Source of the DNA: Octopus vulgaris
Lineage: Eukaryota
DNA length: 64,000 bases
Direction: 5' to 3'
NCBI GenBank assembly: GCA_951406725.2
Contig: OX597816.1
Location: 66,960,001-67,024,000, forward strand
The notes beneath the pieces were generated by a model. That model worked only from the letters and a program-made list of their open reading frames with translations. It did no database searches and was not told the DNA's origin. The translations under genes and the position numbers were made by a program. Positions 1-64,000 of this stretch are shown in pieces; position 1 is the stretch's first letter, and each line of letters starts with the position of its first letter.

Positions 1-240
1 GGGCTGTAAAAGTCAGATATGATGTTCATAGCTGATGGCGCGTAGCAATGCAGATACGCATGCGTCATACGAATCAATGACGTCATTCACAGCCCAATGT
101 GTTTTCAAGCATGTCGTCTCGGAGGAGTATTTTCTCCCGAGACTATTTCCCCAGCGATACGTCTCCTCACGTCCGAGTGTACTCGAACATGTTCAATATG
201 ACTTTACACGAATGCATACATTCCAACATTCAATTACACA

Positions 241-275
241 TGCGCACACGCACGCACGCGCACACACATACACAC

Positions 276-349
<74 letters not shown>

Positions 350-354
350 GCGCG
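241..354. repeat. (CA)n-(CG)n compound microsatellite
   Basis: Directly visible alternating purine-pyrimidine tract; source of the THTH/VCVC ORFs. Confidence 0.95.
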
Positions 355-1619
355 TATCATTTCTCTCTCTAGCATCTGTGTTTCTCGATAGACATGAGGT
401 TTGCTCCACTAGTAGAAATGGAGTTTGAGGCTGCAGCACCCATAGCTTGTTGCAATTTTTACAAGTAAAAGCTGTACGGATGTTGGTTTCGCCTGCAATC
501 TCACCTCCTGCCCACCCACAGTTCAGCTTTACTCTGATTGCTACTCAGTATATCTGTCTTCATGACATGTCTTTATTTGTTTTAATCTGCCGTCAAGACT
601 TCCCATATGTATGTATGTGTGTATACACAGAAACACACACACATATATATACATATTAGCTGTGTTATGCGATTAAGCAGTTCAGTAGCATATCATCATT
701 GTCGACATCTTTATCCTCATTGTCATCATACCCGCAACTTCTTCATTCTCGTCACCACCACCACCATCATCTCATCATCCTCTTCATCATCATCGCACTC
801 CGACTACCATTGTTTTAAATAAACACGGTTATCGCCATAATTTTTTCGTGATGCCAGCACTAGAGAATTTGTTGTCATGTCTTCGGCATGACCAATGAGT
901 CCTCTCAGCGTTGTTTCCGATTGTTCAATGAAAATGTGACCAAGGAGGTGAACAGAAAAGTGATGACCAAGAAAGCGAAAGATGATAGACTATGAGTGTG
1001 ATACAGGAAACTGAATAATGGGAGTGAAAGAATGATGGGTAAAAAAAGTAGTAGCAGAGAGACAATGATAGCTACGTGCCGGTTCTTGATGAGGAGACTG
1101 AATACAAAAGCAACAAGGGTGATGTTATGAGGATAGCAATAAAGATAGATGAAGGTAAAAGAGAACAAGTGATGGATAGTAATAGAGATGAGTATTGATA
1201 AGTGAGGTGAGGATGCCAATGAAGAGAGACATGGCAATAGAGAAAATGATAACCAGCTGTAAAGAGCGGTAATGTTAGAAGATAATGAGTAGAGATCCGA
1301 AACAATCCTTCGTTACACAGATGCCGTGAATGGAGTGTGGTAGAGTGTTAGAAGCTAACGAAGGAAGAGAGATGGCATAGTAAATAGTGATGCTTGAATA
1401 ACTGAGTTCCCACGGACCCAGTGTCACCCTCATTATCAAGTAGTATGGTACACCGAAAGAAAAAGAGAGTGATTTATGGATGAGAAGGTAACAAAGAAAC
1501 CAGTAAGTAGATGGCGACTTAATAGAAATACAATGGCCAAGAGACCCAAATGGAGATATATTATGTATCACAACCTCCATTACCACCACCATTTTACCGA
1601 CTGGTTGGCCACACCTGAA

Positions 1620-2150
1620 CAGGCGAGGAGGTCTTCTGAAGCACCGCATATCTCCACTCATCGTGATATTCATATACTTTGTGAGATTCAGTTTCTTGAG
1701 ATCAATCGTCATCATTTTGTCACATCTTTCCAGATATATCTTTTCCACTGGTTTCATCCACTTCAATCTTGCAGCAGTTCCTTATTCAATTGACATCCGC
1801 CATACACATCTCATATTCTTCATAAACCCAGCTTTCTCTCTTGCACACAAGATATGATTCCTTTTGTAGCCAGCTTTTCTATCAATTCATTTACGTTCCG
1901 TCATTCGTACAAACTAACATTACACATCCAGTGGGTCGTCCGTCACAAATCTTCTGCGTTCAAGCCACTCGTTTCCCTACCGCGCACCATCGTACTTCGT
2001 ACATAAGTATCATAAAATTTATCCTTTACACTGACACAGGAACTCTTTGATACCAGCAGAGGTATCAAAGAATATTTTTCTTGGCATTCTTACACTGGTT
2101 ACTATGCTTTCGAAACGGCTATTTCCACTGTTAATTATGTCAGCCGACAA
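1620..2150 (-). mobile_element. Decayed RTE-clade LINE, RT C-terminal fragment
   Basis: Manual minus-strand translation gives LIPLLVSKSSCVSVKDKFYDTYVRSTMVRGRET and ...IDLKKLNLT...EWRYAVLQKT, resembling RTE ORF ends; frameshifted. Confidence 0.65.
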
Positions 2151-2177
2151 TGAAATACAACAGTGATTAGCATAGCA

Positions 2178-2549
2178 CTAGCACTATGACCCGGCAACGC
2201 CGGGTCATAGTGCTAGTGCATGCATATACAGCTGCGTGCGTGCGCACATACACGCGAGTACTGTCCAAATCTCCGACCAATCACATACAGCTAGCTGGCA
2301 TTCAATTGGCGTATCAAGTTTCGGGCATTTTGATTGAGTTTTGGATAGAAAATTCACAAAAAGTCACTTCTATTGATTTTTAATGGCTTTGCGGAGTGAC
2401 TGGAGAAATGTAAAGATGTGCACGACCACCCTTGGACGGTTTCGAATGACCATAGAAAGTGCGAGCCCTCTAACTGAAATATTGTGGATTTGTATAAAGG
2501 ACACACACACACACATACACACACGCACGCGCACACACATTTTGCCGTT

Positions 2550-2560
<11 letters not shown>
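2178..2560 (-). mobile_element. Non-autonomous Helitron-like element
   Basis: Minus-strand 3' end CTAG|T preceded by a CCCGGC-GTT-GCCGGG hairpin; 5' end lost in the microsatellite, so approximate. Confidence 0.55.
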
Positions 2561-2711
<151 letters not shown>

Positions 2712-3604
2712 TTCATGTCCGAATCTACTGAATTTAGTAAGAATGACTAGATACTTTCTTGTTTAGATTCTCGATGTTTTCCGCGTACCCAATGGTAATG
2801 ATTATCGATTTTGTAGGCATCAAAACACATCAGCCAAACATTTATTTAATGATTTTTATAAACAAGAAACACTACTCTCGTTTAAGTTTCATTGATCGAG
2901 AGCAGCTTTGAATGAAGAGACACATAGAGAGGTCAAATCACAGCGGTCCTTCAAAATCCCCTCACGTCAATGAATATGTGAGTGTTTGGAGGTAAGAGAT
3001 GGTTTCTAAAGACGCAAAATACAAACAGCGGTCAGCATATTCACTTTCGAATCCACCAAAACATATTAAGAATGAATAATACATTATTGTTTAGATTCCC
3101 GTGGCTTTGAGCGTACAGGATGAATAATTATGCATACATACATATACTCACTACACACACACACCAACTAATTGCAGGCAGCCTTTAAAAGCATTTGTTT
3201 CACATGTCCTCTTATTGCTAACTACTCCTATATATCTGCCAAAGACGAAGTCTGCCCTCTCTGTCAGCCTACCTGTGATCCCGCTACACTTCCTCTACGT
3301 GCATAGTTTACGCTAGGTGCACACTACAAAAATCTATGTGTATACATATAAGCCTATGTGCAAACACATACATACAAATGTACACGTGTTCACACAAATA
3401 GATTCATACAAATATGCATCTAAATCAGCGTGATTGCCAACTGCGGTAAGAGACCACATCCAGCAAAAAATAAAATTTTCCGTGCCGTCACCAGTTTGGC
3501 TGTCTGTCAACTCATCATCACGTATCTGTGTGCATCTATAAACCAGATCTCTTTGTGACTATTTTAATCTCGCATTTTCTTATCTCTGTACATATGTCTG
3601 TCTT

Positions 3605-3748
3605 TGGTAAGTAGCTTGCTTACCAACCACATGGTTCCGGGTTCAGTCCCACTGCGCGGCACCTTGGGCAAGTGTCTTCTACTATAGCCTTGGGCCGACC
3701 AAAGCCTTGTGAGTGGATTTGGTGGACGGAAACTGAAAGAAGCCCGTC

Positions 3749-3830
<82 letters not shown>
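3605..3830 (+). mobile_element. SINE family B, 5' half, ending in (TA)n(GATA)n
   Basis: B-box GGTTCAGTCCC and CORE-like ACCTTGGGCAAGT; matches the copy at 38541-38932. Confidence 0.85.
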
Positions 3831-3831
<1 letters not shown>

Positions 3832-4474
3832 TTACAGAATATGTACAATCTGAATATTTTTTTCAGTATTTTAACGCCTGTTATTTCGAGCAGTAGTTAC
3901 ATTACATTGTTATTGTTCCAAATAATCGAATTCAAAAATAAATAATAAAAAGAGTTATTGGGCCCTGTTGCACATTGCTTTCTAAAAAATATATAATCGT
4001 CTTGATAATTTTGAAGTGCATATTTCCATAAACACCATCTATTTATCCATCTGCGTTCCTAAACACGCGCGCATGTACGCACACATATACATGGAGGGAG
4101 ATTAGCAAAATCCTACAAAGGCCAGAGAAAAATGCCTTACGGTATTTAGCGGGATTTTGCAGAGGAAATATGCGCTTCCAACAAGCCATGAAAAACGAGG
4201 ACAATCGGACTGTGAATTAATCATCATTGCTTTCAATAAACATGGGATAGGATAATGAATGTAATGAATATATGGAGAGCTGCGGTAGAAATATATATAT
4301 ACGAATACTTGCTAGCAAGTTGTGGCCTGTAGATATCTTCGTAGCTTAGAAGATATACGGTGTGTGTATTGCCCCCAACTGCCGTGGTGTGTGCAACTCG
4401 AAAATGTCATGCATTTTGTCCAGCTGTTCGACAGTTGGTGTGCAGCGAGCATACCCAAGTAAGTTTATGTTCAC

Positions 4475-4539
<65 letters not shown>

Positions 4540-4670
4540 TGTTATAGTTCAGGCTAAAGGGCAGGGTACATGACATTAAAACAAAGTTCGATAAAACAGA
4601 CGAAGTAACAGTAAAACCTGTTCTGCCATCATACAGCTGACGGTTAATTAACATTATTTGTGAGGTTGAG

Positions 4671-4747
<77 letters not shown>

Positions 4748-5268
4748 CGTGTGTATGTGTGTGTGTGTGTGTGTGACTTGCATCAGCCTAATGTTATCTG
4801 CTTGCATGGTGAGATAAATAACGCGATTTGTTATTTTGTTTATCCATCATGCAATTAACATTATTTGTAGTGGTTATGAGTACCTGACACACACACACAC
4901 ACACATGTACGCACGCACACGCACACTCATATATTGTAACCCACACAAATGATATATGATGTGCTATTATTTCATATATATATATATATATATGCACACA
5001 CACAGTCATCATACAAATATCAAATGTTTGTTGCATGATGAGAAAACAGGCTTTGTACGATTTTATTTTATGATTCTTTCTTGTTTTGTTTTGTTTTTTT
5101 ATACATTGTTTCTTTTCTTTTTCTTTATAAGGTTTTCTAAGCTTTCCAATAGTAGACTTATCAGTTCATTATGCACACTTCTCATATATCAAAGAATGCA
5201 CATAGGGTGAGAAGGAAGCTGAAGTATTTTTGGCATTTCGAGACCTTGGTAAGTGATAGTAGAGATAT

Positions 5269-5329
<61 letters not shown>

Positions 5330-5715
5330 CATAAACGAAGAAAGTTTGCAGACGGACGGAAGTTGTCTGATATTTCTGGACTACATAGTGAGAATTTATT
5401 TGCGATGATGCTGTGAATTATTTGATCCCTGAGTGAGAGACCTTGAATCGTTAACCTGTCGCCCGCTTTAAAACACCACAACCTGACAATTTGGGTATCC
5501 CTAATAGATTGCCACTCTGTTGTTACAAGCATTTGGGTCTGGTTTCCGGCTTGCGAATGTCCCTTCTTCTTAACGTATAGGGAGTTATACTGTTATTTCT
5601 TAATATATGAGGGAGTTATTTCTAACAGTTCAAGCGGTGACTGTGCAGAGGCTTTCTAGTTATATTTTGTCCATTATTCTAATGATGATGATGATGATGA
5701 TGATGTTGATGATGA

Positions 5716-6385
5716 TTTCAAGTTTTTGGCTCATGGTTATTAATTTCAGAAGAGGGGTTAAGTCGATTACATCGACCCCCAGTGCTCAGTTAGTGGTTAT
5801 TTTATCGACCCCGAAAGGAAGAAAGGCAAAGTTGACCTCGGCAGAGTTAGAACTTAGAACGCAAAGACGGACGAAATATTGCTAAGCATAATACTGGCTT
5901 CAAATTTTGGCACAAGGCTAGTAATTTCGGGAGAGGGGCCCAAGTTGATTACATCGACCCCAGTGTCCAACTGGTACTTATTTTATTGACCCCCAGAAGA
6001 ATGAAAGACAAAATCGACATCGGCAGAATTTGAACTCTGGACGTAAAGACGGAAGAAATGCTGGTAAGGATTTTCCCAGGCGTGCTGCTGGTTTCAAATT
6101 TTGGCACAAGGCCAACAATTTGGGTGAGGGTGGGGGGTAAGTCGAATACATCGATTACAGTACTTGACTGATCCTTATTTTATCGATCCCGAAAGGATGA
6201 AAGGCAAACTCGATCTCAGCGAATCAATCGTCTCTAACATAGACACAAAATCAGAAATTTAGAGGAAGTGGTTAGTTAGTTCAATCAACACCAGTTAGTG
6301 ACCGGTATTTTTTTTTATCGATTTGAGAAAGACAAAACCAAAGTTTATCTCGACGGAATCTGAACTCACTCTGTAAAGGGCAATA
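5716..6385 (-). mobile_element. Cluster of four head-to-tail, 5'-truncated SINE family A copies
   Basis: Four variants of ATCGACCCCGAAAGGATGAAAGGCAAAGTCGACCTCGG, each with a tail. Confidence 0.8.
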
Positions 6386-6419
6386 ACCCAATATTTACTT
6401 CTTTTAGTCTTTTGAGACA

Positions 6420-6890
6420 TATAGAATAATACTTTTAGCATAAGTACTATGAAGAGTAGAAGATGGGTGTGATATTAAATGTATACAGTATAAAGAAAAC
6501 TACATTCCCCTTGGCAAAGAACGAATGAGGAAAAGACGAAATATTTCGTAAAGTACTAGGATACAATTACCAAGTCAGAAAACCATTAAACAGGTAGATA
6601 CTGAGAACTTATAAGTACGCATATATATAACAGAGATGAGTAAGTTAAAGAAGGAAATGGGGCAATATTTTCGAAATGAATACCTCAGAAAGTTAAAATT
6701 ACTCTTTAAATACAAGCCAAATAATGAAAATAAAATTGCAGCCGTTCATGCCTAAGTCATATCTCTTTCAACATGTAGAGGAAAGCTATTAAGAGAGAAA
6801 TAAAGAGAGGCTTCGTCTATATAGGAAAACTCAAAGAGCAATGACTATATACGGAGATTTACACTCCCCAAAAAGGTGTTGTCTGTAAGA
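6420..6890 (+). mobile_element. Decayed R4/Dong-like (RLE-type) LINE RT fragment
   Basis: Translates to KKEMGQYFRNEYLRKLKLLFKYKPNNENKIAAVHA and YRKTQRAMTIYGDLHSPK, like the R4/Dong motifs EYxRRxxxL..NxxxAIN and DRKTRKxxTxxxxLHP. Confidence 0.5.
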
Positions 6891-7182
6891 TACATACATA
6901 CATACGTACATACATACATACATACATACGTACATACATACATACGTATGTGTATACATATATATATATTATATAAATATATGCATATATACATACATAT
7001 ATGTACATACCTACACACACATATATATATATATATGTAGAGAGAGGGAGAGAGAGAGAGAGAGTAAGAGAGAGAGAGTACTGTTACATTAAGGGAAGAT
7101 CAACAAAAAAGTTCTCCATCCAGTGAGAGATAAATATCATTTAATGTACACAGTATCACAGTATGTTTATTCTGTGTACATA

Positions 7183-7274
<92 letters not shown>

Positions 7275-7275
7275 A

Positions 7276-7325
<50 letters not shown>

Positions 7326-7378
7326 GCATATATATGTATGCATATATATGTATGTATATATATGTATATATATGTATG

Positions 7379-7440
<62 letters not shown>
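6890..7440. repeat. Microsatellite block: (TACA)n, (GA)n, (TA)n, (TG)n
   Basis: Directly visible. Confidence 0.95.
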
Positions 7441-7441
<1 letters not shown>

Positions 7442-8030
7442 TCCATATGAAAGCGGGAAAAGAATTAATTAAATGTTTAGATGCATAGAATGTATAATGA
7501 ACAAAGAAAATAGTATATTACTGTTATTAGGTGAGATCAAGAAAGCTTGAATACCTAAGATTTAATAATGTTGAATAATTTTACCTGGAGAGCTCAAGAG
7601 AAAATATCAAGGAAAAGAAAAAAAGAAACCCCACTAAGAAGATATGTTCTCTTACTTGTTTCAGCAACTAAACTAGAAGCATGTTCGGATATTATCATTA
7701 CAATAACGACAAAACTGATACATAGAGGAGCTGGGATGTGAGGGTGGGGGTTGGCAGGGACCGGTCCATCCCGGGAGGCAGCATTTTGAGTCTGTCGTAT
7801 ATATCATTCCTTGCTACTAGATTCCCGAAGGAGAGAAAAGAAAAAGAAAAAAGAAAGAGACAGAAAAAAACTTAAAGGCTGCCCTGATGGTACACACCTT
7901 AGCCATACCACTGTTCAATCGCTTGTAAGGTGCCCATCTGAACGATTACACTACAATGCCCAGCTTTGTTTTGCTTTGTACTTTTTTTTTCAGTTAGGTA
8001 AATAGATGAATTTATGGATGTGGGTGAATT

Positions 8031-8096
8031 ATGGCCATGGACAAGAACAGCAGACCTAAATAATTATTTAGGTCTGCTGTTCTTGTCCATGGCCAT
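8031..8096. repeat. Perfect 66-bp palindrome with no spacer
   Basis: ATGGCCATGGACAAGAACAGCAGACCTAAATAA immediately followed by its exact reverse complement. Confidence 0.95.
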
Positions 8097-8230
8097 TGTG
8101 TGGAATATGAGGAAAAAATGGTAAAAATATAATGCATTTCTTAGAGAACATAATAAATTATTTGAGATGGAATATGAGACACAAAATGAAAACATATCAC
8201 GGTTCATTATTTACATTATTTAAATTATTT

Positions 8231-8441
8231 GATATTTGTCCTCATCTTGTTTGTTGCTAAATACTCTTCAGTCTTCTTCAGGTGTCTTGGAGAAATTTCG
8301 AACCTGGGTTCTCATTCCGAAGGTATTTTTCGATGTTATCATTATTATTATTATTATTATTATTGTTCAGGTCACTGCTTGGAATCGAACTCGGAATCTT
8401 GGGGTTAGTAGTCCGCGCTCTTAACCACTACGCCATATGCC
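8231..8441 (-). mobile_element. tRNA-headed SINE-like element (family E) with internal (AAT)n
   Basis: A-box TGGCGTAGTGG and B-box GAGTTCGATTCC, then (AAT)n and a non-tRNA body. Confidence 0.7.
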
Positions 8442-8551
8442 TGTGTAGGCAATATCACGGTTCGCCTACAGGGAATTATTTGGAAAGTATACATTATGAT
8501 GAATATATATACGTGTGTGTGTGTGTGTGTGTGTGCATGCATTTATATTTG

Positions 8552-8585
<34 letters not shown>

Positions 8586-9896
8586 TGTATGTATGTATGT
8601 ATGTATGTATGTATGTATGTATGTGTATATATATATATATATATTATATGCATACATGTATGTATGTGTACGTGTGTGTGCGCGCGCGCATGATTATGTG
8701 CATGTGTAGAGATATGTAGATAGATGTACACACCCACACACATGCACACACACACAATCAAATCTAAAGACAACATAATCCTTGGAACTCAGCCATTGAA
8801 TGCAGCCATAATATTATGAATAGGAAATCTGATATTGTAGAAAAGAAAAATAATCAGAAAAATGTAAAATATTTAATATTGAAATACTTGTAGACACTAG
8901 AAATGGAATCAACAAATAAGAAAAGATTTGTTAATTAATGATTTTCTATATCAGTGGAAGTTTAGCATGCGGTTGCTTGTGGGCGGTTGCTACTGATGAC
9001 ACTCAAAAAAAGCAGAAATGTGTATTTAGCAATTCCACCACCGTTGCTGATATATTTCTGTGCTTTTTAACACTATACGTCTATACGAGATGCTTTCTCG
9101 AGGCGAAAACTGCAGTTTTCAGGCTTTCAACAGTAAGTCTGCGTTAAGTATGATCTACAGAATGCTATTTTGAACGAATACTGCTTCTGTCGCTAATTAC
9201 GAAGAAAGGACAAATAAATACCAGTACCTCAAGAGGGTTATCATTCATATGTGGTTACTAAAAAAAAATTTTAATTTTGATCTTTTATTTTTTTTCATTG
9301 CTTGGGCACCACCGTTATGAGTCTCCGTTAATCAAGTCGATTCCAATAATTACTTCAGTCAAGTACAGAGTTTGTCGGTCTCTATCTGTCGATTCACTCA
9401 GTTACAGGATTTAAAGTGACACACGATAAACAACACCGATTTTTAGACCGGTGTAAAGACAAACATATATACACGCTATATATATATATATATATATATA
9501 ATGATTCCGTTTAATATAGCGTTACTAATAACTAGTTATTTTATGTTTACCTTGTTTCAGTGACTAGACTGCGGCCATGCAGTAGAAGACTGCGGCTATA
9601 GTAGAATAATTTTGACCACGGTGCTTCGCAGTGGGACTGAACCCGGAACCATTTGGTTGAGAAAAACTTTTTACCACACAGCCACGTCTGCACCTATTGT
9701 TAGAACTCAGTATACATATGCTTTAGAGTAAAAGTATTTGGCGAGTACAGAGCATTATTATAGTTATTAATGAATGAGAAAGGAACAGGATTCACGTAAT
9801 AAACTTCATCAGCTTATAGTTGATTACATGATTCCTTTACCCTAGTCATTTATTAATGTGTGTGTGTGTGTGTTTGTGTTTGTGTGTGTGTATGTT

Positions 9897-9960
<64 letters not shown>

Positions 9961-10909
9961 AGAGTCAAAATAATGACAATTATAGAGATTTCACTAGATG
10001 TGTTTATACTACGTGGCCAATAAATACTCAGCAAAGTGCATGTTGGCTCTGAAGAATCAAAGATACGGTCTTTAAAAAAAGACAAAAAAAAAAAAAGATA
10101 GGGGAATATGCGATTATATTCTAAGCGAAGTTTCTTTAAGTTGTGTGTCTACTTCCTTGAAATATTAGCCAAATCTCTCAAAAATAAAACACCACCGCCT
10201 TAAACAAGAAATAACACACTGGATAATGAAGTCATAGATGCTGCCAAAAGGGCAGAAAAGTCATGACTAGTGGACCTTTTGGACATAGGTGTGCTCAGTG
10301 CTCGGTTAACCTGGGCTACAGATGCAACAACAAAAACCAAAACAACTGGCATTATTCCAAGTCACACTAAATCAATGTGTAAAGACGTATATTTGAAGAA
10401 CGGAAGTAATTACTGAATAGGTTGTAACATCAAAGTAACAATGATATATATATACTATTTTAGACATAACTACATCACTTGTTTACACTTGATCGACCGT
10501 CTCCCAGCTCCCGCTGTTGGGAAACAAAATAAACAGTCTTCATGAGAATCAGCTGTTAACTACTTAATTGTGTGTGTAAGGCAGGAGCTAATAACTCATA
10601 TGATAATTGTGTAAACAATTTCTCAAGAAGGTCTAAACAAACAGACGAATTCCGCTGAAATCTGTGACGTAACAGCTGATTAACCTTAAATAGTGTGTAA
10701 TCGGGAATGAGGATGCGAGAATGACTATGTAACTTTATATGCGCTCCACCTCTCTCTATCTCTCACTCTGTCATTTCTGTATGTATATATATGTACATAT
10801 ATGTGTGTGTGTATATATATATATATATACAAAATGAGAAAATGGAGAAACATACCTAAATCAATCATCAACCATCAGATAATACCCAATCAATACTTTA
10901 TTAAACCAT

Positions 10910-11043
10910 AAATCCACTCACAAGGCTTTGGTCGGCCCGAGGCTATCGAAGAAGACACTTGCCCAAGGTGCCACGCTGTGGGACTGAACCCAAAACCATG
11001 TGGTTGGTAAGCAAGCTACTTACCACACAGCCACTCCTGCGCC
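10910..11043 (-). mobile_element. SINE family B, 5' part
   Basis: Matches the head and CORE-like segment of 38541-38932. Confidence 0.8.
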
Positions 11044-11390
11044 ATGTGCCGAAATCAGAAAGAAAAAATGTTAAAGACATTCATGAACAACCAACAAAAA
11101 AGACTTTAAGTGGTCGCTCGACCGGTCTGCCAGAAATAACAACCGAATCTTCCTCAAAGCACACCCTAACATCTTTAGAAAGTGCGGAAGACACATTGGA
11201 TAAATTTTTAGGTACACTGAGTCTTAGAAAGAGGATAGGATGACCATTAGTTGACTGCTTTTCCTCATTGGTTTACACGAGCAAGGCTGAGCAATGACAA
11301 AACAGCATCATCGCCATCATCTTTATCATCAACAACAGCAGCTTTGTGAATTGAAACATTGCGTTAAGAGAAAGGATTGCCTTAAGAGAA

Positions 11391-11630
11391 GACGGCAAGC
11401 TGGCAGAAACGTTAGCACGCCGGACGAAATGCTTAGCGGTATTTCGTCTGCTGTTACATTCTGAATTCAAATTCCGCTGAGGTCGACTTTGCCTTTCATC
11501 CTTTCGGGGTCGATAAATTAAGTACCAGTTACGCACTGGGGTCGATGTAATCGACTTAATCCGTTTGTCTGTCCTTGTTTGTCCCCTCTGTGTTTAGCCC
11601 CTTGTGGGCAATAAAGAAATAAGAAATAAG
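11391..11630 (+). mobile_element. SINE family A, full monomer with Tx1-like tail
   Basis: A-box TGGCAGAAACG, B-box-like ATTCAAATTCC, core GCCTTTCATCCTTTCGGGGTCGATAAATTAAGTACCAG (Meta-domain-like, from memory), tail ...GTGGGCAATAAAGAAATAAGAAATAAG. Confidence 0.9.
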
Positions 11631-12221
11631 AAACGAACATACAAGAAAATAGTAGAATAGAACGCATAACCCATGATACATTAACTAAATGTAGGGTGTT
11701 ACAACTCTATGTATTTAGACTTGGTGGGAAATCAGGCTTCACAAGGGTCATTTTGACTGCTTTGGATGATGATTAAATCGACTATTTCATTGTTACTTAA
11801 CAATCCTGTAAACTTTCGATATAGATACATAAATGGCCGACAAAAGTTCAGCTAACGTCGTGTGCACAAATATAAGGCAGTAATGGTATTCGTACTTTGG
11901 GTTAAATATTACTACTCAATGTAATATTTTATTTCAAATTCTGGATTTTAAGCAAAACATTTTACTAATAAAAAAAACATATTTGAGACAAATTATTCAG
12001 AATTTGGCATGTTCCCACAATGCATTTCAGGTTCATTTTATTGTCAGTCATTTTACATACCAATATCAAAAGATTACACAGAAGTTCAAAGTCAGGAAGA
12101 TGAGTCTCCATGTGGTGTTTGAGAAAGAATCCCCTACATAGTCGCTCGGCATGCGAGAAATAGTAACCAAATTTGATGGAAATTACATAATGTATGTTTC
12201 TGATTATATATACGCTCACAT

Positions 12222-12260
<39 letters not shown>

Positions 12261-12287
12261 ACTATGATTATTATTATTATTATTAAT

Positions 12288-12460
12288 ATGGCACAAGGCC
12301 AGCAATTGACTCTAGTGTTCAACTGGTACTTATTTCATCGATTCTGAAAAGATGAATGGCAAAGTCAACCTTGGTGAAATTTGAACTCAGAACGTAAAGA
12401 GAGACGTAATGCCGCCAAACATTTTACCCACCATGCAAACGATTCTGCTAGCTTGCCTCC
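12288..12460 (-). mobile_element. SINE family A, diverged copy
   Basis: Head and core motifs recognisable. Confidence 0.75.
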
Positions 12461-13249
12461 CTAGGCTTTGAAAGATATCAATATTGAAGTGTTAATTTTA
12501 TGTTTTAGCTTTATCATTGACAATTAACAATTTTCTTTCACTTTTTTTTTTTGGCGCACTTGTAACAAAAGATTACAAATAATTCATCATGATCCACTGT
12601 TTTTTTGTTTTTTTTTTTACAAGATTACAAAAGTTCGTAGCAAAAGGATACTGATTAAAATATACCCGAGCACAGCTCGTTTACATAACGATAGAAGATT
12701 GACAGCTTAACGATAATTACTAGTGTGCTAATACAGCAAAGATAATAAAAATTTACTCGCAGAAATGAGGCAAAAAATTGACTCACTTCTGTCGGTATTT
12801 AGCATCAGTGATAAATTAGAACCCAACAGGCACAGTATCTTATCACCACGGTAACTCTACCTCTACTTATGTGAGATAATTAGATAGACAATAAAGACTT
12901 CCAGTCTAAATACTCTTCGTATATCACGCCCTACTGTTTTATAGTGTTGTGTTAGCTCATTATTATTAAAGGGTGTGTTTAGACATAAAGTTGTTGAGAC
13001 ACGGGAAATAGGTTAATTAAATGTTCAATTTCAAGTATCCTGAATTTACAAGGAATTTACGAACAAAACTTCCTTGTTTACGTTTGAGTACGTAGTTCTT
13101 TTTCATCTTCTCCGAAAAGGAAAGGTGTTGCCTATTAACCGGAGAATAAGAGGAAAAAGAGGAAGAGAAATGCTTCCAACAGATTTTTTTTCATGGTGCA
13201 TTATCAAAATTGTTGGTTTCGAAAAACCTACGTTAATAATGATAATTGT

Positions 13250-13545
13250 TGTTTGTTCCTTCTCGAGCCATCCCTGGCTCATAAGGACCGGTTTCGCGGT
13301 TTCCTTGGCATATAGGTTCCCCACCTGGACGGGACGCCGGTCCGTCGCAAGTGAGCTGCAAGATGTAGTGAGAGAAAGTTGTAGCGAAAGAGTTAGCAGA
13401 GCTTCGCCATTACCTTCTGCCGGAGCCGCGTGAAGCTTAGGTGTTTTCGCTCATAAACACACACACATCATCCAGTCTGAGATTCGAACCCGCGATCTCT
13501 CGACTGCGAGTCCGCTACTCTAACCACTAGGCCATGTGCCTCCAC
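13250..13545 (-). mobile_element. SINE family C-related copy
   Basis: A-box TGGCCTAGTGG, B-box GGTTCGAATCT, body GACCGGCGTCCCGTCCAGG, (AAC)-rich tail. Confidence 0.8.
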
Positions 13546-14787
13546 ACTAATGATAATTAGTCCTAGGTTATTTTAAATTTAGACCTGTGATGAAAGGCAC
13601 GTCAAACCGTGACCAGTCAGTTTTCATTTTTCTAGATGATATATCTAAGAGATTTGGTTGCTATTTCTAACATGTCGGATGACTGCATGAGTGGGTGGAA
13701 GGTTCTTTCTAGAACACCGAAACTAAATTTTCCAACTGCACCTCAAAATTTTCGGGTAATCTTGTGATATTGACAAAAATGGCTGACAATGAAATGAAAC
13801 TGAAAAGTACGAGTATGGTGTACCAAATTCTGAATGATTTGTCTGTAACTTGTTCGGGGAGGGTGATTTTCTTTCTTGTTAAAATCCCGAAGTTAATAGG
13901 ATAGTAACGTAGAATCCAGTAAATGAATGTCATAAATACATTTACTTTGTGAATATGATGCCTGTCGAACGCTTGTAAATACGACGCAAACAGATTATCA
14001 AAAGCTCCATACGTCACCCCTTATATATCTTTTGTCTTACACGATATACTCACAATATTGTTCATGTGCAATATTTCATAATTTCAACTTCATTTTAATA
14101 CCATGCTCACTGCCAATTACCATTTTTGTCAGAACAAAAAAAATCATTTAATTGTCGGCCATTTCATGTCTGTCGCTATTTCCATTTTGTTATTCATCTC
14201 TGTCTCCTCCCCTTTCAAATCCTCTTTTGCGCCTTTTCCTCCTCCTACTTCTTTTTTCCATCTACCAAGTTTCATTAGTTTCTCATTCGTTCTTCCACTT
14301 ATATTTTTTTTCCCCTTTTTTACTCATCTTCACTCGTCTTTGTTTTCGTTGTATTTTAATATCCTCTTTATCATCTTTTGTTATCCTCTTCTTCCCTTAT
14401 TCCTTTTCTGCCTTCTTCATCTCAGGTGTGTCTTAGTTATTTCACGAATGCAAGTTAACAGCATTGTTGCCAGAATAATTAATCTAACGAATTAGACATT
14501 CTCCAAGGACCGTATGAAGACTATACACTGATAACTGCCTCTATTATATAATAAACACTGATAACTACATCTATTATATATTATTATTTCACCTGTGAGT
14601 CGTTAGATACGGCAAGATTAATAAATAACCCCCAAATTATGCGCAATTAAGTTCAGTGTCACTAAGTTTGTTACCTTAAACCTGTATATGTTGTTACTAC
14701 TACTACTACTACTACTACTACTACGACGACGACGACGACGACTACTACTACTGCTGCTGCTGCTGCTAATAATAATAATGATAATAA

Positions 14788-14940
14788 TCCTTTCTACTAA
14801 AAGTACAAGGCCTGAAATTTTGGGGAAGGAGACTAGTCGATTACATCGACTCCAGTGCTTCACTGGTACTTAATTTATCGACCCCGAAAGAATGAAAAAC
14901 ATTTTCCCCGGCGTGCTAGCGATTCCGCCAGCTTCCCTCC
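14788..14940 (-). mobile_element. SINE family A, internally deleted, between trinucleotide arrays
   Basis: Head, core remnant and AGGCCTTGTACTTTTAGTAGAAAGG tail. Confidence 0.75.
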
Positions 14941-14988
<48 letters not shown>

Positions 14989-15391
14989 TGTACGTCCGTG
15001 TATGTATGGGTAAGTAACCAAATATATATGCGTTTGTACGCGCGCACGTATGTGTATGCATGTATATAACAATATACACAAACAATACACATGAGCATTT
15101 TTGCCTCGACTCCTCCCTTTATTTATTTATTTATTTATTTATATATTTGATTTTTCTGGTCTTTCTTTGCCTCTTTCCACTCCATACCATATATTTCGGT
15201 GAAGGACTATTTTCGAAACGTCATAATTAATTCTTTCCACTTCTCTGAGAATTCAAAATGAAAACTTTAAGCGTGGACCTATCCCATTTTGTATTTTTTT
15301 CGCTTTCTTTCTTTCTTTCTTTCTGTCTTTCTTTCTTTCTTTCTCTTTCTCTCTCTGTATATATACAAATGTATGTACGCACGTAATATAG

Positions 15392-15428
<37 letters not shown>

Positions 15429-15760
15429 CATACATTTACATACATACACATATATACATACATATGTACATACACACACGAACACATTTAAATAAACGTA
15501 TGTAATATTATTGTCCCTCACCCTATGTGAATAGTGCATGCGCTGTAGTGCAAAGCAGACATGAAAAGGCTATGAAATCTTGCTGAATCTCTGTCATATG
15601 TACGGAAGGAGGTTACACTACTCGCCGATAAGGATTCTTCTCACATAATGATCTTTCCGCATTCTAAACTGGCTCTTACGTTTAATGTATATTTCCTTCT
15701 GGGGATATACGTGACGAAGGAAATATATTTCTCTATGTGACTGAGACAAGACAAGTTACT

Positions 15761-15817
<57 letters not shown>

Positions 15818-16088
15818 CAGTAGTAGTAGTAGTAGTAGTAGTTGTTGTTGTTTGGCTCGTGGACGGACCACTACTCCTGGAGAAATATGGCGAATGGTTT
15901 CCATCTGTGACCACTTGTCTTTCACTTCTAGACAGTACTAAATTATCCGAAGTGACCCGCCACTACCACACCTATTTTAAAACAGGGATATTTGACTACT
16001 ATATCTAGCGGGCCGAGCGACCACGTAGATGCCTTCAAGCTGCATGGTGTACACCTATAAAAATCATCAAGAGACACAACGTAAAAAT

Positions 16089-16495
16089 ATTCTTTTCTAC
16101 TCTAGGCACAAGGCCCGAAATTTTGGGGGAGGGGGCCAGTCAATTAGATCGATCCCAGTACGCAACTGGTACTTAATTTATCGATCCCGAAAAGGATGAA
16201 AAGCAAAATCGACCTCATCGGAATTTGAACTCAGAACGTAAAGACAGACGAAATACCTATTTCTATTTCTTTACTACCCACAAGGGGCTAAACACAGAGA
16301 GGACAAACAGGGACAGACAAACGGATTAAGTCGATTATCTCGACGCCAGTACGTAACTGGTACATAATTTATCGACCCCGAAAGGATGAAAGGCAAAGTC
16401 GACCTCGGCGGAATTTGAACTCAGAACGTAGCGACAGACGAAATACTGCTAAGCATTTCGCCCGGCGTGCTAACGTTTCTGCCAGCTAGCCGCTT
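16089..16495 (-). mobile_element. SINE family A dimer
   Basis: Monomer 1 with Tx1-like tail joined at GAAATA|GGTATTTCGTC to a truncated monomer 2 with a different tail. Confidence 0.9.
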
Positions 16496-16959
16496 CTCTT
16501 TCTGTAGGCATACAGAAAAAGAAGCGGAAGAACCAAGGCACAATTACCCAAAAGTGGAAGACAGGCCCGTGACCAAGCGGTTAGGCTGTTTGGTTCATGA
16601 TCATAAAGTTATAAGGTTCAATTCTTGGACCAGGTAGGTTGTTGTGTTCGTGAGCAAGACATTTCACGTGAAGTAGCTCGTGTCAACCCACCTTGAATAA
16701 ATACCAGCCGAATGGTGGTGTAGTTTTCTCTCACTCCAGTTATCACATTGTCAAGATTGAGTCAAGATTGAGGAGGCAGAGGCGTCTCTGTCTGCTGGCA
16801 ACTACATAGGTATCTTTTAGGTGCACATGTTACCAAGCTATACACACTTGCGAGTGACAGCTGGCTGTACCATACTTTTTTTTGTAAGTATATGTAAATG
16901 TATATAAATACTTATCTAAATTATGTGTATGTATACACACACACATCTATATCTATATC

Positions 16960-17029
<70 letters not shown>

Positions 17030-17223
17030 GAACACGCGCGCGCTACAAAATGAAAGCTGAGAAGTGTCAAAAGATCATCGCAGGTCACAGGCAATACAGG
17101 TCATCTATGTTTTGGTATCAATTTAGAGGAACACCCTGATAAAAACGAAAACTATTGGAACTTAAATTCGAAAACAGTGTGTTATGACGCTCTACCACAC
17201 ACGCACACACATACATACACATA

Positions 17224-17261
<38 letters not shown>

Positions 17262-17689
17262 CATATATATACATTCACACAGATATGCACACATACACGC
17301 TCATACAAGCTCGCTGGTCTCCTGATTTTTTATATATCTCGTCCCGCTTGTTATCTTTATCTTTTCGCTTTATCCTTCCTTCTTTCTTTATTTCTTTTTC
17401 TCTCCATTTCATGCAGAGATTTGCGTACACTTACGTACAGTCATATGTTCAAGTAGGTATCGCCACGTTTTGATTCTAGAGTCTAGCTGAACTACCCTTG
17501 GGTAATTTTCAGTCATCTGACGCTCACATCTTTCTTTCTTTATATATTTCTATCTAACCAATTTTACTTCCATGTATAAGCGCGTATTTTGCAGCCAGTT
17601 TAACCCAATAATATATTGATTTTTTTTCTACAAAATGGATCATAAATATCCATGATCCATGTAATAATTGTTGCTTAGAAGTTCCGGCG

Positions 17690-17830
17690 AATCGGCGGTT
17701 CGACAAATGAGACCGATAGAATAAGTACTAGGCTTTCAAAGAATAAGTCCTGGGGTCGATTTTCCTCGACTAAAGGCGGTGCTCCAGCATGGCCACAGTC
17801 AAATGACTGAAACAATTAAAAAGAGTAAAG
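17690..17830 (+). mobile_element. SINE family B, 3' half
   Basis: GGCGGTGCTCCAGCATGGCC...AATGACTGAAACAA tail. Confidence 0.8.
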
Positions 17831-18024
17831 AGTATGTCCTACCCAATTCGCTGGTCTCACCAGTCAGTTGCAGTTTTGTCACATGACCTATCAAAAACCG
17901 GTTTAACTTGCCTGACTTCCAACATTTATCAGCTAGATATCTCACGTAACAGCAACATTTGTTGCACTATTGACAAAAACCACAGACTAACCACATCTAT
18001 AGCTCTTTGTAAAAAAATCTTTCA

Positions 18025-18505
18025 GGCACGGTTTTGTTGTTAAGGAGCTCGCTTGCCACCGCGTGGCTTCGGGTTCAGTTCCTCTGCGCAGCACCTTGAG
18101 CAAATGCGTTCTACTATAGCCCACAAAAGAACTGTGGGTGTATTTTGGTAGACGGAAACTGAAAGTAGCCCTTGTGACGGACTTTGTATACACATATATA
18201 CACACACATATATGTACACATATACACATATAACATATATATGCATATGTGCGATGGACTTCGTGTAAGTGTGTATACACAGATATATATATATATATAT
18301 ACATATATATGTATGTATAGGGGGCGGGTTTGACTCCCATATCGCTTTACAGTCAGTTGGTTTGTTTTCATCCCCGTAACCTAACGGTTCGCCAAAAAGA
18401 GGCCGATCGAATAAGTGCCAGACTTAGAAATAAATAAGTATTTGTTCGAGTAAACCCTTCAAGGTGGTTCCCCAGTATGGCTATAGTTCAATGACTGAAA
18501 CAAGA
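18025..18505 (+). mobile_element. SINE family B, diverged full copy with internal microsatellite
   Basis: Head, internal (TA/CA)n and ...AATGACTGAAACAAG tail. Confidence 0.75.
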
Positions 18506-18589
18506 GAAAAAAAACTAGTTCCCCGCTAGCTTATTTTATTCAACTCTTTGGTGCTCATTAGCATAAAAAGTAAAGTGAAAGTAGTTTTA

Positions 18590-18903
18590 TTTTTTTATGC
18601 GCCCTTTTCAAGCCTAGCCAGGCTCATGTGCCCGGTTTCCCGGTGGTTTCTGTGGCGTATGTGTTTCCCCCAGTTGGACTGGACGCCAGTCCATCGCAGC
18701 GTTACTCAAGAAACAGGAAGAAAGAGTGAGAGAAAGTTGGGGCGAAAGAGTACAACAGGGATCGCCACCACCCCCTGTCGGAGCCTCGTGGAGCTGTAGG
18801 TGTTTTCGCTCAATAAGCACACACACAACGCCCGGTCTGGGAATCAAACCCGCGATCCTCCGATCGCGAGTCCGCTGCCCTAACCACTGGGCCATTGCGC
18901 CTT
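18590..18903 (-). mobile_element. SINE family C
   Basis: A-box TGGCCCAGTGG; closely similar to 25841-26153 and 63255-63563. Confidence 0.9.
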
Positions 18904-19984
18904 ACAAGTGAAAGTAGTTGCTATAGAAATATTTTGCTTTGCTGTTCGTTACATTGACTTGGTTGTTAGGTGGACCCTGGTTTTAAAATTTAATATCGCT
19001 GGGATAACTCGGAAATTAGATTGTCTTTTTTTTTTCTTTTTAACTTTGATTTTACTTTACAAGCTTGACTATGCAAGTTTTGGATACTTTTGGTTGGCAA
19101 CCACCAAACACCGAACGATGTGTGAACTTTTCTATGATAATTATACTACGATGATAAAGCAAATGTTTCTACTCTCTCAATCTTCGCCTCTCCCTCCTCT
19201 CTCTCTTCTCATATTTGTCTCTCCCCCTCTCTCTTCTCATATTTCTCTCCCTCCCTCTCCCTTCTCACATTTCTCTTCTTCTATTTCTAAGTTTATTAGT
19301 CTGTCACCTACCCCTCTCTTTTTCACCATTCCTCGCTCAATAACTTAGCTCTCGGCTGTCGTCAGTAAACTCGTTTTTATAAATAGATACGAAACAAGGA
19401 AGCAATTTGGCTTTTATGGAAATTTATAACGAGATTTGCGAATTATCAAACTTGATTCCGATGCAGTCAGATTAGATAGCAATATCTCCTGATAGTGTAA
19501 ATTTTTTATTTTCACGTCTGCCGCACATTAAGGAAATAGTATTTACTTAATTAAATAATGAGAAGGAAACTTAATAGTAAGGTGGGCGCTAGCGTACTTG
19601 AAAAATAAGCCAAGAAGTTTAGACAAAGTTTTGGAATGGCTATCCCTCCAAGTCCTTCATGAGAAAGGAAACGGATAATCTGTTCCTTCATTTTTGAAGT
19701 TTTTATATTTCCTGTTTTTCAACAATGAATATTTCAATTTTCAAAAAACAAAAACAAAAAAAAAACATTAGAAATTTAAAAACTGATTCCCTTAATTTTA
19801 TTTATTTATTCATTGATTGTGCATTCCCCCCCCTCTCCCATAAGGTTTGGAACTGTGAGATGCCGTTGTTCCAAATCTCTGCTGGAATTTTACTTTATTA
19901 AATTTAAGTACCCCGGCGCCCACTTTATTAATTAACCTACAATAGTATTTATTTACTGCAACCGAAGAAACTGATATTTTTTTT

Positions 19985-20125
<141 letters not shown>

Positions 20126-21000
20126 TGTAAACGCCCTAGCACTATAATAGACATTGGTCAGAAAAATAACTGAATTAGAGCAATTATATAAATTAGTAGT
20201 GAAGGTGCGTCGCCTGGTGGTTTGGGGTACTGTTCGCACGGTCTGAAGGTCTTAGTTTCGATTCCCAGACCGGGTAGTGCGTTGTGATCTTGAGCAAAAC
20301 GCTTAATTTCCCGTTACCGCAGTCTACTCAGCTGTACATGAGTAACCTTGTGACGGACTAGGGTCTGGGTAACCAGCCCTATAAGTCTTAGACTCGAAAC
20401 AGAAATGTGCAGCGAATTTACTTTACTTTTACTTTCTTACATATAAATTAGTGCAGTATTTTAGAGAAAAAAAATTGTTTATCTGAGAAAAGGAAAAAAA
20501 AAAACCATGTGAGAGAAAAATGTTATTTTACGTTCAATATTTACGAAGCGGTGCTGATAAATTCTTGGCTTTGGGTAAAAGAAAATACAGGAGGATCAGT
20601 TAATTATGATTTTATTCAACATATTCCCCTCACAAATTCACACACTTATTGTAGCGGTCCTTCAGTTTTTCTAAGCCTTGTAAAAGAACTCGGAAGGTTA
20701 CCACTACTTCTAACACTATTATAACTGCAACTACTACGACGACTTAGCTACCATCAGGAGAAAAGCAACTACCAGCATCATGTGAATTTTGTAAGAAAAA
20801 CATGCAAACTTCCAAAACTGATATCATGAAAGAGTAATTTAATTTATTGTATTTCAATTTATTATCCCCCCCCCTTACAGCATGACTAACTCCTCTTAGA
20901 AACGATTGAAACCGGTACCATACTTTGATAAAAATGTAAATATTTTCTTTCACTTGCCCATGATAAAGTTCCCAAATCATTTTCTGTTTTTTCTTTAAGA

Positions 21001-21002
<2 letters not shown>

Positions 21003-21093
<91 letters not shown>

Positions 21094-21098
21094 GTGTG

Positions 21099-21143
<45 letters not shown>

Positions 21144-21148
21144 GTGTG

Positions 21149-21189
<41 letters not shown>

Positions 21190-21201
21190 GTGTGTATGGG
21201 A

Positions 21202-21239
<38 letters not shown>
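21003..21239. repeat. (TA)n array punctuated three times by TGTACGTGTGTATG
   Basis: Directly visible. Confidence 0.9.
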
Positions 21240-21243
<4 letters not shown>

Positions 21244-22421
21244 TCGAAGCTGATTATTTACGACGTCTGTAACGACGCAGTAAAGAAATAATCACCTTCG
21301 ATCGCCCTTAGTATATCGATGCAGCTATGTCCTTTTTATCTTAAACGAACATGCACAAGGAAGAAATTCTAAGTACCAACAGACTGAATCAAAACCAATA
21401 AAAAATTGTTTCTAACAAAGTTTCAGTACAAAGCCTGAAATTTTGTGGGATGGTGTTAGTTGATTACTTCGACTCCAGTATAGAACAACCATTTTATTTT
21501 ATCTAGTCAGAGAGGATAAAAAGCGAAACTGACTTTGGCGAGATTTGAACTTGGAACATAAAGAGCCTGAAGGAATGTCGCATAGCAGTTAGTCCCGTGA
21601 TCTAACGATTCCGCTAATTTACCACACTATTCTACTGACTCTGCTAAGTCAAGGCTCACTGACTTTTGAATCAGGCACAGGGATCACAGTTGAGTTTTGT
21701 TTTGTTGGTATCGGGTGGGAGTGCAGCAGGGTTGCAGGGTAACAGTTGCGTGTGTCGATGCTAATTCTGGACTAATGATTAATTTTATCGAAACTCAGAA
21801 AAGAAAATGCAAAGAAGGCATCGTTGGGATTTGAACTCAGATTGTAAAAAGACAGAACCGAATATTGCAAAGAATTAAATAGGAAAGAAGAAGAAGAAGA
21901 AGAAGAAGAAGAAGAAGAAGAAGAAGAAGAAGAAGAAGAAAGAAAGAAACGGAGGAAAATGAAATGAAAGAGGAAATGAAGAAAAAGAAACATCTTGTCA
22001 ACTCACGGTATTTTCCTTCTTCCGGCCATATCCAAATTTTTCAAAGAATTTTCAGCAGATTGAAAAAGAAGATATTAATTCTTGTATTTGTACAAGATAA
22101 TGTGGTAAAAGTCCTATCGTTCTATGTTGACTGCAAAGTTTGGAAGCCTTGAGCCGTGTGTCGTTTCTTAAACGGTTTTACCGGGTTTATATACAGTACG
22201 TGTGATAGATATAAATAGATAGATACAGCTACGCACATATATATATACGTACAGACACTAACTTACTTACTTTCCTACCTACATACCTACCTACCTACAT
22301 CTATTACTCAATTAAATACTAGTCTCTCGCTGGCTAACTTCGCTGCTTTGTCAAAGTTGTGGGTGTGTAAAAGTTTTAACTTCGAGTGTATGTGTGACGG
22401 TGTATAGTTATCTATCTACAA

Positions 22422-22456
<35 letters not shown>

Positions 22457-22600
22457 GAGTCAGTCTGCTGTAAGTCTCTGCCCATCTTCTAGTAAAAGAA
22501 GCCCATCCTTCTTCTCCACATGTAACAAACACATACCGGTACTACTGCCGGTATTAGTCAAAGTGTGTGTACATGTGTGCTCCAGTATGTGTGTGTGTGT

Positions 22601-22639
<39 letters not shown>

Positions 22640-22794
22640 TGAGACAGACAGACAGACAGACAGCGGTTGTGTGGTGTGGTGAATGTTTGCAATTACATAC
22701 TTACACATAATAACATACATGTGTCTATGTGCTACCTGGTGATACCACATAGTTCTAGAACTTAAAACGTAAAATTTATGTGATAATTAGACAG

Positions 22795-23792
<998 letters not shown>

Positions 23793-24010
23793 GTAAATGC
23801 CTCACGTTACAAATGACTCTAAAGAGTCCCTTTATAGCGTGAGGCATTTACGTGTAGTAATGTCCCTAATATAATAAATGTATTTAAAGGAGAATAAATA
23901 AATTATATATTTTTTTGTATAAATGTTTCCCATAACTGGTTTTTTCACGCTGACTACTTGATAAATTCTTATATAGATTTTATCATTATATTTAATTATA
24001 TACACCCCCA

Positions 24011-24045
<35 letters not shown>

Positions 24046-24553
24046 ACGTGTATGGGCATGTGTATATAGGTGCAAGTTAAGAAGTTTTCTTCACCGTCGC
24101 ATGGTGCAGGGTTCAATCCGGCTGTGTGTTACTTCAGGCAAGTATGTTTTACTAAAGCTTCGAGTTGCCTAATATGAGTAACATCTGGTAGACGGAAACT
24201 GTGTGGAAACCTGTTACAAGTACTTTTACACATACGTATATGTAACATAGAGAGATTATTAGTGTATATTTCTGCATGGGAATAAGCATGGGAAATAGCG
24301 AAATTCAAGAAACCAAGAAGAGGCAAGGTTCAGAGTCACTGACGAAGAGGATTTCTTTTTGGCGGGAAACATTTGTTGCTGTTATTTAACCCTCGGTCTC
24401 CTAGCATGGAACAGACATAAAATATAAGCTTTCTAGTCGTGATTATCCGTCTCTAATGTATTATTCTTTTTCAGGTCTTATATGGAATATCTTAATAATG
24501 TTGTGTTGACATAAATTTACATACATATTATTATAAAATTTGATAATATTATG

Positions 24554-24885
<332 letters not shown>

Positions 24886-25445
24886 CACATGCTGAAAGAC
24901 CGGAAGTTTTGGAAAACAAGGGCAAAGTAGGTTTTTAAAGCCAAAAGAGTGGAGACAGGAAGGTTGGTAACAAAAAATGATGTTTATGTATGTGTGAGTG
25001 TGTGCGTGTGTGTATGTGTGTGTGAGGCGAGATAAAAAAACAAAAAATATATGTATATGTTAGTGCGTGCGTCTGTATGTAAGTGTGTTTGGTAGGGCGA
25101 ACAGTAGTTGACATAGCAAGTCTCAAGTGAGTGGTCAGTGGTAAAAAAAGGAGGAAGGAGGGAAGAAGGGAAGGAGGGAAAGGGTGGGGGCGTATGTAAC
25201 GTGCCAGTGTGTGTGTTGAGTGGTAGTGTGTGTGTGTCCAGTGTGCGTAGTTGTATGTATGGCAAGTAAATTTGACGTGTGTGTAAGTGTAATGTATATG
25301 TATATGCAAATGTGTGTGTGTGAGTGGGTGTGTGTATGTGTGTGCGTGTGTGTATGCAAAAGTGTGTGTGTGAGTGGGTGTGTGTATGTGTGTGCGTGTG
25401 TGTACAAAAAGGGGGGTGTATTAAGGAAAAAAAAAAATATATATA

Positions 25446-25634
25446 TATTAAAATTATAAATTAGGGTATCTACGAGATACCACCATGCTGAAAATAGCAG
25501 CCGTGATCTGACACTAAAGCCACCTTTCTCACCGTGTTGATACATGGACAATTAAGGTGGTTTTAGAGTCAGATCATGGCTGCTATTTTCAGCATGGAGG
25601 TATCTCGTAGATACCCTAATTTATAATTTTAATA
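25446..25634. repeat. 81-bp inverted repeat with 27-bp spacer
   Basis: Arms 25446-25526 and 25554-25634, 4 mismatches. Confidence 0.9.
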
Positions 25635-25732
25635 ATTATTACCTTTGAAGGTTATTTTTTTCCATGCTGACCACTTGATAAAATCGTTATTTTATTTTTA
25701 AATTAATGATCTTATCCTTATTTATATAAATG

Positions 25733-25804
<72 letters not shown>

Positions 25805-25840
25805 TGTATGTGTGTGTGTGTATGAATAGATATATGTATG

Positions 25841-26153
25841 TGGAAGCGCAATGGCTCAGTGGTTAGGGCAGCGGACTCGCGGTCGGAGGATCGCAGTTTC
25901 GATTTCCAGACCGGGTGTTGTATGTGTTTATTGAGCGAAAACACCTACAGCTCCACGAGGCTCCGGCACGGGGTGGTGGCGACCCCTGTTGTACTCTTTC
26001 GCCCCAACTTTCTCTCACTCTTTCTTCCTGTGTCTTGAGTAACACTGCGATGGACTGGCGTCTCGTCCAGCTGAAGGGAACACATACGCCACAGAAAACA
26101 GGAAACTGGACCCATGAGCCTGGCTAGGCTTGAAGAGGGCGCATAAATAAAAA
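25841..26153 (+). mobile_element. SINE family C
   Basis: A-box TGGCTCAGTGG, B-box GTTTCGATTTCC, body GCGATGGACTGGCGTCTCGTCCAG, A-rich tail. Confidence 0.9.
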
Positions 26154-26916
26154 ATGTATGTGTATATTAATGTAATTGAAATAATTGTTGGATTTTTACG
26201 GTGTCAGCTAAAATAAAGAAATGATTTTCTTCGTACGTATTATTGATTGTTGTGAAATACTCTGAATTTCTTAAAATTCTGCATAAGGATTGTCGAATTT
26301 ACCTGCCATACATGAGGATTTACCTGGGATTTGTATTCTACATACATTTACTGGTATCTACTTGTTGGAAATTCAACCTTATTCCTTTATACTGAGTGCT
26401 TACTTGATATCTACCAGGATTTTTTAATCCCATTTTTTCTTCTATATATATGCACATACATATGAAGCTCTCTGTCGATTAGGGTTGACCTTGCACCTAC
26501 ATCAACAGCTCCTCCCAGAGCACATGTATGGTCTAGGTGACAGCATGCAACAAGTCTTCTTACTCTAAAACTACCGATATTGTCCAAGGCAGAGCCAATA
26601 CAGATTCACACCTGTGTGGTCGCAGACGTTACCAAAACAGACACGACGAGGCATTTCTTCCGATGCTCTAACACTTCCGTCAAACCACTCCCCTGGACAG
26701 ATACTTATTGATCGATGCAGAACGAGTAAAAGGTAAAATTAACCCCAGTGAAATTTGAATTTAAAGCACAGATAACAGGTACAATTACTACAAAGCAATT
26801 TATCCGACGTCCCTTAACATTTGTCATTTCGAGACCCATTCTTCCAGTTGATAATATGTCTATCTTTTATCTTTCACATATTTCAGTGATTGGACCACGC
26901 TATGCTGCAGGGAAAG

Positions 26917-26957
<41 letters not shown>

Positions 26958-26977
26958 AAGCTTTCCCGCAGCACGGC

Positions 26978-27045
<68 letters not shown>

Positions 27046-28264
27046 GAGAATCCCCCCCCCCCAAAAAAAAAGACGAAGACAGGTGGTGTAGACAACAAAC
27101 AGATGTATTAGTATAACGCTCAGGAAGTGAAAACGTCTTTAACGTTTCGAGCCTACACTCTTCCTCCGTGTTGGTATGTTAAATTTTGCTCATTTGCTCG
27201 ATTTCTGTTAAGCCGTTGCATATTTTCAGTGAGGTTGGTGGATAAGTTGAGGATTTTTACTCTCCTTCCTTTCAAGGAAGCTGGTGCTTCGTGTACTCTC
27301 AATTATAATTACCAGCAGAAAAACTGCCCCCCCCCCGGGCGGTTTTCTTCTAGTATGTGTATTGTGCATATTGATATTATATATATATACATATAGATAT
27401 GATACATAAATTATGAAGTAAAGTGACAATATGCACATGAATTGAACAAAGACTTTGTTATGGTTTATTTTGTAATGAGTAAAATAATCCATGATACATT
27501 TAAAAAAAGACGATAATGAATATTGGAAAAGTATTGAGATTGTCAAGGGAAAATGTTCATGAATCTTCACTTGAGTGAATTTGAAAATAGATTCTCTGGT
27601 GGGAATTAATGAATTATATTTACCAATATGAAGAGTTGAGGTTTGCTATATTGTTGTTTTACTATATTCACTTAATAAACTTCTTAAATGTTCCTAGTGT
27701 TCCTTTCCGAGCAATTAAAAAGAAACTTAAATACATTCCAATTAAAAGAGAGTAATGAATGTTTCACATCACTGTAGAATGTCTTTGTAGACACTTTTTT
27801 CATTTATCTGGGTTAATATTTTCATAAACAATTTAGATCGATAAATAAGTAACAGGCTTGAAGAATACCTAATGGAGATGATATTATTGACTAAATAATT
27901 TCAAGGTGGCACCCCAGCATGGCCGCAGTCTAACACAATTTGAAAACTTAATTCTATAGATAGGGATTGTTTTTTGCATTATATAATACGGTTAAAATAA
28001 TTTATTCGCTTTTTTTCTCTCGCTTTATTACATTTTTTACGAACGCGAAGAAATAATGTTTACATGTGGAATTCAAACGGAAGTTGACATTTAAAGTAGA
28101 AGCAAATACTAAGCATTATAAATTGTTTAATATACAAATAAACTTTATACTTTAAAATTTTTTTAATACTCATTTATAATTTCTTCAAAGTAATGTGACT
28201 TTTTATAATAACGTGGGAAAAAAGCTGGACACAGTCTCGCCCTTCTTCAATCATTATATATATA

Positions 28265-28776
28265 CTAGCAGTATCGCCCGGCGTTGCTCGGGTTTGTAAG
28301 GGAAATAACTATATAAGCATTTTTAGAGAGTTACTTCCCTTATAGATGCCAATTCGGGCTTTCTTAGTAATTTCTGTTTTGGTGTCTTCAAGCCATGAAA
28401 TCGTTATTCTAAAAGAACGCTGGTCTCCTTGACAACGCTTTACGACGTTGATTTCCTTACACTCCCTTCCCCACAGCTTCACGAGGGAGGGAAGAAGGGG
28501 AGAAGCAAACAGGTGCAGGTGTGACCATGGACGCCAACTCCGCCGCCATCGACACACGAAAAATTATGCATTAAAATGGAATAAAAAATGATGTTAAATT
28601 ATTTTTAAAATCGTAGACTCATCGTAGACGCGCGCTAATACTCAGACGGGCTCGATATGAATCACGACTATAAGATACCCGAATTTGGTTAAACTGCACC
28701 GCAAAATGTGGGAGTAGTTAGGATTCTAAATCGAAGGGGACAGACACTCACACAACTACAGTTTTATATTTATAGA
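28265..28776 (-). mobile_element. Non-autonomous Helitron, 512 bp
   Basis: Minus-strand 5' A|TC start, 3' hairpin CCCGAGCAACGCCGGG eight nt before CTAG|T, AT insertion site, no TSD. Confidence 0.85.
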
Positions 28777-28793
28777 TATATATATTCAAAAAT

Positions 28794-29032
28794 GTAACCG
28801 CATGTAGACTATTGGCGATTTTTTCCCGGCTTCTTACTTCTTTCCTTTGGACTTTGCTGTTTTTCTTGCTTCCAAAGAAGAGCTAAGCTCGAAACGTAAA
28901 ACAACGACTCTTTTCTTTCTCCAAGCGTCTAATTAATACTTTGTGCTGCTAGGTCCTCACGTTTGTTTGTTTGTTTGTTTGTTTGTTTGTTTGTTTTCCT
29001 TTTTCCTTGTCTTTTTCTCTGTTTTTGAATTA
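28794..29032 (+). mobile_element. Short Penelope pLTR-like element, degenerate hammerhead-like motif
   Basis: CCAAAGA-A-GAGC-TAA-GCTC-GAAACGTA (28872-28898); colinear with 33853-34049. Confidence 0.55.
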
Positions 29033-29033
29033 A

Positions 29034-29080
<47 letters not shown>

Positions 29081-29201
29081 GGAAATAGTGGCACGACAAG
29101 GTACCAACTTTTGCTGGAAATAGTAGTCGATAACCGTTCGATGTTAGGTTATCGACCGCTATTTCCAGCAAAAATTGATACCTTGTTGTGCCACTATTTC
29201 C
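29081..29201. repeat. 55-bp inverted repeat with 11-bp spacer
   Basis: Arms 29081-29135 and 29147-29201; 5 differences, all transitions. Confidence 0.9.
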
Positions 29202-29742
29202 TATATATATTTATAATTCTACCTTTACAGTGCTTCATTTCGCTGGAAAATAATATTATTGTAATAATATATATATATACACATATGTACGTATGTATGT
29301 ATATATATATATACATATGTACGTATGTATGTATGTATATATGCACATGCATACAAATAAGCATATATATATGTGTATGTGTGTGTGTATATATCTATAG
29401 ATAAATGCATGTGTGTATATATGTGTGTATCACTTATTTTAATGAGTATATTCTGATTTATTTTTCACAGGTCACTCCGTTAAAGCTATTTTTATATATT
29501 TATATCTTATCGCTCTGAAACTTGGAATTCTTTCCATTCATGAAGACCTTTGCTAAAATCGTACATGAAGAAATATTTTCGTTATATCGGCAAAATATTT
29601 AGTTTCGTCTCTATAAATAAAACCTCAACTGCCTAAGCTTTTGTGACCAACCCCAGATGATCACCAACGTAACACAAGACCTCATCAATATTTCAGTCAC
29701 TGAAGTACTGTTTATCTCCGTCTGGCCGGCCTGTACAGCATT

Positions 29743-30158
29743 TATTTCTTTATTACCCACAGGGGGCTAAACATAGAGGGGACAAACAAGGACAGACAAG
29801 TGGATTAAGTCGATTACATCGACCCCAGTGATTAACTGGTACTTATTTAATCGACCCCGAAAGGATGAAAGGTAAAGTCGATCTCGGCGGAATTTGAACT
29901 CAGAACGTAACGGCAGACAAAATACCTATTTCTTTATTACCCAGAAGGGGCTAAACACAGAGAGGACAAACAAGGACAGACATAGGTATTAAGTCGATTA
30001 TATCAACCCCAGTGCGTAACTGGTATTTAATTTATCGACCCCGAAAGGATGAAAGGCAAAGTGACCTCGGCGGAATTTGAACTCACAACGTACCGGCAAA
30101 CGAAATACGGCTACGCATTTCGCCCGGCGTGCAAACGATTCTGCCAGCTGGCCGCCTT
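29743..30158 (-). mobile_element. SINE family A dimer with 17-bp target-site duplication
   Basis: CCGGCCTGTACAGCATT at 29726-29742 and 30159-30175; both monomers end in the Tx1-like tail. Confidence 0.92.
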
Positions 30159-30899
30159 CCGGCCTGTACAGCATTGAGATGCCCGAATTAGTACCTCCAT
30201 CAGTGTTCTAATTTCTACGCATCAAACATGAGTCATTTCTCTTGTCCACCCCAGTGTCTCACATCGAACCACACACCAGGCCCTAATCCACCTCAAAACG
30301 GTGATCTCTGCAAAGTCCTTGCATACAATTCCCACCTCCACAGCTCTCCCTCCACACACTTGTAACAACTATGCAAACTTTTCCACCTCTCCCTCTCTCA
30401 TTTTTCTCTTTCCCTCTGTCACTCACTCACTCACTCTCATTCTTGCTTCCTCCATTCCTATCTCCTACGGCACAATCAACTCCATGATAACTACACGATG
30501 GGCCACCTTTGACACAAGAATCAGATCAGGCTTCACGGTCACACTGACCAATTTTGCTAGCATTATCTGCTTCCCTTTTTTCTTTACTAACACCTCCAAT
30601 TCTTCTACCGCTGTTAACACAGCACATACACCGAAAGAGAGCGTATTCTACCTGCTTATTTTGTTTTGGCCCTCCTACACAAATATTTTGCCATCCGCCT
30701 GTTGTAAGTTTCTTTTTTTTTATCCTGTCTCATTTGCACCACCTTTCGAATAATCTCTGCTAGCTACTTACTGGATTATTGGTTTGTAAATCTATGTAGA
30801 GGCCGAGAGAAGAGCTCTGCAGCAAGATAACACGTGTTCCAGCGACATGCTTTACTTTTTGCAGAATTCGCATATTTCATTTTGATTACTCCCCACCAT

Positions 30900-32760
30900 C
30901 TCTTAAAATTCAAATATGGCACCAATTACAAACTGAATTAATTCTTTCGATATCGGGAAAATATTTTTCTAATATCATTTCGTTCTTTTGTATGCCTGCA
31001 CAGTGAACTCCCTGGTGTGCTGCCTCTGTATCCCTATCTTTTCCACCTTTTCTCAGACAACTTCCACCACCACGTTCTCCTTGCCCTCCCAAGACCTTGC
31101 GTACCGAACTTCTGCTTTTTAGGTGGAAAATCCACACCTCTTCCGTCACTTTCCGCCGCATCCCAAATTTTCTTCCATTTCTCAGATGCAGAAGCCTCGT
31201 CTGCAATTTTCCGCCTTCCATTTGCATTCAATACAAATTGGAGGTCTTGTTTTGGCATCCCCGGGCTCCTTTATCATCATACCCAAGCACATTTTGCCCG
31301 CTTTCAATTCTTCAATCACCAGTTTCAATAGCAGCCGTAATTTCTCCAAACGGCCAAACAGAGCTACATCGGACAACATATTTAACACACCCAACCATGT
31401 CCAGTATTAAATATTCATCCTTTGTTTCATGCGTTCAACCCTTATAACTACTGCCTTGTACTCAACTCTTGATATTAACCCATACTGTCAGCACTACAGA
31501 TTTGCCTTTCCAGAAATCGATGTCCCATTAATCCGTTCGAGATTTCTGTTCGTTTCTCCTAGATCTTTACACCGTACTTTCAATCAGATCGATCCCGTAC
31601 TAACATTTCAGATTCCCTCTTCTGAAACATGTTGGATGTCTCCTCCAGTTATCTGAAACTGTTTTCTTTTCTTTTTCCTACCCCGGGAGCTCGCTCCTAA
31701 TCACCTTTGCCTGAAACTTCATCCCAATCTATGAAATTACCCCGCTAAAGTCTTATCAAACCTCCTCGTCCAAGTTTCACACAATTATCAAATAATCCAC
31801 GAAAACCTTCGTTGATGACATCATAACTCACTCCACAAATGGTAATCCTTCAATAGCAACTCAAAGCAAAATCTCCATCCCCATAGGGACCTATATCGAC
31901 AAGAACTGTCATTCCGTTGTATACAAGTTTGTCGAAAATCTCATTCTGAACTGCTCCAAGTAGTTCTGCATCATACTCTTAGTAAACTGCATGTAGCTAT
32001 GGAGAACCGGCCCACGTTCATTGACAGAGTTTTACAAATGGCATCGACACTCCCATGCGTTTCTTGCATCACTGAATAGTTTCCCACATTGTGTGAACGG
32101 ATCTATCACAAGTATGGTCTTCATGACAAAATCCATCGCAGTTCGTGCCAATACACTCACTAAGACATTCCGATCAATAGTGTGGAGGCGGCGAGCCTGG
32201 TAGAATCGTGAGCACGCCGGGAAAAAAGCTTACTGGCTTACTGTACTGGCTCTCATATCATTATTACTACTATAATTATTCCTACTGAGCATTTCTTTTG
32301 TCTCTAGATTCTGAGTTCAAATTCCACCGAGATTGTCTTTGCCTTTCATCCTTTCAGGGTTGATGAAATATGTACCAGATGAATACTGGGGTCGTTGTAA
32401 TCGACTTATCCACCAGCCATCCACCCCCATCAAAAATCCGCTGGCCTTGTGCCAAAATTTGAAACCAAATATTGGTCGGAACTGACTAATCAGTCTAGCA
32501 TCCTTTTCCTTTGGAATGCACACTCCTCTCGAAACACACCAACAAATTAGTAAAAATCGTTTCCCCGACAACACCTTGAGAATCTACCACAAACTCTTCC
32601 TTATCCGCGGACAATATTTAACAGACTTGCTCGATAGACCATTCTGGTCTGCAGTGCCGCCAGCGCGTACTTTCTGTGCCACGGCATCGACCTCACCCGT
32701 ATTGACTCACCTGAAATTCTGTTGGCCTTTCAAACCACGAACGTTTCTCTTCGCTTTTCA
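30900..32760 (-). mobile_element. Decayed HERO-like (RLE-type) LINE RT region, interrupted by a SINE
   Basis: Manual translation: KYCPRIRKSLW*ILKVL..GVCIPKEKDARLISQFRPI / VSVLARTAMDFV / MRFSTNLYTTE*Q / MKFQAKVIRS / WLGVLNMLSDVALFGRLEKLRL..IEELKAGK / GTQGLGRARRTWW; multiple stops and frameshifts. Confidence 0.65.
32185..32470 (+). mobile_element. SINE family A copy inserted in the HERO-like remnant
   Basis: Head GGCGGCGAGCCTGGTAGAATCG, core, tail CTGGCCTTGTGCCAAAATTTGAAACC. Confidence 0.8.
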
Positions 32761-32781
32761 CCTGAATACGATGCGCAGATG

Positions 32782-32813
<32 letters not shown>

Positions 32814-33124
32814 CACTCATACAAACATACACACATATATATATGCATGTATATATATGTACATACATACGTTCATACATACATACATACACATAAACAT
32901 ACATAGATGTATATTAGTGTATTACTTTTTGCTTTACGGGTTCCACTTATTGAACTCTGGTCACCGCCTAATGTACAGTGTGTGCGCGTGTGTGTGAGAG
33001 AGTGTGTGTGTGCGGGTGCGTGTGCGCGTGGAAAGGGAGGGGAGAGAGAGAGAGTAAAGTGAGCGTTAAGTTATCGGTAACGTATTTCAGTTGGAATGTC
33101 CTGGTTCTCATTCCATGGCGTTAT

Positions 33125-33187
<63 letters not shown>

Positions 33188-33674
33188 CACACATGCACAG
33201 ACACACGCATTCATACAAGTTTTGCATAATCGTAATATATGTATGAGAGCGGGAGAAGGCAAAAGCTATTTCTCTGTGTAGGGACTCTAAGACGGTAATT
33301 GAGTAAACAGTCAGGTGAACATCATTAGATAAGGATGCGGATGTTGGCAGTGACGAAATGGAAAGGTAGCAGGTAAGTGGCGGTAAGAGAAGATTAACAG
33401 ACGAATGGTAGGTGTGAGTCGTACTACAATTATTTCCCGTATGTGTGCGGCGAAGAAGCAAAAAGGAAACTTTCTCAACGTGGTTGTTGCACTTGCTAGA
33501 AATAACCATCTAATCTTTCTCAATTCATATTCTATTGTTTTATGATAAAAAATGGGAAGGCTTGTCTTTCTTCGGTGAGATGGAGAATGAACTAATAATG
33601 GTCTTAAGAACAAGACGCAAATATCTTTTTCAGAATATATACCTCATCTCTAGAGATGAAGCATTTTTCTTAAA

Positions 33675-33852
33675 CGGGCGAGGCTGTGTGGTAAGACGCT
33701 TGTTTTCCAATCACGTGGTGTGGGGGTCAGTCCCACTGCGTGGCACCTTGGGCAAGTGTTTTCTGCTATAGTCTTGAGCCGATCAAAGCATTGTAAGTGG
33801 ATTTAGTAGACGAAAACTGAAAGAAGCCAGCCGTGTGTGTGTGTGTGTGTGT
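33675..33852 (+). mobile_element. SINE family B, 5' half
   Basis: Head and ACCTTGGGCAAGT, ending in (TG)n. Confidence 0.8.
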
Positions 33853-34046
33853 GACCGCGTGTGTATCGTTGGCGATTTTCTTTCTCCGTCTTCCTTTCTT
33901 TGAACTTTTTCTATATTTCTGATGAAGAGCTCCGCTCGAAACGTGAAATCCTCTTTCTTTTCTTTCCTTTCCTGAGCGTCCAATAACACAGTACTTATTC
34001 CACGTCCTCGCGTTGTTGTTTTTTCTTGCTTGTTCATGCTTGGACT

Positions 34047-34049
<3 letters not shown>
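33853..34049 (+). mobile_element. Short Penelope pLTR-like element with hammerhead-like motif
   Basis: CTGATGA-A-GAGC-TCC-GCTC-GAAACGTG (33919-33945), lying between (TG)n and (TA)n. Confidence 0.6.
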
Positions 34050-34087
<38 letters not shown>

Positions 34088-34135
34088 GTGAATTGAAGAA
34101 ATGGAGCTGAACGCAGATTGAACAGAAATCGTTTT

Positions 34136-34227
34136 ATTTCATTCTACACGTGTTTCGAAAGGCACAATTTACCAAAATCCGATTGAATAATGGGACCATA
34201 TTGTGTCTTTCTCTTCAGGAAGAAAAT
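34136..34227 (-). ncRNA. Minimal hammerhead ribozyme motif, left arm copy
   Basis: Reverse complement of 35344-35435. Confidence 0.7.
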
Positions 34228-34811
34228 AGGAAATCCGTTGGAAAAAACAAAAACAGAACAGAGGCGGAGCAAAAACAAATCGAACTAGGCTCCTAAGAGC
34301 CCATGGCGAAACTGTTTATCAGTGTATGTTGAGAACCGGTGGCTGAAGAATTTAACGGGTCAGGCATCGGTCAATCATGTGGGTGAGAGTGTGTAGATGT
34401 TCTTTGTGACCGAGAATAAAGTTCTGACTATTTAAGGAATATTGGATGTTTTATAAGGGGCGAGAAAAAATCTACTTAGAGACGTGTGTGTGTATACTGT
34501 TCTATATATGTGTGTGTTGGCGTAGGGGTAGAAAACATTTTTTGTGTACGTGTGTGCGTTTGATCGTTCGGCTGTCAGTGGCTACTGCAGTGAGAACCGT
34601 TGGGTGGCAGAAAAAATATATATATATTATGTTTTATGTGTGTGTGTGTTCATCTAAGCCTGCCTTGTCAAGGAAACCCCCGTTGTGAAAAAACCAAGCC
34701 CCGTTTATCTTACAGGAGTAATTCCCCTTGCAGTGGTTAATCGTAGATATCTTAAAGGCTATTTCAGAATTTGTTACCAAGGGCTATGGGTGCCGGTATT
34801 ATTTATAAACG

Positions 34812-35105
34812 CTATTTAAAAGCCAGATAAGTGTAACGCCGCCAATGGGGGCATCGAAAAGCCGACTGTAAAAGCCCGTTTACCATCCGGCCTCTGGCAA
34901 ACAAAATATGGAAGAGTTCGGAGACACAAAGGTTGCACTGCCTTCTGTCCCTATCAAATGGGAGGGCCACCGACAAAATTGACCATTCCAACCTGTAGCT
35001 TAAGTTCGTATCCTTCAGTCGCCATATTAGCTTACTGAGTCCCGTGGTCTGGCGCTTGTTCATGTCCCGAAAAGTTGCGTAATGGTTGGAGACTCGCAAA
35101 GACAA
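34812..35105 (-). pseudogene. C-terminal fragment of a Penelope-like GIY-YIG endonuclease
   Basis: RVSNHYATF..TGLSKLIWRLK..LEWSIL..CNLCVSE..FRCPH follows the PLE pattern RxxNHxxSF..LSKYIWxLK..IxWxI..CxLCxxE..KCRH; truncated at the inversion junction. Confidence 0.75.
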
Positions 35106-35343
35106 TCTTGAGGATTATAAAACATCCAATATTCCTTAAATAGTCAGAACTTTATTCTCGGTCACAAAGAACATCTACACACTCTCACCCACATGATTGA
35201 CCGATGCCTGACCCGTTAAATTCTTCAGCCACCGGTTCTCAACATACACTGATAAACAGTTTCGCCATGGGCTCTTAGGAGCCTAGTTCGATTTGTTTTT
35301 GCTCCGCCTCTGTTCTGTTTTTGTTTTTTCCAACGGATTTCCT

Positions 35344-35435
35344 ATTTTCTTCCTGAAGAGAAAGACACAATATGGTCCCATTATTCAATCGGATTTTGGT
35401 AAATTGTGCCTTTCGAAACACGTGTAGAATGAAAT
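35344..35435 (+). ncRNA. Minimal hammerhead ribozyme motif, right arm copy
   Basis: CUGAAGA at 35353-35359; stem II GAAAGACACAAT/ATTGTGCCTTTC; GAAA at 35415-35418; palindromic stem III ACACGUGU; GUA triplet; stem I UUUCUUC/GAA(U)GAAA. Confidence 0.75.
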
Positions 35436-35643
35436 AAAACGATTTCTGTTCAATCTGCGTTCAGCTCCATTTCTTCAATTCACCAATAATATTTTAATTT
35501 CAATTATCCGCACCAACGCACGGTTGCAACACCATATGGTTGTACCTCCAACCGTGCTGTTTACTGCTGTGATTTTTGCTACTAAGGTATCGGTTAAACT
35601 TTTGATTAATCTACTACAAGATTATTCATCTTTCTATTTCACA

Positions 35644-35705
<62 letters not shown>

Positions 35706-36323
35706 GATCTTTTCTATTCTGAAGCCAGTTTTTTCAAATTTTTCCTACTGAACCAAACAATTTGAAACTTCGTATACTGGTAGAATGTGTCAAAAGTAAA
35801 CTTAATTGTAAACCAGAATGAAAACGGAATTGTAACTTCTAAGTTTAACGTTGTTTAATAATTAGAATTTTAACCAATGATATTCCGTCATTCGGCTTTA
35901 TTTTATTTACTCCGTCTCGACCACCAATTTCGTGACGTATTAAACATCTTAAATGTAAACAAGCTATAGTCAGCCACCTTCTAATAACAAAAGTTTATCT
36001 TTGAAGTTACCGTCTAGGGGAAGCATTGATGTACATGTGTGTGTATGTGTGTGTTTGATGGGGTGTGGGAGACAGTATGTTGTGTAAGTGAAGTGCTTCT
36101 GTTTGTGTATGTGAAGAGACAGAGAGAGTAATGTGTGAAAGAGAGAGATAACTGAAATTTTTTACTCGGTGTATGTGTATATGCCTGAATGTATGTGTGT
36201 ATGTATCTGTGTATGTGTATGTATGTATGGCCGATTCAATGTAATTTTTTACACATACTTACACACACACACACATACATACACACACACATGCAGACAT
36301 ACATATACACATACACCGAGTAA

Positions 36324-36364
<41 letters not shown>

Positions 36365-36905
36365 TTTATAAAAATATGGTAAAGTAAAAAAATTACTTAA
36401 CCACACACCGAGCTTTTTAGAAATAGCAGCCAAAAATTTCTCAACTGCAAGAAAAAGTCTCCCAGACAATGCATACTCAGAAATAATTCACATACGTATA
36501 AGAGAAAAACAACGAAAAATCACATGGATTCTCCGATATATGTTATAAAAATATGGATTCTCCGATATAATTTATAAAAATATGGTAAAGTAAAAAAATT
36601 ACTTTACCACACACAAAGCTTTTTAGAAATAGCAGACGTGCTTATAAGCCGTCTTCAACTACGTCACAAAACTGCTTTCAACGTCACACTAACAGATCGC
36701 AGTAACGTTTTAGATATGAAAACAAGCAATCTCATTGGTTAAAATTCGCAGTTTTAATCTACGATTAAAGTCATAAAATAGATTTTTCTCAAATAAACTA
36801 GTTCCAACTGGCGAATAAACTAGTTCCACTCTATGAGTACACAAAGTTTCAAATTATTTAGTTAACTAGAAAGATCTGGGGTCCTGGCCACAAATTTGAA
36901 AAGAT

Positions 36906-36959
<54 letters not shown>

Positions 36960-37569
36960 TTGTACGACCTGGTACTGGTCTGCGGCCCAGTGGTTTGATG
37001 ATCCCTAGTATAAATGACCGAAGGGTTGATGATCATACGTGTTACGTGCACTTTGCGGTGCCTATGACAAAGGGGTTTAGTTTTCGCTGACACAATATAA
37101 GTTATAAATATTACCATGAACAGTTATCTACAAGTCACCAGTGTGAACAATAAAACAACAGAAGTACACGCCAAGGGTACCTCTACTTGTTCGCTCGATT
37201 TGCTAGATATAGCATCCCAATCTTCCTCAAACTATTCTCTACTGTCTTAAATAGATACATTATAACGTCATCATGGGTACACTTTATCTGAAAAAAAATA
37301 GGGATTAATGTTCATGGCTTGAGCGCCTTTTATCATAGGTCTTTATCACCAGAGCAGACTGAAGCTAAACACAGCAACACCAGCCGTCCAAGAATTTGGA
37401 CCTGGAGATCTCCATTTCCAGCGACTTCGAGGGCTACCTCTCAGTGGTGTCGGGCGTCAACGAAGAGCCCTCGACTACAAGACGACCAAATTTTTTTTTC
37501 CAAGGTCTGGGGTCTCCCGCCCCTAAGCCCTAGACCATCACCTAATCACCCTTACCCGTCTTGTTGCTT

Positions 37570-37651
<82 letters not shown>

Positions 37652-38540
37652 ACACTAAAGGGTAATGTTGAATAACTGATGAAGTTTCTTTAGTTAACAG
37701 GCTTGCATCTACTTACTCTAATTACTTTGCATCGTCATAGAACTAATCTTGATACAATTGATATCACTGTCATGCGATAATTAATGAGGAGTTAATTGGA
37801 ACAGGTCGGGAAAATTATGGGTGAACACCATAAATTTGCTGTGGAATTTAAGATTAAATACGCTCTCGTTGAAAAATATTTCTTAACATCATTATGACAT
37901 CACGAGAGACTAATTCATCTGTCAATAATGACTGTATATCAGCGAGTATATTTTACACTGAATTCTTGTTTATGAGAGCGATGTGTCTACTTCGTTGGCA
38001 GTGGTTTTATACGGGCTTATCAACAGAGTCGACAAAATCGTACATCAATATGTAAAACAGCCGTACCTTCGCTATATGGAGAGATCCATCACATGTGATA
38101 ATACTGACAGCAGCTTACTACTGCTTATGCTATGCCAGGAATTTCATCTGGTTACATGCAGCACCTGGTTTCGTCAGATTGACAAATATATACAACCAGT
38201 TACTTATGAAATGCATCATTACTCACAGGCATTATCATATAGATTATTTTCGTTCTACTTTGCTATGCAGCAATAATAGTTCTTATTTTTTAGAGGAGGT
38301 TGAAAATGTGTTTGTGTGGTATTCATGCCTTTCTCTAAATCAGCTGTGGTGTAAGTGAGGTGGTATCACTTAAACCAGAAATTGCAACTGTATCGCAATT
38401 TCTTCTCGTCAGGAGCATATCATTTGTTGAGTAAGTCGCTCGCCGCTTTAAGGCAATAGTATATGGCTACTCTTGGAAATCCATTCTGAAACAAATCACT
38501 GAGCGGTAGAAAACTTAGATGAAAATGAGCAAACTCACAT

Positions 38541-38932
38541 CTTTATTCTTTTATTTGTTTCAGTCATTTGACTGCGGCCATGCTGGAGCACCGCCTTTAG
38601 TTGAACAAATCGACCCCAGGACTTATTCTTTGTAAGCCTAGTACTTATACTATCGATCCCTTTTGCCGAACCGCTAAGTGACGGAGACATAAACACACCA
38701 GCATCGGTTGTCAAGCGATGTTGTGGGGACAAACACAGACACACAAACACACACATATATATATATATGCAACGGGCTTCTTTCAGTTTCCGTCTACCAA
38801 ATCTACTCACGGCTTTGGTCGGCCCGAGGATATAGTAGAAGAGACACTCACCCAATGTGCCACGCAGTGGGACTGAACCCGGAACCATGTGGTTGGTAAG
38901 CAAGCTCCTTACCACACAGCCACTCCTACGCC
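38541..38932 (-). mobile_element. SINE family B, full-length reference copy
   Basis: A-box TGGCTGTGTGG, B-box GGTTCAGTCCC, CORE-like segment, internal (TA)n(TG)n, 3' ...ATGACTGAAACAAATAAAAGAATAAAG. Confidence 0.9.
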
Positions 38933-38958
38933 TAAAATTTAATTAAACAATCTGTATG

Positions 38959-39770
38959 TCAAAGTCGACCTCGGCGAAATTTGAACTCAAAAGCGTAAAG
39001 ACAGACGAAATAGAGTTAAGCACATCAGCCAGAGCGCTAACGTTTCTGCCAGCACACCGTCTTGTCCAGCATCTTTTTTTTTATTCATTTACATTTTAGG
39101 ATTTTATTATTAAGTATGAAAAAGTAAAGCGGTGAGTTGGTAGAATCGTTAGCATGTCGAGCAAAATGCTTAGCGGCGTTTCGTCCATCTTTACGATCTG
39201 AGTTCAAATACCACCGAGGTTGACTTTGCCTTTCATCCTTTCGGGGGTCAATAAAATAAGTATCCGCGGAGTACTGGAGTCGATGCAATCGAATTAACCC
39301 TGCCCCCACCCCAAATTTCAGGCCTTGTGCCTATTGTAGAAAGGATTATTAAGTATGGAAAAGGCGGCGAGATAGCAGAATCGTTAGCAGTAAACACGGA
39401 TGAAATGCTTTGCGGCATTTCATCCGCGTTTACATTTCTGAGTTCAAATTCCGCCGAGGTCGACTTTACCTTTTATCCTTTCGGCGTCGATGAAATACGT
39501 ACCAGATGAGCACTGGGGTCGATGTAATCGCCTTACCCCTTACTCCGAAATTGCTGGCCTTGTTCTAAAATTTGAAACCATTACTAAGTATAAAAAGGTC
39601 GGCTGATCAGTAAAAACGGTAAAGCATCAGATAATATGCCTTGTGGTATTTACATCCTTTTATGTTCTGAGAGAAAATTCTGTCAAGGTCGATTTTGCCT
39701 TTCATCTTGCTAAGGTCGATAAAATAAGTGCCAGGGAAGTGTGGGGATTGTTTCAATCGACTACACTTCT
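38959..39770. mobile_element. Cluster of SINE family A copies: one partial on -, three on +
   Basis: Heads at ~39128 and ~39363; repeated core; two different tails. Confidence 0.85.
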
Positions 39771-39800
39771 CCGTAAAGTTTATAGCCAGCCAATACCTGT

Positions 39801-40720
39801 CAGGGCCAGCCATAGGGTCTCCGGTACAAAATTTACCCAAATGAATTTTGGAACCACCAGGGAAATAAGCTTTTGGAATTTTTCACTATAAGAAAAAGAC
39901 AGCAAATGAAAGAATTAAGGGTTTATTAAGATATACAAGCTAAAGAGAGCAATCCAAACACAGCATCAATTTTCATATCTTTTCGTCTGTATAAATAAGA
40001 GAGAAAACAAGAGAAAGAGAGACAGAGAAGATGAGGGATAGAGAGAGAAAAAGAAAGAGAGGAAAGTGTCAGACAAACTATGTACATTACTGGTAAGGGT
40101 CTCGACCATTTTATCTTTTCTTTCTTTTTTTTTTCTCGTTTTTCAAGTAAACAGTTACTAAAAGATGGGATGAGAAAGCCGAAGGACGGCGTTAATTTCC
40201 TATAAATGCAAGATATTTTCTCCTAATAAATTAAAGACTTAAAGAATCAAACAAAATAAATTATACTTTAAAACGTAAATTATCACAACCAAAGCATTCT
40301 TTCTCCTGCAAATATTTTCATAGAACCTTCTACATCTATCTTTTCTCAATATCAGTTTCTGACAAAATTGCCAAAGAATTTAATATTTTGAGTCATGATC
40401 AGTCATAATTATATGTAAATAAGCTTGCTTTATTTTACTAAAATTTCTCTCAACTATGGCCAAAGTTATAAGTATCGTAAGCATTATTTTTATTTCATCC
40501 CACAATTTTGGCATGGCATCTTGAAACTCATCACTGCTGATAAATCTAACGGCTTCTATCGGAAGCGTTACCTCTCCAGGAAATAATTTTTTTTGCAATA
40601 TCTAGTTCCGTCTGACGATCACAATTGTAAACATTACTATTTTCTTGGTGCCTTAACTTATTCTTCAAGCCTTGACATACTGTTCTCAATGTATTTTTAT
40701 CTGGGAAGTCTTGTACGTTA
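39801..40720 (-). mobile_element. Decayed hAT transposon 3' part
   Basis: MPKLWDEIKIMLTILITLAIVERNFSKIK resembles the hAT dimerisation motif (ERSFSKLK); CAGGGCCAGCC end at 39801. Confidence 0.5.
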
Positions 40721-40746
40721 TTTAAAAATCTCCATGCATAAGAGCA

Positions 40747-41115
40747 GACATGACTATGTGGTTAAGAAGCTCTGATCAGCAACTGCTAGGTTTTGGGTTC
40801 AGTCCCACTGCACGGCACTGAGCAATTGTTTTCTACTGTTGCCCCGAAACAACTAATGTCTTGTGGGTGAATTTAGTAGACAGAAACTCTGTGTGTGTGT
40901 GTGTCTGTGTGTATGTATGTGCATGTCTTTCTATTTGTGTTTGTCTCACGCACACACCACTAGACAACCGGTGTTGGTTTGTCTACGTTCCTGTGACCTA
41001 GCGGCTCGGTAGAAGAGACCACTAGAATATGTACCAGACTTTGAGATCGATTTGTTCGGCTATACACATCACAGTTGTGTTCCAGCGTTGCCGCAGTCCA
41101 ATGGTTGAAACAATT
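40747..41115 (+). mobile_element. SINE family B, diverged copy
   Basis: Head, internal (TG)n, tail GCCGCAGTCCAATGGTTGAAACAA. Confidence 0.75.
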
Positions 41116-41171
41116 AAAAAAAAAAAGATTGTGTTTAGAGAAACTATATAATTGTTCAAATATCTCTGATA

Positions 41172-42075
<904 letters not shown>

Positions 42076-42547
42076 CTGGTTCTCTTGTCCATTCATATTC
42101 ATTTACCTGATAAACATTTAATTAGTGACACAATTAATGAAACAGTACTAAACCGTTTCACAGAGAATGCTCTGAATAGTTTGGCCGACAATGTTTACAT
42201 CCACTCCTACGCTCGTCTGCATCACATCTCTTATGAGCTTGGCTCCACTCAAGGAATTTTTCACGTTTTCGGTTTGCATTTAAAAGATCCCAAACCGATG
42301 ACGTGGCGCCCCGTACAAAACTACTCAAATTGCCATCATCTTCAGCCGGCCCTGATGCCTATATTATCATATTAGGTAGGAATATATTCAGAACGTCGTG
42401 CAAATATATCCATTAAATTACTGTGTAGCTTGGGAATACTAAAATATTCATTACTCTGCAGATAAAACTTACGCATACGTTCGCGCATACGACATATCAC
42501 AGCCACTCTACAAATACATACTAAAGTCATATTTACGTTCTCACTTT

Positions 42548-42617
<70 letters not shown>

Positions 42618-43484
42618 GTCTGTCTCTCTGTCTGTCTGTCTCTCTCTCTCTCTGTCTATCTATTTATCTCTTTCTCTCTCTCCCTCTCTCCCTCACACAC
42701 ATACAAACACACTCTTTCTGGTTGTCTCTCCCTCTCTCATTCTCTGCGTGTCTCTCAACCCCATTTCTCTCTTTCATGCACTTTCTCTCTTCTCTCTCTT
42801 TCTGCTTATCTCTGTCTATTCTGATATCAAGCTTTCTCTTTCTCTCTCCCTGTCTGTCTCTCTGTCTGTCTCTTTCTCTCTCTCTTACACATACATACCC
42901 GTACGTGCACACACACAACACAAAGACACCTATATGCTAATCAGAACAATCTTTTTGGTTTTTGCTACATTTCTTAAACTCAACGATACCCAAGAACAAC
43001 GAAGCTTTCTTTCTTTCTGTCTTCCTTTCGAAATTTCCACCCATTTCCACCCCACTTCCACCCATCACGTACTTCTAGTTGCTAGACTTAGGTAATGCTA
43101 TGATAGCAAGGTATCACGGTGTTACCACCTCCACCACCACCACCACTTCTATAAAAAAAATAAAGAAACAAAGACAAATACAAAGAATCCAAGAAAAAGG
43201 TGTTCTCCTTTTTGCTGCAAAGCAAAACGAATTAAACTGTATGGGGTAAGACAGGGGTGGACAAGTCGCGGTAGGGGTGATACTAGTGGTGTTGATGGTG
43301 GGTTAAGGATGTAACGGGTAGAGATGGGAGGAGGGAAAGTATTGGTAGTGGTGGTGGTGGTTCTTGTGGCTAATGATGGTCGTAGCTGTGATGGTGGTAA
43401 TGGCGGCATTGTTGATGTTGGGAGTGGTGTTATTATGACGATAGTGATGGTGGTGGTGGTGGTATCCTTGATGACAGTGGTGGC

Positions 43485-43517
<33 letters not shown>

Positions 43518-43677
43518 GTTGGTGCTGGTGCTGGTGCTGGTGGTGCTGGTGGTGCTGGTGGTGCTGGTGAGTAGTACAGTGAATAAATATATATATATAG
43601 AAAATAGTAAAAAGTGAAAAAACTATTATTTTCTATATATTCAACCACGTGCTTTCACAAACCAACTTTCTTATCTA

Positions 43678-43714
<37 letters not shown>

Positions 43715-45675
43715 TCTCCACCAACCCAAACGGATGCGTTCTTACCGTTTTAGCAGATCAAACGGGAACGGCTTAAATTCTGTGTCCTCAGGGCGAGTAG
43801 CTCTTAAGTCCCTTCGCTATACATGTGATTTCTCATCTGGTTTGAATTAGCCCACCTTGTGTCAATGGAAACAAAGAGAGCAGTGGTACGTTGGAATTGG
43901 TTGGTAGTGAAATTGGAATCGTTTTCGTTTTTGCTAAATTAACTCATGGTCAACTCTGACCAAGTGAATCCATGGAAGGGAGATATAGTGGATGATGTTG
44001 CCTTGGGTATCCTGCACGTAGTGAAAAGATGGGGTAGACACGGCTGGAATGCTTTTGACCATAGTTCTGCTCAATCAAGGGAGACCTCGGACTGGAGCTA
44101 AAGAACAACAGACTGGACAGTAAATAAAAAAGTAAATTTCCATCCCCTCTCCCTACCTTTGCATTAGAGTACCCTGAATGTTAGCCTACCACATGTTGGA
44201 GATCACAATATGAGATTTTATGAAGCGATTATACTACATATTATATCGGTGGGTCTCAAATAATCGTTTGAAAGAGTGACAAAAGTTTCTTCTCAATCAG
44301 AGCTAATTTGGGAATAAACCCCTATGAAGTACATCTCCAACATCTACTAATATACATATCGAGTAGGGGTCGGTTAACTTTTTATATAATTGCCTCTGTC
44401 ATAGAATATCGACAACAATCATGTAAACTTCTGAAGCAAATAATAAAGTGTAATCAATGAAAAATTTCTTGATTTGAAAACAATAATTCCGTCGTTCTTT
44501 TGTGTCATTGCCGCTTTTTAATGAAGAAAATACTGGGAATTCTGAAAATATTTAACGAAATTGAATGAAAAGATTCAGTCGTATGATAAGATATAGTAGA
44601 AATATTTAACGTGAAATATTGCATCACTATTTGACCGGAAATTAGCAAGTTTTAGCCTTAACCACGTTCTTCTAGATTCAGTTCGATAAATAATCCAACA
44701 CTGTTCATGTTCAAGATCATTTCAGGTGTTTAGTGAGCCCTTGGCTATCCACACAAGCTCCCAATGACCAATTCTGACTTCTTTTTATGACCCCTGTACA
44801 ACACCCATGGTCTACGATAATTTTTCTATCGTCTGAAACTCAGTCAACTAAATAAAACAAAAAAATCAACGCTTCCTTACATAGGCCCTCAAGTTTGATG
44901 GAGCGGTAAGAGTACCGTTGTGGCAAACTGCATCAATCTTCTTTGTCTATCACAACTGTGTACCCAAGCTCGGATCTCCGTTTATGATTTGCTGGTTTGC
45001 TGGTCCATTTCTTCAAATTGTCCGTCCATCTTTTGCTCTGTCCGCCATTCCCTCCATTATTCTCTGAAGAATGGCCTTCGCAAGGCCTCAGAATATTGTT
45101 CAAGTCCAAATTTGATCCAAACTACTATAACATATATATATCTTGAAAATTTGCCTTGCTATGAAAGCCGGGTTGATTTCCTTTTTGTAATTTTTCATAC
45201 ACCCATTTTTATCAAAATTTGCTTTCAGTTTAGCATTCTGCCTTATTTTTCCTCTCCCATATATATATTAATCAGCCGAAATTATCCAGTTCTTGACTGA
45301 AGATTGGAGGCTTCGAATGACCCGTCCGTGTTTTTTGTGTCGTCTATTTGGATGTTTTGCGTTCTTGTCCCATCTTGTATTTTATATATATACATATATA
45401 TCATATATACATATATATATATATATATATGTCATCTTTTATATATTTCAGTCAATAGACTGCGACCATGGTGGGGCACCGCCTTGACCAAGCTTCTTTA
45501 CCACACAGTCATGGCCTGTTCCTCCGTTTTTATCTTCTTTTGTATGGAGAGTAGGAAGCAGAATGTGATTTGAGAAAAATATGGCTGCCATTTCTGTGTT
45601 ATCTGAAAGCTTGGCGTTGTTTGCTATTAATTGAGATATTTCTAGAAAAACATTGCTTCATAACGTAATTTCACT

Positions 45676-45726
<51 letters not shown>

Positions 45727-46111
45727 TCGTACAGTCATATACACACATGTGCGCGCAACACACACACACACATGAACATACTTACGCCTACACACAGATA
45801 TACACACATAAAGGATGCCTCATTGACATGTCACTAGCACTGAGGCATAGCTTCGTACTGCAGAATGATGATGAAACAGTCTCTTACCTCATGACATTCA
45901 ACACCGTACCACTTAAATGGAGCCTTCAAAAAGTGCTGCTTCCCCACCGCCCCCACCGCCCCCACCACCGCCATCACTGCCACAATCACCACGACGACGA
46001 CGACCACCACCACCACCACCGTCACTACTACTACTACTACTACTACTAATACTTCTAACTTTACTATTTCTTCTGCAAGTTTGTGGTGTGCATGTGTATG
46101 TATATATATAC

Positions 46112-46407
<296 letters not shown>

Positions 46408-46608
46408 CATATATATATACACATATTTATATATATTTATATATACATACATATGCGCGTGTGTGTGTGTGTGTTTGTGTGTATATGTGTATAATAGCGC
46501 CTCTACTTTACTCCAGCTAAGATATCGAGTTCTTTCTATTTTGTTCGTAAATATATATTTGTAGTTTGTAGTTAACACCAACTGCAAATACAGCATCGTG
46601 GTATCGAG

Positions 46609-46670
<62 letters not shown>

Positions 46671-47694
46671 TATTCATACATACATGTGTGTGTATGTATG
46701 TTTTTTACGTATGTGTGTAAGTATACACACACAAACACTTATGCATGCATATATACATACCTACATACATAGTGTAGATGTTAGCTGCATATTAACTCGG
46801 CGAACAAAATAAAAAGAACTCGATATCTGAGAGTAAAGTACATGAATTCTCTCTACTAGCAGCCTACGTCTGTATGAGAATTACCTTCGGGCATGACACT
46901 TTGAGTAACTAAGTGTAAAGTGGCTAGAACTAATGTCTATACGTGTGTTTTGCGTGTGCATGCGTGTTTATATTTGGGCGTGTCAAAATATTCTCGAAGA
47001 CCAACTGATATTGGCACTCAAACTTCTTAATTTATATTTAAAATCTTAACTGGTGATGTTTACCTTGTTAATATGACATATGGGAAACAGATGTGTAAAA
47101 CAGACTATCGTGCCGCATGTAAAATATGGAACGAACCAAGTTATGATTTTTGTCATGAGAGCCGTGTACGATATTCTCCCTTCTTGGACTAAAATTAACG
47201 AGTAGGGTTAGAGTGCCACTACTTGTAGACATCGGAATGATGACATTGTTGGAGCCTAATTCTTGTAGCATGCAAGGAATCCCTTGCAGAGTATGACTAA
47301 GTATTCTCGAGCATCTTTATTTATGTACTAAAACAACAATGCAACATAGAGTGTGATGAGACCCGACAGAGCTTGGATTCTGTGTTTTCCACAAGGATAT
47401 CAAAAAAGGGTAACGCATGGGCATGAACAAAGGAAAGCCAAGTAATTTTAGAGTTCGGAAAAGGGCTAATAGCTGGAAGAAACAGCTACCGTGTTAAAAT
47501 ATTGCAATAACGAAACAACGCCCAAACTTTATGGCTTAGTCTGACTTCATAAGAAAACGTCCCGGTTGTTGAGTCGACGGTACTTTGAGAAAGCAATATA
47601 AAGCGGGTACATGAAAGGAAATTAAAAAAGGAAAATGAGAAGCAAAGCATGTGTATGTTGCTTATCAGTTTTCTTTTCCTTTCTTTTATTCTCT

Positions 47695-47725
<31 letters not shown>

Positions 47726-48099
47726 TGACAAAAGATACAAGTCCGAAACGTTAAACAGTTTTGGACGTGTGTGTGTATGTACAGTCTACCCAAAAAGTTG
47801 CAATGGCAAATACAGAAACACCAAACCAGACCTCTTATGTGGGTAATATGTTTTAGGCTGGGCTACACGACATCTAGAGATATATATATTGGCTAATTTC
47901 TGCATATGTTCGTTGATGTTTCTATAAGTAACTTTTAGTTTGTGTGATATAAATGAAGCAACACCTAATTGATTCTATACCAGACATTGTACTACAGTCT
48001 GTGTGGTATTGTAGCTGGTAACAGCCCCTTAGACCGGTATACGCCTCAGATTTCATAGGATTTTCGTAATGGCTGTAAACTAGAAAAACAAAACAAAAA

Positions 48100-48109
48100 A
48101 AGAAAAGAA

Positions 48110-48193
<84 letters not shown>

Positions 48194-48235
48194 AGTAAAG
48201 AAAAGAAAAGAAAGAAAAGAAAAGAAAGAAAAAAA
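48100..48235. repeat. (GAAA)n microsatellite
   Basis: Directly visible. Confidence 0.95.
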
Positions 48236-48321
48236 AAAGGAAAAAATCGCATGCATTCTGAATTCAGAAAATTAAGAGACAGAAGAACTACCAGAAGGCG
48301 TCGCTTTCGACGCTTTAACGA

Positions 48322-48555
48322 TTTTTATTTCTTTATTGCCCACAGTGGGTAAACATAGAAGGGACAAACAAGGAGAGACAAAGGGATTAAGTCGATTACT
48401 TCGACCCCAGTGCGTAACTGGTACTTAATTTATTGACCCCGAAAGGATGAAAGGCAAAGTCGACCTTGGCGGAATTATAACTCAGAACGCAGCGCCAAAC
48501 GAAATACTACTAAGCATTTCGCCTGGCGTGCTAACGATTCTGCCAGATCGCCACC
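48322..48555 (-). mobile_element. SINE family A monomer with Tx1-like tail
   Basis: Head, core and TTTGTCCCTTCTATGTTTACCCACTGTGGGCAATAAAG tail. Confidence 0.9.
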
Positions 48556-48732
48556 TTTGTCACCATTAATAAGACAATGGCAGACGGGAATATTTAGATG
48601 CAAACCATTAGATTATAAGATCAAATAGAGTCGGAGTCACCTTTATCTTTCATATTTCTATAGTCAACAAAATATATAAGGTTAAATCGATCCTGCTTTC
48701 CCGAAATACTTATAGCTTTATTCCAATGATGT

Positions 48733-49020
48733 GAAGGTGCGTGGCTTAGCGGGTTCGCGAACCAGCGGCGCGTTGTGTCCTTGAGCAAGACACTTTATTT
48801 CGCATTGCTCCATTCTACTCAGCTGGCATAAATGAGTCGTACATGTAATTCAAATGGGTAAGCCTTGTTACATTCCGTGTCACGCTGAATGTCCCTGAGA
48901 ACTACGTTAAGGGTACGCGTGTCCGAGGAGTGCTCAGCCACTTGCACGTTAATTTCACGTGCAGGCTGTTCCGTTGATCGGATCAACTAGAACCCTCGTC
49001 GTCGTAACTGACGGAGTGTC
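48733..49020 (+). mobile_element. SINE family D
   Basis: Deleted tRNA-like head and GTGTCCTTGAGCAAGACACTT; its 3' part recurs inverted at 51408-51570. Confidence 0.75.
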
Positions 49021-50348
49021 AGTTATTATTGTTCCAATGATACTAATCAACAAAGATGGTGGGGATGGAAACATGGAAAAGTAGATTGTTGGATTGAATG
49101 CCTTGAGATGTTTTGTTATAGTCCTTTCCGATCTGAGATCAACTCCCAGAAAAATCGGCTTTGCGAACAGAAGAGTATCTATGTATTGAGTAGATGTATA
49201 TGAGTATTATAGTAGCTGCAATAAAGAGATGAAGTTGCGTCTCTCCAGGCTTTTGATTTTACTCACTCCCATAGAAATGCATTTTTGCATCCAATTTAAT
49301 ACACATAATAATATAACTGATTCCTCTTCTCTCTAGCCGTGTACCAAAAAAGAAAAAAAGAATGATTGTAGATGTGGTGTTCACCATAAAATAATAAGTT
49401 CTCAGCAAACTGAACCTGCGACCTGAATCTGATTCTTAATTGTAACTTGTCTAAATGGCTTGTTTTTTTTTATTCTGGAAAACGAACGAACACCACAACT
49501 TCCATTAATGTTTTCTGTAATTTTAGTAGTTAGTATGTTAAAAAATCTGATGTTGGGCAAATTTTTTCCATGTGACTAACTTTTTGTGTATACTTTACTC
49601 AGATACAAGACAACTAACCTTTTAAGCACATTATATGCACATACAAAGCAACCAACCTTTAGTATGTATATTAATTTCCTTTGTGTTCTGGTTGCAGAAT
49701 GTATGTGCCCGCTTACAGCGTACAGCAAAGAGCGAGCAGTGCTTTCTAGTTGTCTAACAAATTTCAGATTTACCACAGATGAAAACAAAGAGAAAAGAAA
49801 CAAGAAATACACTAAAAAAAAGCATAACTTGCAGTTAACGTAAAGATAAAGTAAATATAAATATAAATAAGTATATACATAAACAAAACAAGCAAACAAA
49901 CAATAAATAAATAATAATACAACTTAAGTAAATAAAACAAAATACTTACTAATGAAACAAAACAAATGATATAAAATTGTCATAGTAACCGAAACCAAAG
50001 AAAACATTGATTATCATTCGGATTACGTTCTGTATGTAAGGCTTAATAAGATCTTTTGTTTGTGTAGGAAACGTAGATGTTAAGATAAAACCCTGACACT
50101 TGTGAAAACTTTACTTTCTAATGAAATGAAAATACGAAAAGTGGATGTACTTTATTTATTCAAATGACTATTTAGTTTGAGATAACCATTATCTGTTTCC
50201 TTCCGTTGTGTACAGATTACAGTTAGCAGCAAATTCCGGAACGGGGAATAACGGTGAAAGAAATATGTGCTCACGCTTCTAAGAAAATGTATACGAGGTA
50301 ATTAGGCTTGCCTGTCTGTCTGCCAGCCTTTCTATGTCTGTATGTGAG

Positions 50349-50905
50349 TATGTGAGGTCTGATCAAAATGTTTCGGGACTGTTGCTATGGTAACGGAGCT
50401 AAAGTACGCAGAGTGAAGCCGCTTGACACAGGTTAACCTTGAACTCTGTCGTGCATGCATAGCAAGTTACAACGCTCTCGCTCACTTCCGTTGTTTATAG
50501 AAGTACTTGGAAGTAAAGTGTGTAGAGTGTGGTCGTCTCACCGCACCGACGAGGTTCCATCAGTTGCCAAGGCAGAGAAAATGTGTGTGCGTGTGTGCGT
50601 GTGTGTGTGCGTGTGTGGAAAGAGACACGACTTGAAGGTTATTATGGCCAAGAATCTTTCCAAAAATCAAATCCCACTTGAAAGGAATACGATATCAAGA
50701 CATTGAGGAAATCCAAGATAATGCGACGAGGCAGCTGTTCGCTATTCCAAAAAAAAAAGAGTTCCGGAATTGCTTCCATCAATGGAAACTACGCTGGATA
50801 AAGTGTGGACGACTTCAGAAGGGTACTACTTCGAAGGTAATTAAATGCCGAATGGATATGTGTAGTAGTTTTCTTTTTATAGTACCTTTTTGAACAGCCC
50901 TCGTA
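50349..50905 (+). mobile_element. Internally deleted mariner element
   Basis: FPKIKSHLKGIRYQDIEEIQDNATRQLFAIPKK..FRNCFHQWKLRWIKC..EGYYFEGN is a mariner transposase C-terminus; TIR-like ends TGAGGTCTGATCAAAA and TTTTGAACAGCCCTCG-TA. Confidence 0.75.
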
Positions 50906-51407
50906 TACATGTATGCATACAGAGACACTCAGCAACGGGACATGTCTGTTACATAATGTGACATTAGCTGCTTGCTGAAACCAACTGTTCTCTGTCAATT
51001 TAAGCAGCATGTTGAACCTCACAGCAAAGCTTATACCATGTGGGTGATGTCTGCTCTTGTAATAGGCCATAGCGAAAAAGATATAACACTCATCAAACTC
51101 GATAAGAGATTCCTCACCGTTTATTCTACTCTTATTCATGAAACAATATCAACACTAGCACTTCAACTCACTGCGTTATTCCCTGGCCGAAACCCAAGGA
51201 CACACACGCCAGGGGAGTCGCACTGCTCTATCGCAACAGAACATCCAACGGAAGGCTTTCTGCTCATCATCAAAACGTCAAGCTTCGGAGCGACAATAAT
51301 CTAGATAACTAGTAGTCTATCTTGGACTAATAACCGTTATATTAGATTCTACCTTGAAGGGTGTGCTTTCTGTAATCAAAGTACTGGAAGAAACAACAAA
51401 ATATTGA

Positions 51408-51570
51408 TACTCCATCGGTTACGACAACGTGGGTTCCAGTTGATCCGATCAACGGAATAGCCTGCTCGTGAAATTAACGTGCAAGTGGTTGAGCACTCTT
51501 AATATACAGATACGCGTACTCTTAATATAGTTCTCAGGGAGATTCAACGAGACACAAAGTGATAAGACTA
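51408..51570 (-). mobile_element. SINE family D, 3' part
   Basis: Reverse complement of ~48860-49020. Confidence 0.75.
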
Positions 51571-51723
51571 ATCTAGATGCATATATCCAAAATAGACTTG
51601 TTGGCCACGCTTGGGACGTTCTTGATCATAGGTCTGCATAGCTGGAGTTGACCTGGAGTTAAGCAATAACAAGTAAGGGCTAATACTATATAATGCTAGA
51701 GGTGCGGCTAATTCATCGATCAT

Positions 51724-52780
51724 GTCAAGGATGGTCAACCTATGGCGTATACGCCAAAAGTGACGTATTGAATGATTGAAAATGGCGCATTACACACACG
51801 TTCATAATTATTTGATACAAATTTGATATTTGTTTGGATCAAGACAGGGCAACCAGTGACAGTAGAACGCATCTTTTTTGCCAGTCAGTTTACAGTTGAC
51901 TCTCCTACGCTAAATACAGATGTGCTTTGTTCGTCCTTTGTGAACATTTGCGGAAATATTATGTCTTGCTTTGGTTTTACCCATCACAGTGCAAAAGAAA
52001 AGCGGGTGATTGTGTGAAATCAATGAACAGCGGGAAGTGAGCTCTTATTTATTGTATTTCAGCAAAACCACTGTTCACTGTGAAAATGGTGTTTCACATA
52101 ATATAAAACATGATCTTGATAGACTCGACAACTCTCAACATGAGACTAAAATACAAGGCAAATTGAAGCTAAAACTTGGATCTGGGTTATGGAAAAAATA
52201 TGAGATTTAAAAAAAAAAGAAATCAAAAGTAGACAGAATATACATTCGTTGAAAGAAGTTATGAAAGTTTTGCGATGAATGAAGCGTCTTGGGAAATTGC
52301 TTTAGTTTGTGCCAAAATAAATAAATAAATATAAACGGTTTTTTTTTTTCTAGTTAGGAAGAAATTTTTAGGTGCTGTCTCTAAATATTTGCCTTGGTGA
52401 TAAAAATATCGAAAAGTAGATGCACCGAAGAACACTCCCGTGATGCATTTAAGCAAGTGAACTTACTTTTCTGTGGGTTGTTCTTTATTTTCTTTAGCTG
52501 TAAGCAGATGAATAAATGATGTAGTCCAGTTAGGCATTTTTATAAGCGGAGTTGATAACTGCTTTTCTGACATTAAAGAACTTACCGGTTATGCGTTGCT
52601 TAACGTTAAAAACAAGAGGATCTGACATTTGACAAAGCGTGAATATTTCACGGAATTAACGGTAAACTTATTGGATTATTTCTGAAAACTTTATCCAAAA
52701 AACCTGAAACTTGTGTTGTGTCTGTATAAAAAAATAGTCGCTCATCTGCTACTCACTGAATAGTGAAGGAAATTGGAATA
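51724..52780 (+). mobile_element. Decayed hAT (Charlie/Buster-like) transposon 5' part
   Basis: CAAGGATGGTCAACCTATGGC-type end; translated remnants NEASWEIALVCAK and QLGIFISGVDN. Confidence 0.55.
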
Positions 52781-53004
52781 CGATGATTACTTAATGCATT
52801 TTATATATACACTTTACATACTTTATGCACAATTTTATAGATTAAATACACAAAATATGAAATTGAGAATAGGTTTTGAAACACATTACATACCAATTAT
52901 ATTATATGTTGTATGAATTTATAGCTAAACTCTTTTGAGAGAGCAGAAATGGTACGTTTAGAGAAACAGAGATACTGTCATGTGTGTATATGTGTGTGTG
53001 TGTA

Positions 53005-53082
<78 letters not shown>

Positions 53083-53793
53083 AAATGGCTGACGGTTAGT
53101 AAGGAGAGACACAAATAAGTAAGAAGAAAACAAAGGACCACTGATGCGGTCACAGGAGTGTGACGAAAGAACTCTGGCCGAAATAAGATTAAGATTAATG
53201 TAAAAAATAAATAACACTGAAGCAAAGTAACACCAAATATATAGTGCGTGTGTTTTTATTGGCTAAACTGGCAAAATGACCATTCCTAAATACAACAATA
53301 TCTGTTTCAACACACGACTTCACATAAAAAATCTTGCACAACAAATATTTAAACGTATGTATATATATATTTATAGTCTCGCTTTCACCTTCGAAACGTA
53401 GAGTAGATGAAACCATAGCGACTGAAGGAGGGGTTTTTTCTTTGTGTTAATTGTCCTGTACTCTATTTTTTTGTTGTTTAAAAAAATGTCCAGTTCCTTG
53501 GGTTTGTGTCTATGTTTTCGTTTCTCATTGTGTTCGACGTCTTTTTGGTGTCCTGTACTCATATATGAGTGTATATGTACATGTAGAGGTAGGTACGTAC
53601 ATATATGTTTATATATATGCATATGTTTTATTTATTAATATATTATATATATATATATATATATTGATAAAAATGGTAAGACAACAAAAGAAAGAAAGAG
53701 ACCTCGATATTAGGAATTTATCTGTAAATGTTAATATGTGACAAATATTCGGTAGCCATGATAATTGTCACATATTACATTTGCAGATATATA

Positions 53794-53857
<64 letters not shown>

Positions 53858-54081
53858 AATAAATATATATATATATATATTATTCTTTTTTTCTTTTATT
53901 TGTTTCAGTCATTTGACTGCGGCCATGCTGTGCTAATAAATAATTTAGTAACTATATATATATATATAGCTACTAAAATATTTATTTATAAAAAAATTTC
54001 AGTAATATAAAAAAGACAAAGATAAGAAGACGATGAGAAAAAAAGAAACAAAATGAAGAGGAGAGAAAAAGAATATCAACC

Positions 54082-54152
<71 letters not shown>

Positions 54153-54198
54153 TGTAGAAGCAGTAATGGAGATGGTAGTTGTAATAGTAGCAGCAGTT

Positions 54199-54237
<39 letters not shown>

Positions 54238-54434
54238 ACACGCTACTTGTAAACTGCATGTCTCTCAGCTGGCTCTTGTCATCTAGAAACTAAATACTAT
54301 CTCACAAACAAACAGCTATATCTGCGCCAAAATAAATATACCGAAAGCATTGTCACCTGCAACCAATTCTTACAATCTCTCAGAATGCCAAGCCACTTCC
54401 TCATCTTCATCTCAGACATCTACGTCTAAACACA

Positions 54435-54586
54435 TGCCTGCGTGGTATAAAGCTCGTTTTGCAGCCACGTGATCTCGGGTTCCAGTCTCACTGTCCGGCA
54501 CCTTGAACAAGCGTCTTATACTCTGCTCCGAGCCGACCGATACCTTGTGAGTGAATTTGGTAGACGGAAACTCTGTGGAAACCTGT

Positions 54587-54668
<82 letters not shown>

Positions 54669-54715
54669 CGTGCGTGTGTGTGTGTGTGTGTGTGCGCGCG
54701 CGCGTGCGTGCGTGC

Positions 54716-54793
<78 letters not shown>

Positions 54794-54935
54794 ATTTGTC
54801 CTCCCCACCTCCGCTGCACGATAGAGTAAGTACCAGACTTATAAAATAAGTCTTAGCGTCGATATGTTCGACTAAAAAGCCTTGAAGGTGATGTTCAAAT
54901 ATGGCCGCAGACCAATGACTGAAACAAGTAAAAGA
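54435..54935 (+). mobile_element. SINE family B with ~200-bp expanded internal (TG/CG)n
   Basis: Head at 54435-54588, microsatellite at 54589-54792, 3' part to ...AATGACTGAAACAAG. Confidence 0.8.
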
Positions 54936-55694
54936 TGAAAATTAAGAGCTAAAGTAATAATTAATAGTGTGGTTATAAACGACAACCTATTAACAAATTT
55001 TATATCTCTGCTTCTTCTCAGCGTTAACCAATGCTTATTGGATGATGAAATCCAATAACTCGCGATTTCTCATTCTTGACGTCAACGTTTCATAACAAGG
55101 ACCCCTTGCTAGTGAAAAAAATACACCACCAAACGGAAACTTACTAATTTTAAATTTTCGACCAATGATAGTGACAAAAAGAAAAAAAGAAAAAGAAAAA
55201 AACACATTAACAGATGTAAAGTTACTTATTTTGCACCCTGTACCAAAATTACGCCGAGGTCGACTTTACCTTTCATCCTCTCCGAGTCGCTAATAAAGTA
55301 CAACCCAAGGCTATGAAATAATTGAACTGTAAGAACGTCGGCCCGGTTGCCTTCCAGTATTTAATTCAATTCTTTGCGTACTAAATTCATAGCCAACAAT
55401 GACATACTTGGGTAGTAGAATTAACACGCCATTCCGTTTAATACCACCTCTGGCACTTTGGGTAGTTTCACGTGAATCCACTCGGATGCAAGTATCCGAT
55501 CTAGATTTCCAGTTTGATAATAGCTTCCTCCTCCCTTCCCGACATTCTTAGAAGCCTTTATAGGATCAAGGGTACTGTCTGCCATCTTGAATTTTTTTAG
55601 ATGAAAAACATTCAAACGAATTCATCGTGTACATCTTTGAACAGATTAATGACGGATGCTTTTTCTCATTGCAAGTCAATTGTGCAGTATCTTT

Positions 55695-55905
55695 TATCTT
55701 TTACTTGTTTCAGTCATTAGACCACGGCCATGCTGAGGCACCGCCTTGAAGAATTTTTAGTCGATTGAATCGACCTCTGTATTTTTTTTTTAAATCTGGT
55801 ACTTATTCTATCGGTCTCTCTTTGCCGAACGGCAAAGTACTCCGGCAGGGGCCTGAGACAAGCACAGACAGAAATACACACACACACACGTACGTGTCTG
55901 TGTAT
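55695..55905 (-). mobile_element. SINE family B, 3' half, separated from its 5' half by the Tx1 LINE
   Basis: Colinear with 38541-38760. Confidence 0.8.
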
Positions 55906-55940
<35 letters not shown>

Positions 55941-56240
55941 CTTTCTTTTATTAGCCACACAGGGCTGAATACAGAGGGGACAAATACAAATGCAGAGCTT
56001 TTCTTTTCGAGGGTGGAAAAAAATAAAAATGTAAGATTGCGATCAAAAGGGATCGAGAGGAGGAAAAAAAAGGAAAAAAAGAAAATCGTGTATCACAGAA
56101 ATAATGGTGTAAACATTGATATAACAAGATTGGGTTCATCCGTGGGAAGAAAAGCCTACAGAAAAGACCACGGGAACCCCAGTCAGGGAGGAAATAAACA
56201 CATGAGGTCAAAAATGCTCTCTTTCTTTCTTTTTTACGAT

Positions 56241-59200
56241 CTACAGGATCATGCTCAAAATGGTTTCGTTACTAGCACGCACCATCTTTGCAACATTCAC
56301 CCATCTTTTATTGAATCTTTCGCGAGACAAAACTTCCCTCTCCATTCTCACCTTCCTTTTCAAGTGGTACTTGAAAAAGTTGATGAGCGAATGGCCAGAG
56401 AGGTAAGTGTTTGTCTCTAATCCTTTCGCTCGAGTCCACCACACACATTCTTTCACCATGGCCACCAGTACGATGAAAACTGCCTTGCCTTCCCGGTTGA
56501 GGGAAGGGGGCGGAGCAATTCTCACGATAGACTCGGCCGATAGGCGGATTCGTCCCACACGTGACAGCAGCCGTTCGGCATAAGCCCACAGGTCGGAAAT
56601 GGTTGGACATTGCACGAGTGCGTGCAGAACGGTTTCGTCGCTCTGACCGCATCTCGGGCAAGTCGGTCCAGTGTGTCTGGAACCGTGTCTGTAGAGCTTA
56701 TCCCGAACAGGTAATGCTTCTCGATAGCACTGCCAGGCCAGGGATCTTTGGTGATTGTTCATAGGTCCCGGCCCGAAAGTTGTCCTGAACAGGCGGGTCA
56801 GGTGTTCCTCGTCGACGCCCAGACTCTGCCCGAGTTCGTCGTCGCACCTCCCCTCCACTAATCCTCTATAGAATGCCTTTGTTGTGATGGAGTCGCACAA
56901 GTTCGATCCCGGACGGCAGAGTTGCTTGAGAGCAACGCGACACTCACGGTGCCATTCGCCTAGCCTCGGTCTCTGCTTGATCCATGACTGTAGTTCGTCC
57001 AAGGAGACGAGCTGCGGGAAAGCGCGCCGCACAAAAGGCGACCACCCCTGTTCACCGTTGTCTATGAAGCGCCGGAGATGTCGCAGTCTCAGCGCATGTC
57101 TGCGCATCATCAACCACGGCATGCCCAGCCCTCCATTTAGCGGGTGTTGGCAGCAAATGGATCGCCTGACCATCGGAACGTTTCCCTTCCACAAGAAGCG
57201 GAAGAGTATGCGTTCCAGTTTGGTGATGGTAGGGTCGGGACAAGGCACGACGGTCAGACGGTACTCGATGACGGATGCGATGTACGCGTTCGCCACCTCC
57301 GCCCGACCTTTTAGGGATAGCTTTCTCTCAGTCCATTTCTGGGTGAGAGTAGCCACCCTAGTCGTTATCTCGCCCCAGTTCTTCTCCATTTGGAGGTCCG
57401 GACCGAACCAGACCCCGAGCAATTTAACCGGTCCGTCCGTCCAGCGTCCCACGATGGAGACGCTGTTGGACGGCATGGGCTTGCTTCTCCAGGTGCCGAG
57501 CCGCAAGCCCACTGACTTTTCCCGGTTAATTTTTGCTCCCGTTACCGCTTCGTATTCTTTCAGTGTCTCGCCGACCAGCTCGATGTGCTCGTAGCTCGAC
57601 ACTATGACGGTGACGTCATCCGCGTATGCAGACACGCTCCTCCCGCATCCCAGCTCTCGTGGGATGCCCCTCAGCGTCGCCAGTTTCCGCAGTAGTGGCT
57701 CAAGAGTCAGTACATACAGCAGCGATGAGAGGGGGCATCCTTGACGAACCGAACGCATGATGTTAAAAGGTCTGGATAGATGACCATTTACGCGAACTAC
57801 TGAGCGGATGCCGCTGTATAAGGCAGCGATCCAACTGCGGAAAACTGGACCGAAACCAGCCGCTTTGAGGACAGCCTCCAAGTAGTGATGGTCTACCCTA
57901 TCGAAGGCTTTTGATTGATCCAAATTGATCAGCGCCCCACCCATGCCAGGATTTTTAACTACCCTGTCTATGATGTAGCGCATCAGATGGAGGTTGTCAT
58001 GAATACTTCTACCCGGCACGGCGCATGTTTGCGCCTTGTCGATTAGTTTCTTGATGACAAGCGCCAACCTCTCGGCTAACACCTTGGCCAAAATTTTCAA
58101 ATCTGCGTTGAGCAGAGTGATGGGCCTGAAATTATCTATGACGTCCCCCTTGTTTGGGTCTTTCTTGATCAGTGTCACTGCTCCTCGCTTTACAAAAGCA
58201 GGAATACTCCCGTTCTGCTGCCAGTTGCAGTAGACAGCTGCCAAGACGCCTCCAAACAAGTCTGGCATATGAAAATAAAATTCGTAGGGCAGACCATCCA
58301 AGCCTGGTGACTTGTCTCTCGCGCAGCCTACCATCGCATCCTGTACGTCCGCAGCTGTGATAGGCTTTTCACAAGACTCCACCTCCCTTGCTGAGAGTCG
58401 TGGCAAGGCATGCAGGTAGGCACTAAAGTCCACTCTGCTTTCTGACTCACCACTTGTCCCAAACAGTTGGGTGAAGTGTTGTTGAAAAACCCCACACATC
58501 CTTTTAGGCTCGAGTAATTCGCGCCCCTGTTCATCTATAAGAGACTTGATGGTGGCTCTGTTGCCTCGTTGCGTCTCCACCACTCGGGCCTCTTGGGCGG
58601 CTCCAACTCCTTCGTTCCTCAGAGCACGCATCCTAGCTCTGACAACGCATCCCTCGTGTTTGGCGTTGAGGTGTTGGTCGAGGGCCAATCTCGCCGCCAG
58701 TACGTTGGACGCGATGCCAGTTCTAAGTGCCTCTTCTAAAACCTTAACTAATTCTCCCTCTACTCTATTTCGGTCTAATGCTAGGGCTCTACTGTATCTG
58801 ACTGATTCTGCTTTAATCGCTTTTTTTAGGGAATACCACCATCTGTTGTTGATGATGGTACCCGTCAAAGCTCTCTTAACTAATGTGCTGATCCGGTCCC
58901 TGTAAACCTGTCGTGCTGTAAAAGACGCGTTCAGTTTCCAGTAACCAGGACCCTGCCTATGTGTCTTATCTAAGTCAAGTGTACAAGTCACAAACTTGTG
59001 ATCTGTGTAACTGACTATATGAAATTGTGGACAACCTACACTATTTTTATCTATTGTCCTACAGAATACTCTATCTAAGTATGATCTGGACGACCCGATG
59101 CGGTTACTCCATGTCCACATTGGCACATTCGGGTGGTCCAGTCGGTACCTGTCAGACAGTTGGAAACGTCTGAGCAGGTCTTTGAGGCATTTGCATCCCC

Positions 59201-59678
59201 TTCTATTGCTATCTCTGCCCACGTAGTCTAGATGCGTGTCCAGGGTGGCATTCCAATCCCCCACTAAAAGTAAAGGACGAGACGTTCCCATGAAAGACTC
59301 TAGACGTCGAAAGAAATCTGGTCGGCCTGTTAAGGACGGAGCATAAACTGCTATCAGTCGAAAAGCACACTCATTGCTGCCATCGACATCCAAAACGACC
59401 AGCCTACCCTCCGGGTCTAGGAAATTTGCTCTTACTTTGAGATCCAGACTCTTCCGGATAAGCACCGCGGTGCCACCTCCGCCCATTCTCGGTAGACACG
59501 GAGAAAAATAAATGTTGAAATGTGTACCGAAAATGTGCTGGAGTGCCCGCAAGCTGTGGAGTCTGGTCTCACTGATGGCTATGATATTCAGATTTAGTGA
59601 CTTGATGTCATTTAACAGGTAGCCTTGTTTCCAAGGCGACCCCAAGCCACGTACATTTATACTACCTATTCTGAGCAT
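56241..59678 (-). CDS. LINE ORF2: AP endonuclease, reverse transcriptase and C-terminal zinc finger (1145 aa from the first ATG)
   Basis: Uninterrupted. APE motifs NVRGL, ISET, VYAP, GDWN, LDRVF, TDH; Tx1-type GPGYWKLN; RT motifs KSPGLDG, FRPITLLN, DQSKAFD, RQGCPLS, YADD; CPRC-x8-H-x4-C. Confidence 0.95.
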   Translation of the reverse strand: MLRIGSINVRGLGSPWKQGYLLNDIKSLNLNIIAISETRLHSLRALQHIFGTHFNIYFSPCLPRMGGGGTAVLIRKSLDLKVRANFLDPEGRLVVLDVDGSNECAFRLIAVYAPSLTGRPDFFRRLESFMGTSRPLLLVGDWNATLDTHLDYVGRDSNRRGCKCLKDLLRRFQLSDRYRLDHPNVPMWTWSNRIGSSRSYLDRVFCRTIDKNSVGCPQFHIVSYTDHKFVTCTLDLDKTHRQGPGYWKLNASFTARQVYRDRISTLVKRALTGTIINNRWWYSLKKAIKAESVRYSRALALDRNRVEGELVKVLEEALRTGIASNVLAARLALDQHLNAKHEGCVVRARMRALRNEGVGAAQEARVVETQRGNRATIKSLIDEQGRELLEPKRMCGVFQQHFTQLFGTSGESESRVDFSAYLHALPRLSAREVESCEKPITAADVQDAMVGCARDKSPGLDGLPYEFYFHMPDLFGGVLAAVYCNWQQNGSIPAFVKRGAVTLIKKDPNKGDVIDNFRPITLLNADLKILAKVLAERLALVIKKLIDKAQTCAVPGRSIHDNLHLMRYIIDRVVKNPGMGGALINLDQSKAFDRVDHHYLEAVLKAAGFGPVFRSWIAALYSGIRSVVRVNGHLSRPFNIMRSVRQGCPLSSLLYVLTLEPLLRKLATLRGIPRELGCGRSVSAYADDVTVIVSSYEHIELVGETLKEYEAVTGAKINREKSVGLRLGTWRSKPMPSNSVSIVGRWTDGPVKLLGVWFGPDLQMEKNWGEITTRVATLTQKWTERKLSLKGRAEVANAYIASVIEYRLTVVPCPDPTITKLERILFRFLWKGNVPMVRRSICCQHPLNGGLGMPWLMMRRHALRLRHLRRFIDNGEQGWSPFVRRAFPQLVSLDELQSWIKQRPRLGEWHRECRVALKQLCRPGSNLCDSITTKAFYRGLVEGRCDDELGQSLGVDEEHLTRLFRTTFGPGPMNNHQRSLAWQCYREALPVRDKLYRHGSRHTGPTCPRCGQSDETVLHALVQCPTISDLWAYAERLLSRVGRIRLSAESIVRIAPPPSLNREGKAVFIVLVAMVKECVWWTRAKGLETNTYLSGHSLINFFKYHLKRKVRMEREVLSRERFNKRWVNVAKMVRASNETILSMIL

Positions 59679-59720
59679 GTTCCGATAAAAGTGCAAAAAA
59701 GGAAAAGGAGAGAGAAAAGG

Positions 59721-61858
59721 TTACTTGTTTTCCGAAAGTTCTTTGTCTTTCACCTCACGGTCTTCTTCTATGAGGCTTTTATACAGTTTTTTTGATGAGT
59801 ACTTTTGAAATCTCCCTACTGCATCAGGGTAAAGAGATTTCAGGGTGCTGTATGTGTTCTGTGTCACGTGTATTATTTTAATGTGTTGTGGTGGTGTTGT
59901 GTGTGGGTGGTTACTTGTTTTTATGTCGTTTTCAGTAATGTTAGTGTTTGACCTAATGTGTTCCATTAGGTCGTGGTTGTTTGTGTTTATGGCTGTCAAC
60001 ATTTTTGGGGGGTTTGATGATGGTGTGTTTGTGTTGATGTGTGTGTTTTCTGTGGATGTTTTTGTTTCGGGAGTGGTGTATCTTCCCGCTTTGTTTGTTA
60101 TTTTTTCTTTTCTTTTTTTTCCCCTTTTTCTTCTCCCCCCTGTGGCTATTTGCCAATCTTCCGTGTCTTCTTCGTCTAATGACAGATCAGACGAATCGGA
60201 GTCTGGAAGAGGGAAAGTATTGGGGTCTATTGTCGACTGTGTTGGTTTTGTTGTTGGTGTTGGTTGGTGAGCGTTTGGTTGTGGTGTGTGCGGTTTTGGA
60301 TGTGGGGTTTGGGTATTTTGTGTTTGAGTGATTGTGGGTATTGTTGTGTTGTTTAGGGTCTCAATTTTGTGGGGATTTGGAGTTGTAATTGTTTCTTCAT
60401 TTATGCTGGGTGTCTTTTTGGCAGATGTCCTTGGTTTGGGAGTTGGTATATTCTTGGTTGTTGTTGTTGGTGATGCTGCTTCTGTTCTTGGTGCTGCAGT
60501 TGGTGTGGTTGTTTGTTTGGTGAGGTTTGTTCCTGCAAAAAGTGGTGTGGGTAGTAGACCTTGTTTATTTGTTTTTGTTTCCGGCTGCTGTTGTTTTCTT
60601 GCGGCAGATTTGCAGTCTTTTTTGAGATGTTGCTCACTGCCGCATATGTAGCAACGTGGTCTTCTGCCATCGACGACCACATATAACTTGTGGTCGTCTG
60701 ATACACATATCTGGGTGGGTATTTTTTTTATATCTTCATGATGTATATGTAGAAGAAATTCTATTTTCTTTCCCACCCAGTTTTTATGCTCTGTGACTGT
60801 GGTTTCCAAAATAGTATAATTCGCCATTTTTATGCATAAAGCCTTTACAAGCCATAGACTATTGGCTATTTTGGGGACATTGTTTAGAGTGATCTTAGTC
60901 ACTTTCTGTCCCCGATAGCTTGGTGTAAGTTGGAGTTCATCTGAGTGAAGAGTTAGCGTTGAGAAATGTCTAGCTAACTCTTCGGTGTAGAAAACGACTT
61001 GTATGTGGGCAAATTTGTTCCACCAGGTTACATATTCTTTGTGATCCCAGATGGGTTTCAGGCACTTCTCTATTTTGCCTGTGTTGGCCTTCTCTGGGAT
61101 TTTTGTTTTTTGTTAACTATTTTATAAATGATTGTTCGTCTTTTTTCATTTTCCAAAATATCTTCTGGTATGTTAATTTTTACGATACCTTCTGATTCTG
61201 TTATTTTGATGTTCGTGTCCTGTAATTGTTGAGCCGTAAAGTATATTGTTGTTTTTTTTTCTTTAATCGCCTCAGCGAAATTTGTTGTTGTTTTGCTATT
61301 GTTGTTGCTTGTGGTGATGTTGTTGGCTGCAGTTTGTAAAATTGGTGTGTTAGGTTCGATCGTGCAAGTAGGAAGGGGTGGAAAATTGCCTGCGTACTTT
61401 AGTCCTGCACTAGGGCAAAATTCGACATTTCGTTTGCTTGTCGTCGTTATTTTTTCACTTGTTGGTGATGGAGTGAGCAGTGGTTGAAGGGAGTTGTTGT
61501 TGTCGTCGTTGTTGTTGTTGTTATTGTCGTTCTTGGTGACGGCTGTGGTGTTGGTAGTATTTGTAGCATTGACGGCACGGTCTTTGGTGGCGGTGATGGT
61601 GATGTTGGTGTTGTTATTGGTGGCAATATCTTTAGTAGGGATAGCAGTTTTAGTAGCAGATTCTGCCATGGTGTTGGTGGTGGTGGTGGACTCACTGATG
61701 GTGTTGACGGTGCTTGGCCTTGCGACCTTTGTTTTGTATTTGTTGCTGTTGGTGGTGGTGGAGTTGTCAGGTTCGGCGTATGCTAACAGAGCATCCTGTT
61801 TTTCTGTTTCTCCGTCACGCTTGACTTGCAACTCAGCCTCGTGGTGGTCAGTGGCCAT
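59721..61858 (-). CDS. LINE ORF1, gag-like with CCHC zinc knuckle, one frameshift at ~61106-61111 (~712 aa if repaired)
   Basis: ATG (MATDHH) at 61858; adding one A to the A6 run joins the 304-aa and 393-aa ORFs through an open linker; CYICGSEQHLKKDC knuckle; T/P-rich and basic C-terminus. Confidence 0.85.
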
Positions 61859-62080
61859 TTTGGAAATAAAATGGCTAAATGAAACCACGAAGGCTATGAG
61901 AATTTTTCTTTTAAATTTTGCCCACAAGGGGCAAAATTTTGTGTCGATATTTATCAAAGGTTTACAGTGGATGTTGTTGTACAACTTTTAAGCAAAAAAT
62001 GTTTGTCAATATACACTTTTAAATAGTCAAAATAAATGATTACCTTCGGAGCCGAAGCGACATCACATCCGTCAGTCAAG

Positions 62081-62125
<45 letters not shown>

Positions 62126-62282
62126 CACATAACGGACTTCTTTAATTTTCCGTCTACCAAATCCACTCAAGGCTTTGGTCGGCTCGAGGTTATAGTAAAA
62201 GATACTTGCCCAAAGGCTCACGCAGCGGGGCTGAACACGGAACCACGTGATTAGGAAGCAAGTTTCTTACCACGCAGCCACT
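62126..62282 (-). mobile_element. SINE family B, 5' half, separated from its 3' half by the Tx1 LINE
   Basis: Colinear with 38770-38925. Confidence 0.8.
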
Positions 62283-63254
62283 ATCTGTAGATAGAATCGT
62301 TTCTGATAATTTTATGATAGTCTTAATGTTAATTTAGATTTTCTCTAAGGTTCTGTGATCTCTCCAGATCACTGCTCACTCTACATAAATAACCTTGAAA
62401 TACAGATATCATTTCAACATGCATCTAACTCTAAAACAACTTTCTCTACCTCTCAAACATACGCAAATAAGCAATATCATTAACTCTTACGCTTAACAGC
62501 TCGTTAGCCAACTCAGCATTGAAAGCTAACGCATCGTTAATTAACAATTTCTAATAATGGCACAAGGCCAATAATTTCGCGGGAAAAGTTGGTTAATTAA
62601 ATCGACTCCGGTAATTTGTCAATAATTTATTTTACTAACTCCGAAGAGGCAAAAGATAATGATGATCTCGGTCGGGAGTTGTAAATAAATATCACAATGT
62701 ATTTTCCTCGACGCTGTAACTATTGTGTCAATCCACCACCGTCAATGCATCCTTTATTAATAAGTGCTTTGAGATAAGCAGGATCAAATGGTCAAAAGGC
62801 TTTGTGGTATTTAATCAAATTTTTTACTTATCTTTTCAGATCTAATCTCAGTCGGTTCAGATTTGCTAATCATCCTTCTAGGATCCATAAAATCAGCAAG
62901 TGTCTAGTACTGAGGGCAATTTAACCGAATGTTACCTCGCCTAAAATGTCAGCCGATTATAAGGATTGTGTAATTGTACAGAGGCTCTCACGTTGGCTTA
63001 TTCCGTTGTTGTCAAAATTAGGTAAGCACTGACTGAGCAGAACTATTAATAAACGCGTTTCAGTCGTAACCGTCCCGACTCTTACATCCAAACAATGTAT
63101 ATAATACTTTATTAAGCAATCTGAATTTGTGATTCGAGAGAGATTTGCTGCTATTTTAGCAAGTTTAGCAGCCATGATCGACACCCTAATGTTGTTTAAA
63201 CTCTCTTTTAGTAAATGAATGATTAAAAGTATTCCACTCATAACAATCAATTTT

Positions 63255-63563
63255 TATTTTTATTTATGCGCCCTTTTCAAGCCTAGCCAGGCTCATGGGC
63301 CCGGTTTCTGTGGCGTATGTGTACCCCCCAGCTGGACGGGACGCCAGTCCATCGCAGCGTTACTCAAGAAACAGGAAGAGATAGTGAGAGAAAGTTGGGG
63401 CGAAAGAGTACAACAGGAGTCGCCCCCCCCCCCCCTGCCGGAGCCTCGTGGAGCTTTAGGTGTTTCCGCTCAATAAACACATACAACGCCCGATCTGGGA
63501 ATCGAAACCGCGATCCTCCGACCGCGAGTCCGCTGCCCTAACCACTCGGTCATTGCGCCTCCA
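63255..63563 (-). mobile_element. SINE family C
   Basis: Closely similar to 18590-18903. Confidence 0.9.
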
Positions 63564-64000
63564 CCATAACAACCAAGTCTTTCCTTACTTCGGACAAGGT
63601 ATCTTAAAGTACATTATTCTTCCTCCTTTTAAGACAGTGGGATATGTTATATGAGGGATATTTGGCTATTTTAATTAGGCTAAGAAACCAGGTAGAAATT
63701 CCTACGTTAACTCTTATAGTGCATAGTTGTTTACAGCAATATAATGAAACTGCACAAGGGATTTATTGTACAACTGAGTTGAATAAGTTAGCGGAAGTTG
63801 AATATTTTAACTATACGACACTGCACAGAGATCGTTTAGGAAATCCATAAACATTTTATCAATTAGCTCGATGCATTAACGATTCGACCAGGTTGTTCAT
63901 CTCCTCCATTTACATAACAGGACTCAAATCATTCTCTTTAGAATAACAAGTGCAAAGTATCTAACTACCAACAACTTGGGTGTGGTAATGTAGTAACATG

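What the first reader, a model, noticed from the sequence alone, without database searches (positions are those of the whole stretch)
55941..55990. The 3' end of the Tx1 LINE matches the tail of SINE family A: a candidate Tx1-driven SINE
Seen: the LINE end TTTGTCCCCTCTGTATTCAGCCCTGTGTGGCTAATAAA (55947-55984, minus) aligns without gaps to the SINE tail TTTGTCCCCTCTGTGTTTAGCCCCTTGTGGGCAATAAA (11578-11615) at 32/38. Both are followed by GAAA and the element end, and both can form a small stem-loop just before AATAAA (AGCC/GGCT and GCCC/GGGC). The same tail occurs at ~16270, ~29750, ~29935 and ~48330. Established: SINEs often borrow the 3' end of the LINE that mobilises them, usually L2, CR1 or RTE; Tx1-partnered SINEs are much rarer. 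Inference: this family or a close relative mobilises SINE A by recognising its 3' end.
Basis: partly seen in the sequence, partly recalled or inferred. Interest (0 to 1): 0.8.

Follow-up and report, generated by a model that had tools for sequence, protein, structure and literature searches.

The report
Octopus SINE borrows L1/Tx1 retrotransposon tails
A short jumping element in this likely octopus genome ends in the same 38 letters as a full-length L1/Tx1-type retrotransposon, and its older versions end like related retrotransposons, so it likely hitch-hikes on their copying enzyme by mimicking their tail, a partnership my searches found on record only for plant and algal members of this group.

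Summary
Observation confirmed: 32/38 ungapped; shuffles reach at most 26. The LINE (62080-55941, minus) is full length, L1-group, with an intact ORF2; its closest named relatives are from the octopod Argonauta. It is multi-copy in three coded organisms. In one, 17 contigs join the tail to a variant LINE 3' UTR, so the tail is a family feature, not a one-copy fusion.

New here: SINE A has one body and three exchangeable tails. The youngest (T1) matches this LINE. The older two (T2/T3) match the conserved 3' end of the sister LINE lineage (41% ORF2 identity), which keeps GGCCTHGTGCC in 39 of 39 loci. All SINE tails can form a short GC stem around a CUYGU-type loop.

Best reading (0.7): LINE-derived tails recruit ORF2p of this L1/Tx1-like clade; for T1 the partner may be a sister subfamily. 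Against: the T1 hairpin is not unusually stable and shows no covariation; 0 of 4 T1 insertions share the LINE's (ATCT)n site; Tx1 membership and other LINE clades are untested; there is no assay. The scan noted one similar single-copy case in a protist (e1-7200422).

The parts
55941..62080 (-). Full-length L1-group (Tx1-like) LINE, about 6.14 kb
   Evidence: ORFs; Pfam; PDB; boundaries at (ATCT)n arrays
55947..55984 (-). LINE 3' terminal 38-mer shared with SINE A tail T1; AGCC[CUGUGU]GGCU stem-loop before AAUAAA
55941..56240 (-). LINE 3' UTR; only its last ~40-50 nt resemble SINE A
56241..59678 (-). Intact ORF2, 1145 aa: APE endonuclease, RT, zf-RVT
59721..61112 (-). ORF1 3' part (stop-to-stop frame) with a CCHC knuckle just below Pfam cut-off; homologous to ORF1 of the sister LINEs
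   Evidence: E 0.0017, 18.8 bits vs cut-off 20.8; 26% id, E 3e-13
61070..61858 (-). ORF1 5' part, in a different frame from the 3' part (frameshift near A-runs around 61110; mutation or assembly error)
61913..61939 (-). 11-bp hairpin in the LINE 5' UTR, GCCC[CUUGU]GGGC core; a 15-mer identical to the SINE T1 stem-loop
   Evidence: E 0.013; z -3.1
55907..55938 (.). (ATCT)8 array at the LINE 3' flank (target and/or target-site duplication)
62081..62124 (.). (ATCT)11 array at the LINE 5' flank
62132..62282 (-). 5' half of the host SINE (family B) split by the LINE
   Evidence: 81% to the intact copy at 38.9 kb
55690..55880 (-). 3' half of the host SINE (family B)
   Evidence: 74%
11391..11621 (+). 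SINE A monomer A1: tRNA-like head with A/B-box-like motifs (box consensus recalled; ARAGORN finds no tRNA), body, T1 tail 11578-11615
16085..16494 (-). SINE A dimer A2: full T1 unit followed by a headless unit with T2 tail
29726..30175 (-). SINE A dimer A3 (T1+T1) flanked by a 17-bp target-site duplication (30159-30175 and 29726-29742)
48326..48556 (-). SINE A monomer A4 with T1 tail
39128..39584 (+). Older SINE A units in tandem with T2 (39293-39345) and T3 (39533-39580) tails, matching sister-LINE ends
5893..6223 (-). Older SINE A units with T3 tails
14785..14937 (-). Older SINE A (internally deleted) with T2 tail, in (ATT)n
21410..21624 (-). Old SINE A with T2-like tail
12285..12459 (-). 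Old SINE A with shortened T3 tail
32288..32465 (+). Old SINE A with T3 tail
62550..62684 (-). Degenerate SINE A with T3 tail

Best explanation
SINE A is a tRNA-like SINE whose youngest tail (T1) matches the 3' end of this multi-copy L1/Tx1-like LINE and whose older tails (T2/T3) match the 3' end of a sister LINE lineage, so it likely took each tail from a LINE of this clade and is likely copied by that LINE's ORF2 protein, which would recognise a small stem-loop in the tail. Shown: one body with three tails; T1 homology at the LINE terminus; the tail in other LINE copies; T2/T3 homology to sister-LINE termini; T1 units being the youngest. Inferred: Pol III transcription from the head; ORF2p binding of a GC stem with a CUYGU-type loop (by analogy with L2 LINEs, PMC4176376); target-primed reverse transcription; tail replacement by template switching. 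The T1 partner is this family or, at least as likely, a sister subfamily with a closer tail.
For: 32/38 at both termini; shuffles give at most 26. T1 profile vs the LINE: E 6e-7, at the terminus. No SINE A body sequence in the LINE, so the homology is confined to the T1-specific module. The LINE is multi-copy: 7905, 6902 and 3668 contigs laid in organisms A, B and C, and the tail bins are covered in all 4 runs. In run X6, 17 contigs continue from the tail into a variant LINE UTR, and the same 55993 variant is in 77, 97 and 66 contigs of the three DNA-type runs. Sister clade: the window/Argonauta group and the array LINEs form one clade (SH 1.0; UFBoot 100). Sister-LINE ends carry GGCCTYGTGCC in 35 of 39 loci and GGCCTAGTGCC in the other 4, against 0 hits in 84 distant LINE loci (424 kb). 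The motif survives where UTRs are only about 40-60% alike (L112). The same 11-mer occurs 6 times in the window, all in SINE A tails, against 0.04 expected. A profile of 8 sister-LINE ends puts 10 of its 12 window hits on SINE A T2/T3 tails; the top two score 21.8 and 19.5 bits against a best null of 14.1 in 21 nulls. Reverse search: 40 of 43 hits at those LINE ends. Ages: T1 bodies are 90% alike pairwise, T2 73%, T3 75%, and the LINE family spans <90 to 99+% identity bands. The A3 dimer has a 17-bp TSD.
Against: The T1/LINE stem-loop is no more stable than shuffles (z +0.05 to -1.3), and 2 of 5 T1 tails fold otherwise at minimum energy. No pair shows a two-sided change in the 6-sequence alignment. 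The motif stem in sister LINEs is invariant, so it gives no covariation evidence. The LINE's own loop is CUGUGU, not CUUGU, and several tail positions differ from the T1 copies. The LINE sits in (ATCT)n (0.18% of the window), but 0 of 4 T1 insertions do; only 1 of 4 shows a clear TSD. Reverse-search hits are individually weak (E 0.03-2.8) and non-independent tandem copies, and 3 nulls-level hits aside, several subfamilies (L082, L085, L093, L109) were not hit at all. The sister LINEs come from another record, not this genome; SINE T2/T3 lack their terminal hairpin; the sister profile does not hit T1 or this LINE's end. 1086 loose-end rows and 63 variant rows were not shown, so alternative LINE ends cannot be excluded, and SINE contigs may add to the depth over the tail. 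SINE B also holds a TTTGTCCCC stretch (21/24 to the start of T1), so part of the motif is not exclusive. LINEs of other clades could not be compared.
Confidence: 0.7

Rival explanations
1. The tails are LINE-derived relics of template switching, but recognition is relaxed (A-rich end or polyadenylation signal), so any L1-group or other ORF2p could move SINE A; the conserved motif serves the LINE's own 3'-end processing.
For: The motif lies just before AAUAAA in both LINE lineages. The T1 hairpin is weak, with no covariation. Target sites differ. L1-clade LINEs are mostly relaxed (PMC3472496).
Against: Three different tails, each matching this one clade, were retained by successive SINE waves. 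T1 copies end in GAAATA, without a poly(A) run.
Confidence: 0.15
2. Reverse direction: an ancestor of this LINE family captured the end of a SINE A T1 copy (for example as a polyadenylation signal) and spread with it.
For: SINE A is abundant (26 head/body hits in 64 kb). The T1 module is about 62 nt, and only 38-50 nt align to the LINE. The T1 motif is absent from sister LINEs.
Against: There is no SINE body remnant in the LINE. T1 is the youngest SINE tail. The parallel T2/T3 motif is conserved across deeply diverged LINE subfamilies, which fits LINE-to-SINE transfer.
Confidence: 0.1
3. The match is chance or convergence in pyrimidine/GU-rich sequence before a polyadenylation signal, or a SINE fragment fused to this one LINE copy.
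For: High background, up to 27/38 elsewhere in the LINE; TTTGTCCCC also occurs in SINE B.
Against: 0 of 2000 and 0 of 500 shuffles reach 32; end-to-end register; variant LINE copies carry the tail.
Confidence: 0.05

Closest known systems
Maize/sorghum ZmSINE2, ZmSINE3 with LINE1-1_ZM, and Chlamydomonas SINEX-3_CR with L1-1_CR (Ohshima 2012, PMC3472496, part 1 of 3 read; Ohshima 2013, PMC3747384, section 1.4 and passages of Table 1 read)
   Same: tRNA SINE sharing a short 3' end (about 50-80 nt) with an L1-clade LINE, with a proposed hairpin; read as stringent recognition.
   Different: Those are plant and algal, and were the only 3 L1-tail SINEs among 58 pairs. This case is animal, has several tails from two sister lineages, and shows no compensatory changes for T1.
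Crocodilian SINEU with Tx1-Mar (Kojima 2015, PMC4494074, passages read)
   Same: SINE proposed to be moved by Tx1-type LINEs in an animal.
   Different: SINEU has snRNA heads and poly(A) ends, the link rests on a shared target, and no LINE sharing the SINEU-1 3' end was found. Here the link is a shared tail and the targets do not visibly match.
Stringent L2 pairs, UnaL2 and ZfL2-1/ZfL2-2 (Hayashi et al. 2014, PMC4176376, passages read)
   Same: Model for the mechanism: ORF2p binds a 3' stem-loop, loop sequence specific and stem exchangeable.
   Different: L2 clade and experimentally proven; here L1 group and untested.
Tail-swapping mollusc SINE superfamilies (Nishihara 2016, PMC4824008; Matetovici 2016, PMC4758252; Martelossi 2024, PMC11481361; passages read)
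   Same: One SINE body with exchangeable LINE-derived tails; homology 35-61 bp at 72-95% identity in Martelossi 2024, the range seen here.
   Different: Reported partners are CR1, CR1-Zenon, L2 and Nimb; 'Tx1' does not occur in the main text of two of them and once, in another context, in the third.
Octopus SINEs OK/OR1/OR2 (Ohshima and Okada 1994; seen only as a citation; the name OK is recalled)
   Same: tRNA-derived octopus SINEs; SINE A is probably one of them or a relative (inference).
   Different: Sequences could not be compared (SINEBase supplement unavailable), so identity is untested.

Membership tests
L1 group of non-LTR retrotransposons | ORF2 with APE endonuclease, RT and C-terminal zinc motif | tested here: met
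   Pfam PF03372, PF00078, PF13966, all above cut-off
L1 group of non-LTR retrotransposons | ORF2 closer to L1 than to other non-LTR clades | tested here: met
   Human L1 ORF2p E 4e-61 over residues 4-857, R2 E 2e-19. Only L1 and R2 ORF2 references appeared; CR1/L2/RTE were not compared.
Tx1 clade | RT groups with named Tx1 elements (RTClass1-type phylogeny) | not testable with these tools
   No named Tx1 sequence was returned; trees lack such a reference
Tx1 clade | Type I ORF1 with RRM/zf-CCHC, not Transposase_22 (PMC5203782, passages) | tested here: inconclusive
   zf-CCHC E 0.0017, below cut-off; no Transposase_22 and no RRM hit at E 0.1; consistent but not diagnostic
Tx1 clade | Target preference, e.g. 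microsatellites (common, not universal; PMC4494074) | tested here: inconclusive
   One insertion, in (ATCT)n on both sides; the flank was skipped as repeat
tRNA-derived SINE | tRNA-related head with Pol III boxes | tested here: inconclusive
   A/B-box-like motifs seen by eye (consensus recalled); ARAGORN 0 genes; no tRNA among the 150 Rfam rows shown of 192
tRNA-derived SINE | Short, interspersed, multi-copy, non-coding, with TSD | tested here: met
   26 head/body profile hits; 17-bp TSD at A3, none clear at A1, A2, A4
Stringent SINE/LINE pair | Shared 3' terminal sequence | tested here: met
   T1; T2/T3, partial and cross-genome
Stringent SINE/LINE pair | Tail is a family-wide feature of the LINE | tested here: met
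   (17 contigs with tail plus variant UTR; output truncated, fraction of copies unknown)
Stringent SINE/LINE pair | Conserved stem-loop with compensatory changes | tested here: inconclusive
   T1/LINE: can form, no covariation, z not significant. Sister LINE ends: z -3.6 to -4.1 in 3 of 4 folded
Stringent SINE/LINE pair | Tail required for mobilisation by that ORF2p | not testable with these tools
   needs a retrotransposition or binding assay

The most novel reading that the evidence does not exclude
A cephalopod clade of L1/Tx1-like LINEs recognises its RNA stringently through a conserved CUYGU-loop hairpin whose stem has flipped between lineages (GGC..GCC versus GCCC..GGGC). One of the most abundant octopus SINEs has survived by repeatedly swapping tails between lineages of this clade. 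This would be an animal L1-group case of sequence-specific tail recognition, and the same hairpin in the LINE's 5' UTR may be a second protein-binding site.
Probability: 0.4. Interest if true: 0.8.

Novelty: new variant of a known kind. Interest (0 to 1): 0.62.

Why it matters
Whether L1-group LINEs were ancestrally stringent and later relaxed to poly(A) recognition is an open question (Ohshima 2012; Hayashi 2014), and the evidence I found is from plants and algae only. An animal L1/Tx1-like family with an intact ORF2, a 38-nt candidate signal and natural tail variants makes this directly testable by loop and stem swaps. It would also name the likely engine behind part of the octopus SINE expansion (SINEs 11.6% of the O. 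vulgaris genome; 13 recently active L1-Tx1 families; PMC13282606, parts 1-2 of 3 read). Caveat: Repbase, Dfam, SINEBase and subscription papers could not be seen and may already note the pairing.

Tried and rejected
No whole genome is held, so there was no genome-wide consensus, TSD, target or age analysis and no comparison with other LINE clades. Viral-contig scans found nothing usable, nor did the plasmid search. The metagenome scan returned only distant LINEs (80 loci kept of 93), used as controls. A search of genome G001 for SINE A gave 7 chance-level hits. Rfam found only microsatellite-driven miRNA hits in the window and nothing in 6 array loci, so no snRNA or tRNA target separates the tandem units. 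No other L1-like protein remnants lie in the window (0 of 110 tblastn hits outside the LINE). Plain BLAST missed the T2/T3 match; it was seen by eye and then tested with profiles. My structure string for the second hairpin was out of register with the MAFFT alignment and gave 36% pairing and no covariation. A per-sequence count shows 7-9 pairs in 10 of 11 distinct segments, L112 failing in that register; this had no shuffle control. ESM Atlas gave only generic RT/EN clusters. Ten literature searches surfaced no octopus SINE/L1-Tx1 pairing. Albertin 2015 was not held and the SINEBase supplement was unavailable. The rival 'one-copy fusion' was rejected. No structure prediction was run, as it would not decide the question.

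Full report
Observation. The 38-mer at 55984-55947 (minus) matches 11578-11615 at 32/38 without gaps, and the tails at 29786, 29970 and 16307 at 32, 31 and 31. The copy at 48368 needs a 1-nt gap. Shuffles reach at most 26/38 (500 shuffles against the UTR) and 25/38 (2000 shuffles, end against end), while the real LINE without its end gives 26-27. A profile of the five T1 units hits the LINE terminus at E 6e-7 and finds no SINE body in the LINE. The match is real and terminal.

The LINE. It runs from 62080 to 55941, between (ATCT)11 and (ATCT)8, inside the middle microsatellite of an unrelated SINE, family B. ORF2 is intact: 1145 aa with endonuclease, RT and zf-RVT. It is far closer to human L1 ORF2p (E 4e-61) than to R2 (E 2e-19). 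ORF1 is split by a frameshift and has a weak CCHC knuckle. The closest named proteins are from Argonauta hians, at 55-59%, so the host is likely an octopod. 'Tx1' is plausible from the ORF1 type and the microsatellite site, but no named Tx1 reference was available, so I call it L1/Tx1-like.

Is the tail a family feature? No genome is held, so I laid contigs of four public runs on 55880-56700 at 85% likeness. 7905, 6902, 3668 and 82 contigs were laid; in X1 they spread over the 99+, 95-99, 90-95 and <90% bands as 1097, 2150, 3136 and 1522. The tail bins are covered in all four runs. In X6 (organism B), 17 contigs leave the window sequence at 55985 and continue in letters that read as the LINE UTR with a 1-nt deletion and substitutions. 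The linked variant at 55993 stands in 77, 97 and 66 contigs of X1, X6 and X14. Other, different LINE copies therefore carry the tail. Limits: 1086 loose-end rows were not shown, depth is not copy number, SINE contigs may add to the tail bins, and the ATCT flank was skipped.

SINE A has three tails. A head/body profile finds 26 hits in the window; two of these are partial matches outside the family, one inside SINE B. My motif rule labelled 5 as T1, 4 as T2, 6 as T3 and left 11 unlabelled (truncated, degenerate or split). Bodies with T1 are 90% alike pairwise, T2 73% and T3 75% (4 and 5 units), so T1 marks the youngest wave. T1 also occurs inside dimers: A2 is T1 then T2, and A3 is T1 then T1 with a 17-bp TSD around the whole.

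The older tails match the sister LINE lineage. A scan of genome contigs returned 40 loci of tandem LINE arrays at 41-44% ORF2 identity, from one record labelled as a bacterial MAG. These form one clade with the window/Argonauta group (SH 1.0, 109 RT segments with the arrays thinned to subfamily representatives; UFBoot 100, 33 of 33 sequences; midpoint rooted). Their units end in a C-run, an A-run, GGCCTYGTGCC, a second hairpin and AATAAA, after which the subfamilies diverge. 35 of 39 loci with a complete ORF2 match have the exact 11-mer and the other 4 have GGCCTAGTGCC; 0 of 84 distant LINE loci have it. It persists in L112, whose UTR is only about 40-60% like the others. The same 11-mer occurs 6 times in the window, always in SINE A tails, against 0.04 expected. 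A profile of 8 such ends puts 10 of 12 window hits on T2/T3 tails; the top two (21.8, 19.5 bits) exceed all 21 nulls, whose best is 14.1, and the other hits do not. In reverse, 40 of 43 hits in 897 kb fall on these LINE ends, but each is weak (E 0.03-2.8), the copies are not independent, and some subfamilies were missed. The arrays are from another source, so the true T2/T3 partners in this genome remain to be found.

Structure. T1 can fold GCCC[CUUGU]GGGC; T2/T3 and the sister LINEs fold GGC[CUYGU]GCC; this LINE's end folds AGCC[CUGUGU]GGCU. A fixed loop on exchangeable stems is what L2 ORF2p reads (PMC4176376, passages). The evidence for structure is mixed. Three of four sister-LINE ends fold far better than shuffles (z -3.6 to -4.1). 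The window's tails do not (z +1.0 to -1.3), and no two-sided change appears in the T1/LINE alignment or in the invariant motif stem. The LINE's 5' UTR holds an 11-bp hairpin with a 15-mer identical to the T1 stem-loop. No such hairpin was found elsewhere in 8 array loci, and it is unexplained.

Mechanism. Most likely (0.7), SINE A RNA is made by Pol III (inferred), and its LINE-derived tail is bound by ORF2p of this clade and copied by target-primed reverse transcription (inferred). Tails were likely replaced by template switching as different lineages became active, T1 last. The T1 partner may be a sister subfamily: the T1 copies share differences from this LINE, and 0 of 4 T1 insertions lie in (ATCT)n. 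Rivals: relic tails with relaxed recognition (0.15), LINE capture of a SINE end (0.1), and chance or one-copy fusion (0.05).

Comparison and novelty. Tail sharing is textbook, but Ohshima found only 3 L1-tail SINEs among 58 pairs, all in plants or algae (I saw only passages of Table 1). The Tx1-linked SINEU was tied to its LINE by target, with no shared end found for SINEU-1. Mollusc surveys name CR1, CR1-Zenon, L2 and Nimb as partners. Ten searches of the held library found no octopus SINE/L1-Tx1 pair. Repbase, Dfam, the SINEBase supplement, Albertin 2015 and Ohshima and Okada 1994 could not be read and may bear on both the SINE's name and novelty. The scan's earlier notes include one similar, single-copy protist case, which I did not test. 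Verdict: a real, well-supported candidate SINE/LINE partnership of a rare type, a new variant of a known kind, interest 0.62.

Noticed in passing
L081-L118, L121, L124 (contigs CAXXMW0100000xx): A record labelled 'MAG: uncultured Arenicella sp.' in the bacterial genome collection holds many contigs of head-to-tail arrays of intact eukaryotic LINEs (period about 6.4 kb, neighbours 99.8% alike in L082, several subfamilies, no Rfam target between units). Evidently host contamination; the arrays themselves (telomere-like or self-targeting) are unexplained.
   Followed up: partly
window 61913-61939 (-): 11-bp hairpin in the LINE 5' UTR with the same GCCC[CUUGU]GGGC core as the SINE T1 tail (15-mer identical, 0 expected by chance).
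   Followed up: partly
window 55907-55938, 62081-62124 and 3795-3830: All three (ATCT)>=5 arrays of the window lie just behind SINE B heads, and the LINE sits in one of them: possible microsatellite or SINE-B target preference.
   Followed up: partly
window 16085-16494 and 29743-30157 (-): Both SINE A dimers start their second unit at the same point of the head (GGTATTT..), directly after the T1 end; either a dimer master element or site-specific insertion into other SINE A copies.
   Followed up: no
window about 38725-38748 (-) vs 11563-11586: SINE B's segment after its microsatellite resembles the start of the T1 tail (21/24), and its 3' part weakly matches the SINE A body (55846-55759, E 0.0015): shared modules between the two SINE families.
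   Followed up: no
window 13258-13546, 18587-18902, 25840-26154, 63266-63564: A third tRNA-like SINE family (about 89% alike among three copies) with a different tail; the 18.6 kb copy has an apparent 14-bp target-site duplication.
   Followed up: no
window 30232-31447: A non-repetitive, purine-rich stretch with several open frames next to SINE A3; no hit to the L1-like proteins fetched; possibly a remnant of another element.
   Followed up: no
window 34087-34456 vs 35115-35484: A 370-bp perfect inverted repeat (also 41433-41616 vs 41788-41972 at 95%); possibly MITE-like elements or assembly artefacts.
   Followed up: no
L119, L120, L122, L123: Other bacterial MAG records also hold eukaryotic LINE ORF2 sequences, likely contamination.
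   Followed up: no
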